This document shows positions 1 to 64,000 of a stretch of 64,000 nucleotides of DNA, piece by piece (position 1 is the stretch's first letter; each line of letters begins with the position of its first letter). The stretch lies in the NCBI GenBank assembly GCA_016839765.1, contig JAEOTP010000012.1, positions 1 through 64,000 on the forward strand, given 5' to 3'. The notes beneath the pieces were generated by a model, which did not search any database, had not been told where the DNA came from, and saw only the letters and a list, made by a program, of their open reading frames with translations. Source of the stretch: Promethearchaeota archaeon. GTDB lineage: Archaea; Asgardarchaeota; Lokiarchaeia; Sigyniarchaeales; SOKP01. The translations under genes were made by a program, and so were the position numbers.

Positions 1-146
1 ATTAGATGACAATATTGCCCACCAAAGTCTAAAACTATAATCATATTTATAGAATATTTATCGTTAATCTTCTTATAATAATAGAATTAAACAAATAAAA
101 TTAGTTTTTTCTATAGTATAAGAAATTCATCATATTTTTTAAAATA

Positions 147-1448
147 TTAATGGGTGGCGCAAGAAATACATGGATCAAAAGCTCTTATAATTTTTTGAAT
201 TTCTTTCTTAACTTTATTTAAATCCTTTTTTTCATAGAGTTTTCGAGCATAATTACTAATCATATCGTTAATAAGTGCTATATTTATTTCTGTTGCTATA
301 AATAATTTAGCTTCTTTAAGAACATTTCTTTTATTAATTCGATAATGATGAATAAGCGATCCTCTAGGTGCTTCCACAACTCCAATACCTTCTCGAGAAA
401 TAATTGATTTAAGATTTGGTAGAGGAATGGTACTTTTTAGAATAGGATCCTCCAAAATTTTTAATGAATTTTGTGATTCAACATACATTTCAATTAAATT
501 TAAAAAGGACGCATATAGAATATTATTTCTCCATTTTTCATCAAAAAGACTTAAATATCCAGAAATTTCATCTGATCCATAACTTTCTACAACCTGATTT
601 CGAGAAATTGGTCCAACTAAATAATTATGATTTTTATCAGTAAAATCAATACCTCTTATTGTAGGATATTTGTCAAAATAATCGATATATTCTTCTAACC
701 TAAAGTCCTGATATTCGGCTAACCCCTTTTTTATGGTTAAAATACCATCATATCTATCATAGGATTTATTATTATTTAATGAAAGGAAATTAACATTTGG
801 GATTATAAAATCCTCTGGTGGGTTAAACTTTGAGAATAAATCAATAAAGTTTTTAATAATCCATTCTAAATTACTTAATACCCTTAAAAAGTATTTCTCA
901 ACAATAATTATCCTTTTCCGTGATGGTCTATAAATAACTCCACCAGGGATAGGTGTAATTGCATGGATTGATCTTCCCCCAAAAAGCTTATCTATATCAT
1001 TCCCGATTTTAATAATTTCATATATGTGAGAGGTTAATTGTGGATTATATTTTATTAAATCATAAATATCGATAGGTTTTGTATAAATTTTAAAGATATT
1101 TAATAGGTCTGGAAAAGATTGGAAAAAATAATGCATACTATGTGATTTTAATAACTCTCCTGCCATCAGGAGCCTTCTTACTAGAACAGATTGTTGATTG
1201 GCTTTTATATTATACATTTCTTCAATGCTTTTACAACTTACAATAGTTTGGGATGCATGGCATAATCCACATATTCTAGAAACAATTTTAGGAACATCTG
1301 ATAATTTTTTACCTATTAAAATATTTTCAAATCCTCTGAAGGCTAAAATTTCAAATTCCACATTCGAAATCTCATCATTTTGTATATAAATTTTTACATT
1401 ACCGTGACCCTCAACCCTTGTACACACATCAATAACTTTTTGCATCAT
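147..1448 (-). CDS. mvhA: Group 3 [NiFe]-hydrogenase large subunit (MvhA/HydA-like), no C-terminal extension
   Basis: TRVEGHG, L1 RICGLCH, GVVEAPRG, and L2 FDPCISCATH followed directly by the stop codon. Confidence 0.88.
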   Translation of the reverse strand: MMQKVIDVCTRVEGHGNVKIYIQNDEISNVEFEILAFRGFENILIGKKLSDVPKIVSRICGLCHASQTIVSCKSIEEMYNIKANQQSVLVRRLLMAGELLKSHSMHYFFQSFPDLLNIFKIYTKPIDIYDLIKYNPQLTSHIYEIIKIGNDIDKLFGGRSIHAITPIPGGVIYRPSRKRIIIVEKYFLRVLSNLEWIIKNFIDLFSKFNPPEDFIIPNVNFLSLNNNKSYDRYDGILTIKKGLAEYQDFRLEEYIDYFDKYPTIRGIDFTDKNHNYLVGPISRNQVVESYGSDEISGYLSLFDEKWRNNILYASFLNLIEMYVESQNSLKILEDPILKSTIPLPNLKSIISREGIGVVEAPRGSLIHHYRINKRNVLKEAKLFIATEINIALINDMISNYARKLYEKKDLNKVKKEIQKIIRAFDPCISCATH

Positions 1449-1449
1449 A

Positions 1450-2208
1450 TCACCATCGTATTTTTGGTTTCGAGAATCTATAAAAGATTCCTTTGTATTT
1501 TGTTAAATCTTTAGAGAGATTAATAAGACTTAAGAAATTTATCAAATTTGAGGTATAATCCTTAGATACTGGTCCTAAACATCCTTCACAGGGTATTCCC
1601 TGTTCAATACATATATGATCGCAGCCCTCCCTAGTTATTGGTCCTAAGCATAAAATTCCATTATCTAAAAAGCAATTAGATTTCTCATTAAAAATTGTTA
1701 ACTCATCATTTGATGGATTTAATTTGTTAACTGGTTTTTCAAAAGGAATATTATTATTTCCTCTTAGAGGGCATGATGAGCATAGATTTTTTTCCGATAA
1801 TTTTATTTCTTTATTTTCTATTAATCTTATTAAACAATTTCCTATTAGTTTTAAAGGAGGAGGACAACCAGGAATTATACCATCGATTTGGACGACATCT
1901 GATATTGCACCTGCTTTTTTCTTTTCAGATAAACTTAAAATTCCCCCAAATGCTGCACAAGTACCTAAAGCATATACTTTTTTTGCATTATTTCTAATAT
2001 CTTTTAATAGTTCAATTTGTGAATCCATCGAAATACAACCTTCTATTAAAGCAATATCGCCTTCTTCAATTTTATTCTCATCAGAGATAAAGGGAAAGTA
2101 AGAAAGTTTTATTCTTTCTAAAAACTGAGGAAATATATCACTTGAGATTAATTTAGATATACATCCACTACAGGATGTAAGTGATGCTATTAAGATTTTA
2201 AGTTTCAA
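1450..2208 (-). CDS. mvhG: [NiFe]-hydrogenase small subunit (MvhG/HydD-like)
   Basis: SCSGC, GTCAAFGG, PGCPP, CLGPITREGC, PCEGC; lies between the MvhD-containing gene and the large subunit. Confidence 0.85.
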   Translation of the reverse strand: MKLKILIASLTSCSGCISKLISSDIFPQFLERIKLSYFPFISDENKIEEGDIALIEGCISMDSQIELLKDIRNNAKKVYALGTCAAFGGILSLSEKKKAGAISDVVQIDGIIPGCPPPLKLIGNCLIRLIENKEIKLSEKNLCSSCPLRGNNNIPFEKPVNKLNPSNDELTIFNEKSNCFLDNGILCLGPITREGCDHICIEQGIPCEGCLGPVSKDYTSNLINFLSLINLSKDLTKYKGIFYRFSKPKIRW

Positions 2209-4744
2209 ATCTAATCTCCTCCGTTAATACGTTATAAAATTTATTTATTGCATTTGCAAATTTGGCACCTTCAACCGCATTCAGATTTTCTACTATTATC
2301 CTATTACTTAATCGGGGACCAAATACTTTCTTTAACAGGTTTACTTTTTTCTGAACTTTTTGAATTCCATCGATATATCTGCACGCATCTTTTCTACATC
2401 CAATAACCATTACACCATCAAATCCACACTCAAATGATTTAAGGATAAATTCAGTATCAATACGCCCGGTGCATGGTACTTTAATTATAAACACATTGGG
2501 ATGATAAAATAATTTCTTTAATCCCGCATCATCTGCAGCAGCATAACCACAGGATTTACAGCAAAAAGCAATAATCATTGGCTTTTTATTAAATTTAGAA
2601 AAAATTTCTATTGTTTTAAGTATTTTTTTGGAAGTATCAATATTTAAATCAATAGCATTTGTAGGACACACACTTACACATGATCCACAGCCTTTACATT
2701 TAAATTTATCGATATTTATTTTATCTCCCCCGATTATTATGGCATTATATGGACAAGATACTACGCATAATCCGCACAACCCACACTTTTCTTCATTTAT
2801 TTTAATTCCTGTAAATTCTGATACTAAATAGTCATTTGAAAGAAGATAGATTATTTCTAAAGCTGTTTGATTTGTTGTAGAAATTGTAGATTTATAATTT
2901 AATGGCCCAAAAATTGTACCAACGCCATAAATACCAGATGCTAAAGTTTCTCTACTCATGAAACCATTATCGTCTAAAGAAAAGTCCATGTATTTTCGAA
3001 GACTTTTTAAATCTTTGTTGGGAATATACTTAAGGTTTAATACTATCAAATCACTTAGAAATTCAGTATCATCAGCAACAACATAGTTTATATCTTTATT
3101 ACTTTTAACAGAAATATGATTAGCATAAATAAATCTAGGGTTAGTTGATCTTAATAAAATCTGATCCTTATCATTTAATTTACTCAAATCATAAAAAACA
3201 TTAACTTTACATTTAGCATTTCTTATTTTAATATCCTCAATATATTTTTGTGCTAAAATTTCAGAGTAATCTGAGATTAATTTTGAAGGTCCGACCTCTT
3301 GAACAATAGAAACCGAATTAACTGGTTTCTTATCCGATATTCTTAATAATTTCCCTTCTGTAATACCATCAGAAGATAATATACGCTCAAATTCAGGTGA
3401 AGTAATAATATTATTTTGAGGATTATAATGGTAATCCTTTAAGTTATCACTAAAATCTGCCCCGATAGCTATAACTTTTACACCAACCTTAATTCGGACT
3501 TTTTCTGGTTTTTCATTTAAATTTATTGCATTATTAATACAAGCTCGTTCACAAATCCTGCAATCGAGACAATCTTCAATATCTTCGTGATCAATTAAAG
3601 GGATATATGGATATGAATTCTGAAAAGGGATATAAATAACTTTTCGATATGACAGACCAAAATCGTATTGATTCTTTTTCTCCTTACCACAAACATTAAC
3701 GCATTGTTTACAACCGGTACATTTCTTTTCATCTATATATCGAGGTTTTTTAATTAATTCAATTGTAAAATTTCCCACTTCTCCTGAGATTGTTTCAATT
3801 TCGCTATTTGTAAATATATTGATATTCTTTTCTTTGACTATTTCTCCAATCAATTCTGAAGTGAAACAAATAGAACAATCACCCATCTCAGAGATACGGT
3901 GCCATCTAGCTACTTTACCCCCTAATGTTGGTGATTTTTCAATAAGATATACTTTTATTCCTGCTTTTGATAAATTCAGTGCTAAAGTCATACCTGCAAT
4001 ACCACCCCCTAATATTGCACAAGCTTTCTCAACTTCAACCGTTTTAATTTGAACTTCCTTTTGAAGCTTTACACGTTCAATTCCTGCTTCTATTAATAAT
4101 TCTACTTTTTTTAGAATTAGATCCGCACTAAATTTTTCGAGATTTGAATCATGAACCCAGCAGCATTGCTCCCTAATATTAGCAATTTCTATATTTGTAT
4201 GTTCAATCACATCTTTAAAGATACGTTCAAAAATATGTTGGTGTGTTTTAGGAGAACAAGCTGCAATTACTACTTTATTTAGAAAATTTTGTTTTGCCCA
4301 AGATGTGATTTTATTCAAATTCTTTTCTTGACATAAATTATCAAATATCTTGACAGAAACAACATCATTTAACTTTGCAATATACTTCTCTAATATTTCA
4401 ATATTAATAACATTAGAAATTTCAGTATTACAATCACAGATTATTACTCCTATACGATTTATTATATTTCCTCTTTTATCCAAATATTCTAATTCTTCGC
4501 CTGATAAAATACGTTTGTTTAAACTTATTATATTTAATACTCGTTTACCATCTTCTGTCAAAAAATAAGATTTTTTATCTTTGCTGATCAATGACCCAAG
4601 CTTTTTTAAGTGGAAATTTAATTGCCCCGTTTGGGCTAAACCCAATTTTTCCATTAAATCGGTATAAGGAATGAATCCCTCTCTTTCCAAAAGTAAGAGA
4701 ATCTTTCTACGAAAAGGATGTGATAATATTGAGTAAATATTCAT
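2198..4744 (-). CDS. Fusion of ArsR-like winged HTH, HdrA-like FAD/Fe-S protein (degenerate central region) and MvhD [2Fe-2S] domain
   Basis: N-terminal LSHPFRRKILLLL..GQLNFHLKKL..YFLTEDG; HdrA motifs IICDC, AACSPKTH, NIREQCCWVH, GGGIAG, DCSIC and ferredoxin motifs; C-terminal AFCCKSCGYAAAD..PCTGRID..GCRKDACRY. Confidence 0.85.
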   Translation of the reverse strand: MNIYSILSHPFRRKILLLLEREGFIPYTDLMEKLGLAQTGQLNFHLKKLGSLISKDKKSYFLTEDGKRVLNIISLNKRILSGEELEYLDKRGNIINRIGVIICDCNTEISNVINIEILEKYIAKLNDVVSVKIFDNLCQEKNLNKITSWAKQNFLNKVVIAACSPKTHQHIFERIFKDVIEHTNIEIANIREQCCWVHDSNLEKFSADLILKKVELLIEAGIERVKLQKEVQIKTVEVEKACAILGGGIAGMTLALNLSKAGIKVYLIEKSPTLGGKVARWHRISEMGDCSICFTSELIGEIVKEKNINIFTNSEIETISGEVGNFTIELIKKPRYIDEKKCTGCKQCVNVCGKEKKNQYDFGLSYRKVIYIPFQNSYPYIPLIDHEDIEDCLDCRICERACINNAINLNEKPEKVRIKVGVKVIAIGADFSDNLKDYHYNPQNNIITSPEFERILSSDGITEGKLLRISDKKPVNSVSIVQEVGPSKLISDYSEILAQKYIEDIKIRNAKCKVNVFYDLSKLNDKDQILLRSTNPRFIYANHISVKSNKDINYVVADDTEFLSDLIVLNLKYIPNKDLKSLRKYMDFSLDDNGFMSRETLASGIYGVGTIFGPLNYKSTISTTNQTALEIIYLLSNDYLVSEFTGIKINEEKCGLCGLCVVSCPYNAIIIGGDKINIDKFKCKGCGSCVSVCPTNAIDLNIDTSKKILKTIEIFSKFNKKPMIIAFCCKSCGYAAADDAGLKKLFYHPNVFIIKVPCTGRIDTEFILKSFECGFDGVMVIGCRKDACRYIDGIQKVQKKVNLLKKVFGPRLSNRIIVENLNAVEGAKFANAINKFYNVLTEEIRFET

Positions 4745-4820
4745 TTCAAAATCCTCCCTCTTTCTCTTTTATTATGGTTTTTTTCTTAATTTTTAATTTT
4801 TGATAAATTTATTTTTCCTC

Positions 4821-4850
4821 ATGATAATGATTGTTATCGAATTATTTAAA
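4821..4850 (-). promoter_or_regulatory. TATA box plus imperfect palindrome, shared with 14875-14904
   Basis: ATGATAATGATTGTTATCGAATTATTTAAA, 23/30 identical to 14875-14904, at a similar distance from the start codon. Confidence 0.45.
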
Positions 4851-5077
4851 TCTTTGTAAAATATTGATCACATAATGTATGAGATTCATAGTCCACATTA
4901 TGAATATTAGTCATTTTTTTGTTAATTTTAGATATAACTAAAAAAATTGTCATATTAGAGTTTTTGATTAAAAAATTTATCAAATTTGAAGAAATTATTC
5001 TTGTCAAATTCCTTTTATTTTGGTAAAATAATCATTTACTTAGAAAGTAAATTACTTGTAAATTTAAACTTAAAGAG

Positions 5078-5707
5078 GTGTATAACTTAATGGAAGTTTT
5101 GGAATTTAAACCAATAAGAGACAAAAAAATCGTAGTATATATGTCATCTAAAGAGAATGCTAAATATTTCCAAAATACTGATAACTCTAAACTTATAGAA
5201 TTTTTAAAAAAGAAAAATATTGACTTTGTCACTGTTGATTTTCAAGTTGATATAAAAGAATTCAGAACAACACCATTTGCTCAAACATTAAATGAACTAG
5301 ACATACCATATTTTCAATTAGATATTCCAGATTATGCTATGGGGTATCTATATCAGGAAATTATTGAAAAACAACAATTTCAAAATGAATTATTTGAAGA
5401 ATATGAAAATATGGAAGAAAAAGAATCGTTTAAAGGGCTTAGTTTAAAAAATTGGATAGATATGTTGGGGGAGGAAATTCAGGAAAGAGAAATTTTTCTT
5501 AGTTTAAAATTAAGACCTCAATGGATTGTTAAAAAAATGTTAGATTTAGCATTATCTTACAAGAAAGATACTGTGACATTTGTTCATTTTGTTAAAGAAG
5601 ATATCTGTGAAGATATTTGTCCGCAAGTAGTTGAAAATTTAAGAGAATTAAAAGTTAAAGTTATATCTTATAATAAAAAACATACAATTCAAAATATAAT
5701 ATTTTAA
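5078..5707 (+). CDS. Hypothetical protein, paralog of 5731..6456
   Basis: 209-aa ORF with SD GAGG; shares EVLExKP and K(L/V)RxxW segments with the next ORF. Confidence 0.75.
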   Translation: MYNLMEVLEFKPIRDKKIVVYMSSKENAKYFQNTDNSKLIEFLKKKNIDFVTVDFQVDIKEFRTTPFAQTLNELDIPYFQLDIPDYAMGYLYQEIIEKQQFQNELFEEYENMEEKESFKGLSLKNWIDMLGEEIQEREIFLSLKLRPQWIVKKMLDLALSYKKDTVTFVHFVKEDICEDICPQVVENLRELKVKVISYNKKHTIQNIIF

Positions 5708-5730
5708 TAAAAAAAGAGAGGCGATAATAA

Positions 5731-6456
5731 ATGCCAGAAGTATTAGAATTAAAACCTTTAAAAAATAAGAATTTAAAGTTAATTTTAATTGAGAGTGAGT
5801 TTCCTATCGACTGGTGGTTTGAAGTTCCCAAGGATTATAAAGAAGATCTTTTTTGGAATCTTCATTTAATTTCTAAGGAATACCTTCAATTAATTAATTC
5901 GTTAATAAAAAAATATAAACCGAATTTTATTTTAGAAGAAAGACCAAATTCATGGAGTGAAGAACTGAATGCAAATGATCCTTTAAAAATGCTTATTAAA
6001 AAACGTGGAATTCCGTTTAAACATACTGATATTTCAGAAAATGCTGAATTATATCTCTCTTCAGCGTTAGATGAACACAGGAGCATGGTTAAGAATCTCG
6101 AAAAAAGGATTAATGGTATAATGAAAGAATTTAAGGAAAAACCAGAAAATGATGAATTTTTTCAACGTTTAGTATTATGGAAAGAATATTTACAATTAGA
6201 TTACAATATTCAAGAAGATGAAGTCAGATATAAGGTTCGAGAAGCATGGATGATGATGAACATTTTGAAGTTTGCGAAAGAATTTGAAGGAAAGAAATTG
6301 AAATGTTTATTCATATGCGATCCGCGACACTTTAACGGTCTTGAGAAACTTTCATTGGATCTTGGTATTGAAACCGAACAAGTGAAAATAAGTAGAAGGA
6401 TTAAAACTGAAGGAGTCGGAGAAATATTTGAAAAAGATTTAGAAATTGATATTTAA
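5731..6456 (+). CDS. Hypothetical protein, paralog of 5078..5707
   Basis: 241-aa ORF, SD GAGG, operon-like spacing. Confidence 0.78.
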   Translation: MPEVLELKPLKNKNLKLILIESEFPIDWWFEVPKDYKEDLFWNLHLISKEYLQLINSLIKKYKPNFILEERPNSWSEELNANDPLKMLIKKRGIPFKHTDISENAELYLSSALDEHRSMVKNLEKRINGIMKEFKEKPENDEFFQRLVLWKEYLQLDYNIQEDEVRYKVREAWMMMNILKFAKEFEGKKLKCLFICDPRHFNGLEKLSLDLGIETEQVKISRRIKTEGVGEIFEKDLEIDI

Positions 6457-6505
6457 TAGCTAATTTTTATTAAATTTTTAAAAATAAAAAAAAGAGCTGA
6501 TGTAA

Positions 6506-7501
6506 ATGGTAGAAAGAGAACTTGAAAATATTCTTGGAAAAAAGTCAATAATAGAATTAACACCAATTATTATTAAAAAGAAAGATACCTCCGATAAAAT
6601 TTGTTATTTTTTTGATACTGATGATAATGCATCTCCATTCGATATCAATATGGCATATGATGCCGGTTTTGATGTTGTAATCCCTTATAATAATATAAAA
6701 GCTGATAAAGTAACTCAATTAGTCCAAGATGCAATGTTTTCGAGAAAAGCAAACGCTCCAACAGTTTATTTTATTGGTGGTTCTGATGTAGAAGAAGCTG
6801 ACAAGATTGCTGAGATTGTATTAGATTCGCTTATACCTCCTTTTGAATCTCCTGTAATCATAGATCCAAGAGGAGCTCATACAACCGCAGCAGCAATGGT
6901 TGCTAAGACTATAGAAGTTACTCGAAAGCTAAGATGGCATGATATCTATGGTAAAAAAGCAGTCATTTTAGGAGGTACAGGTCCAGTTGGACAAATTGTT
7001 GCAATTTTAGCTGCAAAGCTTAATTGTACTGCTGTGATGACATCCCGACGAGCGGACTATGTCAAGACTTTAGCAAAGAACTTAACTGAAAAAGCAGGAG
7101 AAGGAGCAACCGAAATTGTTGGTGCTGTAGGGATTACTGACGAGCAAAAATATAGGTTTCTTAAAGAAGCTGATATTATTTGGTCTGTAGCTAAAGCAGG
7201 AGTGCAAATGGTTTCAAAAGAACTATTGGAAAAATTACCTAAGAATAAGATCATAGTTGATATCAATTTAGTACCTCCCTACGGAATTGAGGGATTAAAA
7301 CCAAAATTTGATGGTGATGAAATAATTCCAGGAATTTATGGAATTGGAGCTTTAGGTGTCGGGAGATTGAAATACAAGACTGAGAGTAATATTTTTAAAG
7401 AAGCATCAGAGAGCAAAGGTAAAAAAATCTTTAATTATAACAACGCGTTCAAACTTGCATGTAGAATTCTTTTCGGCGAAGAAATTAAGATTACAGTTTA
7501 A
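6506..7501 (+). CDS. NAD(P)-dependent methylene-H4MPT/H4F dehydrogenase family (MtdA/MtdB-like)
   Basis: SPFDINMAYDAGFD, DPRGAHTTAAA, GGTGPVG, DINLVPPYGIEG, GIGALGVGRLKY. Confidence 0.82.
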   Translation: MVERELENILGKKSIIELTPIIIKKKDTSDKICYFFDTDDNASPFDINMAYDAGFDVVIPYNNIKADKVTQLVQDAMFSRKANAPTVYFIGGSDVEEADKIAEIVLDSLIPPFESPVIIDPRGAHTTAAAMVAKTIEVTRKLRWHDIYGKKAVILGGTGPVGQIVAILAAKLNCTAVMTSRRADYVKTLAKNLTEKAGEGATEIVGAVGITDEQKYRFLKEADIIWSVAKAGVQMVSKELLEKLPKNKIIVDINLVPPYGIEGLKPKFDGDEIIPGIYGIGALGVGRLKYKTESNIFKEASESKGKKIFNYNNAFKLACRILFGEEIKITV

Positions 7502-7588
7502 ATAAAACAGAAAACAATGTAGAATCAGAATTTCTAATCTAATTTTTTTAAAATTGTATTATTATAAATAAAGACCGAGGTTTCAAGC

Positions 7589-8476
7589 ATGGGCTATAAA
7601 ATTTTGATGAAAAAAGAATTAGGAAGTAGTGGAACATTATTTGAAATAGAATTAGCTACGCCTTTAATTGCTAAAAAGGCGCGTGCTGGAAATTTCATTT
7701 TAATCAGAATAAATGAAAAAGGAGAGAGGATTCCTTTAACTATTGCTGACTATAATCGAAAAAAAGGAACATTAACGATTGTTTTTCAGGTTATTGGTAA
7801 AACTACAAAATTATTATCAAAATTAGAAGAAGGAAATTTCCTTCTTGATGTTGTTGGGCCTTTAGGAAATGAAATTCATATTAAAAAATTTGATTATCCT
7901 GTGGTAATTATTGGAGGTGGAGTTGGTATTGCTCCTTGTTACCCTCAAGCAAAGGAATTGAAAAAAGTAGGAAACAAGATAATCGCAATTATTGGCGCAA
8001 GGAGTAGCAATTTATTATTTTGGAGAGAAAAAATGGATAAAGTTAGTGATGAGTTAATAATTTGTACAGATGATGGAACCGAAGGGAAAAAAAGCGTAGT
8101 TACTGAACCTCTTAAGGAACTTTTAAAGAGAGAACCTTTAAGTCTAGTTATTTCTATAGGTCCCTTAATTATGATGAAATTTGTAGCTCTAACGACAAAT
8201 GGGTATGAAGGATTACCTAAAGTAAAAACAATGGTTTCTCTAAATACTATTATGATCGATGGTACTGGCATGTGTGGAGGATGCCGATTTTCCACAATAG
8301 ATGGAAAAATATATTTTGCATGTGTGGATGGTCCTGACGTTGATGGTCATATGGTAGATTTTGATAATCTTATAAAGCGTGCTAAAAGATTTACGGCTCA
8401 AGAAAAGGAGAGCATTGAACTCTATGAACATGAATGTGGGGCTGTAGAAAAACTCAAAATGGGAGGTTCATTTTAA
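7589..8476 (+). CDS. nfnA: Nfn small subunit (NfnA/SudB; FAD and [2Fe-2S])
   Basis: GERIPLTIAD, GPLG, GGGVGIAP, MIDGTGMCGGCR, FACVDGP. Confidence 0.9.
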   Translation: MGYKILMKKELGSSGTLFEIELATPLIAKKARAGNFILIRINEKGERIPLTIADYNRKKGTLTIVFQVIGKTTKLLSKLEEGNFLLDVVGPLGNEIHIKKFDYPVVIIGGGVGIAPCYPQAKELKKVGNKIIAIIGARSSNLLFWREKMDKVSDELIICTDDGTEGKKSVVTEPLKELLKREPLSLVISIGPLIMMKFVALTTNGYEGLPKVKTMVSLNTIMIDGTGMCGGCRFSTIDGKIYFACVDGPDVDGHMVDFDNLIKRAKRFTAQEKESIELYEHECGAVEKLKMGGSF

Positions 8477-8477
8477 A

Positions 8478-11264
8478 ATGGAGAATCAAACAACCATAAT
8501 TAAAATTTTATTAGATAATAAACAGAAGATTTTGAAAGCAGCAAAATTCGATGAACCAGAGTTTGATAGCTTAATCTCCAAACTAAATAAAGCTGAAGAG
8601 CAAAGAAAAAAACTATCACAGAAAATTAAGGATATTAGAGAACTTAATATAGAAAAATTAAGTCATGAATTAGGAATTTCGCGTTATAAATTAACATTAA
8701 AGATCGATTACTTAAAAGAATTAGGATTTTTAAAAGCTGTCGGAAAGGAATCACGATTTTTCCAATATTTATTGGATGAATATAGATCTAAGGGTATTTT
8801 TCCTAACGTATCTATTATTAAAGAAAAGAACCTATGTTGCAATTGTGGATTATGCGTTTCTGTATGTCCTTTAAATGCTGTTAAGTATTCTGAGGATACT
8901 TTTGAAGTCATTGAGGAAGATTGTATCAATTGTGGATTATGTTTTGCATGTTGTCCGAGATCATTTTTTCCAATAACTCTCAAATTTATTAAAGAGAATG
9001 AAGATATAAAAACTAAATTTTCTGATCAAATAAATTATTATCGAGAAGTCTATACTGCCCAGACAAACGATAATCAAATAATTGAAGTTGCTCAAGATGG
9101 AGGTATTGTAACAAGCTTATTAAAGACTGCTTTTCAAGTAAATATGATTGATTGTGCTTTGGCTGTTGGATTAGCAAATAAACCACACAAACCAGCACCT
9201 ATCTTCGTTGAAAATGTAGATGATTTATTAAAAACGGCTGGGACAAAATATAGTAATACACCTTCTTTAAAAATTTTACATGAATCTAAAAAATATAAAG
9301 ATATTGCGATAGTGGGGACACCTTGTATGATGGAGGGGCTTAAAAAAATATCCATCTATCCATTTAACGAACCTTTTTATGATAATATCGCTATAAAAAT
9401 TGGATTATTTTGTATGGAATCATTTAATTACTCACAAATTTTAGAGCTGTTAAAAAATGAATTTCAAAAACCTGCTGATGATATTATTAAAATGAATATA
9501 GATAAAGGTAGATTTCTTGTTTATAGTAAAGATGGTACTTCGTTAGATGTTCCTTTAAAAAAAGTCAAAAAGTATGGAAGACTGGGATGTTTTTTCTGTG
9601 ATGATTTGACTGCTGAACAAGCAGATATATCAGTAGGGTCTATTGGTTCTGAACCGGGATGGTCAACTGTTATAATTAGGACTCAAAAAGGTGCTGATCT
9701 ATTTCAAAAAGCATTAGATTTAAAAATAATCGAAAAGAAAGAAATTAAGGAAGATGATAAAAGATTTGTTTATTTAGAACGGATAGCTAAGTCAAAAAAG
9801 AAAACATATAAGGAAGGGCGTAGGCCCAAAATGATTGAACAAGATCCTAAAGAAAGAATAAAAAATTTTGATGAGGTTCCTTTAGGATTAACTGAAGAAA
9901 TGGTGAAATTAGAAGCTCAAAGATGTTTACAATGTGGGAGGCCTTTATGCATTAAAGGGTGTCCAGTAAACATTAATATCCCTGAATTTATTAGATTAAT
10001 CAAATTAGGTAAAAATGCTGATGCATTACATCTAATTAAAAGAAATAATTTATTACCAGCGATTTGTGGAAGAGTTTGTCCTCAAGAAACCCAATGTGAA
10101 GAAAAATGCCTATTAAATTCACTTGGAGAACCTATTTCAATCGGTTATTTAGAAAGGTTTCTTGCTGACTGGGAAAGAAAAAATAAGCTTAAAGAATGTC
10201 CTGACTGTCAACCCTCCAATAATATTAAAGTGGCTGTTATTGGATCTGGACCTGCTGGGTTAACATGTGCGGGCGATCTTGCAATGAAAGGTTATAATGT
10301 TACTCTTTTTGAAGCTTTTCATGCAGGTGGAGGAGTATTGGTCTATGGAATACCTGAATTTAGATTGCCTAAGGAAATTGTTAAAGATGAGATTAAAACT
10401 TTGAAAATGCTTGGTGTTAAGATAAATTATAATACTATTATTGGTAAAATTTTAACTCTAGAAGATTTAAAAGAAGAGGGTTTTAAGGCATTTTTCATAG
10501 GTGTTGGAGCAGGGCTTCCTATGTTCCTAAGAATTCCTGGATTAAGTTTGAATGGTGTACTAACAGCAAATGAATTTCTAACAAGATCTAATTTGATGAA
10601 AGCATATAGATTTCCAGAATATGATACACCAATAAATGTTGGAAAGATAGTTACTGTTATCGGTGGAGGGAATGTTGCTTTAGATTCTGCCCGAACCGCT
10701 CTAAGATTGGGCTCTGATAGAGTTATAATCGTTTATAGACGATCTGAAAAAGAAATGCCAGCAAGACTTGAAGAATACCATCATGCAAAAGAAGAGGGTG
10801 TTGAATTTAAATTTTTAACAAATCCAACACGAATCATTGGTGATGAGAATGATAATGCTATAAAAATGGAGTGTCTTAAAATGAAATTAGGAGAACCAGA
10901 TGATTCAGGAAGGCGAAGACCTATCCCAATTAAGGATTCAGAATTTATAATTGAAACTGATACAATAATACTTGCAATTGGAGCTTTAGCAAATCCCGTT
11001 CTTACAAAATCAATCCCTGATTTAAAATTAAACAAATGGGGTTATATCGAAACTGACACGGGCGGAAGGACGAGTATAGAAGGAGTATATGCTGGAGGAG
11101 ATATAGTAACTGGAAGTGCTACAGTAATCTCTGCTATGGGTGCAGGAAGAATAGCCTCAGCGGCTATAGATAAATATCTTAGAAATAAATTTCTGAGTAA
11201 GGTAGGTTCTATTGAAGTTGAAATAATGAAAATTAAAACAATTAAGAAAGAGCAGATAAAATAA
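8478..11264 (+). CDS. nfnB: Fusion of an HTH-like N-terminus, 2x[4Fe-4S] ferredoxin, FrhB/FdhB (F420-binding) domain and Nfn large subunit (NfnB/SudA/GltD-like)
   Basis: AQDGGIVTSLL, AGTKY, VGTPC, IGLFCMESF and DISVGSIGS (FrhB); RCLQC..GCPV, CGRVCPQETQC, GSGPAGL, GGGNVALD and AGGDIVTG (NfnB). Confidence 0.88.
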   Translation: MENQTTIIKILLDNKQKILKAAKFDEPEFDSLISKLNKAEEQRKKLSQKIKDIRELNIEKLSHELGISRYKLTLKIDYLKELGFLKAVGKESRFFQYLLDEYRSKGIFPNVSIIKEKNLCCNCGLCVSVCPLNAVKYSEDTFEVIEEDCINCGLCFACCPRSFFPITLKFIKENEDIKTKFSDQINYYREVYTAQTNDNQIIEVAQDGGIVTSLLKTAFQVNMIDCALAVGLANKPHKPAPIFVENVDDLLKTAGTKYSNTPSLKILHESKKYKDIAIVGTPCMMEGLKKISIYPFNEPFYDNIAIKIGLFCMESFNYSQILELLKNEFQKPADDIIKMNIDKGRFLVYSKDGTSLDVPLKKVKKYGRLGCFFCDDLTAEQADISVGSIGSEPGWSTVIIRTQKGADLFQKALDLKIIEKKEIKEDDKRFVYLERIAKSKKKTYKEGRRPKMIEQDPKERIKNFDEVPLGLTEEMVKLEAQRCLQCGRPLCIKGCPVNINIPEFIRLIKLGKNADALHLIKRNNLLPAICGRVCPQETQCEEKCLLNSLGEPISIGYLERFLADWERKNKLKECPDCQPSNNIKVAVIGSGPAGLTCAGDLAMKGYNVTLFEAFHAGGGVLVYGIPEFRLPKEIVKDEIKTLKMLGVKINYNTIIGKILTLEDLKEEGFKAFFIGVGAGLPMFLRIPGLSLNGVLTANEFLTRSNLMKAYRFPEYDTPINVGKIVTVIGGGNVALDSARTALRLGSDRVIIVYRRSEKEMPARLEEYHHAKEEGVEFKFLTNPTRIIGDENDNAIKMECLKMKLGEPDDSGRRRPIPIKDSEFIIETDTIILAIGALANPVLTKSIPDLKLNKWGYIETDTGGRTSIEGVYAGGDIVTGSATVISAMGAGRIASAAIDKYLRNKFLSKVGSIEVEIMKIKTIKKEQIK

Positions 11265-11270
11265 GAATTT

Positions 11271-13532
11271 ATGAGGATTATAGATATGGAATCAGATCAA
11301 AAATTAAGAATTAAAGATGCTTTTAAAGAGGATGCTGGAAGAGGAATTGTTAGAATAGATCCGGATATAATAAAAAAATTAAAGTTAAAAGTAGGTGATG
11401 TTATAAGAATTTCTCATCCTTTGGTGAATAAAAAAACTGTTGCATTATTATCATCAGGAAGAATTGAAGATAATGGAACCCAAGTAATTAGAATGGATCC
11501 TTCTTTAAGGAGAAATTTAAATGCTTCTATTGATGATTTTGTAGAGATAAAAAAAATTGAAGTAGATTTAGCTACGAGTATAAGTTTTGCTGGATTAAAT
11601 AGCTCATTGATCCCCCGGGATCCTCAAGCTTTGGCAAGAAAATTAGAAAATCGGGTCATCACTCTGGGAGACACTCTGAGTTTTTACGCAATGGGTCATA
11701 GAATTGATATAGCTGTTGTTAATTATACTCCAAAGACAGAGGCCGTTAAAATTTCTCTTAATACAAATATAAAGTTTACAGAAAAACCTCAAAATACTAT
11801 TGAAACACGAAAAGTCATAGTTAAACATGAAAAAATAAGTGATATTGAAGAGAAATTACAAGAAATACGTGAAAAAGTAACTTATGAGGATATTGGTGGA
11901 TTAGAAGCATTAATTCAAAAGATTCGTGAAATTATTGAACTTCCAATAAGACATCCGGAACTTTTTGAGAGAATAGGAATTGAACCACCTAATGGAGTTT
12001 TATTATATGGTCCCCCAGGTACAGGAAAAACATTATTAGCAAAAGCAGTTGCCTCAGAAACAGATGCAAATTTTATTAGTATTAGTGGTCCTGAAATAAT
12101 GAGTAAGTTTTTTGGGCAGAGTGAAGAAAATCTCAGAAAATTATTTGAAGAGGCTAAAGAGAATTCTCCTTCGATAATTTTTCTGGATGAATTAGATTCT
12201 CTTGCACCAAAAAGGGATGAAGGGAAAAATCAAGTTGAATCAAGGGTTGTTGCTCAATTATTATCACTTATGGATGGATTAAAAGGGAGAGGAGAGGTAA
12301 TTGTAATAGGAGCAACTAATAAAGTAAATAATATTGATATTGCATTACGAAGACCCGGAAGATTTGATAGAGAAATTGAAATAAAGGTCCCAGATAGTAA
12401 TGGACGTTTTGAAATATTATTAATTCATACCAGAGGAATGCCTTTAGGCGAAGATGTGAATTTAAGATTGATAGCTGAAAAAACTCACGGGTTTGTTGGA
12501 GCAGACATAAAATCTCTATGCAAAGAAGCTGCATTCCTTGCTATTCGTGAAATAATTCCTGAAATTGATTTAGATGAACCAGTTCCGGAAGTAGTTTTAA
12601 ATCAATTAAAAATAAAAATGAGCCACTTTATTGAAGCTCTAACTAACATTGAGCCATCAGCCTTAAGAGAAGTGTTAATAACTCATCCCTCAGAAACATG
12701 GGATGATGTTGGGGGATTGAGGGAAGCAAAACAAGAATTAAAAGAAATAGTTGAATGGCCCTTAAAATATCCAGAGTTTTATAAATATATGAAATCGAGA
12801 CCTCCTAATGGTATTCTTATATATGGTCTACCTGGTACTGGAAAAACTTTACTTGCTAAAGCTCTTGCTCACGAAACTGAGATTAATTTTATCTCAGTGA
12901 AAGGTCCCGAATTCTTATCTAAATGGGTAGGAGAAAGTGCTAAAGCTGTTCGAGAGGCTTTCCGGAAAGCACGATCCACGGCACCATGTATTATTTTCTT
13001 TGATGAGATAGACGCTATCGCATCTAGACGTTCAGAATCTTCTGATTCAAGGGTAACAGATCAGATTGTAGCACAACTTCTAACTGAAATGGATGGTTTG
13101 GAAGAATTGAAAGATGTAGTGTTGATTGCAGCTACTAATAGACCTGATTTGCTCGATCCTGCTTTACTAAGATCAGGGAGATTTGGTAGACATATTGAAA
13201 TTCCTCTCCCAGATAAAAATACTCGTATAAATATATTCAAAATTCATCTAAAAGATCGTCCTATTAATGATAAAATTGATATAGAATCATTAGCTCAAGA
13301 ATTAGAAGGATATAGTGGTGCTGATATTGAAGCAGTATGTGAAGAAGCTACAATTTTAGCAATTCGAAAAGGAGTTTTCCATGTTGATATTGATGCATCA
13401 AATCCTAATTCTTATTCTAAAATTAAAATTTCCCAAGAAGATTTTGAAAAAGCTATAGCAAAAATCAAAAAAGTTGCAGATAAAGCAAATAAATCCTACA
13501 GGGAAGTTTCCTACAGTGAAATATATAGATAA
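11271..13532 (+). CDS. cdc48: CDC48/VCP family AAA+ ATPase
   Basis: N-domain plus two AAA modules ([16 protein letters not shown]); C-terminal IYR fits an HbYX motif. Confidence 0.95.
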
Positions 13533-13643
13533 ATCGTTCCGAAAACAATTTTCCTAAAAAATTTTTAGTAATTATTAATATTAAGATTTAGTACACGTTA
13601 GCCATCTTCAGAAAGAAGTTATGTTAAAAATGGATTTCAGTAG

Positions 13644-14801
13644 TTATGTTTCATCATTTGTCAATATCGCTGAAGTAGTTTTCCATGATTTCAATTTGTT
13701 TATCATATTTTGCTCTGTTCTTGTTATTTTTGATTGAGAGTATTGCGTAATTTTTTCTTTCATTTTATTTTTAACGGTGTTATCCATTCTTAAACACTTA
13801 ATTATCCCTGTTTTAATTGCTCTATCAACTATATCCTTTCCTTTTTTAGTTCGAGTTATTACAGTTGTAAATTTATCTTCGGAACCTAATCCTCCAAAAG
13901 AAATATCAGCATAAATGTTAGTAAAATCTTTGCAAACCCCACAAGCGGGGCGCATATAATCAGTTAAACTTTCAAAAGGCACATGAATCTTTTTTTGGGG
14001 CGCTTTATGATTTTTTAATTCAATAATTAAATTTTCCTTAATATTTATTCTCTGAATATTTTTGAATTTAATTTTAAATTGTTTCTCAAATTGTGTCAAT
14101 TTTGTTCTATCAAAGAAAAAATTCTCATAGCAAAATAAACCAAGACAAACTTCTATGTTTTCTGATGGTATTATCCCTAAGCTTTGCATACATCTAATTG
14201 TGTAAATTTGGCAGGGAGTTCCTACAAATGCTAACTTATTGAATTTATAGTGTCTTAATTTAGGTAATGAACTTATATATGTGTGAAATTTCTGCACGGT
14301 ATCTAGTTGTGGAGAAATATCCAATTTTGTACCTGATGCATTGATTAAATCTTGTTTAGTTTTTGCGATAGTTGCCTCTCTAGAGAAAGGTGATTTTGTT
14401 TTTGCTACAATTGCCCCATTAATAATTTTTTTTTCTATTAAGTAATTTATAATTGTGTTTACAACGCCTCCATCTGTCCCATATTTTAAAAATTCTTTAT
14501 CCATAGATTGACATGAATAAATATTATCTACAAAACCCAAAGGCATTAATGAAAAATCTGAAAAATTAAAAGTTTCATTAAGATCTTCATCTAAAACATG
14601 TGTCTGTGGACAAATAAAATAGCATATACTACACTCAAGGCATTTTTCCTTGTTTATGTATTCTGGAGGTGAATTAAGATCCTTAAAGCCAATTACTTCG
14701 TTTTCTATTGAGTTACAAAAACTCACACAGCCACCACATTGTTGACAAATACCGAGTTCATGAACCTCTTTTATTAAATCTTGAAAAACTTTATTTTTCA
14801 T
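13644..14801 (-). CDS. Coenzyme F420 hydrogenase/dehydrogenase beta subunit family (FrhB/FdhB) with ferredoxin N-terminus
   Basis: CQQCGGC, CLECSIC, GTDGGVV, VGTPCQ, LGLFCYENF, CGVCKDF, DISFGGLGS. Confidence 0.88.
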   Translation of the reverse strand: MKNKVFQDLIKEVHELGICQQCGGCVSFCNSIENEVIGFKDLNSPPEYINKEKCLECSICYFICPQTHVLDEDLNETFNFSDFSLMPLGFVDNIYSCQSMDKEFLKYGTDGGVVNTIINYLIEKKIINGAIVAKTKSPFSREATIAKTKQDLINASGTKLDISPQLDTVQKFHTYISSLPKLRHYKFNKLAFVGTPCQIYTIRCMQSLGIIPSENIEVCLGLFCYENFFFDRTKLTQFEKQFKIKFKNIQRINIKENLIIELKNHKAPQKKIHVPFESLTDYMRPACGVCKDFTNIYADISFGGLGSEDKFTTVITRTKKGKDIVDRAIKTGIIKCLRMDNTVKNKMKEKITQYSQSKITRTEQNMINKLKSWKTTSAILTNDET

Positions 14802-14874
14802 TTTTAAAAATCACCAATTTTTATTATCAATTTCAAAAATTATTATAACTCTTTTGATTAAATTAATGATCCCT

Positions 14875-14904
14875 ATGATAAATATTGTTGTCATAATATA
14901 TAAA
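14875..14904 (-). promoter_or_regulatory. TATA box plus imperfect palindrome upstream of the FrhB-family gene
   Basis: ATGATAAATATTGTTGTCATAATATATAAA; matches 4821-4850. Confidence 0.45.
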
Positions 14905-15043
14905 TGTGATCTTTTTCTTATATTGCATGCCCATATATAGTCAATTGAATGTTAAATAATCCTAGATCCCATCATGAAATCGATAGATCTACTGCTGGAG
15001 AACGATCAGGCAAAGATCAGATCCGTACATTTGATTAACGAAA

Positions 15044-15061
15044 TGACAAAAATTTTTGTCA
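15044..15061. promoter_or_regulatory. Perfect 18-bp palindrome, candidate operator in the frhB/hdrA divergent region
   Basis: TGACAAAAATTTTTGTCA. Confidence 0.4.
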
Positions 15062-15235
15062 AATTTATTAAAATTTCTCTTATCATATTTTTTAAATTTA
15101 ATTTAAACCATCTTTTTATTGGAATAGGAGATTAAAAAACATTTTTTGCTTTTAGCAAATTTTTTGTTCTTTCAATTTCATAAATTTGCTAAATTACCTA
15201 TCACTAGTTGGTGATGTTTTAAATAGGTGAATTAA

Positions 15236-17272
15236 ATGTCTGAAATACAGACCAAAGTGAGAATCGGAGTTTATATATGTAGATGAGGAGTTAATATTAG
15301 TGCTTCAATCGATTGTAATCTTATTAGAGATTATGTTGAAGCACTACCAAACGTTTTTGTTGCTAAAGTAAATGATTTTACTTGTAGTGATCCAGGACAA
15401 AATATTATCAAAAACGATATTTTAGAATTAGACTTAAATCGGGTAGTTGTTGCAGCTTGTACACCAAAAATTCATGAATCCACCTACCGATTAGTTTTAG
15501 CTCAAGCAGGATTAAGCCCTTATTACTTCCAAATGGTTAATCTTCGCGAACATTGCTCATTTACTTACTCCAGAAATAAGAGAAGCATTACTGAAAAAGC
15601 TATAAGGTTAGTGCAAGCAGGGATAAATCGTGCCAGAGAATTAGAAATTATACCTTATAAAAAGATATCAGTAGAAAAATCGGTATTAATTATCGGTGCT
15701 GGTATTGCAGGGATGAATGCTGCATTAGACTTAGCAAATCATGGAATAAATGCAAATTTAGTCGAAAAGGAAGCCACAATTGGCGGAAAAATGGCACAAT
15801 TAGATCGAATATATCCTACAGACGATTGTGCTATATGAGTTCTAGCGCCTATTATGGTTAGTGCTTCAAAACATCCAAATATAAAATTATTTACCTATAG
15901 TGAAGTTATTAAATTCGAGGGCATCCCAGGAAATTATAATGTTAAAATACACAAGAAACCTCGTTTTATTAATGAAAATAAGTGTACTGGTTGTGGATTA
16001 TGTACGACTAAATGTCCAATAAAAGTACCTAACGAATTTAACAGAGGTATTGGGGAACAAAACGCGATTTACATACCTTTTCCTCAAGCAGTGCCCAGAA
16101 TTGCTCTAATTGATAAGAGTGTATGTATAGAATGTAAAAATTGTCAAAAATGTTGTCCCACAGAAGCTATTGAATTAGATCAAACCTCAGAATATATCGA
16201 TTTAAAAGTTGGTGCGGTAATTATTGCCACAGGTTGGGATGAATATCCAATTATGAAAAAAAATGAATATAAATATGGTATTTATCCAGATGTTATTACT
16301 CAAATAGAGTTAGAACGTATGTTAAGTCCAGTTGGACCAACCGGTGGTCAAGTGTATAGAATTTCTGATGGAAAAATCCCCAAAACAGTAGCTATGATTC
16401 AATGTGTGGGTTCAAGATCCTTAAAAGGGAATCCCTATTGCTCAGGAGTATGTTGTAATGTTGCACTTAAAAATGCTCAATTGTTAAAGCAAGAATATCC
16501 AGATATAGAAATTGTTATCTTTTATATAGACATGCGGACATGGGATAAAGGCAATGAAGAATATTATAGAAAAGCGAGAAAAGCGGGAATAATGATGATT
16601 CGTGGAAAAGTAGGAGACATTCGAGAAGATACTAGCATAAAGAAAATAAAACTTACAGCTTCTTCAACTTTAACCAATGATTTCATTACCATGAATACCG
16701 ATTTAGTTGTATTATCTACAGGTATGGTCCCTTCTAAAAAAGCGGCACAAATTATTGAGACATTAGGTATAGCTAAAGATATGAATGGGTTTTTAAGTGA
16801 AGTTCATGGATGCCTAAAACCTCAAGAGACAAATAATTTAGGTATTTATATATGCGGCTGTGCTACTGGACCTAAAAATATCCCTTATTCAGTATCAACT
16901 GCATTAGCTGCAGCAAGTAAAGCATCTATTTTGCTTTCTAAAGATACAATAACTCAAGAATTAATCATCGTTGAAGTAAATGAAAATCTATGTATGGGTT
17001 GCCATAGATGTGAAAAACTATGTAATTTTAAGGCAATAAAAATTAATGGAGAGAATATAGCTGAAGTAGACGACTTAAAATGTAAAGGTTGCGGAGTTTG
17101 TGTTACATCATGTCCCGCTCGAGCAATTGACCTTAAGTATTACAGAGATAAACAAATTATTGAAGAGATAAAAGGGATTTGTAGTACTGAACTTGAATAT
17201 AAGGAAGAATTTATTGAATCTATTGAACTTATTTGGAAAAAGATTGAAGCTTTAGCTCCTTATCAAACATAA
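15236..17272 (+). CDS. hdrA: Heterodisulfide reductase subunit A, probable selenoprotein with two Sec (U17, U201), 678 aa
   Basis: SD AGGTGA then ATG at 15236. One frame reads MSEIQTKVRIGVYICR-TGA(15284)-GVNI...YPTDDCAI-TGA(15836)-VLAPIMVS. Both TGAs occupy Cys positions of HdrA motifs (CxCG, DCxxC). ORF-track pieces 15533..15838 and 15854..17272 are in this frame. Confidence 0.9.
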
Positions 17273-17279
17273 TCTGAAA

Positions 17280-17536
17280 ATGAATGATCCTCTTAAAAAA
17301 ATGTTAGTTGAGAGGTAACTAACCCATAGCATGGGTTTTCAGAAAACTATAAAATAATAAATGGTATGAATTTGTATCATCATGAGCTAGAAAATGAAGT
17401 AAGGTTTAAAGTCGGAGAAGCATGGATGATGAATATCATCAATATTGCCAGAAATTATGGTCATAACTATTCGAAAATTGCATTCGGATTAGCAAGTAAG
17501 ATGATATTGGGAGAGGAAATTAAAATTTCTAATTAA
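17280..17536 (+). pseudogene. Deletion relic of a paralogous copy of the 5731 gene and the mtd-like gene
   Basis: NDPLKKMLVER, then 17366-17536 ENEVRFKVGEAWMMNII..AFGLASKMILGEEIKISN*. These match 5731 NDPLKMLIKKR and EDEVRYKVREAWMMMNIL, and the 6506 C-terminus AFKLACRILFGEEIKITV*. Confidence 0.75.
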
Positions 17537-17765
17537 TTTTTTTTTAAATTTTTAAAATTATTTTCAAGAGATATTTTAAAAACACATCTATTCCTTGATT
17601 TAGCCTTCTGAGGATTGACTTCATGAATGATATTAATATTTCCATTAATGGAGATAAGTCTATATAGAATTTCTAAAACCTTTTAACCTCTTTTCTTCAA
17701 AGAATTTTATTATTCTTATTCAAAAAGCATCCTAAATTATTATGAAAAAGAACTAATTAACTTGT

Positions 17766-17852
17766 CGAATAATGTTCGCTCAATCTTACATTATCCGAAA
17801 TGCCTTCGCTTTAATGCCCGAATGATAGGATAATATTCGGCATATTTATAAA
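17766..17852 (+). promoter_or_regulatory. Three phased CGAA-N5-TTCG-like operator sites plus TATA box upstream of gdh1
   Basis: Sites at 17766, 17796 and 17827 (30/31 bp apart); TTTATAAA at 17845. Confidence 0.7.
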
Positions 17853-17932
17853 TCTTAAATAACATATATAAAATGAAGAGATATAATCTAATCAATTAAA
17901 ATGGAAGAATTGAAACTGAACTTAATTCGAAA

Positions 17933-19288
17933 ATGTTAGAAGATAAAAAAAAGGATCAGGCAAAAATTGTTTATCCAGAAGCTTTAATTACTACTGACCA
18001 AATTGAAGTTTCTAGAATTGTAGAGAAAGAAATACTAATTGAAACTAACCCATTTGAAATGGCAAAAAAACAAATCGATATTGTTGCTGAAAAGATAGGA
18101 TTAGATCCAAATATAAGGGAATATCTCAAAAGAGTGGAACGCTCATTAATTGTATCAATTCCAATTATGATGGATAATGGCTCTTTAAAGATATTTGAAG
18201 GATATCGGGTACATCATTCTACTGTTAGAGGTCCTGGAAAAGGTGGTATTAGGTATTCACCAGATGTCTATTTGGATGAAATTAAAGCTTTAGCCACATG
18301 GATGACATTTAAATGTAGTCTTTTAAATTTGCCTTTAGGTGGGGCAAAAGGGGGAGTTTGCGTAGACCCTCGAAAGTTATCAGAGGGAGAATTAGAGCGT
18401 CTAACTCGGAGATATACTGCTGAAATTATAAATGTTATAGGCCCAGATATAGATATTCCCGCTCCAGATATTAATACAGGTCCTCAAATTATGGCTTGGA
18501 TTATGGACACCTATTCTATGCATAAAGGGAGAGCTATTCCTGGAGTAGTGACAGGAAAACCAATAGAAATAGGAGGTTCAGTTGGGAGAGAAACTGCAAC
18601 TGGAATGGGTTTATTTTATGTTCTCGAAGCTTTGTGCAATAAAATAAATATAGATCTAAAAACCCAGAATATTGTTGTTCAAGGATTTGGCAATGTTGGG
18701 GGTAATATTGCTAATATTTTACATGAGAAAGGTTGTAATATTATCGCTGTCTCGGACATTACTGGAGGTTTATACGCCAAAAGTGGATTAAATATAAAAG
18801 AGTTATTAGAATGGAGAGATAGAAATAATTATCTAAAAGATTTTCAAAATAAAAATTATAAATTTATCACTAATGAAGATATACTCACGATTAAATGTGA
18901 TATTTTAATCCCAGCAGCAATAGAAAACCAAATAACACAATCAAATGCTTATAATATTAATTGTAAAATTATATTAGAAGGTGCTAATGGACCAACTACT
19001 CCAAAAGCAGATGGTATTTTGAAAAAACGGGGAATTATTGTTGTACCTGATATTCTTGCTAATGCTGGAGGTGTATGTGTCTCATATTTCGAGTATATTC
19101 AAGATATCCATAGCTATTTTTGGAATTTAAACAGGATTAATCAAGAACTAGAAAATATTCTTGTTGAGGCATTTGAAGATGTTTACAGTTTATCTAAAGA
19201 AAAATTTGTCACTCTGCGTACAGCTGCATACATGATTGCTATTTTGAAATTAGCTAAGGCAATCGAATTAAGAGGTATATTCCCATAA
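17933..19288 (+). CDS. gdhA: Glutamate dehydrogenase (Glu/Leu/Phe/Val DH family), paralog 1 with N-terminal extension
   Basis: [41 protein letters not shown]. Confidence 0.93.
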   Translation: MLEDKKKDQAKIVYPEALITTDQIEVSRIVEKEILIETNPFEMAKKQIDIVAEKIGLDPNIREYLKRVERSLIVSIPIMMDNGSLKIFEGYRVHHSTVRGPGKGGIRYSPDVYLDEIKALATWMTFKCSLLNLPLGGAKGGVCVDPRKLSEGELERLTRRYTAEIINVIGPDIDIPAPDINTGPQIMAWIMDTYSMHKGRAIPGVVTGKPIEIGGSVGRETATGMGLFYVLEALCNKINIDLKTQNIVVQGFGNVGGNIANILHEKGCNIIAVSDITGGLYAKSGLNIKELLEWRDRNNYLKDFQNKNYKFITNEDILTIKCDILIPAAIENQITQSNAYNINCKIILEGANGPTTPKADGILKKRGIIVVPDILANAGGVCVSYFEYIQDIHSYFWNLNRINQELENILVEAFEDVYSLSKEKFVTLRTAAYMIAILKLAKAIELRGIFP

Positions 19289-19308
19289 TTTATCCTCTGG
19301 GTGATTTA

Positions 19309-19503
19309 ATGTCAACCAAAAATATATTAAAATCTGAAAATGATAAGAATAGTAAATATCCAGCAAAATATGAGGGATTTCTTAAACTCAAAAATGGAAA
19401 GAAATTATTAACAAGGCCTGTAAAACTTAATGATGAAAGAATGGTTCAGGAGTTGCATTTTTCCTTAGATAAACAAGAAAATGCTTCTGTATCTATTAGA
19501 TAG
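19309..19503 (+). pseudogene. Truncated N-terminal fragment of a GNAT acetyltransferase-like domain
   Basis: YPAKYE..LKNGKKLLTRPVKLNDERMVQELHFSL resembles the start of GNAT domains found fused to acyl-CoA enzymes; ends after 64 aa; SD GGTGA present. Confidence 0.5.
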
Positions 19504-19749
19504 GAAATCTTTAGTTTAATTTTTAAAACTTTAAAGGAGGTTGGACAAAATATTCAAAGAAAACCACGAGAAGCATTCTAATAAAAAAATTTGTAATTTA
19601 GATAATCTACAAAATAATTCAAATTCTTCTTTTAAACAAAATAATAGTATGGATGCAAAAATAAAACATAGAAAAAGAAGAGAAGGAGATTAGAAATTGA
19701 TTTGTTTAAAAAAAAAGAACTTACTTATTCCGAGAAATTCATAACAATT

Positions 19750-20652
19750 TTAAACTTTTTTTTGAATTTTAAATTTTACTTTGTGAGTCATTTTATAAAG
19801 ATCTATAAAACTTGACACATTAATTGGGTGTTGAATTCCATCTAATGTTTTAATTTCATCATTAATAAATCTCCAGAGATTTTTTTCATCTTTAGCAATA
19901 ATTTTTACTAATAAATTATGATCTCCAGTTGACGATGCAACCAATTGTATATCGTCATAATCGGCTAACTTTTTTGCTATTTCCTCCAATTTCATTGGAT
20001 CGACAGATAAACCAAGAATGGCTATAGATTCATATCCCACTTTAAATGGATCTACGAGAGTATCAAATTTTGTTATGATTCCTTCTTTTACCATATTTTG
20101 TACTCGATTATGAATTGTACTCGCAGCTAAATTTACGTTTTTACTTAAATCTTTATAAGAGATTCTATAATTTTCTTGTAAAAAATTAAGAATTTCTTTA
20201 TCTTTTTCATCAAATTGCATTTTTAGAACTTTATCTGAAACTTTTTCACTTTCAATTCTGTGTCGTTCAATTGCATACAAGATTGCCCGAGTTAAACTTG
20301 GTCCATTAAGTTCACTTTTTACTATATAATCTTGGGCTCCCTTTTGAAGAGATAGTAATGCAAAATCTTTATCATCTAATCCAGTTAAAATTATTATAGG
20401 AATTGCATCAGTAAAACTTAAAACTCTTTCTAAAGTAGATTCTCTATCGCTATCTGGTAGAGTTAAATCTAATAAAATAACATCAAAGTTTTTAGTTTTA
20501 AGATTATTCAAACTTTCAGAAAGCCTAGAATATGCCTCTAAATCAAATTTAAATTCTGCAGAATCTTTTAATAATTCTTTAATAAGACGTACATCAGCAG
20601 AATTATCTTCAATTAGTAATATATTAAAATTCTTATTCTCTATATTATTCAC
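19750..20652 (-). CDS. Response regulator receiver fused to an Lrp/AsnC transcription factor
   Basis: ILLIEDN..LLDLTLPD..ILTG..GAQDYIVK, then DEKDKEILNFLQEN..LAASTIHNRV..STGDHNLL. Confidence 0.9.
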   Translation of the reverse strand: MNNIENKNFNILLIEDNSADVRLIKELLKDSAEFKFDLEAYSRLSESLNNLKTKNFDVILLDLTLPDSDRESTLERVLSFTDAIPIIILTGLDDKDFALLSLQKGAQDYIVKSELNGPSLTRAILYAIERHRIESEKVSDKVLKMQFDEKDKEILNFLQENYRISYKDLSKNVNLAASTIHNRVQNMVKEGIITKFDTLVDPFKVGYESIAILGLSVDPMKLEEIAKKLADYDDIQLVASSTGDHNLLVKIIAKDEKNLWRFINDEIKTLDGIQHPINVSSFIDLYKMTHKVKFKIQKKV

Positions 20653-20989
20653 CTAAAAATATTTGTTATGGATAAAGAGATAAAATCTTTTTCAATTTTA
20701 TTTTCCTTATTCTGAATAATATTCATTTTAATATAAATAATTATTTTATTTAGAATTTAAAGAGATTCATTTTAATTATACCATTTTTAAGAGTAAAAGG
20801 CAAATTATAATTATTTTTATAAATTCTAAACTGAAATCTCATTTTTTGAACTAGAAAATATGATATTTTTGTTCGCTAAAATTTATTTTATATTGGACAA
20901 TATTCTAATTAATGAAGAATTTTTCCTATGATTTTTTCTCAATCCTTTTTAAAAATTTAAATTAATGAATACATAACAAAATAAGAGAA

Positions 20990-22057
20990 ATGATTGTAAT
21001 GAATTCGAAATTTAAAGAAGAAAGAATGAGATTTGTGATTATTTTAATTTTAATTATTATCTCGTGTTTATTAATTTATTCTATCGAGTTAATACTTAGA
21101 ACTTCTATCCTAGTTGCACATTTTTTCTATTTTCCTTCAATTTTGGCATGTCTATGGTGGAAAAAAAAAGGTTTAATTGTTCCTATTTTTTTAGCTACAA
21201 TACTTATAATTTTTCATTTAATTCTGGATTATGGGGTTTTTACTCTAGAGACCATAAATAATTTTCTGAGAGGCATCTCACTAGTCGTTGTTGGAATAGT
21301 AGTATCATCCCTATCTGAACAAATTTCAAGAAGAGAAATCGAATTTAATGAAATTATGGAGGATTTAAAACGCTCTAACGAAGATTTACAACAATTTGCT
21401 TATGTAGCATCCCACGATCTACAAGAACCTTTACGAGCAATTGTAAGCTTTTCTCAACTTCTAGAAGATAAATATCAAGATAAAATCGATACGGACGGTA
21501 AAGAATTTATTCACTTTATTACAGAAGGAGCAAAAAAAATGAACACCCTTATAAAAGATTTATTATCGTATTCAAGAATCACAACACACGCTCAACCTCC
21601 TAAATTAACTAATCTTGAGATGATTTTACAGGATGCCTTATTTAATTTACACGAATCAATAAAAGAAAGTGGTGCAGTTATAACTTATGATAAAATGCCA
21701 ATATTAAAAGTAGATAAAACTCAATTTATACAGTTATTTCAAAACCTTCTTAGTAATGCTATAAAATTCCGTAGAAAAGAACCACCAAGAATACATATCG
21801 GTTTAAAGAAAATTAATAGTGGATGGTTATTCTCTGTAAAGGATAATGGCATAGGTATTGAGTTAGAATATTTTAACAAGCTTTTCAATATTTTTTACCG
21901 TTTACATACTAAAGAAGAATATTCAGGTACCGGGATAGGATTACCTATATGTAAAAAAATAGTTCAACGATATGGTGGAAAAATATGGGTAGAATCCAAA
22001 TTTGGTAAAGGATCAACTTTTTTCTTTACAATTTTTCCAGAAAAAATTAAAGATTAA
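20990..22057 (+). CDS. Membrane sensor histidine kinase
   Basis: About four TM helices; H-box FAYVASHDLQEPL, N-box NLLSNAIKF, DNGIG, GTGIGL. Confidence 0.93.
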   Translation: MIVMNSKFKEERMRFVIILILIIISCLLIYSIELILRTSILVAHFFYFPSILACLWWKKKGLIVPIFLATILIIFHLILDYGVFTLETINNFLRGISLVVVGIVVSSLSEQISRREIEFNEIMEDLKRSNEDLQQFAYVASHDLQEPLRAIVSFSQLLEDKYQDKIDTDGKEFIHFITEGAKKMNTLIKDLLSYSRITTHAQPPKLTNLEMILQDALFNLHESIKESGAVITYDKMPILKVDKTQFIQLFQNLLSNAIKFRRKEPPRIHIGLKKINSGWLFSVKDNGIGIELEYFNKLFNIFYRLHTKEEYSGTGIGLPICKKIVQRYGGKIWVESKFGKGSTFFFTIFPEKIKD

Positions 22058-22069
22058 TGGTGTGGAATA

Positions 22070-22516
22070 GTGAATGAATACAATAGAACTAAGGCTAAAA
22101 TCTTACTCATAGAAGATAATGCGGCAGATATTCGGCTAACGAAGGAAGTTCTTCAAGAGAGTAAAATTGTGAGTAGATTAGACGTTGTGAGGGATGGTGT
22201 TGAAGCGATTGATTTCTTAAAGAAGAGAGGTAAATTTTCTAATACTAGTAAACCAAATCTAATCCTTTTGGATTTAAATTTACCAAAGAAGAATGGTTTT
22301 GAGGTATTGGAAATTATTAAACAAGATAAAGAATTAAAAAGAATTCCTATAGTAATATTAACCGTATCTGATGCAAAAGAAGATTTAATAAAAGCTTATA
22401 ATCTCTATGCTAATTCTTATGTAATTAAACCATTAGAAATGAAGGAATTCTATAAAATTATTAACTCAATCGTAGATTTTTGGTTTACGATTGTAAAGCA
22501 TTTTGAGGATGAATAA
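22070..22516 (+). CDS. Single-domain response regulator (Rcp1-like)
   Basis: LLIEDN, LLDLNLPKKNG, ANSYVIKP, FWF. Confidence 0.92.
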   Translation: MNEYNRTKAKILLIEDNAADIRLTKEVLQESKIVSRLDVVRDGVEAIDFLKKRGKFSNTSKPNLILLDLNLPKKNGFEVLEIIKQDKELKRIPIVILTVSDAKEDLIKAYNLYANSYVIKPLEMKEFYKIINSIVDFWFTIVKHFEDE

Positions 22517-22614
22517 ATAGGAATTAAAATAGATTTGCTTTTGTTGATTTGATGATTATATTATGTTAAAAATAAAAAGATTTTATTTTACTACATTACT
22601 AGCTGAAATCATTA

Positions 22615-23208
22615 TTAGACAATTTTGATTGATTGTGTTGATTTATATATATCTAAAAAGTTTGATACGTGAATTTGCGGCTTTATTCCATTTATTGTCT
22701 TGATTTTTATATTAATAAAATTCCAGAGTGACTTTTCATCTTTAGCAATGATCTGAGCGATTATATCATGATCTCCTGATGAAATTGCTACAAGTTGTGT
22801 CTCATTATAGGATGCAATCTTTTCTGCGATATCATTCATTTTTATAGGATCGACTGAAAGACCTACTATTGCTATAGTATTATAGCCGATTTTCACTGGA
22901 TCTATTATAGCTCCAAATTGTTTTATTATTTCCTCTTCAATCATCTTTTTGACTCTATTATGAATTGTACTCGCAGCTAGTTTTAACTTTTCTGATAATT
23001 CCCGATATGAGATTTTATCATTTATTTGTAATATATTTAATATTTTCTTATCTATTTTATCAATAGATTGACAATTCCAAGGACGATTTTCACGATCATC
23101 ATTAAAAATGACACCATGTTCTATTGAAAACCCTTCACAGCTATGATAAATCTTTCTTCCTAGTGAGTATTCTTCTCCACATTTAGGACAAGTTACTATA
23201 ATAATCAA
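22615..23208 (-). CDS. Lrp/AsnC transcription factor with a Cys-containing (zinc-ribbon-like) N-terminus
   Basis: TCPKCG..C..C, then IDKKILNILQ..LAASTIHNRV..SGDHDII. Confidence 0.88.
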   Translation of the reverse strand: MIIIVTCPKCGEEYSLGRKIYHSCEGFSIEHGVIFNDDRENRPWNCQSIDKIDKKILNILQINDKISYRELSEKLKLAASTIHNRVKKMIEEEIIKQFGAIIDPVKIGYNTIAIVGLSVDPIKMNDIAEKIASYNETQLVAISSGDHDIIAQIIAKDEKSLWNFINIKIKTINGIKPQIHVSNFLDIYKSTQSIKIV

Positions 23209-23332
23209 CTCGTTTTTATTAATTAAAATTTAAAAATTCAATTTCAATAAAATTCTGAATAAAGTTCATTTTAATCTTCTTCTTAATTTTATACGAATGT
23301 AGTTTCTCTAATATGATATATGTATTTTATAA

Positions 23333-23419
23333 TATTTAAAACTATCGAAGATAGTTCGATTATCATGTCATTTTCCGTATAATATATGGAATAAGACAAT
23401 TAATAATGAAGAATGTTCG
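23333..23419 (-). promoter_or_regulatory. TATA box plus three phased CGAA-N5-TTCG-like sites upstream of the lrp gene
   Basis: Sites at 23346, 23376 and 23407 (30/31 bp apart); minus-strand TTTAAATA at 23333-23340. Confidence 0.65.
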
Positions 23420-23680
23420 TATAATTTTATAAAAATATTACAATATTTGAGTTGTATGAGTTTTAGAATAAATAACTAATTTTTGAATAGATTTTTTATT
23501 GGATTATTATGTGGAGTTAGATATTTCTAATTTTTTAATCTTTAAATAAATTATTTAGATAATTTTTAGGTTGATATTCTTTTTTAAAAATCATTAAAAA
23601 AGGAGAATAATTTTATAAGTCTTTTCAGTGATGTGTCTTCACGTTTGTATAAATTTGGAAACTTTAGACCGTTTTAAGAG

Positions 23681-24472
23681 CTATAAAACAAATATTTTTA
23701 CAAATGAAAATATTCCAATTCCAATCGCATATACTGGTATGAAATATTTCCAGATTTTATTAGGGACAACTCTTACTAAATAAGGAGCAGAAAGGGCGGC
23801 AAAAAACCCTCCAGTAAATAATGATGGTAGAAGAACAAGATCTATTTCAACACCTCCAAAACTTATTAGAAAAAATGTCAAAATCCCCACAAATGAGACA
23901 ATTGATTCAGCAAACGATACAATTGCAGTGGCGCTTTTTTCATAAACACCAGAAAAAATTTGCCCCATAGTAATAACTGGTCCATATCCTCCTCCTCCAA
24001 TTCCTTTATTAAAACCTGCGATTACTGAAAATCCAATTAGTAGCTTAGGGTGTGTTTTAGAACACTCCATTTTCCTTAATTTAACTCTAATAAACCCTGA
24101 AACTCCCATGAAAATAACTAGGATTGCAACATAGGTTTTAATTACAATATCATGTATTTTTAAAGCAAAATAACCTAGAAAAATTGATATAAATATAGCT
24201 AAACAACCAAAGAAAGCCATTATAAGCCCAATTTTTGTGGCATCGTTTAAAGGACGGAAAGAATAGTGAACATTCTTAAATTCATGATCGAAAAAAGTAT
24301 CTACTAAGCCTGTTATTGCTTCTGAAATTAGAATAGTTGGAACAATTTGAAGAGGGTTATAACCTAATAAGAATAATAAAGGTGATAAAGCTGTACCAAA
24401 ACCCATACCTGCCATAGAATCCATTGATTCAAATAAAAATGCCAATAAAATTATAATTAAGACTAATTTCAT
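23681..24472 (-). CDS. Sulfite exporter TauE/SafE family membrane protein
   Basis: DSMAGMGFGTALSPLL and GIGGGGYGP repeats, multiple TMs. Confidence 0.88.
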   Translation of the reverse strand: MKLVLIIILLAFLFESMDSMAGMGFGTALSPLLFLLGYNPLQIVPTILISEAITGLVDTFFDHEFKNVHYSFRPLNDATKIGLIMAFFGCLAIFISIFLGYFALKIHDIVIKTYVAILVIFMGVSGFIRVKLRKMECSKTHPKLLIGFSVIAGFNKGIGGGGYGPVITMGQIFSGVYEKSATAIVSFAESIVSFVGILTFFLISFGGVEIDLVLLPSLFTGGFFAALSAPYLVRVVPNKIWKYFIPVYAIGIGIFSFVKIFVL

Positions 24473-24482
24473 CTATTTAACC

Positions 24483-24638
24483 TTATAATAAAAAGTAAAA
24501 TAACACCATAATTATACAATAAAATAATAAGGCAACAGCAATTTTTATGATAGAACGTCTTTCTACTCTCAATCTTTCTGAAATTGGCTTTTCATCTAAT
24601 TCACGTGCTTCTTTTCCAATTTCCCAACTTTTCAACAT
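24483..24638 (-). CDS. Small (51 aa) protein with one C-terminal TM helix, not in the ORF track
   Basis: MLKSWEIGKEARELDEKPISERLRVERRSIIKIAVALLFYCIIMVLFYFLL; upstream AGGTTGAG; ends 10 bp before the TauE start. Confidence 0.65.
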   Translation of the reverse strand: MLKSWEIGKEARELDEKPISERLRVERRSIIKIAVALLFYCIIMVLFYFLL

Positions 24639-25016
24639 TTTTAGTTACTCAACCTTTAATTAAGCTTCATTAATTATCATTATATATAATTAAATATAAT
24701 AATAATTATTTGTTATTTAAAAGTTATGTTTTTTCAACATTTATAACGATAAATATCCATTCAAGAATGTTTAAAAACAGTATTTTATAAGTGATATATG
24801 GTAAGAGAAATATGAATATATTAATAAGAACAAATTTTTATCGAAAATTATTCAAAAAAAAATAAAATTGATATTTAATGCCAAAAGCAAATTATCCAAT
24901 CCCTAAAGGGATGGTTCAAAATAATGAAAAAATTTTATTAAAAATTGTTGAAAATTCTAATATTAGAAAGTTCATTTATAAATATTTAATCCTTTAATCT
25001 CTAGATTCTTGAAGTA

Positions 25017-26267
25017 TTAAATCCAACCTCTCAATCTCATAGCTTCAATAACCCTATCAATAGAAATCATATATGCTCCCATGCGGTTATGAGTATTGTA
25101 CTGCTTGGCATGCTCTATAGTGGAACGGTAAGCATTTGTCATTATTCGGTCTAAGGCTGCAAATACCTCTTTTTCAGTCCAGAAATATTGATAATATCCT
25201 TGCACCATTTCAAAATATGATACAGTTACTCCTCCGGCATTACACAAGAAATCTGGAATTAAAACTATATCGTTATTAAATAAAATTCTATCAGCACTTG
25301 GAGTTGTAGGACCATTTGCTAACTCTGCTACAATTTTAACATTAACATCTTTTGCGTTTTTCTCGGTAATCACATTTTCAAGAGCTGCAGGAACTAATAT
25401 ATCACATTCTAATTCTATTAGTTCTTCATTAGTAATTTTCTGTGTGCCTTCTAATCCGACAACTGTTCTTGTCTTTTCTTTATGATTTGCCGCCTTGTAT
25501 GGATCAATACCATCTTTATTAAAAATACCTCCTTTTGAGTCAGAAACCGCCACAATTTTACAACCAAAATCATCTTGTAAAATTTTAGCAGCCCAAGAAC
25601 CTGCATTTCCATATCCTTGTACGGCTACAGTTGCTTCAGTTAAATCCAATCCAATATCTTTTGCGGCTTCTCTAATTGTAAAAATACCACCTTTCGCTGT
25701 AGCGATTGACCTTCCAGCACTTCCTCCTAATGCTAGTGGTTTTCCAGTAATTATCGAAGGAGAATGCTTACGAACAATTTTCTCGTATTCGTCCATCATC
25801 CAGGCCATAATTTGGGGGTTTGTATAGACATCTGGAGCGGGAACATCAGTGTAAGGGCCAATAACATCCGCTAATTGCCTGATATAACTCCTAGCTAGGG
25901 TCTCCAATTCCCTATTACTCATTCCTTTTGGATTACAAATAATACCACCTTTCGCTCCCCCTAAGGGAATATCAACACAGGCGGTCTTCCAAGTCATCCA
26001 TGCACTAAGAGCTTTAACCAATGAGGCACTTTCATCCGGATGCCATCTTATACCACCCTTCATAGGTCCCCTTGCTGAGTTATATTGACTTCGAAAACCT
26101 TTAAAAGATTTAATTTTTCCATCATCCATTTTCATGGTAATCCTTACTTCTACAAACCTTTCAGGCTCACTTAATACATCATAGATATCATTGTCAATTC
26201 CTTTTAAATTACATGCTTCTCTTAATTGAGTTTGTGATATCTTAAATGGGTCTAAACTTTCACTCAT
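25017..26267 (-). CDS. gdhA: Glutamate dehydrogenase, divergent paralog 2
   Basis: [38 protein letters not shown]. Confidence 0.93.
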
Positions 26268-26538
26268 TATTTTTTAATCCCTATCCAACTAATTGATTTT
26301 ATAAATGTATTTTTCGAAATTTTTTTCAATATTTCTATATAATGGGTATAATTATTTAAACAGTTTTCAATTTATTTGGGGAAGAAGTTGGGAAATTTCA
26401 GAATTTAGCAATTTCCTAATAGTGATTGATATATTTTATCCATAATTTTTATATTTTATATTATTCTTAAATTTAAATTAACAATTTTCAATATTTTGAT
26501 TATAATTTATTAATGAATTTTTGGAATGGGAGTTATAG

Positions 26539-27795
26539 ATGACTACTGAATTAAATCCGTTTGATGTTGCAAAAAAGCAAATTGATATTGTAGCCAAAGA
26601 GATGGGATTAGACCCAAACATAAGGGAATATCTCAAAAGAGTGGAACGCTCATTGATTGTATCAATTCCAATCATGATGGATGATGGCTCTTTAAAGATA
26701 TTTGAAGGATATCGGGTACATCATTCTACTGTTAGAGGTCCAGGAAAAGGTGGTATCAGATATTCACCAGATGTAAATTTGGATGAAGTTAAAGCTTTAG
26801 CTACATGGATGACCTTTAAATGTAGCCTTTTAAATTTACCTTTGGGTGGGGCAAAAGGAGGTGTCCGTGTGAACCCTCGAAAGTTATCAGAGAGAGAATT
26901 AGAGCGTCTAACTCGGAGATATACTGCTGAAATTATAAATGTTATAGGGCCAGATATAGATATTCCCGCGCCTGATATCGCCACTGATAAAAAAGTTATG
27001 AGCTGGATCATGGATACATATTCAATGCAAAAAGGAAGATCTACTCCTGGAGTGGTGACAGGAAAGCCTATTGAAATAGGAGGGTCTGTAGGAAGAGAAC
27101 AAGCAACAGGCATGGGTATATACTTTGTACTTCAAGGTTTATGTGAAAAACTAAATTTCAATTATAAGGAATTGAGTTATGTAGTACAAGGATTTGGAAA
27201 TGTAGGTGGTACAATTGCAGAATTATTGTATAATGATGGATGTAAAATTTTAGCAATTTCGGATATCTCAACGGGTATTTTTTATGAGGGCGGATTAGAT
27301 ATTCCAAAGCTTTTAGAATGGGTCAAATATGGTAATTATTTAAAAGATTATAAGGACGATCGGTATAAATTAATAACAAATGATGAACTAATCACGTCAA
27401 AATGCGATATTTTAATACCCGCAGCTATTGAAAACCAAATTGCCAAAGATAATGCAAATAATATTGATTGTAAGATAATTTTGGAAGGAGCAAATGGGCC
27501 CACAACCCCAAAAGCAGATAAAATATTATTTAAAAAAGGGATCCACGTAGTACCTGACATTTTAGCAAATAGCGGGGGAGTGTGTGTCTCTTATTTCGAA
27601 TATATTCAAGATATTCATTCATATTTCTGGAAATTAGATCGCATCAATAAAGAACTCAAACGGATCATTATTGAAGCATTTGAAGAGACATATAGGATAT
27701 CTCAAAAAAGAAAAATAAACCTTCGTACGGCGGCTTATGTTATTGCTGTTGGAAGACTTGCTAAAGCTATAGAGCTAAGAGGGTTTTTTCCTTAA
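26539..27795 (+). CDS. gdhA: Glutamate dehydrogenase, paralog 3 (close to paralog 1)
   Basis: Same GDH motifs; high identity to 17933..19288. Confidence 0.93.
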   Translation: MTTELNPFDVAKKQIDIVAKEMGLDPNIREYLKRVERSLIVSIPIMMDDGSLKIFEGYRVHHSTVRGPGKGGIRYSPDVNLDEVKALATWMTFKCSLLNLPLGGAKGGVRVNPRKLSERELERLTRRYTAEIINVIGPDIDIPAPDIATDKKVMSWIMDTYSMQKGRSTPGVVTGKPIEIGGSVGREQATGMGIYFVLQGLCEKLNFNYKELSYVVQGFGNVGGTIAELLYNDGCKILAISDISTGIFYEGGLDIPKLLEWVKYGNYLKDYKDDRYKLITNDELITSKCDILIPAAIENQIAKDNANNIDCKIILEGANGPTTPKADKILFKKGIHVVPDILANSGGVCVSYFEYIQDIHSYFWKLDRINKELKRIIIEAFEETYRISQKRKINLRTAAYVIAVGRLAKAIELRGFFP

Positions 27796-27821
27796 GCATA
27801 TATTTCTCTTTTTTATTCTTA

Positions 27822-29138
27822 TCATGAGAAAGGTATTAGTATTACCAGATATAACATTGAAAATAACAAATGTATAAATGCAAAAATTGCTCCCATTTTT
27901 AATAATCTTTTATAATTAAGATTTTCCACACCACTATCTCTTGCCACTTTCAACGTCATCATATCTGCCGCTGCTCCCTGAGGAATAAAATTCCCCCCAA
28001 GATTAACCGCGATAATTAAGGAGAATATTAGAGGGATATAAGGAAAAGGAGGATCAAAAGTTATCAATGTATCAATTATTGGAATAAAAATTAAAGCTGT
28101 AGGAGTATTGGCTACAAACCCTGAAATTAAACTAATGATTATAAGTAACATAAAAGATAATAATATTGGATTTATGAATTGAAAGGGTAAACTCGCAAAA
28201 ATTTCGGCAAATCCAGCTTTTATGAGCGAACCAACAATTACATATAAAGATATAAAGAAAAATATGATTTCCCATTCAATGTCTCTAAGTAATTCTCCCA
28301 TTGGTTTTTTTGTAAATCTTTTATTAACAATGACTAGTATTAATGCCGCTGTGATAGCTGTTAAATAAAGAAGTGGTAAAATTGCAAAAAGGCTTATTGT
28401 TATAATTATTGCGATACTATTAAAGTAGAAATACTTCTTATTTTTTATCATTACATCGGCATCTACTAATTCTAATACAAATTGCTTCTGTTGGTCTTCA
28501 ATTTTTGGTTCCTTTGATAAAAGAAATCTGTCTATTAGAAAAATTGTTAAAAATAGTAATAAAAAAGAAAAGATCCAATAATATTGAATAAAATATAATG
28601 TATTCAAATCAGGAACCGGCGGAGACCAGTCGTATGTAGAGATGATGATATTTTCTCCGCTTGAGAATGGAGTAATCATAGAACCAATATTTATACAGAT
28701 TGTCATCCCCAATAAATAGGTTCCCGCCCTTATTTTTAAAAAATGGCATAACCTAACTACAACTGGAGCCAAAATCAAAACTACCACTACATCAGTAATA
28801 ATAGCCGCTAACAAAGTAGTAATGAGACATAACAGATAAAGAAAAGTTCTTTGGTTTCCTCTTGATAGTTTAAACAATTTAACCGCAACGAATTCTAAAA
28901 TATTTGAATCTTGAGCTACTTTTGTTATTAAACTCATACTAAGAATAATAATAATTGCTTCCCATTCTATCATTTGGATAAATTCTGTAAATTGAACATT
29001 TAAAAATATAAATGTAATTGTGGCTCCGATAAACATGCATAATAAAGAAATCGCTACAAAATCTAAATTTTTGATTGAATAACTTAGTATAATCAATATA
29101 AACAGTGCGAATAGAATGATTAGAACTGGAAGATTCAT
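27822..29138 (-). CDS. ArsB/NhaD/SLC13 ion-transporter superfamily permease
   Basis: NIGSMITPFSSGENII, SGFVANTP, NLGGNFIPQGAAA, many TMs. Confidence 0.82.
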   Translation of the reverse strand: MNLPVLIILFALFILIILSYSIKNLDFVAISLLCMFIGATITFIFLNVQFTEFIQMIEWEAIIIILSMSLITKVAQDSNILEFVAVKLFKLSRGNQRTFLYLLCLITTLLAAIITDVVVVLILAPVVVRLCHFLKIRAGTYLLGMTICINIGSMITPFSSGENIIISTYDWSPPVPDLNTLYFIQYYWIFSFLLLFLTIFLIDRFLLSKEPKIEDQQKQFVLELVDADVMIKNKKYFYFNSIAIIITISLFAILPLLYLTAITAALILVIVNKRFTKKPMGELLRDIEWEIIFFFISLYVIVGSLIKAGFAEIFASLPFQFINPILLSFMLLIIISLISGFVANTPTALIFIPIIDTLITFDPPFPYIPLIFSLIIAVNLGGNFIPQGAAADMMTLKVARDSGVENLNYKRLLKMGAIFAFIHLLFSMLYLVILIPFS

Positions 29139-29212
29139 TTATTCAATAATTATGGAAATTAGATTATTAATAATAATGTTAATAAATAGCTTTTAATAAA
29201 TCTTGATAAATT

Positions 29213-30061
29213 TTACTTATTCAATAAGAATAGTTGTAAGAGGAATTTAAATAGATTTAATTCATTTAACAGAGATAAATTCGATACTAAATAATCAAAA
29301 ATATTTTCATCAATAAAATATTTCAGACTTTTTTGATATCCTACTTCTGATTTAATCATTTCTACAACTCTTCTGATTAAATTTACAATCTGCTTCTCGA
29401 CTATAATCATATCAACATTTTTGGGATCAATGCTAATAATATTAATACCTGTAGTTCTATTAAAAGAAAATTTACATAATTCCGGATTTTGTTGTACATA
29501 CTCGTGATTTAAGTAATGCTCAAACATATTTTCAATACGCTTATATATTCTCTCCTTGTTATTAGGCTGGAAATGTGCTTCGATAACATTGATCAATAGG
29601 TTTAAAATTTGTTGGAACACTCCTAATATATCAAAATATTCGGCAAGAGCAGAAATATTCTCAGCTGTCAACCACTGCGTATAATATTCATCTATCACGT
29701 CTTTAAAAGGATTAAAAAGATCCGTATTACCTTTCCATAATGCTTTCCACTCTTCCTTGTCTTGTGCATATTCCTGTATAAAAGTCTGCATAATTATGCG
29801 TAAGCGTGCTTTTAAAATGTCAGAATTCACATCTTTCTCCGCAGCGGCTATAAAAAGTAAGTCTAACTCGGTATTTTCCAAATAAACCCATCTAAGTCCT
29901 GACATATCAATGCTTTCAATTACTTGCTTTAATTCAAACACAGTAAATTGGTTTATTGCTGTCAATAAACCAGAAATTAGATCTTCATTTAAAGCTAAAT
30001 CTAGATATGGTTTATATAATAAAGTTATTCCACTTTGAGAATCTAAAACCCATATATTCAT
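29213..30061 (-). CDS. Longin/roadblock-like N-terminal domain protein
   Basis: IWVLDSQSGITLL..EDLISGLLTAINQF..IESIDM..LLFIAAA pattern, typical of Asgard longin-like proteins. Confidence 0.55.
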   Translation of the reverse strand: MNIWVLDSQSGITLLYKPYLDLALNEDLISGLLTAINQFTVFELKQVIESIDMSGLRWVYLENTELDLLFIAAAEKDVNSDILKARLRIIMQTFIQEYAQDKEEWKALWKGNTDLFNPFKDVIDEYYTQWLTAENISALAEYFDILGVFQQILNLLINVIEAHFQPNNKERIYKRIENMFEHYLNHEYVQQNPELCKFSFNRTTGINIISIDPKNVDMIIVEKQIVNLIRRVVEMIKSEVGYQKSLKYFIDENIFDYLVSNLSLLNELNLFKFLLQLFLLNK

Positions 30062-30147
30062 CTTTAACCCAAATTATCAGATGTTATCTCTAAGTAAATT
30101 AAAACTCTTTATTAATAAATTTCTTTGGTAATCGAACATTAATTTTT

Positions 30148-30633
30148 TTATAATAATTCTTCGAGTTTCTTACTTTTACAATATTTTTCTAAATTTCTTA
30201 TCATATCAGTTATCTTCATTTGCAATGTGAGATCAGCCGCTCCACCCATTAAATTAAGAAAATCACTACTTAAGGTGAAATTTTCGATAAATATTCCAAC
30301 TTTGGATTTAGTGGGAGATAATGCTTTAATTCTTATCCTTCCCTCCAAATCTTTGACATCTTTATTATTTCTCACATTAAATTCAATCAGTCTACCTTTA
30401 TTTTGCTCCTCACCTTTATCAATTAGCACTAATTCACCTTCCATTTCTATTGGAACCTTAATAACATTGATTTCATCATACACTTTAGTATATAATACAT
30501 TAGGAGCGATAAATTCTGCTTCTAATTTCTTAGTCGGTTTAATTTCTTCCCAAAACTTTGCTTTATAAATTGCTTTAACAAGAATTTCATTATTACAATT
30601 ATTAATTTCTAAAACTTTCGAAATTTTAGTCAT
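30148..30633 (-). CDS. Hypothetical protein (possible SRPBCC/START-like fold)
   Basis: 161-aa ORF, beta-rich core with a C-terminal helix. Confidence 0.6.
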   Translation of the reverse strand: MTKISKVLEINNCNNEILVKAIYKAKFWEEIKPTKKLEAEFIAPNVLYTKVYDEINVIKVPIEMEGELVLIDKGEEQNKGRLIEFNVRNNKDVKDLEGRIRIKALSPTKSKVGIFIENFTLSSDFLNLMGGAADLTLQMKITDMIRNLEKYCKSKKLEELL

Positions 30634-30847
30634 ACTAAATTAAAATTTTTAATGTTCTAATTAAATAAATAGAAATTTAGAAAGTTTATAATTGTTTATA
30701 TCTATTTGAGATTTAAAGGAAAAGCCTCAGACTTCCTAGATTATCTCATGTTTATAGACTTTAAATCATATTAGATTTTTTCATCATTGGCTAGATATAC
30801 TTATATTCCCTTATATTTAAGTAAAGGAAATAAAATTAATTTAAGAA

Positions 30848-31048
30848 TTAAGGGTTTCGAAATAATTTGCTTTTTTCTGTATTTTGTTCCTCATGACAAT
30901 GAGGACAAATCCAAGTTGTTTGATTTTTTTTAACTGAATTTATACAATCAGTACAGATCGTTATGTCACAGATACAGTAATAGCATTCGTTGAGAAGATC
31001 TTCACAACTTTTTCCACAGATATAACAAAAAGGTGGATTTTTGGACAT
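30848..31048 (-). CDS. Stand-alone C4C4 RING-type zinc finger protein
   Basis: C-x2-C-x13-C-x-C-x4-C-x2-C-x12-C-x2-C. Confidence 0.72.
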   Translation of the reverse strand: MSKNPPFCYICGKSCEDLLNECYYCICDITICTDCINSVKKNQTTWICPHCHEEQNTEKSKLFRNP

Positions 31049-31137
31049 CTTATATCAAAATAAAAACCTAATTCGATATTATGTATTATCTTTTTAATTT
31101 TAAAAATTATTTTATTTAATAACCACATTAAAGTATA

Positions 31138-31335
31138 TTGTATATTATGAATAATCAACTAAGATCTCGAATAACTTTATTGAGCCTTTTGAGTATATTT
31201 TTTATATATAAAGCCATAATGGGAATAATTGAACAGAATATTTTTGATTTTACCTTATGGTTTCTTATAACTATTATTTACTTAATATCACTTGTAATAT
31301 TGTATTTTGTTATTAGGAATAAGCAGAATGCGTAG
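31138..31335 (+). CDS. Small two-TM membrane protein
   Basis: Two hydrophobic stretches; the start may be ATG 31147. Confidence 0.55.
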   Translation: MYIMNNQLRSRITLLSLLSIFFIYKAIMGIIEQNIFDFTLWFLITIIYLISLVILYFVIRNKQNA

Positions 31336-31387
31336 GAATTGCCTTATACTGCAAAACTAATAAAAATTTAGAAGAAAAAGTTACAAC

Positions 31388-31642
31388 TTACTTTTTCCTC
31401 TTTAAGAAAGAGTCAAGTCCAAGAGTTTTGAATATAGTGTCTTTAATATCCATCTGGATTTTCATATCTCGCATGATTTTAAGTGATTCTTCAAGAGTTT
31501 TCGAGAAATTTTTACTCATTTCTTTAATTGTATCAGAAGTTAACTGTAATGACTCTCTTATTGCTTTATTTGTTTCATGTAATTCCTCAGCCATTTTATC
31601 TATACTTTTTCTCAATTCAGAAAGTTCATTTTTAAGCCCCAT
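31388..31642 (-). CDS. Small coiled-coil hypothetical protein
   Basis: 84 aa with a heptad pattern. Confidence 0.65.
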   Translation of the reverse strand: MGLKNELSELRKSIDKMAEELHETNKAIRESLQLTSDTIKEMSKNFSKTLEESLKIMRDMKIQMDIKDTIFKTLGLDSFLKRKK

Positions 31643-31787
31643 AATGAAACGCGCTAATATTTATACCATTTGTGTCAAAAATATTTCAAGACTTTAGTAT
31701 ATTTCTAAAATTATTATAGATAATAAATATTCTTTTATAACTTCATTTTCTTATTTAATATAATTATTTTAAAAATTAAATTCGAAA

Positions 31788-31943
31788 ATGTCAGAATGGA
31801 AATATAGAATAGAAGAATCGGAACCTGATGATAACTATTGTTCAGGATGAGTAATCATCGATTCCATCATTGCAAGTTTCAGAAATATAAAAAAAAAGCG
31901 AAATGAAAAAAAGGTAAATTCAAAAAAAAATCTCAAAGATTAA
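31788..31943 (+). CDS. Candidate small selenoprotein with a CxxU motif (or a 20-aa peptide if TGA is a stop)
   Basis: MSEWKYRIEESEPDDNYCSG-TGA(31848)-VIIDSIIASFRNIKKKRNEKKVNSKKNLKD*. Confidence 0.35.
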
Positions 31944-32035
31944 GTTAAAAAATGTTAGGATTTAATCTTGTAAGTCTTGTGAGGACTTGAGATAATAACA
32001 ATTTTGATTTTTTTATTTTTAAAAAACTACAAATC

Positions 32036-33403
32036 CTAAAATGGATTATTTGCTCCTTCCCCAACTTTTCGATATATAAATCCCTTACTTTCAAGCTTTT
32101 CCCTATTAAAGATATTCCTACCATCGATGATAATAGGAGTTCTTAATCTTTTTTTTAAATCATCCAAATCTATATTATAATATTGCTTATGGTTTGTAGT
32201 AAAGATTAAAACATCCGCTTCTGATACTGCTTCATTAAAATTAGTGGTGAATTCTGTTAAATTATAATCTTTTAATTTAACATAAGGATCATGGGCAATA
32301 TACACAATATTATGTGAGTGATATTTACTCGTTAAAAATTTAACTATATGTTCTGTTGGAGTATTTCGAACATCATCTGTATTTGCTTTATATGAAACTC
32401 CTAAAAGAACTACTTTTATATTATCAACTAATTTTCCTACTTCTTCAAGAGCATCCTCCATTAATTCCACCATATGTTTAGGCATATAATCATTTAAATT
32501 TCTGGAATCAGTGATTATTTTTATCTTCGGTTTATTTTTATTTGGTGTATATTTATCATATCCATACAACAATAACCATGGATCCTTTGTTAAACAGTGA
32601 CCTCCAACTCCAGATCCAGGAAAATGCATCATTCTATCCTCTCTCTGATTTATTAATTTAATAATTTCAAAGATATTCCTGTCAAAATCCTCACATAATA
32701 ATGCCATTTCATTTGCAAAGGCTATATTCACATCTCTATAAGCATTTTCGATACATTTAGTTAATTCTGCTGTAAGTGTATCTGTTATGTGTAGTTCTTC
32801 TTTAACAATTTTACCATATAGAAATTTTGCTCTTTCATTTGCTTCTTTACAACCCCCACCAATCACACGAGGGATATCAGTAATAAATTCTAATAGTTTA
32901 CCGGGCATAACACGTTCAAAAGAAAAAACTAAATAAAAATCCTCACCCCTTTTTAATCCACTTCCTTCTTCCAATATTGGTTGTACAATATTATTGGTTG
33001 TTCCAGGAGCAACAGTTGATTCAATAATTATCGTTACGCCTTTTCTCATATGTTTGGATATTTTTTCAGAGACTTCTATAAGTGATTCATATCTGGGGAT
33101 TTTATCTTCCATTTCAACAGGTGTTTGTACGTCAATTAAAATAAAATCCGCATTATTGCAACTATCATAACTCTCAGAAACGTAAAATTTCTTATTCTTT
33201 ACTACTCTAGAAATTAATTCATCTAATCCAGGTTCCTCTCCTTCAAAGGGATTTTTTCCACTATTAAGCCAATCTATTTTCCACCCCGATCTTTGAGAAC
33301 TTCGCTGAATTCCAGTAACAAAAAAATCTTCAACATCCGCTAGAATTGCAGCCATGGGAATTCCAACATAACCCATTCCAATAACAACAATATTCGTTGG
33401 CAT
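32036..33403 (-). CDS. wecC: Nucleotide-sugar dehydrogenase (UDP-N-acetyl-hexosamine dehydrogenase, WecC-like)
   Basis: GMGYVG, ESTVAPGTT, ENAYRDVNIAFANE, PGSGVGGHCL, YKANTDDVRNTP. Confidence 0.85.
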   Translation of the reverse strand: MPTNIVVIGMGYVGIPMAAILADVEDFFVTGIQRSSQRSGWKIDWLNSGKNPFEGEEPGLDELISRVVKNKKFYVSESYDSCNNADFILIDVQTPVEMEDKIPRYESLIEVSEKISKHMRKGVTIIIESTVAPGTTNNIVQPILEEGSGLKRGEDFYLVFSFERVMPGKLLEFITDIPRVIGGGCKEANERAKFLYGKIVKEELHITDTLTAELTKCIENAYRDVNIAFANEMALLCEDFDRNIFEIIKLINQREDRMMHFPGSGVGGHCLTKDPWLLLYGYDKYTPNKNKPKIKIITDSRNLNDYMPKHMVELMEDALEEVGKLVDNIKVVLLGVSYKANTDDVRNTPTEHIVKFLTSKYHSHNIVYIAHDPYVKLKDYNLTEFTTNFNEAVSEADVLIFTTNHKQYYNIDLDDLKKRLRTPIIIDGRNIFNREKLESKGFIYRKVGEGANNPF

Positions 33404-33509
33404 TATGATTCAAGTATTAGTAAGTTATTAAGGTTTTAAATAACTCATGATTGAAAAAACTTTATAAAAAATCAATTTTATTAAAAAAAAGAAAATTTAT
33501 GGAATGAAA

Positions 33510-34196
33510 TTAGGATTTCGGTTTCTTCTTATACGATGTGCCTTTTACTCCTTTAAAGATTCCAGCGATTATTGCTCCCGCTATGAAACCCCCTGCATGC
33601 GCCCAGTGCGCTGTAGAAGACCCAAATGGATTATAAAATGAATAAATAGCATAACTCAATTCGGTTATAAAATAAGTAAGTATGAAATAGCCTGCATTTA
33701 CTTTTCGCATTGACGTACCCGTTGCAGATGGAAGATAAAATTTATTGCCGGGGTAAAGAATTAGATAAACTCCCATAAGACCAAATATCGCTCCAGATGC
33801 ACCTAATGAAGGTATGCTTGCTAATAATGGACCCCAGACAGGGATAATTATCGCAGTTAAAGCATGAAGTAAAGTACCACAGAGCCCTGAAACTAAATAG
33901 GTAATAAGGTATGGGAAATGACCCAATGCGTGTTCACAGTTGTCTGTAATTACAATGAAAAACCACATATTCATGATTATGTGTACAATATCACCATGCA
34001 TAAACATTGAAGTCAATAAAGTCCACAATTTCTGCCCCGCAAAAAATTCTGCGGGAACAAATGCAAATTCAATATGCATTTGACCAGTAGGGTCCAATAA
34101 TTGCCAAATAAATACAATTATATTAGCCGCTAAAATAACTACTGAAAAATATTGCTTAAAGAAAGGAATTTTATCACTTTCAGCTTCTAAAACCAA
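33510..34196 (-). CDS. Rhomboid intramembrane serine protease
   Basis: SMFMHG..H..NM, GASG, AHWAHAGG. Confidence 0.92.
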   Translation of the reverse strand: MVLEAESDKIPFFKQYFSVVILAANIIVFIWQLLDPTGQMHIEFAFVPAEFFAGQKLWTLLTSMFMHGDIVHIIMNMWFFIVITDNCEHALGHFPYLITYLVSGLCGTLLHALTAIIIPVWGPLLASIPSLGASGAIFGLMGVYLILYPGNKFYLPSATGTSMRKVNAGYFILTYFITELSYAIYSFYNPFGSSTAHWAHAGGFIAGAIIAGIFKGVKGTSYKKKPKS

Positions 34197-34308
34197 TTTA
34201 ATTCACTATTTTCAGTTAATTTTTATGAATATAATTACTTGTAGAATCTTCAAATTATTTAAGGATTATCATATTGGATAATAGATACCAAAAAAGGAAA
34301 AAAATAAT

Positions 34309-35142
34309 TTAATAAATCTTTGGTGTTTCAGAAGGATTTCCTAACATTTCATTCATTAACTCTAAAAAGTTATCAAAGTGTCCAGGTAATACTTTTTGAG
34401 TGTAGAATGCTTCAGCTGCTTTTATATTGGCCTTTTTCCCTATCGTAGATGCAATTGATCTTAACAATCGGTTTGCATATTTCGACAATTTCTTTAATTC
34501 TTCTGGCGAAACATTAGCAGGATCAATATCTGGCGCAAAAAATCGAGCTAAAAGTGTTAAAGTTGCTTCAAATTTCAGGGCTGCTTCAACTTTCTTTTCA
34601 ATTGTAGAAGAAATATTTACAAAACAATTAGGAGAATGGCCTAACAACCCCATAAACCATACTTCCGAACAAGAATATGGGTTTATATCATCTTTTACTT
34701 GTTCAGAATAGAGTAACGGAAATGCAGCAAAAGCTCCTGCTTCTGATGCCATCCTTCCAACAATTACATGGTCAGGGTGTACTTCGTAAGGAACCCACGG
34801 ATCAAAAGTCATTACTCGGTCAGCGCGTAACTTTCTAATAAAGTATATGAGTTTTTCTCGTAACTCTTGTCTGGGGATGAATCCTCCGTCCGGGTAATCC
34901 AATAGTATCGTTTTTTTAATTCCAAGTATTTTATTCGCTTCCTTTAGTTCTTTTTCTCGCATTTTTGCAACGTCCTCTTTAGTTAAATCAGTTCTTAGAG
35001 TTCCAAGATTTCCATTTGTACAACATAAAGCAAAAATATTATGCCCTTCTTCCGCCCATTTAGCTAAGGTTCCCGAACAGAAGATAGAAAGATCATCTGG
35101 ATGGCTGAAAATAGCCAAAACATTTATTTTTTTGGAATTCAA
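34309..35142 (-). CDS. PIG-L/LmbE family deacetylase
   Basis: SHPDD, RxxE and HPDH motifs. Confidence 0.9.
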   Translation of the reverse strand: MNSKKINVLAIFSHPDDLSIFCSGTLAKWAEEGHNIFALCCTNGNLGTLRTDLTKEDVAKMREKELKEANKILGIKKTILLDYPDGGFIPRQELREKLIYFIRKLRADRVMTFDPWVPYEVHPDHVIVGRMASEAGAFAAFPLLYSEQVKDDINPYSCSEVWFMGLLGHSPNCFVNISSTIEKKVEAALKFEATLTLLARFFAPDIDPANVSPEELKKLSKYANRLLRSIASTIGKKANIKAAEAFYTQKVLPGHFDNFLELMNEMLGNPSETPKIY

Positions 35143-35261
35143 TTAAATCACCTGTTTTTAATTGATGAATAAAATATAACTTATTTATAAAACAAATTCA
35201 GTAATATTATTTAAAAATTTAAACCTTTATGCAATAAAAATAAAATTTTAGATGAATATTT

Positions 35262-36455
35262 ATGAAAATTGGACGATTAAGCCTAAATAACATTGCTAAA
35301 ATAAGACCCGATTCAGTAAAAAGAAAAAGAATTTCTAGTTATGACAAAACTGGTGGAAATTTTGATTGGCTTGAGATAGAATCTGGTGAAAAAGTAATCA
35401 TTGCTGAAGATAAGGGTACTGGGAGTATTAAGCATATTTGGTGCACCTCTTGGTGTAGAACAAAACATTACTTAAGAAATATAATTATTAGAATGTATTG
35501 GGACGGTGAACAAGAAAATAATCCTAGTGTAGAGGTTCCATTAGGCGATTTTTTTGGATTAGGTCATGCAAAGCACAAGAATTTTGTTTCTTTGCCTTTA
35601 CAAATGAGTCCTAGATCAGGTAAAGGATTTAATTGCTGGTGGCCAATGCCCTTTTCATTGGGATTTAGAATTACTATTGAAAATGACAGTTCGAAAAAAT
35701 TGAAATTGTATTATTATATTGATTATGAAATTTATGAAGATGGTTTTAAAAATGAAAATGATTTTGGGAGATTTCACGCTCAATGGCACAGAGAAAATCC
35801 TCCAGAAGCAAAAAGATTGGATGTTGTAACTGGGAAAAAGTATAAAAGATCGAAGCCAAAAAGTTTCCAGTTTCTTGGAAATAATACAGAACCATTAAAG
35901 TTTAACTATAAAATTCTTAACGCAAAGGGAAAAGGGCATTATGTAGGATGTCATTTAGATATAGACAACACTACTTCTTTACCTTATTATCTCAATTGGC
36001 CAGGAGAAGGAGATGACCAAATTTTCATTGATGATGATGTAGATAAAGGGATTCCAACTTTATATGGTACTGGAACAGAGGATTATGTAAATCAGTCCTG
36101 GGCACAGCAAAAAAAATATTTTGCACCATACCATGGTACTATTTTAGGCGGGGGTCTTAATTGGTGGGGTAAAATTTCTTATTATCGTTATCACATAGAA
36201 GATCCAGTCTATTTTAATAAAAAAATAGTTGTTTCAATAGAACATGGACATGATAATCATAGGAGAGATGATTGGTCTTCTACAGCATATTGGTATCAAG
36301 TTGAGCCACATGATTACAACTTATTTCCAAAATTATTAGATCGGGAAGCGAGAAAGCCAAAATCTCACATTGGTCATACTATTAGAAAATCATTCTGCAT
36401 ATTGGTACTAATTTCAATTGTATTCTTATGGATATACTTTACTTATCTAATCTAG
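35262..36455 (+). CDS. DUF2961 / glycoside hydrolase family 172-like protein with a C-terminal TM anchor
   Basis: MYWDGE..PSVEVPLGDFFG, FNCWWPMPF, WPGEGDD, GTGTEDY, IEHGH..DWSSTAYWY. Confidence 0.85.
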   Translation: MKIGRLSLNNIAKIRPDSVKRKRISSYDKTGGNFDWLEIESGEKVIIAEDKGTGSIKHIWCTSWCRTKHYLRNIIIRMYWDGEQENNPSVEVPLGDFFGLGHAKHKNFVSLPLQMSPRSGKGFNCWWPMPFSLGFRITIENDSSKKLKLYYYIDYEIYEDGFKNENDFGRFHAQWHRENPPEAKRLDVVTGKKYKRSKPKSFQFLGNNTEPLKFNYKILNAKGKGHYVGCHLDIDNTTSLPYYLNWPGEGDDQIFIDDDVDKGIPTLYGTGTEDYVNQSWAQQKKYFAPYHGTILGGGLNWWGKISYYRYHIEDPVYFNKKIVVSIEHGHDNHRRDDWSSTAYWYQVEPHDYNLFPKLLDREARKPKSHIGHTIRKSFCILVLISIVFLWIYFTYLI

Positions 36456-36517
36456 AATATCATTTAATTTATGGTAGATAAACAAAAGAAAATAATAAGA
36501 AAGAAAAGGGTTGAATT

Positions 36518-36910
36518 TTAAAGTATACCCTTTTCTTTTAAAAGTTTTTTAACATATTTTAATAAATCCTTTCCAGAAAAAGGTTTAGTGATATATCCAT
36601 CTGCCCCTAAAGCCTTTCCTTTTTGAATATCTTCGTTAAAACTCTTAACAGTAAAAAGTACAACAAGAATATCTTTAAAAAGATCATTACCTTTCAAATT
36701 CTGGAGTACTTCCCAGCCAGAAAGTCCAGGCATCATAACGTCAAGCAAAATTAACACAATACCGGGATATTTCTCTTCTACAATCTTTAGAGCCTCTTTC
36801 CCATTATTACAAGTAATCGTATCATAATTTTCTAGCTCCAAAAATTTTTGTGTAAGGTTTACAATATCAGGCTCGTCATCAACGACGAGTATTGTCTTTT
36901 TCTCAGCCAT
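36518..36910 (-). CDS. CheY-like single-domain response regulator
   Basis: ILVVDDE, LLDVMMPGLSG, GADGYITKPF. Confidence 0.93.
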   Translation of the reverse strand: MAEKKTILVVDDEPDIVNLTQKFLELENYDTITCNNGKEALKIVEEKYPGIVLILLDVMMPGLSGWEVLQNLKGNDLFKDILVVLFTVKSFNEDIQKGKALGADGYITKPFSGKDLLKYVKKLLKEKGIL

Positions 36911-37039
36911 TTTACTTCCGATCTTAAAGGTTAAATTATAATTTGTCTTAATTTATTTGGTATCATTAAAATTTTTAACTAATATATATGCATTTTTGTA
37001 TTTAAATAGTTTATCTGATTTTTATATATTTGATCCTAT

Positions 37040-37696
37040 ATGACGCGGAAAAACAAACTTCCAGAATTTCCAAATTCTTATTTAGGTGAAAAATCCTATG
37101 AATATGACAATTCAAAATGGATGGAAAGAAACCAAAATAAAACTACATTGTTATGTTTCCAATATTTATGTGATGAAAAATTGGATAACGTAGGAAAAAA
37201 AGATGTTTTGGACAAAAAACCATACATAACTCTGGATTTAGGATGCGGAACAGGATTTTCTTCTGAAATATTAATAGCCTCAGGTTTAAAAGTTATTGGT
37301 GTAGATATTTTGTTTGACATGCTTATAAAAGCTAAATCCAAAATACCTCACCTTGAAAATGGCTCGAATCTATATCTTATTCTTGCAGATATGAAATATT
37401 TACCTATAAGATCTAATTCAATTAATCATATAATTTCAATTTCAGCGTATAATTTCATATTGCATGAAAAAAAAGATTATAAAGACAGAAACAAAACTGT
37501 GAATAATACAGCTAAATCTTTAAAAAGAATATTAAAACCAAATGGAAGGATGATCATTGAATTCTACCCAACTAATGAGGAAGAATTGAATCTTTTCAGG
37601 TCTTCATTTACGGATAATGGGTTTAATGGATTTATGATTAAGCAGAATCCAAAACAAAAGAAGGGTCAAACTTTCCTATTATTAAAAAGGTGGTGA
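37040..37696 (+). CDS. Class I SAM methyltransferase, Bud23/WBSCR22-like
   Basis: LDLGCGTG, GVDI..ML, ISISA, FYPxN, GFNG..NP..KK..LLL. Confidence 0.8.
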   Translation: MTRKNKLPEFPNSYLGEKSYEYDNSKWMERNQNKTTLLCFQYLCDEKLDNVGKKDVLDKKPYITLDLGCGTGFSSEILIASGLKVIGVDILFDMLIKAKSKIPHLENGSNLYLILADMKYLPIRSNSINHIISISAYNFILHEKKDYKDRNKTVNNTAKSLKRILKPNGRMIIEFYPTNEEELNLFRSSFTDNGFNGFMIKQNPKQKKGQTFLLLKRW

Positions 37697-37702
37697 TACA
37701 AC

Positions 37703-38845
37703 ATAGGAGAATGCAAATTCTGTGGAAAGAAAGATAAGTTAATTTCAGAAATTCTTCAAGCATGTAGGAATTGTATTTTAAATAAAGACTGGGAAAAGAT
37801 AAAATCCCATATCTTATCAGTTCATAGTCAAGTGAGAAAACTCGTTGGTTTGCCCATAAAGCCTCCCAAAGCAGAAGGTTCAGATATTCAATTGAAATGT
37901 AATTATTGTATTAACGAATGTATTTTATCTAAAGACGATGTAAGCTATTGTGGGCTAAGAAATATTTCAAAGAAAGAAACAGGCGAATTACCATTTCCTT
38001 CTAGATCCAAAGGTTATATTCACGGGTACATTGATGCGAATCCCACAAATTGCTGTAATGCATGGTTTTGTCCAGCAGGTACTTCACGGGGATATCCGGA
38101 TTATTCTGATTATAATGAACCGGAATTTGGCACATATTCATATGCAGCATTTCTATATGGATGTACATTTTCGTGCTTATTCTGCCAGAATTATAGCCAT
38201 AAGCAATTCCAGAAGCGACATCTATTTGATAGTGAAACTTTAGCAAATCAAATAGTAAAAAATGAAAAAATTACTTGTTTATGCTATTTTGGAGGCACTC
38301 CTGAAGCGCAATTACCCTTTACTATAAATTTAGCAGAATTAATATTAAAGAAGATCAAAAAGCAAAACGCTGTAAGAAAATTCAGAGTTTGTTGGGAGTG
38401 GAATGGCAGTGGTAATAAGGCTTTAGTTGATAAATGCATGAACATTGCCATTAAAACGGGTGGAAATATAAAATTTGATTTAAAAAGCTTTGATGAGAAA
38501 TTAAATTTAGCGCTGTGTGGCGTCAGTAATAGTAGAACACTTGATAATTTCAAATATCTCGCGGATAATTATTTTGGTACGCGGGGAAAGGAGATGCCAG
38601 AAATGAGCGGTTGTACATTAATGGTTCCGGGATATGTCAACCATGAAGAAGTGGAGTTAATTGCGACATTTATTAGTGAGATAAATCCTGATATCCCATA
38701 TAGCCTTTTAGTGTTTCATGGTGATTATCAAATGAGGGATTTATCGATAACACCACGAGATCAAGCGTTAAAATGCTTGAAAGTTGCTCAAAAATATTTA
38801 AAAAATGTACATTTAGGGAACAAGTTCTTATTGGGCTTTTCTTAA
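37703..38845 (+). CDS. Radical SAM protein (PflA/AmmeMemoRadiSam-like) with N-terminal CxxC motifs; probable ATA start
   Basis: GCTFSCLFCQN, YFGG, WEWNG, FDLK. The frame stays open upstream of 37832 to ATA-GGA-GAA-TGC-AAA-TTC-TGT, which follows SD GGTGA. Confidence 0.85.
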   Translation: MGECKFCGKKDKLISEILQACRNCILNKDWEKIKSHILSVHSQVRKLVGLPIKPPKAEGSDIQLKCNYCINECILSKDDVSYCGLRNISKKETGELPFPSRSKGYIHGYIDANPTNCCNAWFCPAGTSRGYPDYSDYNEPEFGTYSYAAFLYGCTFSCLFCQNYSHKQFQKRHLFDSETLANQIVKNEKITCLCYFGGTPEAQLPFTINLAELILKKIKKQNAVRKFRVCWEWNGSGNKALVDKCMNIAIKTGGNIKFDLKSFDEKLNLALCGVSNSRTLDNFKYLADNYFGTRGKEMPEMSGCTLMVPGYVNHEEVELIATFISEINPDIPYSLLVFHGDYQMRDLSITPRDQALKCLKVAQKYLKNVHLGNKFLLGFS

Positions 38846-38891
38846 TTTTACTCATTAAATCTAAAGATTCATCTATAATTAAATCAATCTT

Positions 38892-41024
38892 TTATGATTT
38901 TAAATGATATTCACCATCTCTAAAAAAAATAAGATGAGATTTTAATAGTTCATCAACCAAATCCAATAAAGAGGATTCAATTAACAAGTGTTCATTCCTA
39001 TTTTCACAGATCCATAAATTTTCCAATCTATTATCCATACTATCAAAATTGATATGATGAACTATACATTCTGGTTTTAAATATTTTCCATCAATAAGAT
39101 ACTTTTTTGACCATTGTAATTCAGGATGCTCTGTTAAGTATAGTTCAATAACATAACGATGCTCGTACATCCATCCATTATTATTCTTGGCAGTAGGATT
39201 TTCGAACCTTTTTGGTACTCTCATCCAAACTCGACCTTCACTATGCTGGTGTTTTCCAAAACCTCTCTTCTTATTTTCCATATCAATATTATGTTTAACT
39301 TTAGACCAATAATAAATAACACCTCTATCAACACCACATAATTTGGCAAGTCTTCTTTGTGTTAGATTAAAGTTTTCATCTTGAACAAGATGCTCAACCC
39401 ATTGTTTATGTAAATATAAAGGATTTTCATCCGAACAATTTGAATAAGGATCTAATGAAATTTGTTTTTCTGAAGATTGATTTTCACGAATTTTGACAAT
39501 CCAATTGTCAGAAATCTCTTTCCAATTAATTTTTTTAATCTCTTCTTTTACCAAGTTTATATCTTTATAGGGATTAATGGATATTGGTTTTAATAATTCA
39601 TTAATCTTAGACGAGCTTAATTTTCTACAATCAAAATTAATATTTAAGTAATATTTACCATCTTCAAAACCTATTTGATTCAATTTAATTAAATCTCTAA
39701 AACATTCATTTAATGATCTTTCTGCTTTCTTATGACTTTTAGTATTTTCATATAACCATAAATTTTTCAACCTATTATCAGATTTTTTAAAATTAATATG
39801 GTGAACATTACATTCAATCTTCAAGTATTTTCCGTCAATAAGATATTTTTTTGACCATTTTAATCCTGGATTTTTCAATAAATAATTTTCCATTACTATT
39901 TCATGTTCAAATCGAACATTTCTACCTTTTTGAGGGACTAATTCTGGATGTAAATATCCATTAGGCATATATAATTTTACATAACCTCTTTTGTCAATCC
40001 AACTTCCATTCGTCCAGTTTTTTGCGGGAATACCATGTTTTTTACGCCAATTTTGTATTGTAACGAGATGCACTCCGCATACTTCACTTATTAATTGATC
40101 AGTTAAATTCAATTTTTTATTAGTATAAATTGTCTCCAACCAAATCTTATGTTTATATAAAGGATTTATTCTTGAGCAATCTTGTTTAGGATTTAATCGA
40201 ATCTCATAATTTGAATGCTGATTTTTTGGATATTTAATATTCCAATCTTTTACGATATCGTTCCAATCTATTTTTTTAATAAAATCTTTTATTAATCTTA
40301 TATTTAGTTGCGTCACTTGTATTTCGGGCACTTTTATAAGTTTAGGTAGAATTTTGGAGGTATAATATTCTGTTGTTGCTTCTAATTTTTGTTCACACAA
40401 TAAGAGGTTAAAATTTTGATCGTAATTAATGGACTTCTGGTCCTTGCGGTTTGAGTGGATATTTGGTTTTGAGATTGGTTTTACGTTTTCATTTTTATCG
40501 ACAGGTTTTAGCGGAATAATTTTATTTTTAGGGGTGTAATTTGGCTGGAGTTTTGGGGGTGTAATTTTATTTTTAGGAGTATAGTGATGCTCGAGTGTGG
40601 GCTGTTGGATTTTATTGATGGGCTTGTCGGTTGGTTTGTTTTTTGGTGGTTTGATTTTATTTCTGGTTATGTAATTAGGCGGAAGTTTGGGCGGTCTAAT
40701 TTTGTTTTTGGGTATGTAGTGAGGTTGGAGAGTGTGTTGTTCGATTTCTTGTGTAGGTTTATTGGTTGGTTTATTCTTTGGTGGTTCGATTTTGTTTTTG
40801 GTCAGGTAATTAGGCGGAAGTTTCGGCGGTATAATTTTATTTTTAGGCGCGGAACGAGGGTCGAGGTAGTGTTGTTCGATTTCTTTTATGGTTTTGTGGT
40901 CTGGTTTAGTTTTAGGGAGTTGAATTTGGTCAGAGCGTATATCTGCATCTTTAAATTGAGGATTGTGGATATCTTCTTTCACATCTTTTTTGGGATGCTG
41001 AGTTTTAAATTTGATTTTAGTCAT
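38892..41024 (-). CDS. Protein with Pro/Lys-rich N-terminal repeats and two tandem HTH+HNH endonuclease modules
   Basis: VHHINFKKSDNRLKNL and VHHINFDSMDNRLENL, each preceded by (F/Y)EH..V.E; the whole ~245-aa module is duplicated. Confidence 0.8.
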   Translation of the reverse strand: MTKIKFKTQHPKKDVKEDIHNPQFKDADIRSDQIQLPKTKPDHKTIKEIEQHYLDPRSAPKNKIIPPKLPPNYLTKNKIEPPKNKPTNKPTQEIEQHTLQPHYIPKNKIRPPKLPPNYITRNKIKPPKNKPTDKPINKIQQPTLEHHYTPKNKITPPKLQPNYTPKNKIIPLKPVDKNENVKPISKPNIHSNRKDQKSINYDQNFNLLLCEQKLEATTEYYTSKILPKLIKVPEIQVTQLNIRLIKDFIKKIDWNDIVKDWNIKYPKNQHSNYEIRLNPKQDCSRINPLYKHKIWLETIYTNKKLNLTDQLISEVCGVHLVTIQNWRKKHGIPAKNWTNGSWIDKRGYVKLYMPNGYLHPELVPQKGRNVRFEHEIVMENYLLKNPGLKWSKKYLIDGKYLKIECNVHHINFKKSDNRLKNLWLYENTKSHKKAERSLNECFRDLIKLNQIGFEDGKYYLNINFDCRKLSSSKINELLKPISINPYKDINLVKEEIKKINWKEISDNWIVKIRENQSSEKQISLDPYSNCSDENPLYLHKQWVEHLVQDENFNLTQRRLAKLCGVDRGVIYYWSKVKHNIDMENKKRGFGKHQHSEGRVWMRVPKRFENPTAKNNNGWMYEHRYVIELYLTEHPELQWSKKYLIDGKYLKPECIVHHINFDSMDNRLENLWICENRNEHLLIESSLLDLVDELLKSHLIFFRDGEYHLKS
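40512..40883 (-). repeat. Intragenic ~135-bp (45-aa) tandem repeat, about 2.7 copies
   Basis: EIEQHY..PKNKIIPPKLPPNY..NKIEPPKNKPT; EIEQHT..PKNKIRPPKLPPNY..; KIQQPT..PKNKITPPKLQPNY. Confidence 0.85.
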
Positions 41025-41283
41025 GATATCTGGTTTTAATATGATACATGTTCTTAAAAAGGAGTAGATGTCAGAGGTTTATAAAGAAAAATTTAGTGTG
41101 GCAAAATAATATTAATAAATAATGTGAATTTAGGCAACAAATTTCTTTTAGGGTTTACTTAATTTTTAATGAATTAATTTTTAAGATTTATATAATAAAA
41201 TATTTATTTTACAAACAATTATCGTTCATACGATTACTAATTAGAATTAGAATAATCATTAAAGTAAAGGAGAACTTGGTAAA

Positions 41284-41589
41284 GTGCAGAAAGCTAGGAT
41301 TCGCTTAAGTTCCACTATACTAGAATCACTAAATTCAGTATGTGAGCAGATTGAGAGTGTATGTAAAAGCCAAGGAATAAAAAAGCACGGCCCAATCCCA
41401 TTACCTACTAAACACTTGAAAGTTCCGGTAATGAAAAATGTTTCAGGTCAAGGTACATTACATTGGGCTAAATATGAAATGCGTATTCATAAAAGATTAT
41501 TTGAAATTATTGCTAATGAACGGAGTATGCATCTAATTATGAAGATACAAATTCCCGAATCAGTTCTAGTTGAAATAGAGCTAATGTGA
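41284..41589 (+). CDS. rps10: 30S ribosomal protein uS10
   Basis: MQKARIRLSS, GPIPLPTK, EMRIHKRL. Confidence 0.95.
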   Translation: MQKARIRLSSTILESLNSVCEQIESVCKSQGIKKHGPIPLPTKHLKVPVMKNVSGQGTLHWAKYEMRIHKRLFEIIANERSMHLIMKIQIPESVLVEIELM

Positions 41590-41734
41590 ATTTCTTTTTC
41601 TATATATTATATTGTGGAATTCAAATTTTATCTGCTTAAGAATAATGTTTTAATTCTTAAATTTTACATCATTAGTAATACCGTCAATTGGTCGAATAAT
41701 ATTTAAGTTTCCAAAGTTATTTGAACTATAGTAT

Positions 41735-42598
41735 ATGGAAGATAAAAGCTTAATCGAGATTAGAGACATTGGAAATAAAAATTTAATTCTCTTTTTTCTA
41801 ATAACTTTTTTGTTTTCCTGGTTGTTATGGTTACCTAGCCTATTTTCATCCGTACTTTTCTCTAAAAAAGAAGTATTGTATGAAATTTTAAATATTATCG
41901 GTGCATTTGGGCCCTTTATAGCAGCATTCGTTCTTACTTTGGTTAATGAAGGTAAGCAGGGATTAAAATTTTTGTGGAAAAGAGGTTGGCATTGTGAAAA
42001 TAAGCGATTTCTTATAATCTCCATATTTCTTATCCCTTTCTTATATCTTTCTTCCTTGATTTTAGTGATTTCTGTTGAAGGAATTATTCCATATGCGTTT
42101 ATACACTGGCCTAATCCAATTGAAATTATTACGCAGTTTGTTTTAGTTTTTTTCCTTGCTGGACCATTTCAAGAAGAATTTGGATGGAGAGGATATGCTC
42201 TTGATCGTTTACAATTAAGGTTCAATGCCCTAACTTCTAGCATTATACTTGGAGTGATTTGGGGCATATGGCATTTACCTTCGTTTTTCATAATCGGCAC
42301 AAATCAAGAAAATCAACTCTTTTACCCTTTCTTATTTAGTACAATTGTTTTATCTGTATTATTCACTTGGATATACAATTATTCTAATAGAAGCATTTTA
42401 GCAACTATGATTTTTCACGCAACAATAAATGGTTCTAATTATATATTTCGCCTGGATCAAACAACTTTAGGCTTCTGGTTTTATAGATTTTTGTTAAATT
42501 TCGTCGTGGTATATGTTGTTATAAAGTATTGCCTAAAAGATTTATCTCACTCTTCTAAAAAGGATAAAAAATCTTGTATTATAAAGGATTTGATTTAA
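41735..42598 (+). CDS. CPBP/Abi (CAAX protease type II) intramembrane metalloprotease
   Basis: EEFGWRGY, WGIWHLP, FHATIN. Confidence 0.92.
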   Translation: MEDKSLIEIRDIGNKNLILFFLITFLFSWLLWLPSLFSSVLFSKKEVLYEILNIIGAFGPFIAAFVLTLVNEGKQGLKFLWKRGWHCENKRFLIISIFLIPFLYLSSLILVISVEGIIPYAFIHWPNPIEIITQFVLVFFLAGPFQEEFGWRGYALDRLQLRFNALTSSIILGVIWGIWHLPSFFIIGTNQENQLFYPFLFSTIVLSVLFTWIYNYSNRSILATMIFHATINGSNYIFRLDQTTLGFWFYRFLLNFVVVYVVIKYCLKDLSHSSKKDKKSCIIKDLI

Positions 42599-42684
42599 GC
42601 AACTATATTTAAATCAGTTAATTATTATAACTTAAATAAGTATTTTAGCGTTAATTTGTAAATTTATTCTCAAAATGGGTTATA

Positions 42685-43407
42685 ATGGCAGACTTTCATA
42701 CTAAAACTTTTTACGGACAAAAATCGAGTATAATTATAACAAGTCCAGCTAAAACGGTTCCTTATATCTTTATAAGCTGTATAAATAGAAAAGATGATGG
42801 GACTTGGGAAATCCCAAGCAAGAGTGAAGGTAAAACAGTAAAGATTTCAATTGAAGAGATTATCTGCTTTTTGGAAGTGCTTAGAAGAAAAAGTGCTAAC
42901 TGGAGAGGGTATCATGTCTTTAAAGAGCGAAAAACTGAAATCTACGTGGGGTGGGAAGACGAATCGCGTCAAGTGCTTAAAATTAAAATTGGTAATTATA
43001 CAAAAAAACTGCGATTTCCAAATATAAATTTCATGACGTTATTATTAGAACATTTATTACAAGAAAAAATTGAGTTCGCAACAAGCGGTACATTTGAATC
43101 TAAAGAGAAAGAAGAAAAAGTTGATGAAGAAACAGAATATAGTTTATTTTCAGAACATATTACCGCGAGAGATGGATTACAGGTTGTTGAAACCACTGAA
43201 TATGGGGTCTCTGTTGATACCGTGGAAGTGAAAGCAAAAGTGAAAGTAGAAAGCCCAAAAGCTCTCTTAATTATACTGGATACTGGAGAAGAATTTTGGA
43301 TCCCTAAATCAACGATTCATTCTTTATATGTTTTAGATAAGAAAGCCAAATATCAAAATTTTGTAGTAGATAAGTGGATTATTGAAAGAAACAAGATCAT
43401 AAGATAA
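42685..43407 (+). CDS. Hypothetical protein
   Basis: 240-aa ORF; small C-terminal domain ESPKALLI..EFWIPKS. Confidence 0.7.
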   Translation: MADFHTKTFYGQKSSIIITSPAKTVPYIFISCINRKDDGTWEIPSKSEGKTVKISIEEIICFLEVLRRKSANWRGYHVFKERKTEIYVGWEDESRQVLKIKIGNYTKKLRFPNINFMTLLLEHLLQEKIEFATSGTFESKEKEEKVDEETEYSLFSEHITARDGLQVVETTEYGVSVDTVEVKAKVKVESPKALLIILDTGEEFWIPKSTIHSLYVLDKKAKYQNFVVDKWIIERNKIIR

Positions 43408-44651
43408 TGGCTCCAAATTCCTTAAAACTATATGAAAAACCCGTTTTTATCAATTCATTCTTACTATGTGTAAATCTTGGGCTTTTCATATTTAAAATTG
43501 TGTTTGGCATATTTAGTAGAAGTTTAGCTTTGCAAGCGGATGCATTTGATAACCTTACTGATATCGTCATGGCCTTTGCAGCATTAATCGGATTACTTTA
43601 TAGCAATAAAAAACCGAATGAAAAATTTCCTTATGGATATTACAAAATTGAAAATATTATTAGTTTAATAGTTTCTTTTTTTATTTTTTTTACAGCATAC
43701 AATATTATTGTTCAATCCATTACAAGCATCTTAGACTATTTTAAGGGGATTCATAGAATAATTATTATCTCTCCAGTAATTATAATATTTTTGATTATAT
43801 CTTTAGGAATTTCATTTTCGTTAACTTTATATTTAAAATTAATAGGAAAAAAAAGTAGATCTCCCATAATTGAGTCTGAAGCAAATGAAAAACTCTATGA
43901 TAATTTTATTTCTTTCTCGGTCATTGTTGGATTTATATGTGCTATCTTTAACATCTTCTTGGTAGATTCAATCATTGGTCTTATAATTTGTATATTTCTT
44001 ATAAAAGGGGGTTATGATATCTTTTTGAACTCAACAAAGACTCTACTTGATGCAGTTATAGAATTTGATAAAAGAAAGGAACTCTTTGAACTGATTGAGT
44101 CTTATCCAAAAGTAAAAAATGTAGATAGTTTGGAAGTAAGATCTTATGGCAGATATATTTTTGCGGAAATGATTGTTAGCTTAAATAAAGACTTAACTTT
44201 ATCTCAAATTCAATCTTTAAAAATTATTTTATCAAATAATATAAAAAATCACTTTCCTCATATATTTAAATTAATAATAATAACTAAAACGCAAGAAAAA
44301 CCTGTAATAAAAGTAGCTGTTCCTTTATTGGAAAATAATGATTTACATTCCCAAATTTCCGATCATTTTGGTGAATCGCCCTTTTTTGCGATTTTAGAAG
44401 TTCAAGAAGATAATAACGAAGTATCCCTTCAAAACTATAACATCATTAAAAATAAATATGCACACTTAGAAAAACGAAAAGGTATAAATATAGCAGATTG
44501 GTTAATATCTGAAAAAATAGACAAAGTGTATTTAAAGAATGAATTAAAAAAGGGTCCAAAGTTAATCTTTGAAAATAGCCTTGTACAAGTTATTATAACA
44601 AAATTATCAAGCCTAAAAGAGGTTTTAAGTTGGGAGCTTGAAAATCAATAA
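43407..44651 (+). CDS. Cation diffusion facilitator with a C-terminal NifB/NifX-like domain
   Basis: SLALQADAFDNLTD, FPYGYYKIE; C-terminal VAVP..ISDHFGESPFF. Confidence 0.88.
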   Translation: MAPNSLKLYEKPVFINSFLLCVNLGLFIFKIVFGIFSRSLALQADAFDNLTDIVMAFAALIGLLYSNKKPNEKFPYGYYKIENIISLIVSFFIFFTAYNIIVQSITSILDYFKGIHRIIIISPVIIIFLIISLGISFSLTLYLKLIGKKSRSPIIESEANEKLYDNFISFSVIVGFICAIFNIFLVDSIIGLIICIFLIKGGYDIFLNSTKTLLDAVIEFDKRKELFELIESYPKVKNVDSLEVRSYGRYIFAEMIVSLNKDLTLSQIQSLKIILSNNIKNHFPHIFKLIIITKTQEKPVIKVAVPLLENNDLHSQISDHFGESPFFAILEVQEDNNEVSLQNYNIIKNKYAHLEKRKGINIADWLISEKIDKVYLKNELKKGPKLIFENSLVQVIITKLSSLKEVLSWELENQ

Positions 44652-44705
44652 ATAAGGTAAAAGTTAATTTCATTCTCAAATTTTGTGTAATAATTATAGA
44701 TTTTT

Positions 44706-45548
44706 ATGATTTCTATGGAATTCACTATTGATTATTTAAAAAAGCTTGCTTTAAAAGTTTATGACACGATATATCCACTTCTAGGCCGAAAAGAAGCATC
44801 TGTAAAATCTGAGAGGGGTGCAGGGGGAGATATGACAATGTACATTGATCAAGTTGCTGAAGAAATAATTATTCAGTCTCTAAAAAAAGGTAAGGTAAAT
44901 TGTTTATTAATTAGTGAAGAAATTGGAGAGAAATATATTGGAGATGAACATCAAGTAAAAAAGAATCAGCAGGTACTTATAATTGATCCCCTTGATGGGT
45001 CAAATAATGCTGTAAGAGGTGTTCCCTATTGTTCTGTATCCATAGCATATGCAATTGGGAATAAAATGAATGATATATTAAGAGCAGTAGTTCTTAATCT
45101 AAATACAAAAGATATCTATTGGGCTGAAAAAGGAAAAGGAGCTTATTTTAATAATGCACAGATTCATGTTTCTGATTTGGATATTACACAAAAGTGCTTC
45201 TTTGAATTAAACCTTCCGATGAAAAATCTAATGATAAACTTACAGAAACTAGCTCCATTAATAAGAAGATTTTATCGAATTAGAATATTGGGAAGCAGTG
45301 CTTTAACTTTATGCCAAATAGCTAGTGGTAGAATGGAAGCCTTTATTAATTTGAGAGAAACTAACCGATTAGTGGATGTGGCTGCAGGTTTTTTAATATT
45401 AAAAGAAGCTGGAGGTAAAATCTTTTCTTTAGATGGAAAGGAAATTAATAAAGATTTATCAATAGAAATAAAATTCCCATTTATTGCGTGTAATGTTAAA
45501 TTAGAATCATTTCTTAAAACTGAGCTAATTAATAAAAACAGTAAGTAA
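44706..45548 (+). CDS. suhB: Inositol monophosphatase / FBPase (archaeal IMPase family)
   Basis: GAGGD, ISEE, IDPLDGSNNA, RILGSSAL, DVAAG. Confidence 0.9.
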   Translation: MISMEFTIDYLKKLALKVYDTIYPLLGRKEASVKSERGAGGDMTMYIDQVAEEIIIQSLKKGKVNCLLISEEIGEKYIGDEHQVKKNQQVLIIDPLDGSNNAVRGVPYCSVSIAYAIGNKMNDILRAVVLNLNTKDIYWAEKGKGAYFNNAQIHVSDLDITQKCFFELNLPMKNLMINLQKLAPLIRRFYRIRILGSSALTLCQIASGRMEAFINLRETNRLVDVAAGFLILKEAGGKIFSLDGKEINKDLSIEIKFPFIACNVKLESFLKTELINKNSK

Positions 45549-45617
45549 AAATTATTCTTCTTACTTTGATGGATTTATTTTAGATTTATTAACAAACTTT
45601 AAAAATAAAAAAAAAGT

Positions 45618-45705
45618 AATATAGAATGGAGGATAATTGGTTTAGGTGTGGTCATTCGAGAAGCCATTTTTCTAAACTGATCCCTCCTTTTTCTATATTT
45701 TTTTT
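45618..45705 (+). ncRNA. Candidate orphan long-hairpin RNA followed by poly(T)
   Basis: AATATAGAA/TTCTATATT, GGAGG/CCTCC, ATTGGTTTAGG/TCTAAACTGAT and GTGGT/GCCAT pair, with G.U wobbles valid only on the + strand. Confidence 0.5.
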
Positions 45706-45767
45706 AAATTCACAATTTTTTTGAATTAATCCTTAATTCTTCTATTTATATTGTTAAATACTAAATT

Positions 45768-46367
45768 TTGAGTGAATTGGAAAGATTAAAGAGCGATTTT
45801 TTTGATAGACAAACGGTAGCTGTTGCTAAAGAATTAATAGGTAAATATATAGTGAGAAAGACGAAAAGAGGAAACATTATTGGAAAAATAATTGAAGTAG
45901 AAGCTTATTTAGGTCCAAATGATAAGGCATGTCATAGTTATAATTATAAAAAAACAGAAAGAACCAAACCAATGTATATGAAACCAGGAACGTTATATAT
46001 TTACTTTATATATGGAATGTATTACTGTTTAAATGTAGTTACTGAACCAGAAGGTATGCCTTGCGCGGTTCTGATAAGGCAATTACATCCTGTTGATGGA
46101 ATTGAAATTATGAAAAAGAATAGAAACATTAAAATCGGTAAAAATTACAAAAACCTAACTGATGGTCCTAGCAAATTATGTATGGCTTTAAACATTACAA
46201 AAGATTTTTTTAATGGAAAAGATTCATGTGCTTCTGATTCAAAACTATTTTTCACTTATGGGGATACTATTAACCCCAATGAAATTATTTTAGGAAAAAG
46301 AATTGGTATAGAATATGCGCAAGAAGATAAAGATAAGCTTTTAAGATTTACATTAAAGAGCCCTTAG
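45768..46367 (+). CDS. mpg: 3-methyladenine DNA glycosylase (MPG/AAG)
   Basis: IIEVEAYLG..D.ACHS, YIYFIYGMYYCLNVV, AVLIR, GPSKLC, RIGI. Confidence 0.93.
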   Translation: MSELERLKSDFFDRQTVAVAKELIGKYIVRKTKRGNIIGKIIEVEAYLGPNDKACHSYNYKKTERTKPMYMKPGTLYIYFIYGMYYCLNVVTEPEGMPCAVLIRQLHPVDGIEIMKKNRNIKIGKNYKNLTDGPSKLCMALNITKDFFNGKDSCASDSKLFFTYGDTINPNEIILGKRIGIEYAQEDKDKLLRFTLKSP

Positions 46368-46399
46368 GTTTTCATTCCTTGTTAGCTAAGAATTCACCT

Positions 46400-46760
46400 T
46401 CCTAAATTTGTAAATAATTGATTCTAATATAACCAGACTATTAAAACAGGTAAACTACACCCATTTTATTGCAAATAATCTTATCAGCGATGTGTTGTTG
46501 AATTACTTGTGGCATTATTCCGAATGCCTCTATCCCATCCACCGAAACGGCATTTGGGAATACTTTTTTCATGATATTGTATGCGACTATACCTTTTTAT
46601 AATTTGGTTTTTAAAAAACCTTGATTTTTATATCTAAATAGTGTTCGTCTTGAGATTCTTAGTAAGCGTAATACTTCGTTTGTCTTTATAATATCATTAA
46701 AAAAATGTGTTTTTTATAATAATTATAGTCAGTGAATTTAGTGATTTACTAAAGAATTAA
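46400..46760 (-). mobile_element. Internally deleted IS607-family element (tnpA 5' fragment plus tnpB 3' fragment); ends approximate
   Basis: 46689-46597 IKTNEVLRLLRISRRTLFRYKNQGFLK (IS607 TnpA MerR-like HTH); 46584-46441 AYNIMKKVFPNAVSVDGIEAFGIMP (TnpB C-terminus). Confidence 0.72.
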
Positions 46761-46951
46761 TAAGTACATCTGTATTATTTCTTCTTGATAATATCAGAGA
46801 GTAATATCTTTTATCAAATTATTAATTTATCACAATGATATTATATCCATTTATCTTAGACAAAAAAGAATAAATTTAAATAACAAATCTATGACTTTTC
46901 AAGTAGGTTATTAGTTAGAATAATTATTCATAAATTAATAGGTCATGATTA

Positions 46952-47404
46952 ATGGTAAAAGATGCTCTTAAATTCTTTCATGCTTACATTAATGAAATGA
47001 TTGATCTTGGGGGAAAGGATCTTCCAAAGTCAGTGTCAACAGCATTAGGCGCGAAATTAGCAAATATCTATAAAAGGAAAGGTATTACTGATTTAGAAAC
47101 TGCTTTGTATCAAATATATAAAGCTCTAGGCGCTAAAGTTTCAATAAAAAAGATAGATGAGGATACTTATGATGTAATCCTTAAACATTCCAAGAGGTTT
47201 TGTCCCATAGGTGGTAAAAAGAATCCAAATCTAGCAAAAACAATTCAGGAAAGCATATGTATTCCGTATACCCGAAGCTTTTTAGCTTCCCTTCTCCCAA
47301 ATTATATGTTAGAATCAGAAATTAAAGAATGTATTCTTGAAGAAAATAGTAATAGACATTGCCGTTATGTCTTAAAAGCTAAACCAAAAAATAGCCAATC
47401 TTAA
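46952..47404 (+). CDS. Hypothetical protein with FCPIG..C..C..C motif (V4R-like output domain)
   Basis: 150-aa ORF; Cys pattern. Confidence 0.65.
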   Translation: MVKDALKFFHAYINEMIDLGGKDLPKSVSTALGAKLANIYKRKGITDLETALYQIYKALGAKVSIKKIDEDTYDVILKHSKRFCPIGGKKNPNLAKTIQESICIPYTRSFLASLLPNYMLESEIKECILEENSNRHCRYVLKAKPKNSQS

Positions 47405-47490
47405 TGTTAATTAATTATCCAAATTCTTACTATTTTTATTTTTATTTTTAATTTTTAATTTTTCAATAAATAATTTTTTATTTTGTAACA

Positions 47491-47806
47491 ACTTATTCCT
47501 TATTGGACAAGTTGCGCAATGTCTGAAGTCCCATGCTGGACGGACCGCGAAATGCGCATAGCGGAAGTGCCTGATTTGAGGCATTATGAGTTATTATTAG
47601 CCATTATTGTATCCCGGCGAAGCTCTCCCCATGATGGTGGGTGCCTGTGTGGTGTTTTCTGTAGGAAAAACATAATCACATAATAGCAAACCCGGCCAGG
47701 CCAGGGATGGAGCAGCCGTAAGTTTAGGTGTTCACGCTTCATGGTAAGGGAGTGGAGGGGTATGATATTTATGGACCTAATGATAGGATTGGAGCCGAGG
47801 ATCGGG
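47491..47806 (+). ncRNA. ffs: Signal recognition particle RNA (archaeal 7S)
   Basis: GC-rich ~315-nt island; helix 8 CCAGG-CCA-GGGA-TGG-AGCAGCC; helix 6 with GTAG loop; complementary 5' and 3' ends; poly-T downstream. Confidence 0.92.
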
Positions 47807-47875
47807 TTTTTTAAAATTTTTTCTTTAAAGATATAAAATAAAAAGTATGATATAAGATTTTAATTGAATCTAGAT

Positions 47876-48040
47876 TTACTCACTTTTAATTAATTCCCTA
47901 TGTAATTTCCGTTTAATAATCGAAATGAATTCGTTAGTATCTGGAAAAACGTAAGTTATGTCTTCCCCATCATTAATATCAACAGTTATTTCTTTGTAAA
48001 ATTTCCCTTTTACTTTTTCATCCATATCATTTAGAATCAT
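47876..48040 (-). CDS. Possible small hypothetical protein or gene fragment (54 aa)
   Basis: MILNDMDEKVKGKFYKEITVDINDGEDITYVFPDTNEFISIIKRKLHRELIKSE*. Confidence 0.3.
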   Translation of the reverse strand: MILNDMDEKVKGKFYKEITVDINDGEDITYVFPDTNEFISIIKRKLHRELIKSE

Positions 48041-48194
48041 AAATAACAAGAAAAAGAAAGCAGTTCAAAAAATTGCATGATATGCTAATAATATATAGAG
48101 ATTTAATATAAATAGAAATATTAACTAAAGCTTAGCAAACTTGAAATTAAAATAATTTTAGAATTGAATAATAACAAATTGAGTTAAAAAAATA

Positions 48195-49298
48195 ATGTCT
48201 GAGGATATAATAGTTATCGATGCAAATATTCTTAAGAATTTCATGCGGGATGTCTATATTGGTTTAGGAGTTCCCAAAGAAGATGCTAAAATTATTGCTG
48301 ATGTTTTAATTACATCTGATTTAAGAGGAATAGAATCGCATGGAATTCAACGATGTAAAATGTATTATGATAGAATTAAACAAGGAATTTATGAAATAAA
48401 TACCAAAATTGATGTTATAAAGGACGGTCCAACTACGGCTCTTTGGGATGGAAATTGCGGTATGGGACATGTAATTGCTTATAAAGCCATGGAGACTGCA
48501 ATTGAGAAAGCAAAAAAGTATGGTCTTGGGGCTGTTGCAGTAAGAAATTCTACGCATTTTGGAATCGCAGGTTATTATTCCTTAATGGCGATTAATGAAG
48601 GGATGATAGGCTTCACAGTTACTAATGCAAGACCTTCAATTCCTCCTACCTTTGGAGTTGAACCTATGTTAGGAACTAATCCTTTAACAGTTGGAGCACC
48701 AACAGATGAGGATTTTCCTTTTCTTATTGATTGTGCCACGTCTATAATACAACGTGGAAAAGTAGAAGTTTATAGCCGAATAAATAAACCTTTACCAGAA
48801 AATACTGTAATAGATGATAAAGGAGAAATTCTGACTGATCCAAATAAGGTTTTAGAAGAGATGATTCATAGAAAGGCAGCTTTATTGCCTTTAGGGGGAA
48901 AAGGAGAGGACACTGCGGGATATAAAGGATACGGTTATGCAACTGTTGTTGAGCTATTGTCTGCAGCATTGCAAAACGGAATATATCTAAGAGATACACT
49001 TGGAATTGAAGAAAATGGAATAAAGAGACTTAAAGTAGGTCATTTCTTTCTCGCAATAAATATTGATAATTTTGCTGGTTTAGATTCCTTTAAAAAGACT
49101 GCTGGTAATATAATGAGGGGGCTGAGAAGTGCTAAAAAAGATCCTAAAGCTGAAAGAATATATACCGCAGGTGAAAAAGAATATGTTGCAAAGATAGAAA
49201 GGAAAAAGAAAGGAATACCTTTAAATAAAAGTCTTCAAAATGATATCAGAATTATGCAACAAGAGCAAGGGTTAGATCAATACAAATTCCCTTTTTAA
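48195..49298 (+). CDS. Ldh_2 family oxidoreductase (malate/lactate/sulfolactate DH type 2), paralog 1
   Basis: DLRGIESHG, RNSTHFG, LGTNP, DCATS, GYKGYG. Confidence 0.9.
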   Translation: MSEDIIVIDANILKNFMRDVYIGLGVPKEDAKIIADVLITSDLRGIESHGIQRCKMYYDRIKQGIYEINTKIDVIKDGPTTALWDGNCGMGHVIAYKAMETAIEKAKKYGLGAVAVRNSTHFGIAGYYSLMAINEGMIGFTVTNARPSIPPTFGVEPMLGTNPLTVGAPTDEDFPFLIDCATSIIQRGKVEVYSRINKPLPENTVIDDKGEILTDPNKVLEEMIHRKAALLPLGGKGEDTAGYKGYGYATVVELLSAALQNGIYLRDTLGIEENGIKRLKVGHFFLAINIDNFAGLDSFKKTAGNIMRGLRSAKKDPKAERIYTAGEKEYVAKIERKKKGIPLNKSLQNDIRIMQQEQGLDQYKFPF

Positions 49299-49435
49299 AA
49301 TTTTTTTCTTCATACTTTTACAGTTAAACAGTTTTTGAACTTGTCTATTACTAATTCTCACCTTATATTAAATAGGATTTTAATTAAATAGAAAGGAAAT
49401 AAAATAAATTATATCACTCGATCTATGGTGAGAGC

Positions 49436-50578
49436 ATGTATACAACGGAAACTAGTGATCAGCAATCAAAGGTTGATTTCGATGAAATTGTCAATATTAA
49501 ACCATCCATTTTAAAAAACTTCATAAAAGACGTTTTTATTAAATTAGGTGCCCCCAAAAAACATGCAGGAATTGTTTCTGATGTGTTAATCACTTCTGAT
49601 ATAAGAGGTATTGATTCTCATGGTATTCAAAGATTAAAGACTTATTATGAAAGAATCAAGCAGGGTATTTATAATATAAAAACTAAACCAAAATTACTCA
49701 AGGAAACTCCAACTACAGCCGTTATAGATGGAGGATTTGGATTAGGACCTGTAATTGCTTATAAATCAATGAAATTAGCAATTAAAAAAGCTAAAAAGTA
49801 TGGATTGGGAGCTGTAGCAGTCAGGAATTCAACTCATTTTGGAATTGCTGGATATTATTCTCTAATGGCAATAAAAGAAGGAATGATTGGAATTACAACT
49901 ACAAATACAAGACCTATGGTTCCACCTACATTTGGAGTGGAGCCATTATTGGGCACAAACCCTTTAACCATGGGAGCTCCAACAGATGAAAAGTTTCCCT
50001 TTTTAATTGATTGTGCAACATCAATTATTCAGAGAGGTAAGGTAGAGGTATATAACAGATTAAATAAATCACTTCCTAATGGCTTAATAATAACAAAAAA
50101 TGGGAAAACTGAGGATGATCCCAAAGAAGTATTACATGAATTGGATGAAGCTTCAGCTGCATTATTACCTCTGGGTGGAAAAGGCGAAAGTACTTCAGGG
50201 CATAAAGGGTATGGCTATGCAACTTTTGTAGAAATATTATCTTCAGCATTACAAGAGGGTATATTTTTAAAAAATACTGCTGGGATTTATGAAAATGGTC
50301 AAAAGAGGCTACCAGTGGGCCATTTCTTCTTAGCTATTAACCTTGAAAACTTTATGGGAATAAATTCTTTTAAAAATACAACTGGAAAGATCATGAGGAG
50401 TTTAAGGAGTTCTAAAAAAGAACCTGGAGTCGAGAAGATTTATACAGGAGGAGAAAAAGAATATATCAATGAAATTGAAAGAAAAAAAACAGGAATTCCT
50501 TTAAATAAAAGTATTCAACAAGATATTAAGCTTATTCAAAAGGAATTAGAATTAGAAAAATATGTTTTTAATTTTTAA
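49436..50578 (+). CDS. Ldh_2 family oxidoreductase, paralog 2
   Basis: DIRGIDSHG, RNSTHFG, LGTNP, GHKGYG. Confidence 0.9.
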   Translation: MYTTETSDQQSKVDFDEIVNIKPSILKNFIKDVFIKLGAPKKHAGIVSDVLITSDIRGIDSHGIQRLKTYYERIKQGIYNIKTKPKLLKETPTTAVIDGGFGLGPVIAYKSMKLAIKKAKKYGLGAVAVRNSTHFGIAGYYSLMAIKEGMIGITTTNTRPMVPPTFGVEPLLGTNPLTMGAPTDEKFPFLIDCATSIIQRGKVEVYNRLNKSLPNGLIITKNGKTEDDPKEVLHELDEASAALLPLGGKGESTSGHKGYGYATFVEILSSALQEGIFLKNTAGIYENGQKRLPVGHFFLAINLENFMGINSFKNTTGKIMRSLRSSKKEPGVEKIYTGGEKEYINEIERKKTGIPLNKSIQQDIKLIQKELELEKYVFNF

Positions 50579-52016
50579 ATAATATTCCATCTGTTCGCTC
50601 TTTTAATGGCTCTGAATGAAAGATAATTTGATTTAATCCTTCAATATCAAGCTCTTCAATAACTTTTTGCTCTAATCCAGTAATAATATCATGAACATGT
50701 GAAATGTTTAGATTGTCATCGAAAAAAATATGCAATTCAAGAACACAGAAATCAATGGTTGACCATAACTCTAATCCATGATATCCTTTGACTTCTGGAT
50801 GGGTTCTGAGGATTTTTTCAATTCTTTCTTCAATAGAATTCAATTCGTCCTGATTAAATCTTTTACATGATAATTGTTTCGGTGATAATTTTTCAGTCAA
50901 TGCTCCTGATTCAATATGGGTAATTATTCTAGAAATACGGGGTTCTTCTTTCTTCAATTCCTGTTCAAAATTATTACTTATATCATGAGCTCTCTTAAGC
51001 GATAAATTTTCATTAACTACTATTGATATTGAAAGAAAATACTCATTTTCGATTCTGAACACAGTCATATCTTTGAATTTGAGAATTTCATGAAATTCTG
51101 ATTTCATAGAATGGAGTAAATTAATGATTTTATCCCCAATAGATATTTCTCCACTAAGAGGATTCATCTCTATAATACTTTCAACCTTATAAGGAGGGAA
51201 ATACGATTTAGACATTGAGGAAATTGCTTTAGTAATTTCATTGGCATGTATTATCGAAATATGATCTTCAACAGAAAGCCGTACATCTATAAAGAGTTCA
51301 TCTCCACTTGCTCTAATTTTTATGTCGTCAACAGCATTAACATGTTCTAAGTGAAATATTTTTTGCTTGATCTCTTCTATGATATACGGACTAATAGGGT
51401 TTACATCAGCTAAATTTGTTATACCTTTTTTTAATAGAAAAGCTGAGCTAAAAATAATCCAAATTGAAAGAATTATACTAAAAAATGGATCTAAAAAGTT
51501 AATATTAAAAAAAATAACTAAAACAAAACTTACCAAAACTATTATTGCTCGCAAAGAATCTTGAAATAAATTTAATCCTTGTACTTGCAGTGATAAGCTT
51601 TTTCTTTTTTTTCCTTGCGAAATTAAAATTCTAGAGAATACTATATTTATAAGGAAAGAAATTATGAGAATTTGAAAACCTAAGTTTGGATTAGAGACAA
51701 TATATGATTGTCTAATTATAACTTGAATTGTATTTAAAATCAAGAAAAAGTATGTGGTTATAAGAAAGACTCCTTGAATCATTGCTCCAATTGAATCCAT
51801 CTTAGAATGTCCATACATATGTTCAAAATCTGGAGGACGCTGACTGATATATATAGAAAAAATAGTTAAAAATACAAATACAATATCTGATAAAGTATCC
51901 ACTGTTTCAGACAAAAAACTTAAACTTCCAGTAATTATAACTCCAAATAATTTTAAACCAGATTGGAGTAAGATTACTATAAAGGCACTAATTCCAAATT
52001 TGAGTTTAATATTCAT
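50568..52016 (-). CDS. Cation diffusion facilitator with three C-terminal dimerisation domains
   Basis: PPDFEHMYGHSK; three repeated AH/VHxIxxxxE-type cytosolic domains. Confidence 0.88.
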   Translation of the reverse strand: MNIKLKFGISAFIVILLQSGLKLFGVIITGSLSFLSETVDTLSDIVFVFLTIFSIYISQRPPDFEHMYGHSKMDSIGAMIQGVFLITTYFFLILNTIQVIIRQSYIVSNPNLGFQILIISFLINIVFSRILISQGKKRKSLSLQVQGLNLFQDSLRAIIVLVSFVLVIFFNINFLDPFFSIILSIWIIFSSAFLLKKGITNLADVNPISPYIIEEIKQKIFHLEHVNAVDDIKIRASGDELFIDVRLSVEDHISIIHANEITKAISSMSKSYFPPYKVESIIEMNPLSGEISIGDKIINLLHSMKSEFHEILKFKDMTVFRIENEYFLSISIVVNENLSLKRAHDISNNFEQELKKEEPRISRIITHIESGALTEKLSPKQLSCKRFNQDELNSIEERIEKILRTHPEVKGYHGLELWSTIDFCVLELHIFFDDNLNISHVHDIITGLEQKVIEELDIEGLNQIIFHSEPLKERTDGILFKN

Positions 52017-52143
52017 TTTAGAAAAGACTTACAAAAAACAACACGATTAAAAAGTTTGAATTAAGAGTATAAGTTAAATTTTGCTAAAAAATATTAAAAA
52101 ATAGAGTGGTTGATTTAAGAATATTAGATATTCACTTTATTCG

Positions 52144-53376
52144 TTATAAATGCCTTGGCACCTTAATTTCGAGATTAGTGATTGGATACGAAGCACATGG
52201 ATGGAAATAATTAAACTTTTTATCTGCTGATCTTCTCCAATCTGAAAATGGACTTACGTATATATCGCCTGAAATAAGTAGTGATCGACAGAACCCACAT
52301 TCACCTGAGCGACATTTTGAAGGAGGAGATAAATTTGCTCTTTCCATAGCAACCAAAATTGATTCAGATGATAACGCAGGTATTTCTTTCATTAAATTTC
52401 CAATTCGAACTTTAATTTTAAAACTTTTTTCAGCAAGTTCTTTTGGAAATCCAGGAAGGGAAATTACATCCTTAATTTCTCCGAAGGCCTCCCTACGAAT
52501 TCTTTTATGAGGTAGATGAAGTTTTTCCATTTCTTTTTCGACAAAATCATACATAATCTGAGGTCCACAGATAAAAAATGAACTATTTCTCGCTTCACAA
52601 TACTTTTCGATAATATCAGTAGTAATAAATCCTTGTTCACATCCCTCTAATGTAATTTCCTCACAGCTTAAAATATAAACTACTTTAAATTTATCTGGAT
52701 AATTTTTCTCAAGCTCTTTAAATTCTTCATAATAAACAATATCGTCTTCTTCACTGCTTCCATATAATAAAATTAGTCTAGCATCTATAAGTTCTTCTAC
52801 GATTGCTTTTGCTATCGAGCGGAACGGTGTGATTCCAGAACCTCCAGCAATCCCCACTATATTCTTTAAATCTCGAAGTGGTTCATAATAAAAAAATCCT
52901 TCTGGTCCAGAACTTTCAACTTTAGCTCCAACTTTCCAATGATCCCATATATAATGGGTTAAAAAACCTTCCTCTTCTCTTCTAATAGTGAGCTCATAAA
53001 AACCATTTAAAGCATCTTTAGGAGAAGAAGCGAGAGAATATGGTCTTGTGATTTCTACCCCATTAACTTTAACTTTTACACTTAGATATTGCCCCGGTCT
53101 AAAATAAGTTAATTCTTTAGTCATCGAATTAGGGTCTTGTATTAGTTTAAAAGTCTTTGTTGATTTTGTTTCTTCTTTAATTTCACATATTTTTAAATAT
53201 TGACGTTCTGGATGAAGTTTTCTAGCAATATTGTTTATTGGATCCGATGTAATTGGTTCAGCTGAAGCTTTTTCTATTCTTTTCTTTTTTTGAGGCACTA
53301 ATTTTGTAAAAGCAAATAAATCTTTAGTATTCGATTTTATTGTAATAATAAATCGCTCATCATCTTTTTTACTCAT
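52144..53376 (-). CDS. FAD/NAD-binding oxidoreductase with a C-terminal [2Fe-2S] ferredoxin
   Basis: RPYSLAS, AGGSGITP, FICGP, CRSGECGFC..C. Confidence 0.9.
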   Translation of the reverse strand: MSKKDDERFIITIKSNTKDLFAFTKLVPQKKKRIEKASAEPITSDPINNIARKLHPERQYLKICEIKEETKSTKTFKLIQDPNSMTKELTYFRPGQYLSVKVKVNGVEITRPYSLASSPKDALNGFYELTIRREEEGFLTHYIWDHWKVGAKVESSGPEGFFYYEPLRDLKNIVGIAGGSGITPFRSIAKAIVEELIDARLILLYGSSEEDDIVYYEEFKELEKNYPDKFKVVYILSCEEITLEGCEQGFITTDIIEKYCEARNSSFFICGPQIMYDFVEKEMEKLHLPHKRIRREAFGEIKDVISLPGFPKELAEKSFKIKVRIGNLMKEIPALSSESILVAMERANLSPPSKCRSGECGFCRSLLISGDIYVSPFSDWRRSADKKFNYFHPCASYPITNLEIKVPRHL

Positions 53377-54943
53377 TTACCCTCACCTTCTTTAATTAAT
53401 TCTTGTAATGTAAGAAGCGCAGATGTATATCCATCAGAGATGGTGCTTCCATACCCGTGAGCCCGTCTGCCAAATCCTCCCGCAAACTCAAGTCCTTTAA
53501 TATAATTATCCTGCCCCATCATCATCAATCTTGGTACTAATGAATCCCAAGATTCTGGTTCATAACCATATATAATTCCATTATAAGTTCTTGTAAATCT
53601 TGCAAAAGTAGCTGGAGTTGCAACTTCTATCTCTTCAATATGTTCCCTAATCGGCGCTCCAGTTGCTTCTTCAAACTGGATTATTAGCTCTTCAGCAATT
53701 TTGTTTTTAATGTCAACATACTGTTCTGGTTTGACATCCTTCCATATTTCAGGTTTAAAAAGAGTAGTAATATATATAATACAAGTGCCTGGAGGTGAAC
53801 ATTCTGGATTTGGTACATTAAGTACAACAGCAGCTTGACCTCCTGGTGATTGTAACTTACTCCAAGAATTATATATTTCTTCAGTATTCATATTTTTCAT
53901 GATAAAATAACCATATTCTTTTAAACCTAATTCTTCAGCTGTTGCATCAAGGCCTAAATAAACACAAAAACCCGTTAATCCATGTATTCGAGCATTTACT
54001 TCCTTATAGGCAATTTCTGGAACTTCTGATTTAGGGTAAATTAATTTATTATAGGTCAATGTTGGAGAGGCATTACAAATTACATGATTTGTTTTAATTT
54101 TATCTCCTCTTGAGGTTTCGACTCCGACTACTTTACCGTTTTCTACTAAGATTTTCTCGACTCTAGTATTATATTCAATATTACCTCCAAGTTCTCTTAT
54201 TTTAACGTCAAAACAGTAGTATATTCATGAGATCGGTTTTTCAATATGTATGCTCCATATTCCATGTAACCAAGAACCATAGAAGCAAAAATAGTAAAAT
54301 TAACTCGATCTATGGGAAGTCCTATATAAGACCAATATGCATTAAGAATTTTACGAGCATCCTCGGGTATGTTTAACGCATCTTCGACTTCTTTTGTACT
54401 ATAAGCTGCGGTCTTAAGAAAGTTTGGATATTCTTTCATTAAAACCCCTTGATCTGGATTTCCTCTTGTTGCTCCAAAATATCTAAAAGCATCACGAATT
54501 TCTTTTGCTATATCGAAAAGTTTTGTTACTGAATCTCTGCTACCAGGAAACTGTTTTTCAATTGCTTCAATAAAATTTTCTACCCCAAATGGCATAGTTA
54601 CATCTAATTTTTCAGATGGATCGGTTAAAATAAGTCTATAAGCTTCGGGGACTGCTACAAATTCAACATCTAAGCCAAATCTGTCCTCGAATAATTTTCT
54701 AACACTTCCTCTATTCGATGGGGGACCAATGCTCGCGAATTCATGAAGAGATGTTTCAAACTCAAACCGTCCTCTCACAAAACTTGAAGCAAAACCTCCA
54801 GGTAAATTATGTTGTTCAAATAAAATTATCTTCTTTCCATTTAACGCTAATTGTGTTGCTGCCGCCAATCCACCATTTCCTGCTCCAATTACTACCACAT
54901 TATAAGTATCAATTATTATTTGTTCTTTTTCTTGAGTATTCAT
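53373..54943 (-). pseudogene. Phytoene dehydrogenase/retinol saturase-like FAD oxidoreductase, split by a 1-nt frameshift near 54212
   Basis: GAGNGGL..EQHNLPGG; the alternate frame FDVKIRELGGNIEYNTRVEKILVENGKVVGV..CNASPTLTY joins 53373..54059. Confidence 0.85.
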
Positions 54944-55061
54944 TCTAATAAACCCCTAATTAAGATTTATTTTTGAAAATTACTTCATTTAATCTTTTGA
55001 ATAATTAATATCTTTTTTTTAATAAAAGTAAAATTTAGATTTTTAAACAGTTCTTTTAACA

Positions 55062-55958
55062 TTACTTTTTGGCTGGAGAAGCATAACAATAATCACAATT
55101 ATGCTTACATCTAAATTTTCCCGTATATCCTCCAATATCTTTTGATTTAAAGCATCCACAACTTTTACGTTGCCCAGAGTCTCTGATTTTTGGAATGGGT
55201 TCACCAATAATTTTTTCGATTTTATAAGCATCAATACAATGTGCTTGTTCAATTCCTTTAATATCGAGTAGATCGGGTTGACAGCATGCTTTCATTGTAA
55301 TATTATACTTTTCACAGATTTTTTTTAATTTATTTAATATTTCTTTTTTCTTATTAATTGGGGGATCAATTGGAATAAACCCTCTTGAGATCATACGGTG
55401 TTTTACTTTTGAATAAATGGTTGCAAATGAAAAAATCATCTCTGTTAACCCTAAAGAAGAAATCTTCTCAATAATATAATTAAATTTACCTAAATTACTG
55501 GTTATAGAATTTGAATTTTTTTTCTTGTAAAATATTATTGGATCAAACCTGAAATTCACTGATAAAATTCCAAAATTTTCGATTAACCACTCCATCTGCT
55601 TAAATCTTTCTCCTAAAGAAATATTAATATTACCTTCTAATTCGGATGGTGAATTAATTGTAAATTGGAAATAATGCCCTTTGTATAAATCAAAAAGTGC
55701 TTGGCCTGAATGGTATGCCTTAATCCATTCTTTAAAGTTTTTGCTCCACCAACACCAACATTTAACATCCTTAGGATCCAATGATACTCGATATATCTGA
55801 CTTCTATTGAAAGGATTGGTTACATCAACGTAACCTGTTTTTATTTTTTCAATAACCCATTCCATCAAAAATGCAGGAATATCTGTTCTTCTTGAGCATG
55901 ATATAATTGGAGATATAACAATAGGGGGGTCCTTCTTTTTTTGTTTCAAATTATTCAT
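55062..55958 (-). CDS. DUF1848 family protein
   Basis: IISCSRRTDIPAF, WSKN, RFDPI, GQRKSCGC..DIG.Y..CKHNCDYCYA. Confidence 0.88.
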   Translation of the reverse strand: MNNLKQKKKDPPIVISPIISCSRRTDIPAFLMEWVIEKIKTGYVDVTNPFNRSQIYRVSLDPKDVKCWCWWSKNFKEWIKAYHSGQALFDLYKGHYFQFTINSPSELEGNINISLGERFKQMEWLIENFGILSVNFRFDPIIFYKKKNSNSITSNLGKFNYIIEKISSLGLTEMIFSFATIYSKVKHRMISRGFIPIDPPINKKKEILNKLKKICEKYNITMKACCQPDLLDIKGIEQAHCIDAYKIEKIIGEPIPKIRDSGQRKSCGCFKSKDIGGYTGKFRCKHNCDYCYASPAKK

Positions 55959-55962
55959 TCTT

Positions 55963-57564
55963 TCACATATTTGACAAGTAAATATTCAAAGCTTTTATGA
56001 ATATTTGTTTTTCATTTTCTTTATTAATTTTCTGCTTATATTCTTCTTTTTCAAGCTGATCATAAATCATTAAATGAGGATTAATAAAAGCAGTTCCCCT
56101 CTTAACCATTTCACGAAATTTTTCCCTAAAATCGGCACTTAAGAAAAAGGGAAAAATCCCAGGACTATGCTCAGCTTTATGTTTCACATTAAATTTTTCT
56201 TTAAGCGTTAATATCACCTCATAAACAGTTTGACCAATTGTGGTTAAGTTTTTCTCATTGCCTTTATAAAAATATTCAATGGGGACTGGTAAACGCATAT
56301 GTAATAATAATCCTTGGCCTTTTCGAAAATTTATATGTCCATATCCAAAAATTACTTTATGGAACCCATGTTTAATAAAAATGTTATTTATTGTTTCTAT
56401 TACTTCCGGCAAATTCTTTGGCTCACTTAAAATGTCTTCAAAACTGGGAAATGCGATGTAATCAGAACTAGTATCTGATGTCTGGACTAATAAAGCAAAT
56501 GCTGATCTTTCTTGAAGATATTCTTGAAATTCTTCTTCAGTTAATATTTTCCAAGAACATCTCGTTTCCTTATTCATGATTCTTAGAAATTCATCAACTT
56601 CACTTGAAGTTCCTTTTATAATGGCAGCCCATTTAGTTTTTATATCCTCTTTACTTGAAATAATCAACTCATTAAATTTACCAGGAAGTTTCTCATTTGA
56701 AATGACAAATTCACTAATTAAGGGAAAGATTTTAAAATCTAAAACTGATTGAAGACCATTGAATGCTAATTCTATGTTATGCCCATACATAATTGCTCGT
56801 TTTAAGTCTGTTAGAGGTTTATATAATTTAAATATGGCACTTAGGACTACTCCAAAAAAACCATTACCACCAATAATTCTTTTAAAAAGGGAATTATGAT
56901 GATTAATGTTAAGAATAGTTCCATTAGGTTTCATGATACGCATGCTTTCAACCCAATTTTCTACTGAACCTAACTTACCTGATGTGACTCCACTTGCATT
57001 TGAAGAAATAAGCCCCCCTATTCTCACTGGCAGCTTTAAAGCACTTGCAGGTTGTATCGGGAAGATATATTTTCCATTGCTTAAAAATTGAACTGTTTTA
57101 ATCAAATCTGAAATTAGTGCGCTTTGTTCTACACTTATTTGCTCTTTTTTAAAATTTATCTGAAATGGTTCATTAAACGAATGAAGATCAGCAAGATCCA
57201 CTACAATTCCAAAATTTGAATACCCTCCTGATAATCCTGTTTTTCCTCCTGCAAATGTAATTGGAATTTTACATTCTTGCGAATAAACAATTATCTTTTT
57301 CAACTGATCTTCAGTTATGGGTCGAAAAAGGACATATGGAGATATATGCAAATGGGAAGGATCACGAATACTACCTGATTGAATTCGATTTCCAATAAGC
57401 ATTACATTTCCAGATAAAAATAGCTGCTTAAATTTATCTATATCTGATATTTGAGAAAAACTAAGAGATTCTTTTTTTATAAACCCTTCTTCTTCCATTT
57501 TCGATAAGAAGATATCCCATGGTAATTCTCTTTGAAGGTTTTTAATAATATTTTCCAATCCCAT
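55963..57564 (-). CDS. FAD-binding oxidoreductase (GlcD / D-lactate dehydrogenase-like)
   Basis: GGKTGLSGG, IGGLISSNASG, GNGFFGVV, AEH. Confidence 0.8.
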   Translation of the reverse strand: MGLENIIKNLQRELPWDIFLSKMEEEGFIKKESLSFSQISDIDKFKQLFLSGNVMLIGNRIQSGSIRDPSHLHISPYVLFRPITEDQLKKIIVYSQECKIPITFAGGKTGLSGGYSNFGIVVDLADLHSFNEPFQINFKKEQISVEQSALISDLIKTVQFLSNGKYIFPIQPASALKLPVRIGGLISSNASGVTSGKLGSVENWVESMRIMKPNGTILNINHHNSLFKRIIGGNGFFGVVLSAIFKLYKPLTDLKRAIMYGHNIELAFNGLQSVLDFKIFPLISEFVISNEKLPGKFNELIISSKEDIKTKWAAIIKGTSSEVDEFLRIMNKETRCSWKILTEEEFQEYLQERSAFALLVQTSDTSSDYIAFPSFEDILSEPKNLPEVIETINNIFIKHGFHKVIFGYGHINFRKGQGLLLHMRLPVPIEYFYKGNEKNLTTIGQTVYEVILTLKEKFNVKHKAEHSPGIFPFFLSADFREKFREMVKRGTAFINPHLMIYDQLEKEEYKQKINKENEKQIFIKALNIYLSNM

Positions 57565-57620
57565 TCTTTATCATAATTATCTCGTTAAATATTTGAATTT
57601 TGCTCTTTTGAATGATACTC

Positions 57621-58514
57621 TCAAATTTCTTTTTTTATGTCATCCATTTGTGCTTGTCGTTTTCCTAGGATAAATGAACTTAATATAATTAAAATAATGG
57701 CTACAGTAAAAAATACAACTGATAAGATACTTGGTGGAGGTAATAAAAACACTAAGAAGTATACAATTGATGGTGTACTTTGAGTAGGTGTATTCTGTAT
57801 TGGAACTAATTTACTTGCATCTCCATACCTTAATGAAGCAGCCATTTTCGTAATTCCAAATATATTTACTAAGATTAATACAATTGAAGATATTATAAAG
57901 AGAATTATTTGTGCAATATTAAATATACCGCTAAAAATGTGAGCGATTACTCCGATTAAAACTCCAGTCCAGAAATTAGATAATGAAAACATGAAACCTG
58001 ATAATAGTGCCAATAAAATACCCCTGAATCTTTCAGATTTTTTTTGCATGAGTTGAAGCAGGAATCCCAATACGGTTAAAACAGAAGTATAAATTGTCAT
58101 TCTAATTATAAATTGAGTCTCAAATAAATTAAATTCAGAAAGTTCAATTGATAATTCACTAAATCCAAGTGAAGTAATGGCTATAATCATCATTAAAATT
58201 GCTATTATTTCTATTACTGTTAACTTCTCCCCGATTATTTTCACAGAACCTATTGCTAATACAATTAAACCACATGCCATTAAACCAGGAATTATAGCTG
58301 GCCCAATGAATATTTGAGCTACCATAAAAAAAGCTGAACCTAATCCGAAACGAATAAATAATGCAAATATCCATAAAGGAGTTCTAACTAAACTTTTCAT
58401 TAATTTCACATCAGGCGGTAATTTGTTTATTATCATCTTTTCAATTAACATCCCTGAGAAATGTGAAAGTCCAGATAATATTGCTAATAAAACACCTAAC
58501 CAATATGTCTCCAC
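57621..58514 (-). CDS. DMT-superfamily membrane protein
   Basis: About nine TMs; internal repeat; GEK motif. Confidence 0.65.
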   Translation of the reverse strand: METYWLGVLLAILSGLSHFSGMLIEKMIINKLPPDVKLMKSLVRTPLWIFALFIRFGLGSAFFMVAQIFIGPAIIPGLMACGLIVLAIGSVKIIGEKLTVIEIIAILMMIIAITSLGFSELSIELSEFNLFETQFIIRMTIYTSVLTVLGFLLQLMQKKSERFRGILLALLSGFMFSLSNFWTGVLIGVIAHIFSGIFNIAQIILFIISSIVLILVNIFGITKMAASLRYGDASKLVPIQNTPTQSTPSIVYFLVFLLPPPSILSVVFFTVAIILIILSSFILGKRQAQMDDIKKEI

Positions 58515-58623
58515 TTTAAAACACCATTAAATTCGAGATAAAAAAATTTAAAATTATAATATATTATCTTTTTATCCAAATTTAAGAATTAAATCTGTTA
58601 AAAAAAACCAAATAAAAAAAAAG

Positions 58624-58740
58624 TTAAATTTTGTCCCAAGCGGCATGAACTTTTTTTCCTGTCATTTCAATCACAGGACCCATGCCATCCTTATCAGCTA
58701 GATTAGCTTCGACTGCTACTTTCATAATCGAAGTATGGGA
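58624..58740 (-). pseudogene. C-terminal relic of a DUF302 paralog
   Basis: SHTSIMKVAVEANLADKDGMGPVIEMTGKKVHAAWDKI* versus neighbour SHASIMKIAPEAGLAPADKMKPVIEMTGKAVHAAWIRF*. Confidence 0.8.
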
Positions 58741-58896
58741 ACTTTATGTTCCTCTATAATTATTCTCAATATATCTCTTTCAAGAACTCGTTTACTATTC
58801 ATAATAAGATTATTAAGTCTTTCTTATTAATTAGTTTAGAATATGATATCGCTTTATTTGCATTACTAAAAATTTTTAATTAAAAAAAAGAAAAAG

Positions 58897-59298
58897 TTAA
58901 AACCTAATCCAAGCTGCATGAACTGCTTTACCAGTCATTTCTATGACGGGTTTCATTTTATCAGCAGGAGCCAATCCAGCTTCAGGGGCTATTTTCATAA
59001 TTGAAGCATGACTTACATATACTTTTCCCGTTTCTTCATAGACTACAAAACTGCAAGGGAATAACAAACCAACATTTTTTGATACATCTAGTGCTCCTTT
59101 AGCAAATTCAGGGCCACAAGCTAGTATTATAGTATATCTGTCGTAATCTATTCCTAACTTCTTCTTAAATATCTCATCTATAGATTTTGTTAGCATATGA
59201 CTAAAGCCTTCTTCAACAATAATTTTTTCAACACGCTCTACTGCTTTATCAAAATCCATATTTAATTCTTTTTTCAATATATCAACCATTTCTTCCAC
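58897..59298 (-). CDS. DUF302 domain protein
   Basis: YTIILACGPEFA..VGLLFPCSFVVYE. Confidence 0.88.
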   Translation of the reverse strand: MEEMVDILKKELNMDFDKAVERVEKIIVEEGFSHMLTKSIDEIFKKKLGIDYDRYTIILACGPEFAKGALDVSKNVGLLFPCSFVVYEETGKVYVSHASIMKIAPEAGLAPADKMKPVIEMTGKAVHAAWIRF

Positions 59299-59332
59299 TC
59301 TTTTGATTAAGTAAATTTTAGATTAAAAAAGT

Positions 59333-59674
59333 CTATTTTGCAAAATCTTCTAAAGCCTTAAATACATATTTTGTAAACATTAGTGAAGGACCACCACCTA
59401 AAGTTCCAGCAACCATACTTGCTTCGATTATTTCCTCTTTTGTGGCTCCTTGATCTAATGCATGTTTAACGTGCCATGCTACGCAAAATTTACATTGATA
59501 AGCAATTGAAAGCGCAATCCCTATTAACTCTTTCACTTTCGCGGATATAGCTCCATCAGCCTTGACAGCTCCGAAAAATTGTTGAAATCCTTTCATGGCA
59601 TCGGGATGTTCTTGTCCTAATCTCTGAAGACTAGCTTGGGCAGCTTTAAAATATTCATTCATATCATCATCCAT
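59333..59674 (-). CDS. Carboxymuconolactone decarboxylase / AhpD family protein
   Basis: KVKELIGIALS..QCKFCVAWH..GATKEEIIEA..GGGP; start placed at ATG 59674 after SD GGTGA. Confidence 0.88.
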   Translation of the reverse strand: MDDDMNEYFKAAQASLQRLGQEHPDAMKGFQQFFGAVKADGAISAKVKELIGIALSIAYQCKFCVAWHVKHALDQGATKEEIIEASMVAGTLGGGPSLMFTKYVFKALEDFAK

Positions 59675-59784
59675 TTTATTTTCACCAAATTTTCTATTTA
59701 TTAACATATACACGATTTGAGAAATAATAAAAATTCTCTTTATGAATTAAAAATCAAGATTATTAATCTAAAAAATTCAAAATA

Positions 59785-61155
59785 TTAGTTTTTAATAGGA
59801 TATTTTGCTTTTTTCCATGCTTTCATGCTCCCTAATACATTAAAAACATTGTTAAATCCATTTCTCTTTAAAATGCTTGTTGCCATGCTAGCTCGAGCCC
59901 CATTCCCGCAGATTGTTACTATTGGAATATCTTTAGGTAAATCTTCCAACTTTTTTTCAATTTCACCAACATAGATGTTTTTCGCTCCTTCAATATATCC
60001 CTCCTTCAGTTCAGGGGCACCCCGAACATCAATTAGAAAGGTTTTTACACCTTGATCTAGTCTTTCTTTTAACGTATCAGCAGTTATCATACCGATTGTG
60101 TCGATTGGAAGATGATTGCTATACCATGCAATTATTCCACCTACTAGATAACCCATAATATTATCATAGCCCAATCTGAGAAGATATTTATACGCTTTCT
60201 TTAGATCTGCGAAATTTTCCACAACAAGCAGTATTGGTTTATCATAAGGGAGAACCCAGCCCACATAGGACGGTAATCCTTTTAGCCATATATTATATGA
60301 ATCTTTAATATGTACTGAACCAAACGACGCTGGATTTCGGGTATCAACAATTATTCCTCCCTCTTCTATTTTACTTTTAAATTCTTCGGGGAGTAATGGT
60401 TTAAACCGTGGCAAGTTTTTTAATAATGGAGGTCCTTGTAAATTATATTTTTCCATTTGTTTAAAATAAGGTGCAAAATAATGTTTTTCATTTAATTTGA
60501 ATTCTACAAACTTTTGTTTATCCTCCAATTGTAATACTGGATTTTGCAAACGTTCTAAACCAATAGTACTTAATTCCCTTTCATTTATGGTAGCTCCACA
60601 AACAGACCCAGCTCCATGAGCTGGCAATATAACAGCTTGATCCCCTAAAGGCAAGATTTTGTTAAATAGACTGTTATAGAGATTTTCAGCATTCTTTTTT
60701 GATAAATCAGGACCATACATATCAACCCGTCCGGTATCGCCAACAAATAGAGCATCTCCCGTAAATACCATAATTGATTCGTCTCCTGTGGTTGTATCAA
60801 ATACAGCATAACTTGTACTTTCATCAGTATGACCAGGAGTGTGGATAGCTCTAATTTTTAAAACACCTAGTGCGAATTCCTGCCCATCTTTAAGGGTTTT
60901 TCCATACTTCCAATCCAAACTAGGTCCGTGATATATTTCTACATCAACTACATCCGCTATTTCTTTAGACCCAATGACATAATCTTCATTGCGGTGTGTT
61001 TCAAACACATACTTTATGTTTGCTTCAGCATCCCATGCTAACTTAAGAAAAATTTTTGCATCTCGTCTTGGATCTACTACACACGCCTTGTTTTCAGAAG
61101 CTAAAAAATATGATATAGATGCAATTCCCTCGCTTTTTACTTTACGTAAAATCAT
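59785..61155 (-). CDS. MBL-fold hydrolase with two rhodanese domains (persulfide dioxygenase/sulfurtransferase-like)
   Basis: ETHRNED, TPGHT, TGDALF, PAHGAGS; C-terminal rhodanese CGNGAR. Confidence 0.88.
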   Translation of the reverse strand: MILRKVKSEGIASISYFLASENKACVVDPRRDAKIFLKLAWDAEANIKYVFETHRNEDYVIGSKEIADVVDVEIYHGPSLDWKYGKTLKDGQEFALGVLKIRAIHTPGHTDESTSYAVFDTTTGDESIMVFTGDALFVGDTGRVDMYGPDLSKKNAENLYNSLFNKILPLGDQAVILPAHGAGSVCGATINERELSTIGLERLQNPVLQLEDKQKFVEFKLNEKHYFAPYFKQMEKYNLQGPPLLKNLPRFKPLLPEEFKSKIEEGGIIVDTRNPASFGSVHIKDSYNIWLKGLPSYVGWVLPYDKPILLVVENFADLKKAYKYLLRLGYDNIMGYLVGGIIAWYSNHLPIDTIGMITADTLKERLDQGVKTFLIDVRGAPELKEGYIEGAKNIYVGEIEKKLEDLPKDIPIVTICGNGARASMATSILKRNGFNNVFNVLGSMKAWKKAKYPIKN

Positions 61156-61300
61156 TATTATTCGCTCATCAGTATATCTTACAATTTACTTCTAATATTT
61201 CCTCATTCTATAATAATCTATTCTCTATAAACTAAAAGTTTAAGTATTAATAACAAACAATTATCTAATAAAATATTATCAAATTCTCAAATCAATAAAA

Positions 61301-61927
61301 ATGTTGGATGAATTAGCTTTTTTAATTTTTATTTTTTGTATTCTGACATATATCTGCGTCATATTATTTAGTTTTAAAAGGAAAAAACATACAAAGCTGA
61401 AGTTTTTAAATGAAATTTATAGCAATTGGGTAAAAAATCAAATTAAAGATGAAAATCAGTTAGTTGCTATTCAGACATTAAGAAATTTTATTATGGGAAA
61501 TTCTGCTTTTATTTCAGCCTTTTTTATCTTACTAGGACTTCTTGTGGGTTTTTATAGCAGTGGATTCTTCAATAATGAACCTTTTTGGGTTATCACAAAT
61601 TTTACTTTGGGACTTATGCAAATTAGTTTAAATATTGTAATTATTATGTTTTGTTTAATTAATTTTTCGCTCTCAATACGCTCAATAACGAGACTTTCAT
61701 TAATTATCACTGGAAATCCAGAAAAGTATTCTAAAGGTGCTTTTAATGGATTAGAGCTTGCTAACAAAACATTTATTGCTGCAAAAAATCATTGGATGGC
61801 TGGTGTGAGAGGTCTATTTTATTTAATAGCCAGTTTACTTTGGTTTATAAATTCATGGTTTTTTATCATTGGCACAATCTTAATCACATTTTATCTAATA
61901 GCTATACATGATGTTAAACTATTCTAA
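61301..61927 (+). CDS. DUF599 family membrane protein
   Basis: AIQTLRNFIMG..F.S, GVRGLFY. Confidence 0.82.
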   Translation: MLDELAFLIFIFCILTYICVILFSFKRKKHTKLKFLNEIYSNWVKNQIKDENQLVAIQTLRNFIMGNSAFISAFFILLGLLVGFYSSGFFNNEPFWVITNFTLGLMQISLNIVIIMFCLINFSLSIRSITRLSLIITGNPEKYSKGAFNGLELANKTFIAAKNHWMAGVRGLFYLIASLLWFINSWFFIIGTILITFYLIAIHDVKLF

Positions 61928-61980
61928 CTTTTAATTTTGATATTCAAAAATTTTAATTAATATTCTATTCTCTAATTATT

Positions 61981-63000
61981 ATGATCCCTTCCATTGAATG
62001 GACGAGTAATAAAGTAAAAATGATTGATCAAACTCAGCTTCCTCATAAACTTCAATTTTTAGAGTTTGATGATTTTAGGGATGTAGCTAAGGCTATTAAA
62101 GTTATGAATATAAGAGGTGCTCCTGTCATCGGTGTTGCTGCTGCAATGGGAGTCGCTTTAGCTACAATTGAATATAAAAACCTTCCAAAAGAAAAATTTT
62201 TAACCAAAATGGAAGAAGCTGCCAATATCATAAGAAGTACGAGACCTACCGCCTCCAATTTATTTTGGGCAGTAGATAGAGTCTGGAAAATAATCAGTAC
62301 TTATCCTGACGATCCAAAAAATTTATCTGAATTAGTAGTCGAAGAAGCTAAGATTATGGCTCAAGAAGACATTAATGTTAATAAAAATATAGGAAAAAAT
62401 GGTGCTACCTTATTAAAAGATGGAGATGTGGTACTTACGCACTGCAATGCAGGATCCTTAGCGACTGTTCAGTATGGCACTGCTTTAGCTCCTGTAAGAG
62501 CAGCTATTGAAGAAGGTAAAAAGATTAGAGTAATTGCGGATGAAACAAGACCCCGATTACAAGGAGCAAGACTAACTGCTTATGAACTCCAATATGATAA
62601 TATTCCTGTGAATGTTATTTCTGATACATCTTCAGGATTATTAATGAGCTTAGGAAAAATTAATAAAGTAATAGTGGGGACAGATAGAGTAACTTCAGAT
62701 GCTGTTTTTAATAAAATTGGCACATATTTAGTAGCTTTAGCCGCAAAGGATAATAACATTCCTTTTTATGTTGCAGCCCCTTCATCAACCCTCTCTCTTA
62801 ATGAAACTGTAAAAGATGTTACTATTGAGCAAAGAGATAGCAGTGAAGTCAGCAATATATTAGGGAAGGTCCAGATAATACCTAATGGTGTAGAATGTAT
62901 CAACTATGCATTTGATATTACCCCATTTAGACTTGTCTCTGCTATCATAACAGAAGACGGAATCTTTTCACCTAAGGAATTACTAGCAAAGTATAAGTAA
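61981..63000 (+). CDS. mtnA: S-methyl-5-thioribose-1-phosphate isomerase (eIF-2B alpha family)
   Basis: IRGAP, TRPTA, LTHCNAGSLAT, ETRPRLQGARLT, NKIGTY, FDITP. Confidence 0.93.
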   Translation: MIPSIEWTSNKVKMIDQTQLPHKLQFLEFDDFRDVAKAIKVMNIRGAPVIGVAAAMGVALATIEYKNLPKEKFLTKMEEAANIIRSTRPTASNLFWAVDRVWKIISTYPDDPKNLSELVVEEAKIMAQEDINVNKNIGKNGATLLKDGDVVLTHCNAGSLATVQYGTALAPVRAAIEEGKKIRVIADETRPRLQGARLTAYELQYDNIPVNVISDTSSGLLMSLGKINKVIVGTDRVTSDAVFNKIGTYLVALAAKDNNIPFYVAAPSSTLSLNETVKDVTIEQRDSSEVSNILGKVQIIPNGVECINYAFDITPFRLVSAIITEDGIFSPKELLAKYK

Positions 63001-63040
63001 TTTTTTAAATTTAAATTATCAAGTAAGATTAAGTTCTAAA

Positions 63041-63316
63041 ATGACAGCTGCGTATTTTTTTGAAAAATTTAAAACAACTAAAAAGAAGGTTCTTTTTAAG
63101 CTTTTTATATTTGCAGTTATTGAATTTATGTGTATAAACTTACATTATATTATTTCAGGAGCAACTGGAGGTCTTGATTGGACAGTAGAAAGATTATCTA
63201 CTACAATAGAGGGATTTGCTATTCAGGCTATAAATTTAGTAGGGATTATTACTGGATTTTTAATAGCAGTTTATATTATTTTGTTGCTACTCCTACTCGC
63301 TAAAGGATCTGATTGA
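63041..63316 (+). CDS. Small two-TM membrane protein
   Basis: 91 aa with two hydrophobic helices. Confidence 0.55.
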   Translation: MTAAYFFEKFKTTKKKVLFKLFIFAVIEFMCINLHYIISGATGGLDWTVERLSTTIEGFAIQAINLVGIITGFLIAVYIILLLLLLAKGSD

Positions 63317-63321
63317 TTAAA

Positions 63322-64000
63322 CTAATTATTATCATATATTTTTTGTAACATTTCTTTTAATTCTCTTAAGTTTTTTGCATTCGAAATTATTTTTCTTAGA
63401 AGTGTAGCATCTTCGATATTTTTTGTTAACCATATTGAATTTCTTTTAAGTTCGTTAAATTTATAGTCATCTATTGAATGAGAAATAATAAATACATTAT
63501 TGATAAATTCATCAATACAATCCTCATAGAGCTGTATATTTTTTTGCATCTTATATATATCATTTTTAAAAGGCATGTATCTTTCTTTTTTCAAAAAATA
63601 GTTAATTTGATTAAAAATTTCGGGATTCCCCATGGATCCTCTCCCTATCATTAATGCGTCTACATCTGTGTAATCTAGAAACATACTTGCTTTAGTTGGA
63701 CTATCTATATCCCCATTACCAATCACAGGAATATTTAATCTTTCTTTTATACTTTTTATAGTTTCTAAATCCAATTGAGATTTTTCAAATTTATTCTTTA
63801 CAGTTCGTCCATGTACTATTAAAAATTCAAGGGCAGAATTATTCACCACTCTTATTAATTTATTCAAATCAGTTATTTCTTTTACTCCTATTCTTATTTT
63901 CAGAGAAACGGGTCTAGAAGAGAATTTTAGAGCAATATTAATTAAATTAGCTAATTTGTCTAAATCTTCTAATAAAAAAGCTCCCTCTTTTGCTCTAATC
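63322..64000 (-). CDS. dusB: tRNA-dihydrouridine synthase (Dus family); 5' part lies beyond the window
   Basis: PVSLKIRIG upstream of the ORF-track start, VHGRT, PVIGNGDI, MIGRGSMGNP. Confidence 0.88.
   Translation of the reverse strand, partial: IRAKEGAFLLEDLDKLANLINIALKFSSRPVSLKIRIGVKEITDLNKLIRVVNNSALEFLIVHGRTVKNKFEKSQLDLETIKSIKERLNIPVIGNGDIDSPTKASMFLDYTDVDALMIGRGSMGNPEIFNQINYFLKKERYMPFKNDIYKMQKNIQLYEDCIDEFINNVFIISHSIDDYKFNELKRNSIWLTKNIEDATLLRKIISNAKNLRELKEMLQKIYDNN

Follow-up and report, generated by a model that had tools for sequence, protein, structure and literature searches.

A candidate H2-responsive transcription factor of Asgard archaea built from an HdrA-MvhD fusion and a [NiFe]-hydrogenase

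We asked whether a [NiFe]-hydrogenase complex of a Lokiarchaeia archaeon could itself switch genes in response to H2. The question is raised by a three-gene operon on the minus strand at positions 147-4744 of the window (the whole stretch of 64,000 nucleotides that was analysed). It comprises a wHTH-HdrA-MvhD fusion gene (2198-4744, 848 aa), an MvhG-like small-subunit gene (1450-2208, 252 aa, overlapping the fusion gene by 11 nt) and the gene for an MvhA-like large subunit of a group 3 [NiFe]-hydrogenase (147-1448, 433 aa). A first-pass annotation had read this locus as a bifurcating module turned into a DNA-binding sensor, and its gene layout agrees with the open reading frames. The sensor reading itself has gained from the HTH, an operator and a Gln67 in the large subunit, but it has lost nfn as a target as well as HA4 and tail loss as defining traits.

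Architecture and spread of the fusion

The head of the fusion (residues 1-80; 4505-4744, minus strand) is an ArsR-like winged HTH, as domain search and structure prediction both bear out. In the profile search DUF7347/winged HTH matched residues 3-73, HTH_24 was also above its cut-off, HTH_20 matched and the ArsR-type HTH_5 matched weakly. The HdrA-like part (residues 97-705; 2630-4456, minus strand) was recognized from residue 97, and FlpD/MvhD at 724-840 within the MvhD-like [2Fe-2S] domain (residues 720-848; 2198-2587, minus strand). The AlphaFold model of the fusion (pLDDT 86.6) was closest to HdrA of 5ODC, 8RVU and 7BKB; its wHTH was modelled at high confidence and matched 1Y0U weakly, and the linker at 82-93 was of low confidence. 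A predicted HTH homodimer scored 0.31, below the mark of 0.42, and we draw nothing from it. The recognition-helix residues G40, N43 and H45 showed almost no variation.

The fusion was matched in 93 of 151 Lokiarchaeia genomes, essentially as a single copy, and is present in Thor-, Hermod- and Bathyarchaeia too. An assembly artefact was rejected as its origin, since it forms one open frame in nearly all of these 93 genomes. Orthologues keep the HTH, and its dN/dS of about 0.06, as low as that of the FAD domain, indicates strong purifying selection. The architecture recurs with its synteny across Lokiarchaeia and other archaea: the gene order was unbroken in 59/61 loci (the remaining two end at contig edges), and the hydrogenase genes stay with the fusion throughout and are gained and lost together with it. 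Of the genes for the fusion, the small subunit and the large subunit, 5/43, 3/36 and 1/40, respectively, had no ATG, GTG or TTG start; such non-canonical starts are real in some lineages and not general. An apparent small/large subunit fusion in one family (f3) was rejected, as the two subunits are read in different frames. A literature search that covered few subscription journals found no description of an HTH-HdrA-MvhD fusion.

Metal ligands and the large subunit

All metal ligands of the complex are retained save those of the HdrA cluster HA4. The HdrA part keeps the N-terminal cluster, the FAD site, the inserted and C-terminal ferredoxins and a relay pair, Cys290/Cys293, the counterpart of Cys202/Cys205 in HdrA of Mvh-Hdr. 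The N-terminal, ferredoxin and FAD-binding motifs had been noticed at first pass, and their ligands are invariant across loci: the N-terminal, inserted and C-terminal cluster Cys in 61/61 loci (one position in 59/61), and likewise the FAD residues E453 and K500, the latter corresponding to Lys409 of 5ODC (PMC13514486). The MvhD-like domain has five Cys, every one invariant. Alignment confirmed the reported loss of the central cluster motif and of GPKxI: the four Cys have become E483/I490/S494/E495, and GPKDI has become GPLNY. We take the lost motif to be HA4, the exit towards HdrBC, from the cluster layout of 5ODC together with the alignment. Work on the described complexes places the high-potential exit at HA4' and the N-terminus of HdrA in the mobile arm (PMC12350162, PMC13580544). 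No Lokiarchaeia orthologue on our quick tree, which was rooted on three long-branched HdrA paralogues, has more than two HA4 Cys, and the cluster is intact in the f21, f17, f12 and Bathyarchaeia orthologues.

The large subunit keeps the four Ni-binding Cys, with Gln67 replacing the usual His. Its translation terminates at DPCISCATH, as first noted, with His433 as the last residue and no cleavable tail; chain F of 5ODC extends 25 residues beyond this point. Gln67 aligns with Gln67 of HoxC, and both proteins terminate at His. Gln occupies position 67 in 42/42 Lokiarchaeia loci versus 0/17 other Asgard loci, and 39/43 Lokiarchaeia loci end at His, the other four having 5-11 residues more. This Gln is characteristic of regulatory hydrogenases, apparently without a part in H2 sensing (PMC5665086), and a few [NiFe]-hydrogenases naturally have no tail, the regulatory hydrogenase (RH) being just one among them (PMC8229454). 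The top matches of the large subunit were group 3 models and structures, which place it in group 3, and HoxC fell outside in a small tree with only three outside references. Its likeness to HoxC is, judged by sequence, convergence: identity is only 24% over short stretches, and the tree keeps the two proteins apart.

The orthologues of Thor-, Hermod- and Bathyarchaeia and of f21 have all four HA4 Cys, the His and a tail of 7-13 residues. The operator described below is likewise present in most of these lineages (f21 has weak sites only). Since these distant orthologues have HTH and operator without the changes, comparison of the sequences indicates that HA4 loss, Gln and tail loss came later than HTH and operator. 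The sensor-like traits are therefore not needed for the HTH/operator pair. HA4 and tail loss had been proposed as sensor marks; both hold in Lokiarchaeia, where Gln67 is a second such trait of the large subunit, but neither is defining.

These intact forms bear on an alternative in which the complex is a trigger enzyme like PutA, that is, an H2:ferredoxin or H2:heterodisulfide enzyme whose role is mainly metabolic and which in addition controls its own operon and adjacent genes. Forms outside Lokiarchaeia with an intact HA4 are where such a reading is most probable; it draws on their HA4, His and tail, on the invariance of E453 and K500, and on a hoxEFUY-like operon that lies upstream in Bathyarchaeia without a large subunit of its own in the locus. 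For the complex as a whole we regard it as unlikely. HA4 is lost in this genome, which encodes a separate metabolic Vhu-HdrBC (vhuG-vhuA-vhuU-hdrC-hdrB on contig C46), and no hdrBC was seen beside the fusion in the window or in the Bathyarchaeia loci. The window was correctly said to contain no HdrBC, as it encodes no CCG (HdrB-type) protein, but many CCG proteins are encoded elsewhere in the genome. Codon adaptation of the operon genes was also lower (12th-38th percentile) than that of vhuA (96th) and vhuG (72nd), a weak point given the five reference genes.

The palindrome and its predicted targets

The intergenic region 4745-5077 contains a conserved operator-like palindrome, TGAYAA-N6-TTRTCA (18 bp), that was found upstream of the operon in 21/43 regions versus 5/1229 controls. 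These and the other counts across genomes are not independent, because the genomes are related. An unbiased dyad search ranked the palindrome first, and enrichment occurred solely with a spacer of 6. Outside the training set, sites preceded o209 orthologues away from the fusion in 27/27 cases (7/1229 controls) and the closest frhB orthologues (7/7), and were also present at the TraB-mtd promoters of Thor- and Hermodarchaeia. Every Bathyarchaeia locus that was long enough had two sites (chance at most 0.04 per locus), one of them 65 nt ahead of the hoxEFU-like operon. A perfect palindrome was present in 31/93 fusion-bearing versus 6/58 other genomes, with 5/151 for a wrong-spacer control.

Two adjacent candidate sites (4800-4819 and 4821-4840) lie just 3' of the fusion TATA box (4843-4850, minus strand), a repressor position. 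Two more (4934-4953 and 4964-4983) lie before the plus-strand operon in an activator position, the latter ending ∼29 nt upstream of a TATA-like box at 5013-5020. The best two sites of the whole genome, also outside the training set, flank frhB: the second-best (14875-14894) is just 3' of the TATA box that precedes frhB (14897-14904, minus strand), and the best (15043-15062) is between frhB and a divergent selenoprotein hdrA. Site position suggests a repressor at the fusion operon and at frhB and an activator at the TraB-like/mtd operon.

The plus-strand operon begins with two paralogous proteins of unknown function (5078-6456; 209 aa, with a probable start at ATG 5096, and 241 aa). They had no Pfam match and an Atlas lead of 0.84, and their weak fold matches to ChaN (Z 8.4, rmsd 3.8, 146 aligned) and CbiL (Z 9.2) were tied; we call them TraB/ChaN-like in this weak sense. 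Both are co-inherited with the fusion; the 209-aa protein (o209) has an orthologue in 36/37 fusion-bearing versus 4/58 other genomes. The next gene (6506-7501, plus strand), a conserved predicted target, encodes a methylene-H4MPT dehydrogenase of the NAD(P)-dependent MtdA/B type with an Mpt_N domain, which is joined to the 241-aa domain in many relatives. The further predicted target frhB (13644-14801, minus strand) encodes an FrhB-like F420-binding protein. A canonical hdrA (15236-17272, plus strand) is a possible target; the cluster motif said to be intact in it is present, but the reading frame of the gene contains two TGA codons, both at Cys positions and probably decoded as selenocysteine. 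Control of an nfn/mtd operon and frhB had been proposed, and sites do occur at TraB-like/mtd and frhB. We rejected nfn as a conserved target, as it adjoins in just 5 loci, and an HTH at the start of frhB-nfnB, which was without Pfam support.

The palindrome might instead be the site of a different regulator, such as one of the Lrp/AsnC and receiver-Lrp proteins encoded at 19750-23208, with the fused HTH having some other role or none. In 9 loci, genes of the Lrp/AsnC family are close to the operon, and two genomes in which the fusion was not found (G020, 99% complete, and G033, 94%) have good sites. The motif is nevertheless found with the fusion in loci of Hermod-, Thor- and Bathyarchaeia in which Lrp genes were not seen, and the recognition helix is as nearly invariant as the motif. 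Moreover, TraB-mtd in seven fusion-lacking genomes, and mtd in an eighth, had no strong site. The frhB orthologues at 23/25 loci of fusion-lacking genomes had none either, but we rejected frhB as a clean comparison, because most matches are operon-internal paralogues that lack the site in fusion-bearing genomes too. We consider another regulator improbable.

A transcription factor with a different signal, either general redox state (the ferredoxin pool, feeding in by way of the retained ferredoxin domains, or oxidant damage) or Ni/cofactor loading of the hydrogenase, seems to us unlikely. All ferredoxin-type clusters are invariant, the sites are at redox-carrier genes (mtd, frhB, hdrA, hox-like diaphorase) and not at hydrogenase structural genes, and a hydrogenase that works reversibly would come to equilibrium with the redox state of the cell. 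Unlike RH, which controls the energy-converting hydrogenases, the system has no strong site ahead of the metabolic vhu operon (best score 9.9), and this counts against the reading that we favour below. What speaks for H2 is the dedicated hydrogenase, which stays in the operon, is gained and lost with the fusion and keeps its catalytic ligands, as well as its convergence on HoxC-type traits.

Proposed mechanism and relation to known systems

As a matching palindrome accompanies the fusion and precedes the same target genes in many archaea, the hydrogenase complex probably switches genes directly in response to H2. We favour a one-component hydrogenase-coupled transcription factor, and hold this to be fairly probable. 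With intact ligands, the dedicated and probably low-turnover hydrogenase would oxidise H2, and the conserved ligands suggest, by analogy to Mvh-Hdr structures, that electrons pass from MvhG via the MvhD [2Fe-2S] cluster and Cys290/Cys293 to the HdrA FAD. Since Lokiarchaeia have lost HA4 and with it the way out to HdrBC, their flavin/cluster chain could not turn over as a heterodisulfide reductase and would report H2 pressure instead. The wHTH is attached to the N-terminal domain of HdrA, which in Mvh-Hdr belongs to an arm that swings from one state to another; redox state could therefore move both HTH heads of the HdrA dimer, which would bind the palindrome. Depending on site position, the operon itself and frhB would be repressed and the TraB-like/mtd operon activated, and, according to H2, F420-linked C1/redox enzymes would be exchanged for NAD(P)-linked ones or the reverse.

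The complex shares fold and subunit set (HdrA, MvhD, MvhG, MvhA) with MvhAGD-HdrABC (5ODC, 8RVU, 9SW2, 7BKB; HdrA-MvhD fusions, NF040770), as well as the FAD motif, the Lys409/Glu equivalents, the relay Cys and the ferredoxin clusters. In contrast to these enzymes, it adds the N-terminal wHTH, has lost the HA4 ligands in Lokiarchaeia, lacks hdrBC in the operon and has a large subunit with Gln for His and without the tail. Family scores were far below the cut-offs (551 versus 1100 bits for HdrA2, 160 versus 800 for VhuA). One of the Asgard subgroups 3e-3l, which were named by phylogeny, probably includes the large subunit; the accessible part of that account (Appler et al., bioRxiv 10.1101/2024.07.04.601786) names neither a regulatory role nor a fusion to an HTH for these subgroups.

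With HoxBC-HoxJ-HoxA of Cupriavidus necator (group 2b) the system shares Gln67 for His and the end at His (PMC5665086, PMC8229454). Both have a dedicated hydrogenase beside a metabolic one, and H2-dependent transcription is proposed for both; here, however, the subunits are of group 3 type, the operon has neither histidine kinase nor response regulator, and the DNA-binding domain sits on the electron-accepting flavoprotein. A kinase family occurred within ∼8 kb in only 9 loci. HupUV-HupT-HupR of Rhodobacter is a regulatory system of the same group 2b type. In PutA (a flavoenzyme-repressor), SurR and MsvR, cofactor or thiol redox controls an attached DNA-binding domain, and SurR both activates and represses by site position. 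A redox-controlled, covalently attached DNA-binding domain is thus common ground, but to our knowledge none of the three is coupled to a hydrogenase or has HdrA as its scaffold.

The [NiFe] H2 sensors described so far are, as far as we know, all from bacteria and act via kinases, and how archaea read H2 in transcription is a long-standing open question, SurR and MsvR answering sulfur or thiols. That we see here the first archaeal [NiFe] H2 sensor and the first hydrogenase with a direct connection to a DNA-binding domain, a bifurcation arm turned switch with an operator and a dual regulon, seems to us slightly better than an even call. With confidence just past the halfway point, we extend the same reading to the wide spread in Asgard archaea and the stepwise convergence on bacterial sensor traits. 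Models of the origin of eukaryotes from Asgard archaea give H2 exchange a central place, and the system provides a candidate archaeal H2 sensor with an 18-bp candidate operator and named predicted targets. If this is true, an electron-bifurcating complex can have its moving arm turned to a new use in signalling, and gain of the HTH, loss of HA4, then Gln and tail loss would form an ordered series from enzyme to sensor.

Fusion operon and its distribution

Three tightly coupled ORFs had been proposed in a first-pass annotation, and an ORF check bore out their coordinates and coupling: an 848-aa fusion (2198-4744, minus strand), an MvhG-like small subunit (1450-2208, minus) and an MvhA-like large subunit (147-1448, minus). 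The HTH-HdrA-MvhD order claimed for the fusion was recovered by domain search, which placed a winged HTH (DUF7347) at residues 3-73, followed by an HdrA body and, at the C-terminus, MvhD. Its AlphaFold model is of high confidence everywhere but in linker 82-93, and the closest structural matches are the HdrA chains of 5ODC, 8RVU and 7BKB. The source genome is 96% complete, the window is the beginning of its contig C33, and fusion homologues are labelled Promethearchaeota. In some genomes of genus g1 (loci L036-L038) the fusion has an apparent ATA start.

The fusion was matched in 93 of 151 Lokiarchaeia genomes, essentially as one copy per genome, and in 0/13 genomes of family f2. Full-length forms are present in four further Asgard families (Thor- and Hermodarchaeia among them, by protein labels) and in Bathyarchaeia. 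Because only ~9 top matches in a search of 1.84 billion representatives covered both the HTH and the HdrA N-terminus, we regard the fusion as one narrow family. Gene order (fusion first, then the small and the large subunit) is kept in 59/61 loci, the other two being interrupted by contig ends. Of the 58 genomes that gave no fusion match, only four had an orthologous large subunit, and in two or more of these four a contig-broken fusion is present. Our literature search found no description of a fusion-hydrogenase system; Appler et al. name Asgard hydrogenase groups 3e-3l, and the passages retrieved from that paper give no such regulatory role.

Retained ligands, lost cluster and sensor-like traits

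Among 61 orthologues, the Cys of the N-terminal cluster, both ferredoxin domains and MvhD are all invariant or nearly so, as is the pair Cys290/Cys293, equivalent to Cys202/Cys205, a proposed electron relay from MvhD to FAD (PMC13580544). Fusion orthologues also retain E453 and K500, the counterpart of the latter being the Lys beside flavin N5 (PMC13514486). The HTH matches the FAD domain in conservation (mean identity 70%), with a dN/dS of ~0.06 by a rough count. All four Cys of the central HdrA cluster are gone from this fusion, and we take the lost cluster to be HA4. HA4 hands the high-potential electron to HdrB (PMC12350162). The small subunit keeps its 12 Cys in 53/53 cases, and the large subunit retains its Ni ligands together with the catalytic Glu and Arg motifs.

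Position 67 of the large subunit is Gln instead of His, aligned with Gln67 of C. necator HoxC (pHG1 sequence), and both proteins end on their final His. This Gln is characteristic of regulatory hydrogenases, yet seemingly uninvolved in sensing (PMC5665086). It occurs in 42/42 Lokiarchaeia loci versus 0/17 other Asgard loci, and the C-terminal tail is absent in 39 of 43 Lokiarchaeia loci. A quick tree of the fusion placed the HTH as ancestral and HA4 decay in family f24 and Lokiarchaeia, with the Gln and tail loss restricted to Lokiarchaeia. The large subunits formed a clade separate from HoxC and two metabolic MvhA/VhuA in a tree with few references; the traits shared with HoxC are convergent. 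The operon is assembled from Mvh-Hdr parts but differs from Mvh-Hdr in HA4 and the large subunit. It would work in the manner of HoxBC-HoxJ-HoxA, but its hydrogenase is not of group 2b and it has no kinase.

Elsewhere in the same genome a separate metabolic operon, vhuG-vhuA-vhuU-hdrC-hdrB (G000:C46:18660-22987), has hyp-like genes and a HycI protease in its vicinity; metabolism is therefore independent of the fusion operon. A role as a metabolic trigger enzyme is improbable, though likelier for HA4-intact forms. The C-terminal Ni ligands of this vhuA are on a separate small VhuU-like peptide with an in-frame TGA. In the window's hdrA (15236-17272, plus) two conserved Cys positions are taken by in-frame TGA codons that probably encode selenocysteine, and several other hdrA genes of the genome are split in the same way.

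A palindrome at fusion, frhB and mtd promoters

When the regions upstream of 43 non-redundant fusion genes were searched without bias for palindromic dyads, GACAA and GATAA with a spacer of 6 came out at the top. The pattern, TGAYAA-N6-TTRTCA, was present in 21/43 regions versus 5/1229 control promoters, and other spacers were essentially empty. A weight matrix gave four sites within 4745-5077, and its two best sites in the 3.3-Mb genome, at 15043 and 14875, lie between frhB (13644-14801, minus) and hdrA; both are outside the training set. Untrained sites also precede 27/27 orthologues of o209, the 209-aa protein (in 5078-6456) heading the plus-strand operon, that are located away from the fusion (control 7/1229). 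In Hermod- and Thorarchaeia such sites separate the large subunit from TraB-mtd, and each of the seven closest frhB orthologues is preceded by one. Bathyarchaeia belong to a different phylum; there one site lies ~65 nt ahead of a hoxEFUY-like operon and another follows the large subunit (expected ≤0.04 per locus).

The motif is co-inherited with the fusion: the perfect palindrome was found in 31/93 fusion-bearing genomes versus 6/58 without it (one of the six has an orthologous large subunit) and a wrong-spacer control in 5/151, the genomes being kin, so that operator counts overstate independence. Eight fusion-lacking genomes had no strong site at TraB-mtd or mtd genes. We consider it likely that the fusion regulates these sites. 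Genomes G020 and G033 have sites, yet no fusion was found there, and family f21 has the fusion with weak sites; ownership of the palindrome by another regulator is nonetheless very unlikely.

Locus L188 (G020:C120) has strong sites at frhB, hdrA, o209 and TraB-mtd in a genome 99% complete, where the missing fusion reflects either an assembly gap or recent loss. Large subunits of f21 (L077, L079-L081), where operator sites are weak, have Lys for the L1 Arg and no terminal His beyond the second CxxC. At the Bathyarchaeia locus L230:4378-9629, a gcvH-hoxE-hoxF-hoxU-small subunit operon without its own large subunit, headed by a palindrome, lies directly upstream of the fusion operon, with hypA and hypF nearby.

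Predicted target genes and proposed mechanism

Nfn, proposed earlier as a target together with mtd, is present in five loci only, and the constant companion is instead a unit of two paralogous proteins and an MtdA/B-type methylene-H4MPT dehydrogenase (here 5078-6456 and 6506-7501, plus). This unit accompanies the fusion operon in 44 loci, lying either upstream in divergent orientation or directly downstream, and it often forms a single 560-aa protein. An o209 orthologue is present in 36/37 fusion-bearing versus 4/58 other genomes. Many Asgard genomes have the 241-aa-type paralogue (in 5078-6456, plus) fused to Mtd, where it may play a regulatory or scaffolding part. A Cdc48 paralogue (11271-13532, plus) follows mtd in 19 loci and apparently belongs to the regulated operon. 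Downstream of nfnA, an FrhB-NfnB/GltD-like fusion protein (8478-11264, plus), whose 110 extra N-terminal residues had no Pfam match, possibly forms with it an F420-linked Nfn variant.

The window also contains, in a 10-kb stretch, three genes that resemble glutamate dehydrogenase (17933-19288, 25017-26267 and 26539-27795), recognised from sequence alone; a receiver-Lrp/AsnC fusion, a histidine kinase-like gene, a lone receiver and a second AsnC-type protein (19750-23208); and a possibly mobile 710-aa protein that combines proline-rich repeats with HTH-like segments and HNH motifs (38892-41024, minus).

In the promoters of the fusion and of frhB, the site starts 10 nt past the TATA start, across the likely start site, which is a predicted repressor position. 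In o209-mtd promoters its end lies ~28 nt ahead of a conserved TATA, a predicted activator position. Both readings use established archaeal promoter geometry, with start sites predicted rather than mapped.

On balance we favour the full reading of the fusion-hydrogenase complex as an H2 sensor; that it is a general redox or nickel sensor is unlikely. The hydrogenase would oxidise H2 and electrons would run to a flavin lacking an exit to HdrBC; the mobile arm includes the HdrA N-terminal domain (PMC12350162, PMC13580544), and its movement may be coupled to HTH spacing. The fusion would then bind the palindrome and place F420-linked and NAD(P)-linked genes under reciprocal control.

Follow-up and report, generated by a model that had tools for sequence, protein, structure and literature searches.

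An Nfn-type enzyme with a fused, predicted F420-reductase module in one family of Lokiarchaeia

In the bifurcating enzymes dealt with in the reviews consulted, the low-potential electron goes to ferredoxin or flavodoxin. For CODH and Fwd of Candidatus Ethanoperedens, there is biochemical proof that a module of ferredoxin and FrhB domains replaces ferredoxin (PMC11493965). The same 2x[4Fe-4S] plus FrhB module is found in ACDS zeta (8RIU_B) and FwdI (8RJA_E) of this organism, in the N-terminal half of Fsr (7NPA) and in FpoF/FqoF. In Fsr, which also has the order N-terminal ferredoxin, FrhB, partner, dimerisation is needed for electron transfer (PMC10229431). A survey of Nfn from 2019 (PMC6405883) has no fusion of FrhB and NfnB among its patterns A-D. 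Furthermore, a search thin on subscription literature yielded no paper on such a fusion or on a Lokiarchaeial Nfn with F420, and no assay of the fusion enzyme was found in the literature searched. An Nfn with a fused F420 module differs from the described Nfn forms, though the core enzyme is known.

The locus lies in a window of 64,000 nucleotides, the whole stretch of DNA that was analysed (contig JAEOTP010000012.1 of GCA_016839765.1), from a Promethearchaeota archaeon of the Lokiarchaeia. Its features are the following:

5731 to 6456, plus strand: Promethearchaeota-specific protein of 241 aa, with a weak TraB/GumN-like lead
6506 to 7501, plus strand: MtdA/B-family dehydrogenase of 331 aa, predicted to act on methylene-H4MPT (or -H4F) and to be NAD(P)-dependent
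7589 to 8476, plus strand: NfnA (NfnS), 295 aa, with a-FAD, NAD(H) site and Asp(Cys)3 [2Fe-2S] cluster
8478 to 11264, plus strand: FrhB-NfnB fusion, whole gene, 928 aa
8478 to 8807, plus strand: helical HTH-like N-terminal segment, residues 1-110
8814 to 8963, plus strand: 2x[4Fe-4S] ferredoxin domain, Cys120/123/126/130 and 149/152/155/159
9033 to 9809, plus strand: FrhB/FpoF F420-oxidoreductase domain, with FAD and one [4Fe-4S] cluster (Cys283/312/371/374)
9816 to 11189, plus strand: NfnB (NfnL), with two [4Fe-4S] clusters, bifurcating FAD and NADP(H) site
10119 to 10121, plus strand: codon of Ser548, a position held by Lys or Arg where NfnB is unfused (T. maritima Lys104)

These reading frames, coordinates and strands bear out the first-pass annotation, which placed NfnA ahead of a 928-aa chain. 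The two genes are separated by a 1-bp gap, and a sigma-70 promoter scan, with a model unsuited to archaea, stayed at chance level. NfnA scores 360 bits against NF004862, above the cut-off of 220, and its motifs ERxPxT and DGTGMCGxCR-x10-CV are intact. An assembly chimera was rejected, as the FrhB/NfnB junction is spanned in 105 clusters at 361 bits or more; the next match below these, at 179 bits, covers one half only. The database label of glutamate synthase small chain was rejected because the partner is NfnA rather than GltB, and the fusion is closer to NfnB (565 bits) than to GltD (275 bits). Membership of Stn / Nfn-Bfu was rejected as well, given that there is no nuoE/F at the locus and residue 559 is Glu, not Lys.

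On the 928-aa chain, Pfam places Fer4 at residues 113-162, FrhB_N at 191-267 (E 9e-20), FrhB_C at 274-425 (E 3e-43), Fer4_20 at 460-570 and Pyr_redox_2 at 584-890. Residues 114-430 match the ferredoxin plus F420-reductase subunit 8RIU_B (E 3e-53), the FrhB domain aligns with FrhB 3ZFS_C (E 1e-51), and residues 447-904 align with T. maritima NfnB 4YLF_B (E 3e-168). The proposed order of ferredoxin, complete FrhB and complete NfnB is retained, but the N-terminus is HTH-like only, with no significant match in Pfam, Foldseek or VIA. In the AF2 model this segment has helices at residues 26-53, 58-65 and 69-82; its best Foldseek match (E 1.5) covers about 44 residues of Lrp/AsnC at an rmsd of 1.4, and VIA Z scores reach at most 5.8. 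An HMM of the segment matches an FrhB paralogue of the same genome, C43 (E 6e-11). The segment was inherited from hdr-cluster FrhB paralogues and is possibly a docking element.

All 20 cluster cysteines, together with Glu559 and the bifurcation residue Arg629, are invariant across the fusions. These comprise 8/8 Cys of the ferredoxin domain (56 fusions), the FrhB cluster ligands Cys283/312/371/374 (FrhB 104/134/192/195) and eight Cys of the NfnB half (59 fusions), including those that we take to ligate the distal cluster. Glu559 corresponds to T. maritima Glu117, a ligand of the proximal cluster, and Arg629 to Arg187 at the N5 position of b-FAD; the NADP-binding Arg754/755 are also invariant. 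In the FrhB domain the FAD motifs are conserved, including the loops equivalent to 71-77 and 131-138, with the FAD loop reading QDGG in 80 of 92 sequences and QNGG in 8. In the F420 cleft, the equivalents of FrhB S209/V210 are the invariant Ser388 and Ile389, and the IGKGK turn of FrhB appears as I-D/N-K-G-R/K at residues 341-345.

AF2 modelled the whole chain with a pTM of 0.79, and in this model the FrhB half superposes on 8RIU_B (Z 41.6, rmsd 3.3, 354 aligned) and the NfnB half on 5JCA_L (Z 45.2, rmsd 2.5, 456 aligned). A complex prediction that treated each half as its own chain was uninformative (score 0.01) and does not count as evidence. The structural alignment of FrhB chains reaches model residues 546-560, and thus an NfnB loop sits beside the fused module. 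Position 548 is the only column that is basic in unfused NfnB, lost in fusions and basic again in revertants, with Lys/Arg in 50/50, 4/59 and 7/7 sequences, respectively. It is also basic in 53 of 64 non-Lokiarchaeial NfnB loci, as opposed to 6 of 105 fusion clusters. Among four independent contrasts, three agree with the pattern, none opposes it and one is unchanged (p 0.25). Of the 13 fusion-diagnostic columns, 11 fall in the Fe-S domain, a share of 0.85 compared with up to 0.70 in one control clade. Residue 548 would lie beside the ferredoxin-facing cluster with a role in docking, and the loss of Lys548 in fusions suggests an altered surface for free ferredoxin as partner.

Surveyed across Lokiarchaeia, the FrhB-NfnB fusion is present in one family, where 58 of the 127 genomes sampled have it, and absent from its sister family. 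NfnA lies within 3.5 kb of 59 of the 63 fused loci, with a NuoG-NfnA fusion at two more. The fusion has a single origin, in which an FrhB paralogue from an hdr cluster was joined to NfnB. At least two later losses removed the module and left NfnB intact; fused and reverted natural pairs are about 70-75% identical. The host genome makes F420, with CofD, CofE, CofG, F420-Mtd and Mch above cut-off. In the family with the fusion, 118/126 genomes have CofD, against 2/13 in the sister family. Fno is below cut-off in the host genome and in all 151 genomes of the class, and its absence was therefore rejected as a trait specific to the fusion. FolD is also present in the host genome. A complete methyl branch on H4MPT is not established, because in this genome (96% complete) Fhs was not found and Mer homologues fall below cut-off.

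Together, NfnA and the 928-aa chain may form a bifurcating enzyme whose low-potential arm ends in the tethered ferredoxin-FrhB module rather than in free ferredoxin. NADPH would reduce the b-FAD of NfnB, from which one electron would pass through the [2Fe-2S] cluster of NfnA and a-FAD to NAD+. The other would travel, either inside a single chain or between the chains of a dimer, first over both clusters of NfnB, then over the fused 2x[4Fe-4S] domain and the cluster of FrhB. It would end at the FAD of FrhB, which would hand a hydride to F420. The most likely direction would be 2 NADPH + NAD+ + F420 -> 2 NADP+ + NADH + F420H2, for which potentials of -380 (NADP), -280 (NAD) and -360 mV (F420) (PMC9304861) give a computed -23 kJ/mol. 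This reading as a whole, with its bias towards NADPH oxidation, has a slightly better than even chance of being correct. Against it speak the small number of contrasts at residue 548, the Lys/Arg of some deep-branching fusions, the Fe-S share in the control clade, the dimerisation that Fsr requires, the FrhB domains that do not use F420, and StnC, which does not bifurcate yet also has Arg at the b-FAD position (PMC10482914). The first-pass idea of an F420-wired Nfn gains from the intact sites, the F420 genes, the lack of Fno above cut-off and the residue-548 pattern, with the electron wiring itself as a prediction. Physiologically, the enzyme would oxidise the NADPH made by glutamate dehydrogenase and, in certain lineages such as the present one, also that made by an NADP-type Mtd. 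It would hold F420 in a strongly reduced state for use by F420-Mtd and Hdr. A further reading, with a chance just short of even, is a ferredoxin-free bifurcation among NADPH, NADH and F420H2 that drives F420 to about -460 to -480 mV, with module gain and loss and residue 548 marking the ferredoxin dock of Nfn.

It is unlikely, though deserving of some weight, that the N-terminal segment and ferredoxin instead plug NfnAB into HdrA/MvhD, as in the free paralogues, so that electrons would not go to F420 alone but would be shared with Nfn, Hdr and perhaps free ferredoxin. The closest free relatives of the module do occur in hdrA-frhB-hdrBC-mvhD clusters, hdrA, frhB and hydrogenase genes flank the present locus, and the segment is present in nearly all fusions with a mean column identity of 53%. 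However, hdr genes are not conserved as neighbours across fusion loci, genomes with the fusion retain free Hdr-type FrhB paralogues, and the HMM of the segment finds no match on the MvhD proteins of the host genome.

Somewhat less probable still is a tethered but unwired arrangement, in which free ferredoxin links NfnAB to an FpoF-like ferredoxin:F420 oxidoreductase, or FrhB acts on a substrate other than F420. The intact NfnB of the revertants and the Lys/Arg548 kept by some deep-branching fusions are compatible with it, the FrhB fold can serve without F420, as in Thermococcus Frh (PMC13333549), and plant HCAR is a further match of the AF2 model (Z 28.8). That fusions mostly lack Lys548 while every revertant has it fits a changed partner at this surface, and both the conserved F420-cleft motifs and the F420 synthesis of the host family speak against the unwired form.

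Quite improbable is a non-bifurcating F420H2:NADP+ transhydrogenase that replaces the missing Fno with NfnA as an option. The lack of Fno above cut-off and the close F420 and NADP potentials speak for it. Against it, NfnA remains adjacent and intact, the bifurcation-type Glu ligand is kept where the non-bifurcating StnC/NfnA-Bfu have Lys, transfer from F420H2 would be steeply uphill to clusters whose potentials in P. furiosus are -513 and -718 mV, and genus g2 has weak full-length Fno-like genes.

The MtdA/B-type dehydrogenase recognised beside nfnA in the first pass is borne out by an Mpt_N domain (E 2e-25) and a Rossmann fold matching MtdA 6TLK/1LU9 (E 1e-33). Its Ser-Arg-Arg after the Rossmann beta-2 strand is that of the NADP-type subtype and points to a preference for NADP. 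A tree of the Mtd-like proteins covered the Lokiarchaeia. In many relatives the 241-aa upstream protein is the N-terminal domain of Mtd itself (a fused form of about 556 aa). The association with the fusion is non-random: Mtd adjoins 14 of 63 fused loci, whereas none of the 57 unfused loci has it nearby. The 13 adjacent Mtds of full length all belong to the NADP-type subtype. As the general partner of the fusion, Mtd was rejected on this count of 14/63. Service to C1-pterin metabolism, as first suggested, is too narrow for the whole role, because glutamate dehydrogenase is the commoner neighbour (19/63) and an NADP-type Mtd is absent from one in two of the fusion genomes sampled.

If the wiring is as proposed, both arms would end in hydride carriers, and the enzyme would test Nfn coupling with a low-potential sink of only about -360 mV. 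It would explain how electrons from amino-acid catabolism reach F420 and the H4MPT branch in Lokiarchaeia that make F420 but have no clear Fno, with a bearing on Asgard metabolism, and as an NADPH-driven generator of F420H2 it could serve biocatalysis.

Compared with NfnAB/NfnI of T. maritima (4YLF) and P. furiosus (5JCA), the present system shares the two-gene layout, all cofactor ligands of both subunits, the Glu-ligated proximal cluster, the N5 Arg and the NADP-binding Arg pair, with 55-56% identity over NfnB. It differs in 446 more N-terminal residues, three more clusters, a third FAD and the replacement of the Lys104/Lys115 equivalent. The module resembles the F420-reductase systems in structure (Z 41.6, 37.1 and 34.2), but its partner is a bifurcating flavoenzyme instead of CODH, Fwd or sulfite reductase, and it carries the extra HTH-like N-terminus. 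The neighbouring Mtd has the fold, Mpt_N domain and basic residues at the 2'-phosphate position of Methylorubrum extorquens MtdA (1LU9, 6TLK), yet it is archaeal and distant (120 bits), with relatives often fused to the 241-aa domain. In the HdrA-NfnB insertions of ANME-1, NfnB is likewise drawn into the archaeal F420/H4MPT redox network, although there it is inserted in HdrA and has no fused FrhB (10.1101/2021.09.25.461819). Finally, F420-Bfu, predicted in Methanosaetaceae, also joins a bifurcating enzyme to an F420 domain; its BfuBC core is unrelated, and F420 is there a mid-potential third substrate besides NAD and ferredoxin (PMC9304861), whereas in the fusion F420 would replace ferredoxin.

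Three genes in the window make up the locus:

6506-7501, + strand, Mtd-like ORF, an MtdA/B-family protein, first of the three genes
7589-8476, + strand, NfnA ORF, directly upstream of the fusion
8478-11264, + strand, 928-aa fusion ORF with ferredoxin, FrhB and an NfnB-type half

All three lie in a co-directional run (5078-13532) ending in cdc48, and both their positions and the domain order stand as given in the first-pass annotation. The fusion comprises a 2x[4Fe-4S] domain (residues 113-162), FrhB N and C domains (191-267 and 274-425) and a complete NfnB-type half (447-904). This half scores 565 bits against Thermotoga maritima NfnB and 275 bits against GltD, which makes 'glutamate synthase' in the database a mislabel. 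The AF2 model (pLDDT 84.9, pTM 0.79) matches both NfnL (5JCA_L, Z 45.2) and an F420-reductase subunit (8RIU_B, Z 41.6). The N-terminal segment, modeled with helices at 58-65 and 69-82, gave no significant match in any search and is HTH-like only.

Two paralogue-like, Promethearchaeota-specific genes (5078-5707 and 5731-6456) open the run. In many relatives the second is fused to Mtd as its N-terminal domain; it has a weak TraB/GumN lead (score 0.84). Running divergently from the mtd-nfn genes, the minus-strand block 147-4744 encodes an 848-aa wHTH-HdrA-MvhD fusion, then small and large subunits of a group-3-like [NiFe] hydrogenase. Another ferredoxin-FrhB gene lies on the - strand within 13644-17272; it shares 66% identity with a paralogue from an hdr cluster on contig C43 of the same genome and diverges from a split hdrA (15533-15838, 15854-17272). 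In an hdr/mvhD cluster on contig C58, a GltD/NfnB-like domain interrupts the ferredoxin-FrhB of an 822-aa protein (21546-24014). A probable second copy of the fusion also lies in this genome, truncated where contig C85 ends.

A survey of the class found the fusion in 58/151 genomes, every one of them in the window's family and together covering seven genera. That count includes a few copies truncated at contig ends, a single split copy and another with an internal deletion. The architecture is common to ~90 full-length clusters (57-96% identity), the named ones being Promethearchaeota or Lokiarchaeota and one labeled Hermodarchaeota. A junction-only search returned 105 clusters before scores fell from 361 to 179 bits. 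In most other class genomes NfnB is a stand-alone protein, frequently encoded at the same guaA-nfnA-nfnB-gdh site, and in a phylum-wide sample outside the family the N-terminal half occurs only as free proteins of ~370-510 aa. At locus L051 (6361-11871), one nfnA precedes two tandem fusion copies.

The fused ferredoxin-FrhB modules fall together in a single clade (SH-aLRT 98). Of eight free relatives sampled, those closest to this clade are HTH-ferredoxin-FrhB proteins encoded in hdr clusters. The NfnB tree places 57 fusions in a group (SH-aLRT 96) that also contains seven stand-alone proteins, 483-491 aa long; a tree in which the fusions are monophyletic without these seven is rejected (p-AU 0.003). 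In several of the seven, the N-terminus is a remnant of the fusion's linker helix or of its first residues. The seven are therefore revertants, the module having been lost again on at least two occasions. Two altered fusions are possible intermediates of such loss: those at L085 (66-2840) and L089 (7451-10039), of which one is broken into two ORFs and the other has an internal deletion within its FrhB domain.

All cluster cysteines of the fusion are invariant (eight ferredoxin, four FrhB, eight NfnB), as are Arg754/755, Glu559 and Arg629, the latter two aligning with Glu117 and Arg187 of T. maritima. Where the fusion has Glu559, the non-bifurcating StnC carries Lys (PMC10482914). PMC3930138 and PMC3591093 name the FAD loops and F420-cleft residues of FrhB, and these are conserved in the fusion. 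NfnA carries the same motifs at fused and at unfused loci. The linker between the NfnB domains contains a CxxC (Cys574/Cys577; 10197-10208) that ~95% of fusions keep, as do most stand-alone NfnBs of Loki genomes, and that T. maritima and Pyrococcus furiosus NfnB lack; it is a possible extra metal or disulfide site.

Evidence on wiring comes from position 548, Ser in this fusion and Lys in T. maritima (Lys104) and P. furiosus. It follows Cys544, presumably a ligand of the distal, ferredoxin-facing NfnB cluster. Ferredoxin docking has been predicted near that cluster (PMC6405883). Lys/Arg occupies this position in 50/50 unfused Loki NfnBs and 53/64 non-Loki loci, falls to 4/59 among fusions and 6/105 among fusion clusters, and returns in 7/7 revertants; no other column shows this pattern of basic, lost and basic. 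Among the few independent contrasts, three agree, none opposes and one is unchanged (p 0.25). Of 13 fusion-diagnostic columns, 11 lie in the Fe-S domain, many changed to hydrophobic residues, against Fe-S-domain shares of 0.18-0.70 in control clades. FrhB chains align on the model out to residues 546-560, which suggests that this loop of the NfnB half lies against the module. In Fsr, whose domains come in the same order, electrons are relayed from one subunit of the dimer to the other (PMC10229431), so the wire may be inter-subunit.

In the window's genome, CofD, CofE, CofG, F420-dependent Mtd and Mch scored over cut-off and FolD is present; neither Fno nor Mer exceeded cut-off, and the Fhs search gave no match. 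CofD occurs in 118/126 genomes of the window's family versus 2/13 of the sister family, where NfnB is only unfused. Fno exceeded cut-off in 0/151 class genomes, with weak full-length homologues in one genus.

Mtd-like genes occur in 105/151 class genomes. Such a gene is found within 3.5 kb at 14/63 fused loci, against 0/57 unfused ones; for GDH the counts are 19/63 and 31/57. A phylogeny of the Loki proteins separates a Ser-Arg-Arg (NADP-type) clade from a mostly acidic group that is probably NAD-type. All 13 full-length Nfn-adjacent copies are NADP-type, a type found in 22/44 fusion genomes versus 3/26 unfused genomes sampled, kin not being independent. Mtd is therefore a plausible NADPH source in some lineages, the window's included, and is not the reason for the fusion. 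The proposed service to C1-pterin metabolism thus keeps the Mtd association and loses generality, as most fused loci have no Mtd nearby. The genomes of L151-L153, L160 and L196 carry two or three paralogous Mtd genes as neighbors: a single NADP-type copy, with the remaining one or two belonging to the other subtype.

In the proposed mechanism, b-FAD would bifurcate the electrons of NADPH, sending them through NfnA to NAD+ and through the tethered module to F420. Standard potentials put the reaction close to equilibrium (+4 to +8 kJ/mol); it yields -21 to -23 kJ/mol at in-vivo-like potentials (NADP -370/-380, NAD -280 mV), at which F420 could, by computation, be held at -460 to -480 mV. NADPH oxidation is the likelier direction, because the reverse would climb from F420H2 into clusters that lie at -513 and -718 mV in P. 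furiosus NfnI. Biochemically, the same module replaces ferredoxin in CODH and Fwd of Ca. Ethanoperedens (PMC11493965). Wired, F420-coupled bifurcation by NfnA and the fusion is, on balance, slightly favored.

Related assemblies occur in other Lokiarchaeia. An operon of nuoE-like, nuoF-like, NuoG/Fdh-like-NfnA fusion and NfnB genes lies at L080 (4602-10696), L083 (5486-10255), L123, L125-L129, L131-L134, L136, L140 and L145; in the NfnA of this operon, fused as it is, the NAD-site motifs are altered (GGCYG, LEARN). At L080 and L083 the FrhB fusion takes the place of plain NfnB, so that a Bfu-like core, Nfn and the F420 module come together. In genus g1, a ~917-aa HdrC-like, GltD-like and CCG fusion lies upstream of nfnA (L063:13154-15907, L070:3309-6071), often alongside an aldehyde:ferredoxin oxidoreductase gene.

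A literature search found no paper on an FrhB-NfnB fusion enzyme. The arrangement is not among the published Nfn patterns A-D and differs from both F420-Bfu and ANME HdrA-NfnB. NfnA and the fusion together would act as an NfnAB and show every sequence-testable feature of it, with a possible difference in the ferredoxin partner, and the fusion shows every such feature of FrhB. By sequence, the fusion is a real, conserved and new variant of Nfn with a predicted activity.

Follow-up and report, generated by a model that had tools for sequence, protein, structure and literature searches.

The hdrA reading frame and its two UGA codons

The window, which is the whole stretch of 64,000 nucleotides analysed here, contains an hdrA reading frame of 678 codons plus a TAA stop on the forward strand (positions 15236-17272). 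Direct translation of this frame gives exactly two in-frame stops, both of which are TGA. This bears out the initial annotation, which described a 678-codon frame with TGA at 15284 and 15836 that the open reading frame track had missed. The first UGA (15284-15286, +) is codon 17. Within the N-terminal cluster domain it forms part of a CxU motif, in the context GVYICR-U-GVNI, and reads U-GVNISASIDCNLIR together with the sequence downstream of it. The second UGA (15836-15838, +) is codon 201 and lies in a CxxU motif, DDCAI-U-VLAP, within the wider context IYPTDDCAI-U-VLAPIMVSASK. A Shine-Dalgarno-like GGTGA is read from the sequence at 15226-15230 (+), 5 nt 5' of the ATG at 15236. This motif supports a start codon at 15236, upstream of the first UGA. 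The hdrA frame is followed by a three-helix lokiSECIS element (17273-17343, +). On its other side, and divergent from it, lies an frhB-like gene (13644-14801, -) that encodes 385 amino acids with the Pfam domains FrhB_FdhB_N and FrhB_FdhB_C.

In the hdrA product, Pfam identifies a Pyr_redox_2/FAD match (the FAD/Rossmann region) and two Fer4 (ferredoxin) regions. The best NCBIfam match is HdrA2 with 808 bits. This score is below the cut-off of 1100 bits because the model takes in a C-terminal MvhD part. Residues 8-651 align end to end and without large gaps with the solved HdrA chains 9sfi_A (E 2e-208) and 5odc_A (E 1.5e-205), and the product also aligns with 8rvu and 7bkb. The product has the four-domain HdrA architecture, which consists of the N-terminal cluster domain, a thioredoxin-reductase-like FAD domain, an inserted ferredoxin domain and another ferredoxin domain at the C terminus. 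In these alignments, the two UGA codons fall exactly on columns whose cysteines are invariant in HdrA: Cys13 of 5ODC is aligned with residue 17, and Cys197 with residue 201. Residue 201 also falls on an unknown residue, X, in 9SFI, which is taken to be selenocysteine. The CxxU site had been equated with that of methanococcal HdrA, and residue 201 is indeed at the canonical Sec position. The hdrA product is best explained as an HdrA-type electron-bifurcating flavoprotein subunit.

The genome contains eight full-length HdrA paralogs, four with Cys at both columns and four with TGA. The Cys-type paralogs include an HTH-HdrA-MvhD fusion in the same window (2198-4744, -). The initial annotation had reported Cys at both columns of this protein, and the motifs ICDC and DCSIC are found there. 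Columns 17 and 201 are both TGA in the paralogs on contigs C59, C35 and C43, the last of which has four TGAs (columns 17, 50, 75 and 201). Across 40 related genomes searched, most close HdrA homologs carry in-frame TGAs, mostly two to four. Both TGAs are kept in orthologs at 74-93% identity, though dS reaches 1.5. One ortholog, that in genome G013, has GGA (Gly) at codon 17. This may be an error of the MAG, or Sec17 may be dispensable.

Selection was estimated against orthologs at 93%, 93% and 77% identity. The dN/dS ratio is 0.14-0.26 in the short N-terminal segment of 16 codons, 0.07-0.10 in codons 18-200 and 0.09-0.16 in codons 202-678. All three segments of hdrA are under purifying selection (dN/dS 0.07-0.26).

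These comparisons bear on the reading of hdrA as a decaying pseudogene in which both TGAs are nonsense mutations. In favour of this reading, the frame is split into three pieces under translation table 11, including 15533-15838 and 15854-17272. Public annotations hold only the C-terminal piece of 472 amino acids, which is named '4Fe-4S binding protein'. A pseudogene is nevertheless highly improbable. Both stops are TGA and both are at Cys columns, the same columns are TGA in three paralogs and in diverged orthologs, dN/dS is low before, between and after the TGAs, and a conserved SECIS lies 3' of the gene. The argument that two TGAs at Cys sites are not random nonsense mutations is strengthened by their presence at both columns in three further paralogs and by their recurrence in the HdrA of relatives.

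A second alternative is that only UGA 201 is recoded. UGA 17 would then belong to a false start, and initiation further downstream would give an HdrA without the N-terminal domain. Only 16 codons separate the first UGA from the start, the SECIS is 2 kb away from it, and the Gly at codon 17 in one ortholog is in line with this reading. The evidence from the N-terminal region is against it and leaves it very little probability. Past the first UGA, no in-frame ATG occurs before codon 100, and a start there would fall within the conserved N-terminal domain. Conservation extends to residues 1-16 (dN/dS 0.14-0.26), which have the GGTGA before them, residues 18-99 align with solved HdrA, and TGA occupies the CxU column across the clade. 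Published Loki HdrA genes contain up to four Sec at five possible positions (PMC4989117).

Selenocysteine machinery and the lokiSECIS element

The genome assembly comprises 3.3 Mb in 96 contigs, has a G+C content of 30% and is 96% complete. It contains a SepSecS gene (475 bits, above the cut-off) and, 75 nt 5' of it, a tRNA-Sec with the anticodon TCA (62 bits). A PSTK-like kinase has a full-length match to TIGR03574, with 167 bits against an NCBIfam equivalog cut-off of 290. The SelD gene has one in-frame TGA (Sec-SelD). EFSec is present as fragments only, at two contig ends. The fragment at the start of contig C75 has selB as its best family, and the matching N-terminal piece is at the start of contig C34. 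Two other GTPases were considered as EFSec and rejected. A 517-amino acid GTPase on contig C67 has a selB match and is aIF2-gamma with an HHH domain; the GTPase on contig C57 is EF-1-alpha. The Sec machinery that the initial annotation expected of this lineage is thus recovered in the genome. The tRNA-Sec, PSTK, SepSecS, SelD and EFSec, which are of the archaeal/eukaryote type, would decode both UGAs as Sec.

TGA terminates 254 of the 1930 ORFs of at least 200 amino acids (13%), and a TGA splits only 41 of 1445 long frames delimited by TAA or TAG. Within the window, none of the other long ORFs is interrupted by TGA. Elsewhere in the genome, TGA is an ordinary stop.

This usage can be set against a third alternative, in which UGA is read as Trp, Gly or Cys, rather than Sec, through a changed code or near-cognate read-through. 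Some metagenome gene callers put W at both sites in homologs. For example, code-4 gene calls (TGA = Trp) on independent public contigs have W at exactly columns 17 and 201. This reading is very unlikely, however. TGA is the stop of 13% of the long ORFs and is absent from the interior of the window's other long ORFs, the in-frame TGAs occur only on Cys columns, and tRNA-Sec, the Sec synthesis genes and a SECIS are present. For practical purposes, a pseudogene, a sequencing error and global recoding are excluded because SepSecS and tRNA-Sec are present, TGA stops are used normally, dN/dS is low, the TGAs recur and the W calls coincide with them.

The lokiSECIS element (17273-17343) is identified by its fold, a pattern scan, stem covariation and a consensus fold. 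Its fold has a free energy of -18.8 kcal/mol, with a z score of -3.5 to -3.7 against shuffles. A closing stem (17273-17279/17337-17343) encloses the AUGA core (17284-17287), which is 12 nt past the TAA. The upper stem has nine positions (17288-17296/17308-17316), eight of which are standard pairs and one of which is U-U. It carries an 11-nt loop, AAAAAUGUUAG (17297-17307), with the pattern AAAAA..AG. An AA (17317-17318) is directly 3' of the upper stem and is followed by a 3' hairpin (17322-17327/17331-17336). The published lokiSECIS format consists of AUGA, a 9-bp stem, an 11-nt loop that begins with five A and ends in (A)G, and GA or AA (PMC4989117). An AUGA_AA variant has also been noted (PMC11227280). 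The element here deviates from the common form at two points, in that the upper stem opens with the U-U mismatch and AA is in place of GA. Both variants are reported for hdrA/frhD of Lokiarchaeia. The orthologs in G022 and G013 have U-A at the stem-opening pair.

A scan for the lokiSECIS format on both strands of the 3.3 Mb assembly gives six matches, four of which have the loop AAAAAUnnUAG. All four of these are within about 25 nt 3' of ORFs with an in-frame TGA. They trail the window hdrA, vhuU (contig C46), the vhuD of contig C59 and, on contig C12, a short ORF that contains the motif GGGUPCP. In 16 aligned loci of the genus, 94% of the stem cells are paired and six of the nine pairs are compensatory. 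None of 500 shuffles reaches the observed covariation score, and pairing drops to 33-61% when the register is slid. The consensus fold of the 16 elements adds the covarying closing stem (CYGAA/UUCRG) and the small 3' hairpin. Rfam gives no SECIS family, either at gathering thresholds over the whole window or at permissive E-values over 17230-17700, and the lokiSECIS seems to be without a curated Rfam model. Weak Rfam matches to isrJ, MicF and snoRNAs (E 0.5-10) are attributed to chance.

The distance from the SECIS core is 2000 nt to the first UGA and 1448 nt to the second. In Lokiarchaeota, a single 3' SECIS serves all UGAs of an mRNA (PMC4989117). The suggestion that the N-terminal CxU would need a second recoding event on the same mRNA is therefore not sustained, as no second signal is needed. 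Folding and ortholog comparison identify no local conserved hairpin after either UGA. The region after the second UGA is not unusual (z -0.4). A hairpin at 15298-15346, 14 nt past the first UGA (-21.5 kcal/mol, z -5.8), was considered as a bacterial-type SECIS or Sec-redefinition element. It was rejected as a conserved signal, since an ortholog with 93% identity has it only in weakened form and the other orthologs lack it. For a second downstream hairpin that had been proposed at 17617-17660, the fold is no more stable than those of shuffled sequences (z -0.7). A single 3' element most likely serves both UGAs, because no conserved local structure follows either of them.

The double-selenoprotein reading of the initial annotation is supported by the machinery, by the correspondence of U and C with solved HdrA and by the lokiSECIS 3' of the gene. 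From these lines of evidence, we infer selenium insertion at both UGAs. UGA 17 and UGA 201 are very probably read as Sec through one eukaryote-like hairpin just past hdrA.

Stand-alone hdrA, the VhuD-like tail and the frhB-like neighbour

In Asgard archaea, hdrA is stated to be always followed by vhuD/frhD, with a single SECIS after vhuD only (Mariotti 2016, PMC4989117; Huang 2024, PMC11227280). The paralog on contig C59, which is 74% identical to the window hdrA, has this published hdrA-vhuD-SECIS layout. In this paired type, which is also found in most congeners, HdrA has 665-666 amino acids, vhuD is 11-43 nt downstream and the SECIS is 442-458 nt past the hdrA stop. The stand-alone type has an HdrA of 675-678 amino acids and a SECIS 12-21 nt past the hdrA stop. 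It is present in seven of the 25 genomes of the genus searched, namely the genome of the window (G000), G022, G013, G011, G008, G002 and G014. No VhuD match is found downstream of hdrA at the window locus or at its six orthologous loci. For a 56-codon ORF at 17366-17536, Pfam gives no match and even the 93% ortholog lacks an equivalent, so this ORF is probably not a gene. Many 472-amino acid fragments in public data are the stand-alone type cut at the second UGA, which suggests that this type is widespread. In the literature searched, no description was found of an hdrA arrangement that lacks vhuD and retains the SECIS.

The C-terminal tail of the window HdrA (residues 656-676; 17201-17263, +) is similar to the C-terminal helix of VhuD (BLASTP E 6e-4). 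With hhalign, about 21 residues of the tail align with VhuD positions 116-136 of 144 (E 2.4e-5, probability 75%). The flanking DNA is colinear with the paired loci in two blocks, one of which is the 3' part of hdrA to 17209 and the other the SECIS block at 17265-17344. Between these blocks, the window locus has 407 nt fewer than the paired loci, a net deletion. The tail of HdrA is probably what remains of a vhuD lost by deletion, joined in frame to hdrA, as judged from these 21 or so residues and from synteny. The same evidence points to a deletion in the hdrA-vhuD tandem as the simplest history. A deletion of about 0.4 kb within the hdrA-vhuD-SECIS tandem would have removed the Fe-S core of VhuD. 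HdrA would thereby have acquired the last helix of VhuD as a fused segment, and the SECIS would have come to lie immediately 3' of hdrA.

An frhB-like gene accompanies the stand-alone hdrA in six of seven loci, and at the seventh (L023) the sequence upstream is just 97 nt long. In G011, G008, G002 and G014, this gene sits directly upstream of hdrA and shares its strand. It is inverted, and hence divergent, in the genome of the window and in G022. In G008, the genes on either side of the frhB-like gene and hdrA are unrelated ones, which leaves the frhB-like gene, the Sec-hdrA and the SECIS as the conserved unit. In the paired type, an frhB-like paralog that is 30% identical sits past the SECIS. 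There is no hdrBC beside hdrA at the window locus or in G008, and no hydrogenase gene next to the window hdrA. The frhB-like product is a probable partner subunit of HdrA on grounds of synteny.

Relation to known HdrA systems and possible function

Multi-Sec HdrA of Lokiarchaeota was published in 2016 (Mariotti, PMC4989117) and extended in 2024 (Huang, PMC11227280). The core finding, a double-Sec HdrA in a Loki-type archaeon, is already known. The window gene shares with these Asgard proteins several UGAs at conserved Cys columns, always including the site near residue 200, a eukaryote-like 3' SECIS that serves UGAs up to about 2 kb away, and the same Sec machinery. It differs in that the published genes have vhuD/frhD with the SECIS after it, whereas the gene here and its counterparts in six congeners are without vhuD. 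The new element is minor and consists only of this vhuD-less, SECIS-retaining sub-clade with a probably VhuD-derived tail and a probable frhB-like partner.

The Sec-HdrA of methanococci, a VhuD-linked Hdr (M. maripaludis 9SFI, PMC13518236; M. jannaschii), carries Sec197, adjacent to the FAD domain, in the CxxU column that corresponds to residue 201. This is its only Sec. Its SECIS is of the classical archaeal kind, and the protein is part of the CoM-S-S-CoB reductase of methanogenesis. The window HdrA, unlike the methanococcal protein, has a second Sec in the N-terminal domain, a eukaryote-like SECIS and no adjoining hdrBC or hydrogenase. Methanogenesis is not known for the host. The Cys-type HdrA of the MvhADG-HdrABC complex (M. 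wolfeii/thermolithotrophicus, 5ODC) has the same four-domain architecture over residues 8-648. It has Cys13 and Cys197 at the two Sec columns and is complexed with MvhD, whereas at the window locus the gene for the MvhD/VhuD partner has probably been lost by deletion and the gene conserved alongside is frhB-like. The eukaryotic SelP and SelL genes likewise have several UGAs in one mRNA and a distal 3' SECIS of the kink-turn type that combines an AUGA core with an apical loop rich in A. The window gene differs from these in its archaeal host and shorter SECIS stem.

The two residues had been described as Fe-S cysteine positions, and this description is established only in part. One paper, on the crystal structure, assigns Cys197 to the N-terminal [4Fe-4S] cluster as a ligand from the partner protomer (PMC9012536), and residue 17 is at an invariant Cys position. 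Residue 201 is the second member of the conserved CxxC/U pair. Newer cryo-EM work treats this pair as a separate redox pair, a dynamic relay that links the entry cluster with FAD, and in one study it binds an unknown ligand (PMC13580544). The 2026 cryo-EM map of M. maripaludis shows Sec197 with density that suggests an Se-S bond (PMC13518236). The positions of Cys15, 17, 50 and 75 (as Cys or Sec) are invariant in all eight paralogs and that of Cys107 is not. Residue 17, as one of four invariant cysteines of the N-terminal domain, very probably belongs to the coordination sphere of the N-terminal cluster. In the open literature consulted on the N-domain Cys ligands of HA3, only the role of Cys197 and the Cys202/Cys205 pair are described, and nothing for Cys13. 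Sec201 would be within the CxxU pair, adjoining the bifurcating FAD. Sec17 would be at one of four invariant cysteine positions in the domain of the mobile 'shuttle' cluster.

The conserved neighbourhood suggests that the locus probably encodes a complex of FrhB-like protein and HdrA rather than a hydrogenase-linked enzyme, as far as a partnership can be read from synteny. We infer a flavin-based bifurcating or confurcating module. The FrhB-like subunit, and not a hydrogenase via VhuD, would handle the two-electron donor or acceptor. The main reading is that hdrA is an intact Sec-HdrA gene, that both of its UGAs encode Sec via one lokiSECIS, that the gene belongs to a vhuD-deletion sub-clade and that it is coupled to the frhB-like gene. 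The probability of this reading is estimated at about 0.93. A more specific proposal is speculative and rather doubtful. In it, Sec17 of one protomer and Sec201 of its partner would contact the same N-terminal [4Fe-4S] 'shuttle' cluster, HA3, which would give mixed S/Se ligation of a bifurcation-critical cluster. Separately, capture of the lokiSECIS by hdrA through the vhuD deletion would give a selenium-dependent FrhB-like/HdrA enzyme that works without the MvhD/VhuD electron-entry subunit.

The main use of these results is the correction of annotation, as the gene is entered in public records either as a 472-amino acid fragment named '4Fe-4S binding protein' or with Trp in place of Sec. The simple two-gene locus is suited to tests of lokiSECIS function and of Sec in the N-terminal cluster domain. 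The stand-alone type is a conserved exception to the rule that hdrA is always paired with vhuD, with a SECIS that serves hdrA alone. This exception looks like a natural deletion experiment, in which the Fe-S core of VhuD would be dispensable for one HdrA lineage.

The first UGA codon of hdrA and its surroundings

In the hdrA gene at locus L023 of a related genome (G013:C71), which is 93% identical to the window copy, codon 17 is GGA and encodes Gly. All other sequences carry either TGA, read as Sec, or a Cys codon at this position. The L023 gene retains TGA at codon 201, and its SECIS is intact. Within the coding region of the window hdrA, a highly stable hairpin (15298-15346, + strand; -21.5 kcal/mol, z -5.8) lies 14 nt downstream of the first UGA. 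This hairpin is confined to the window genome, being weaker in the 93% identical ortholog and missing from the other orthologs. It is probably either fortuitous or a recent local feature.

In public protein collections (P0022-P0045 and P0002-P0018), the HdrA homologs take two forms. The first consists of 472- or 459-aa fragments that start downstream of the second UGA and are labelled '4Fe-4S binding protein'. The second consists of full-length homologs with Trp at both Sec columns, the alignment columns of residues 17 and 201. These Trp-bearing homologs apparently come from short contigs whose genes were called with TGA translated as Trp.

Gene neighborhood of hdrA

The frhB-like gene (13644-14801, - strand) is oriented opposite to hdrA in the window genome and in the related genome G022. 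In four other congeners (loci L024-L027), it lies 70-90 nt upstream of hdrA and in the same direction. This distribution suggests that a local inversion broke up a two-gene frhB-like/hdrA operon and left its genes divergent. A 56-codon ORF (17366-17536, + strand) that separates the SECIS from the gene for glutamate dehydrogenase matches no family, is missing from the closest ortholog locus and is probably not a real gene.

Over its first 17 kb, the window is densely populated with bifurcation-type modules. These include an HTH(DUF7347)-HdrA-MvhD fusion (2198-4744, - strand) in which both Sec columns are occupied by Cys, a DHODB-type Fe-S subunit (7589-8476, + strand) and a 928-aa FrhB + GltD/Pyr_redox_2 fusion (8478-11264, + strand).

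Selenocysteine-related genes on other contigs

The gene for the Sec-specific elongation factor is apparently divided between two contig ends (C34:1-123, - strand; C75:2-1114, + strand). Because its N-terminal piece is on C34 together with tRNA-Sec and SepSecS, the three genes probably form a cluster.

Outside the window, contig C12 (~3550-3880, + strand) contains another lokiSECIS, the eukaryote-like recoding hairpin, located 3' of a short ORF. It shares the AAAAAUAAUAG loop with the window hdrA element. Counted from its ATG, the ORF has ~70 codons, with a hydrophobic segment at the N terminus and, close to the C-terminal end, a GGG-U-PCP motif. Its product could be a small selenoprotein of the UxxC type that is anchored in the membrane.

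Follow-up and report, generated by a model that had tools for sequence, protein, structure and literature searches.

Phased 13-bp palindromes as putative operators of a receiver-Lrp regulator in a two-component cassette of Asgard archaea

Palindromes of 13 bp with the form YGAA-N5-TTCR mark the promoters of gdh1, which encodes a glutamate dehydrogenase, and of neighbouring regulator genes in an Asgard archaeal gene cassette, and it is quite likely that they serve as operators of the cassette's phosphorylation-gated Lrp protein, which would wrap the core promoter. A kinase signal is thereby probably wired straight to amino-acid catabolism. The first-pass annotation had taken the palindromes for operators of an Lrp regulon that links two-component signalling to glutamate dehydrogenase. 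That they are genuine, conserved cis elements of the Lrp/FFRP type and link the two-component cassette to gdh1 and to the regulator genes is supported here.

Cassette genes

The cassette comprises five genes:

17933-19288, + strand: gdh1, a glutamate dehydrogenase paralogue (Pfam ELFV_dehydrog_N and ELFV_dehydrog)
19750-20652, - strand: REC-Lrp, a hybrid response regulator (Pfam; receiver, long helix, AsnC-type HTH and RAM domain)
20990-22057, + strand: membrane histidine kinase (DUF4118-like transmembrane region, HisKA, HATPase_c)
22070-22516, + strand: stand-alone receiver protein (Pfam)
22615-23208, - strand: the lrp gene, a zinc-ribbon-Lrp fusion (zinc ribbon in residues 1-48, then AsnC HTH and RAM)

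The combination of gdh1, REC-Lrp, kinase, receiver and zinc ribbon was found only in one Lokiarchaeia-type Asgard family. The HisKA kinase is syntenic and adjacent in every cassette, the stand-alone receiver is syntenic as well, and gdh1, whose product is lengthened by about 33 aa at its N terminus, adjoins REC-Lrp in most of the cassettes examined. Most members of genus g1 encode the zinc ribbon as a separate ORF of approximately 75 aa; the fusion occurs in one clade only. Because in most species the only HTH in the cassette is that of REC-Lrp, this protein is the primary candidate binder of the palindromes.

Alignment of 39 orthologues shows an intact receiver active site in REC-Lrp: E13, D14, D60, T88 and K110 vary little or not at all, and neither does the HTH segment L-A-(A)-S-T-(I)-H. 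In an AF2 model (mean pLDDT 78), helix 5 of the receiver runs on as a helix (residues 115-140) into the HTH. The archaeal DNA-binding response regulators Bat, LtrR and FilR1 likewise join a receiver to an HTH output, an arrangement that is rare in archaea, but their outputs are HTH_10, wHTH or wHTH-DUF1724 whereas that of REC-Lrp is a complete Lrp/AsnC module with RAM, an architecture absent from the archaeal response-regulator census (PMC5847659).

Promoter sites

At the gdh1 promoter the following elements were located (the palindromes are given without strand):

17766-17778: site U2, CGAATAATGTTCG, with exact palindromic half-sites
17796-17808: site U1, CGAAATGCCTTCG
17827-17839: site P, AGGATAATATTCG, with a degenerate left half
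17845-17852, + strand: TATA box TTTATAAA, 5 nt past P
17917-17929: site D, TGAACTTAATTCG, 90 bp downstream of P, with the ATG 4 nt further on

Every gdh1 promoter examined has a site 30/31 bp upstream of P, whereas U2 is restricted to part of the family; in two other genomes (G019 and G013) U2 retains its half-sites around a variable centre. The right half of P (TTCG) is retained in all ten promoters of the first set, always with a 5-nt gap to the TATA box, and TTTATAA or TTTATTAT is conserved at that distance in all lineages. D is the most strongly conserved site of this promoter (GAA and TTCG are retained in 10/10), and its distance from P is 90 bp in 11 of 15 promoters, 91 in two, 92 in one and 102 in one. 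From the usual archaeal TATA-to-TSS distance, transcription is predicted to start near 17875, which places D downstream of both the TATA box and the likely TSS.

At the lrp promoter, listed in transcriptional order (minus strand), the elements are:

23407-23419: site U2, TGAAGAATGTTCG
23376-23388: position U1, CGTATAATATATG, degenerate (3 mismatches)
23346-23358: site P, CGAAGATAGTTCG
23333-23340, - strand: TATA box TTTAAATA, 5 nt from P
23256-23268: site D, TGAATAAAGTTCA as read on the + strand, 90 bp downstream of P along transcription

Here P has conserved half-sites and a variable centre in four species and beyond, and U2 occurs in the clade with the fused zinc ribbon and in some others. 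Position U1 is included solely on the ground that a consensus site stands at the same offset in other lineages (CGAAGAATATTCG in G005 and CGAATAAAATGCA in G024). The gap between P and TATA was 5 nt in 12 of 14 promoters when scored by script; in the promoters of G020 and G018, read directly, the TATA box lies about 4 nt past P. With a TSS predicted near 23310, D again lies within the putative transcript. Across 17 zinc-ribbon promoters D lies 89-92 bp from P and 18 to 60 nt from the start codon; its position follows the promoter rather than the start codon.

The first-pass annotation had described two triplets of sites, each with 30/31-bp spacing and a TATA box 5 nt from its proximal member. 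All six 13-mers are present at 17766, 17796, 17827, 23346, 23376 and 23407, each array has steps of 30 and 31 bp, and both TATA boxes are 5 nt away. Of the six, AGGATAATATTCG and CGTATAATATATG are weak, with PWM scores of 8.6 (a poor match in this genome) and 0.9, respectively. The triplet did not stand as a unit: the third upstream site is lineage-specific, and the conserved unit is instead the pair U1 and P (30/31 bp) plus D, 90 bp downstream of P. That earlier reading overlooked D in both promoters, as well as the site in the REC-Lrp promoter:

20730-20737, - strand: TATA-like TTTATATT
20713-20725: TGAATAATATTCA, 4 nt downstream (minus strand) of the TATA-like sequence

Of 17 loci, 16 carry this 13-mer or a closely similar one, as do 6 further loci; the site falls between the TATA box and the likely TSS. 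It and the D sites of gdh1 and lrp thus occupy repressor-type or wrapping positions, and for this reason activation of gdh1 is one of several readings.

The activation reading, as first proposed, has both Lrps switching gdh1 on from the upstream triplets in the manner of Ptr2, with lrp autoregulated and the downstream DNA without a role. The invariant 5-nt gap between P and TATA, as reported for Ptr2, LysM and Ss-LrpB (PMC2995911), speaks for it. It is nevertheless an improbable account of the whole layout, since U2 is absent in most lineages, the most strongly conserved gdh1 site lies downstream of TATA, that of the REC-Lrp promoter comes after TATA but before the predicted TSS, and the cassette of most species has a single Lrp.

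A further TATA-like string, TTTTATAAA, is present at 23425, and a + strand transcript near 23450 had been suggested from it. Strings of the TTTAWAWA type are found roughly once per kb on each strand, with four in this 472-bp spacer (19% GC), and this one is retained only in genomes with a REC-Lrp at least 94% identical; the suggestion is without comparative support.

Chance and conservation

In the window (the whole 64,000-nt stretch of DNA analysed) the exact motif CGAA-N5-TTCG occurs four times versus 0.28 expected, a number reached in none of 100 shuffles. Genome-wide it is unenriched (15 versus approximately 12.6 expected), with 3 of the 15 in the gdh1 and lrp promoters. With steps of 29-32 bp and no more than 4 mismatches over all three sites, the 3.3-Mb genome has exactly two phased triplets, those of gdh1 and lrp, and ten third-order-Markov simulated genomes have none; at up to 6 mismatches the count is at background level (8 vs 6.5). 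Eleven intergenic PWM matches score at least 13 in the 3.3 Mb, six of them inside the 7-kb cassette, and pairs at 30/31, 61 or 90 bp with comparable scores were found nowhere else in the genome. The six sites are beyond chance. The Lrp regulon that had been proposed is confined to the cassette: the genome-wide scans turned up no further phased array, so it would be a local one.

The sites behind the PWM were picked for their similarity, which is offset by hold-out loci and by a blind enumeration of all 256 four-base palindromic halves with spacers of 1-11 in 23 diverged orthologous promoters. The enumeration ranked CGAA-N5-TTCG first (18 of 23 promoters versus 0.01 expected), followed by its shifted forms GAAT-N3-ATTC and TGAA-N5-TTCA; the genomes compared, all of them uncultured MAGs, are kin, so these and the other counts are non-independent. 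Half-sites are retained while centres and flanks change, leaving a footprint. The hold-out loci, absent from model building, show the same geometry; at one of them, from a different genus, the array stands before an operon that encodes a 95-aa ORF, a Usp and a CoA-transferase-GNAT protein. The sites accompany the cassette across at least three genera; at one locus of genus g16 (L044), where REC-Lrp is in an operon with the kinase, no strong sites lie nearby.

Archaeal histone dimers likewise step about 30 bp, and the spacers are AT-rich (19-27% GC), so that the periodicity could in principle reflect hypernucleosome positioning or low-complexity DNA. We regard this as extremely improbable: the conserved parts are the G/C-containing GAA/TTC halves around variable centres, a pattern characteristic of dimeric HTH proteins, a tandem-repeat search was negative, and composition-matched simulated genomes give no such arrays.

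DNA recognition

The segment LAASTIHNRV, which the first-pass annotation had noticed in both local Lrps, is common to the two proteins. Aligned to FL11 (PH1519, the protein of PDB entry 2E1C, solved with DNA), a feast/famine regulatory protein of Pyrococcus OT3/horikoshii, both have Y24, A34, A35, S36, T37 and H39, which are invariant or nearly so among the 39 orthologues. FL11 contacts (T/C)GAAA through L24, A34, E35, S36, T37 and H39 (PMC2715240); four of the six (Ala34, Ser36, Thr37 and His39) are identical here, and positions 24 and 35 differ (L and E vs Y and A). As here, its site is a 13-bp palindrome (abcdeWWWedcba), with the natural consensus TGAAAWWWTTTCA and the SELEX optimum CCGAAA[AAT/ATT]TTTCGG, which contains CGAA-N5-TTCG (PMC2715240). 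Judged by these residues, both local Lrps would be expected to read the palindromes.

That another factor, an Lrp paralogue or a non-Lrp protein, binds the palindromes beside REC-Lrp by coincidence is very unlikely. A paralogue on contig C17 carries S36, T37 and H39, so that it might recognise half-sites of this kind, and binding by REC-Lrp is itself a prediction. Yet the full residue set is found in no Lrp paralogue of this genome other than the two cassette proteins, the sites follow the cassette through its genera while the rest of the genome has no phased arrays, and they occupy the regulators' own promoters.

Proposed regulation

From the observed sites, their geometry and conservation, their restriction to the cassette and the match to the FL11 code, we infer binding, wrapping, what phosphorylation does and in which direction the genes are regulated as follows, the sequence by itself being compatible with activation as well as repression. 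REC-Lrp, a response regulator with a complete Lrp module as output, would be the operator-binding protein in every species, joined by the zinc-ribbon-Lrp paralogue in the clade containing this genome. In the promoters of gdh1 and the zinc-ribbon(-Lrp) gene, P would hold a dimer that abuts TATA across the 5-nt gap, and one or two more would occupy U1 and U2 in 30/31-bp steps upstream; D, three steps of 30 bp downstream, would correspond to about +42 to +54 in the predicted transcript. Known archaeal Lrps wrap DNA on clustered sites of 13-17 bp that are spaced by two or three helical turns, and their activator sites lie directly upstream of BRE/TATA at a constrained distance (PMC2995911). Dimers at U1 and P would thus sit where Ptr2, LysM and Ss-LrpB recruit TBP, while an octamer-type assembly that held D as well would enclose both TATA and the start site in about 120 bp of wrapped DNA and so close the promoter. 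The adjacent membrane kinase, by phosphorylating the receiver, and possibly a RAM-domain ligand would set the oligomeric state and hence the choice of complex. Since 90 bp corresponds to 8.6 turns of relaxed B-DNA, placing P and D on the same face requires the wrapped geometry; no recognisable site is found at P+30 or P+60, between P and D, so the octamer would hold these positions non-specifically.

Pure repression of the FL11 type, with an oligomer on P, the U sites and D excluding TBP/TFB or RNA polymerase until a signal or ligand dissociates it and derepresses gdh1, is somewhat unlikely. The sites flank TATA and the TSS 90 bp apart, the lysine-bound FL11 octamer covers a long promoter stretch, LrpA blocks polymerase from directly downstream of TATA (PMC2995911), and the REC-Lrp promoter site is at a repressor position. 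Occlusion, however, does not need the exact 5-nt gap between P and TATA, which is invariant. The TATA centre, about 15.5 bp from that of P, would by this geometry fall midway between dimer positions, its minor groove facing outward and accessible to TBP.

The switch between wrapped and TBP-recruiting complexes that we favour has partial parallels. FL11 also has a multi-site promoter of its own and an octamer that wraps DNA (PMC2995911), as predicted here, but this Lrp of about 150 aa stands alone, responds to lysine or arginine and is directed at lysine biosynthesis, whereas here the Lrp module is on a receiver beside a histidine kinase and the target is gdh. For FL11, PMC2715240 and PMC2995911 describe no such fixed layout with P and TATA 5 nt apart and D at 90 bp. 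Ss-LrpB of Sulfolobus solfataricus wraps about 100 bp, alternates between positive and negative autoregulation and activates neighbouring metabolic genes (PMC4046817, PMC2995911); it differs in its 15-bp box (TTGCAAAATTTGCAA), in R39 versus H39 here, in being without a receiver domain, and in having no reported downstream site at a constant 90 bp. The dimer site by BRE/TATA and the auxiliary upstream sites are shared with Ptr2 (Methanocaldococcus jannaschii) and LysM (S. solfataricus), which activate by TBP recruitment (PMC2995911); here activation is putative, and the conserved extra site past the start site and the receiver domain are additional. At its own promoter, the single REC-Lrp site between TATA and start would be in the classical position for negative autoregulation. 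The site at 20713-20725 resembles in position that of LrpA of Pyrococcus furiosus, a stand-alone Lrp with an otherwise different promoter layout, which represses its own gene from the downstream border of TATA by blocking recruitment of RNA polymerase (PMC2995911).

Gene content

The window carries a cassette in the order gdh1 (glutamate dehydrogenase), REC-Lrp (a receiver-Lrp hybrid response regulator), histidine kinase, stand-alone receiver and zinc-ribbon gene, and this cassette recurs in many congeneric and confamilial genomes. The last gene, called the lrp gene in the first-pass annotation, encodes in the window a fusion of a zinc ribbon to an Lrp module (ZnR-Lrp).

Genes of the cassette (window coordinates, strand, product)
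17933-19288, + strand, gdh1, glutamate dehydrogenase with an N-terminal extension of ~33 aa
19750-20652, - strand, receiver-Lrp fusion (REC-Lrp)
20990-22057, + strand, membrane HisKA kinase (HisKA plus HATPase_c)
22070-22516, + strand, stand-alone receiver
22615-23208, - strand, zinc-ribbon-Lrp fusion (ZnR-Lrp; zinc ribbon, residues 1-48)

Past the ZnR-Lrp gene lie a TauE-family transporter gene and then two further gdh paralogues, the three glutamate dehydrogenase genes (17933-19288, 25017-26267 and 26539-27795) falling within 10 kb. Among these, only gdh1 has the predicted operators and cassette linkage, and no operator site was found in the divergent gdh2/gdh3 promoter (26268-26538). On the 3' side of gdh1, a 64-aa ORF (19309-19503, also 19541-19693) is 51% identical to the GNAT end of a 630-aa acetyl-CoA hydrolase/transferase-GNAT protein encoded in another genus's cassette (locus L045, 4291-6183), and from this likeness it looks like a relic of such a gene. 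Further upstream (15533-17272), neighbouring ORFs of 101 and 472 aa lie on the same strand with a TGA-terminated gap alone between them.

Probable operator motif

The first-pass annotation had described three 13-bp palindromic sites ahead of a TATA box at both the gdh1 and lrp promoters, and the positions it gave for all six 13-mers and both TATA boxes, with the 30/31-bp steps, are confirmed exactly. The whole genome (3.32 Mb, 29.7% GC, 96 contigs) was searched for the underlying word, CGAA-N5-TTCG, which is not enriched genome-wide (15 copies vs ~12.6 expected from 4-mer counts), with three of the 15 copies in the two promoters; the window holds four copies vs 0.28 expected. The genome-wide triplet scan that the annotation had proposed, run for sets of three sites spaced by 29-32 bp and allowing a total of no more than 4 mismatches, returned exactly two arrays, both those already reported, and none in ten simulated third-order-Markov genomes. 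At 6 mismatches the yield is background (8 vs 6.5).

Blind enumeration of every 4-base palindromic half with spacers of 1-11 in 23 diverged gdh1 and zinc-ribbon promoters ranked CGAA-N5-TTCG first (18/23 promoters vs 0.01 expected), followed by its shifted forms GAAT-N3-ATTC and TGAA-N5-TTCA. The general motif is YGAA-N5-TTCR with an A/T-rich centre. In the frequency matrix of 48 distinct sites, positions 2-4 are G (0.98), A (0.91) and A (0.97), mirrored at positions 10-12, and the centre is mostly A/T. Across the three closest species the CGAA and TTCG half-sites are unchanged, and variation falls in the flanks and the five bases of the centre. No tandem repeats were detected in the promoters. 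An RNA element at these positions was considered and rejected, as there is no Rfam match in 17500-24000, the motif also stands on the upstream side of TATA, and a stem of 4 bp has too little strength to be of consequence.

Archaeal Lrp sites are 13-17 bp long and clustered two or three helical turns apart (PMC2995911). The cassette sites have the form of Lrp/AsnC (FFRP) operators, namely 13-17-bp imperfect inverted repeats with an A/T-rich centre, and they are likewise clustered, with 30/31-bp steps in all promoters and an additional 90-bp step.

Promoter architecture

In what follows, U2, U1 and P are the sites upstream of TATA, P being the proximal one, and D is a site downstream of TATA.

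Promoter features (window coordinates, feature)
17766, 17796 and 17827, gdh1 sites U2, U1 and P
17845-17852, gdh1 TATA
17917-17929, gdh1 site D, TGAACTTAATTCG, 90 bp downstream of P and 4 nt ahead of the ATG
23407, 23376 and 23346, lrp-gene sites U2, U1 and P
23333-23340, - strand, lrp-gene TATA
23256-23268, lrp-gene site D, 90 bp downstream of P
20713-20725, REC-Lrp promoter site, TGAATATTATTCA

By sequence comparison, the conserved unit is U1, 30/31 bp, P, a 5-nt gap, TATA, and D at 90 bp from P. The triplet proposed earlier as the operator unit gives way to this arrangement, U2 being present in only part of the family. The lrp site at 23376 is degenerate in the window's clade, and other lineages have a consensus site at the same position. 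The gap from P to TATA is 5 nt in all script-scored promoters (10 gdh1 and 12 of 14 ZnR promoters, the remaining two ZnR promoters having been picked at a different site). P thus lies directly upstream of BRE/TATA at a constrained distance, as do the dimer sites from which Ptr2, LysM and Ss-LrpB activate (PMC2995911). P was located by an automatic TATA regular expression, which missed a few loci with variant TATA strings; it was read by eye for genomes G013, G020 and G018, which was not needed for G022. At one locus (L037) D and U1 alone were located, 121 bp apart.

The distance from P to D across 15 gdh1 promoters is 90 bp (n=11), 91 bp (n=2), 92 bp (n=1) or 102 bp (n=1, the cassette of G005), and across 17 zinc-ribbon promoters it is 89-92 bp. 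Between D and the zinc-ribbon start codon the interval ranges from 18 to 60 nt, so D follows the promoter and not translation. The positions at P+30 and P+60 are without a recognisable site and D is kept at +90 bp, which bears on promoter coating of the type described for FL11 (PH1519), the Pyrococcus feast/famine regulatory protein. Two genomes, G018 and G020, have gdh1 and the zinc-ribbon gene in divergent orientation around one common array, D-90-P-30-P'-91-D'. Neither this shared array, nor D at the two promoters, nor the site at the REC-Lrp promoter figured in the first-pass annotation.

The REC-Lrp promoter site is nearly invariant and lies 4 nt after the TATA-like string TTTATATT, and so falls within the stretch from TATA to the likely start. 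This single site suggests negative autoregulation.

A second TATA-like string at 23425 had also been noted, and a + strand transcript near 23450 suggested as something to look for. The string, TTTTATAAA, is indeed present, but only the closest relatives keep it and no conserved feature lies beyond it. Strings of this kind turn up roughly once per kb on each strand, with four in the lrp-upstream spacer, and there is no site 90 bp further on (sequence at 23497), so a second promoter with a + strand transcript was rejected.

Candidate DNA-binding and signalling proteins

FL11 reads (T/C)GAAA via L24, A34, E35, S36, T37 and H39, and its SELEX optimum, CCGAAA[AAT/ATT]TTTCGG (Yokoyama et al., PMC2715240), includes the cassette motif CGAA-N5-TTCG. 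In an alignment with FL11 (DNA complex in PDB entry 2e1c), the residues of both cassette Lrps at these positions are Y24, A34, A35, S36, T37 and H39, so that four of the six predicted contacts (A34, S36, T37 and H39) are identical to those of FL11. Both proteins match Pfam HTH_AsnC-type and AsnC_trans_reg, and their predicted contact residues fit the half-site. Across 39 REC-Lrp orthologues these contact positions vary little or not at all, and the full set is found in no other Lrp paralogue of the genome, a paralogue on contig C17 having S36, T37 and H39. Only in one clade does the zinc-ribbon protein include an HTH; elsewhere it is a free-standing ORF of ~75 aa lacking that domain. This makes REC-Lrp the conserved candidate binder, with ZnR-Lrp as an additional paralogue of the same predicted specificity.

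The REC-Lrp receiver matches Pfam Response_reg and has the response-regulator active-site residues, with E13, D14, D60, T88 and K110 invariant in the 39 orthologues. A HisKA plus HATPase_c kinase, the expected cognate kinase, is divergent from or adjoins REC-Lrp at every locus. In the AlphaFold model of REC-Lrp (mean pLDDT 78), receiver helix 5 is prolonged into a long helix that leads into the HTH and RAM domains. One complex prediction of the REC-Lrp dimer with the zinc-ribbon protein of G018 scored 0.00, which is evidence neither way on binding. In G020, the REC-Lrp orthologue (locus L024, contig C100, ~711-720) lacks an ATG, GTG or TTG where its start is expected, and the conserved N-terminus runs from a GTA directly behind two stop codons; an unusual start or an error in assembly may explain this.

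The zinc-ribbon domain (~45 aa) has invariant C5, C8, H20, C22, H29, W42, N43 and C44 and no Pfam match (window 22615-23208, loci L024-L030 and L034). Under the same predicted operators, the zinc-ribbon ORF is stand-alone in most species and fused to the Lrp module in one clade.

Proposed switch and significance

Archaeal Lrp oligomers wrap DNA, LrpA represses from just downstream of TATA (PMC2995911), and Ss-LrpB switches between activation and repression by cooperative filling of three sites (PMC2995911, PMC4046817). In the cassette promoters a P site of activator type is paired with a D site that lies three steps of 30 bp further downstream, and two complexes can be envisaged. In the first, U1 and P would be occupied by dimers or a tetramer, with TATA left unobstructed; the second would be an octamer-type wrap that runs from P to D and buries the start site. 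By paper geometry, the TATA centre would lie ~15.5 bp from the P centre, midway between adjacent dimer positions, with its minor groove facing outwards. Phosphorylation by the neighbouring kinase, and perhaps a RAM-domain ligand too, could choose between the two. We tentatively propose, as a possibility that may well prove wrong, that REC-Lrp is a phosphorylation-gated nucleosome-like switch: unphosphorylated U1/P dimers would aid TBP onto the TATA exactly midway between two dimer positions, and a phosphorylation-driven octamer would take in D and enclose the start site in a wrap of ~120 bp, which would silence the gene, although the two states may be reversed. Sequence cannot decide the sign of regulation at gdh1.

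Glutamate dehydrogenase is a key enzyme of the amino-acid fermentation that sustains cultured Lokiarchaeia-type organisms. The cassette offers a complete testable chain in Asgard archaea, from membrane kinase through receiver-Lrp fusion and a predicted 13-bp operator with fixed promoter geometry to glutamate dehydrogenase. Lrp operator arrays, autoregulation and wrapping are already well known; new are the Lrp module as a response-regulator output, the fixed bracketing of the core promoter by sites, and the gdh link in Asgard archaea. Full-text literature searches turned up no publication describing REC-Lrp regulators or an Lrp-controlled gdh in Asgard archaea. In archaea, DNA-binding response regulators are rare, for which reason two-component systems there are thought to work mainly by contacts between proteins, and a 2018 census of archaeal response regulators does not list the REC-Lrp architecture (PMC5847659). 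If the switch reading is true, no Asgard two-component system before it would have had a direct transcriptional output defined down to operator and target, and its output domain would be a complete Lrp module, missing from that census. The operator prediction is checkable with few oligonucleotides, since four of the six predicted contact residues are solved in FL11, and P at TATA with D 90 bp downstream makes a clean system for studying how one Lrp oligomer might both activate and repress.

Distribution and scope of the predicted regulon

Among 251 sampled genomes of the phylum, REC-Lrp orthologues were found in the window's own family only (29 of 54 genomes, five genera); the query found no orthologue in 197 genomes of other families. 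All compared genomes are MAGs and kin, so the counts throughout overstate independence. Loci left out of the motif definition show the same geometry. In another genus, a U1/P/TATA/D array lies ahead of an operon of a 95-aa ORF, a Usp protein and an acetyl-CoA hydrolase/transferase-GNAT protein. One genus has REC-Lrp, and strong sites nearby are absent.

Position weight matrix (PWM) matches scoring at least 13 number 11 in the intergenic DNA of the genome, six of them inside the 7-kb cassette; the density of the 34 coding-DNA matches accounts for the other five. A wider regulon was rejected, as PWM and mismatch scans of the whole genome gave no further phased pair or triplet of comparable score. 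The Lrp regulon linking two-component signalling to gdh1, as first put forward, is partly supported. On these scans the predicted regulon is confined to the cassette, with gdh1, REC-Lrp and ZnR-Lrp as its members.

Upstream of the TauE-family gene, CGAAAATTATTCA (24842-24854) scores 13.2 with the PWM and is kept in G019, without an adjacent TATA or phased partner. In G013 and G024 the TauE gene stands divergently to gdh1 and may therefore be a loose member of the cassette. At another locus of the genus (L031, contig C4 of G014, 2311-5221), gdh is absent and several YGAA-N5-TTCR-like sites lie between two divergent stand-alone Lrp genes, whose products are 57-61% identical to the Lrp part of ZnR-Lrp. 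Judging from these sites and proteins, the specificity class of REC-Lrp and ZnR-Lrp may have other uses in the genus.
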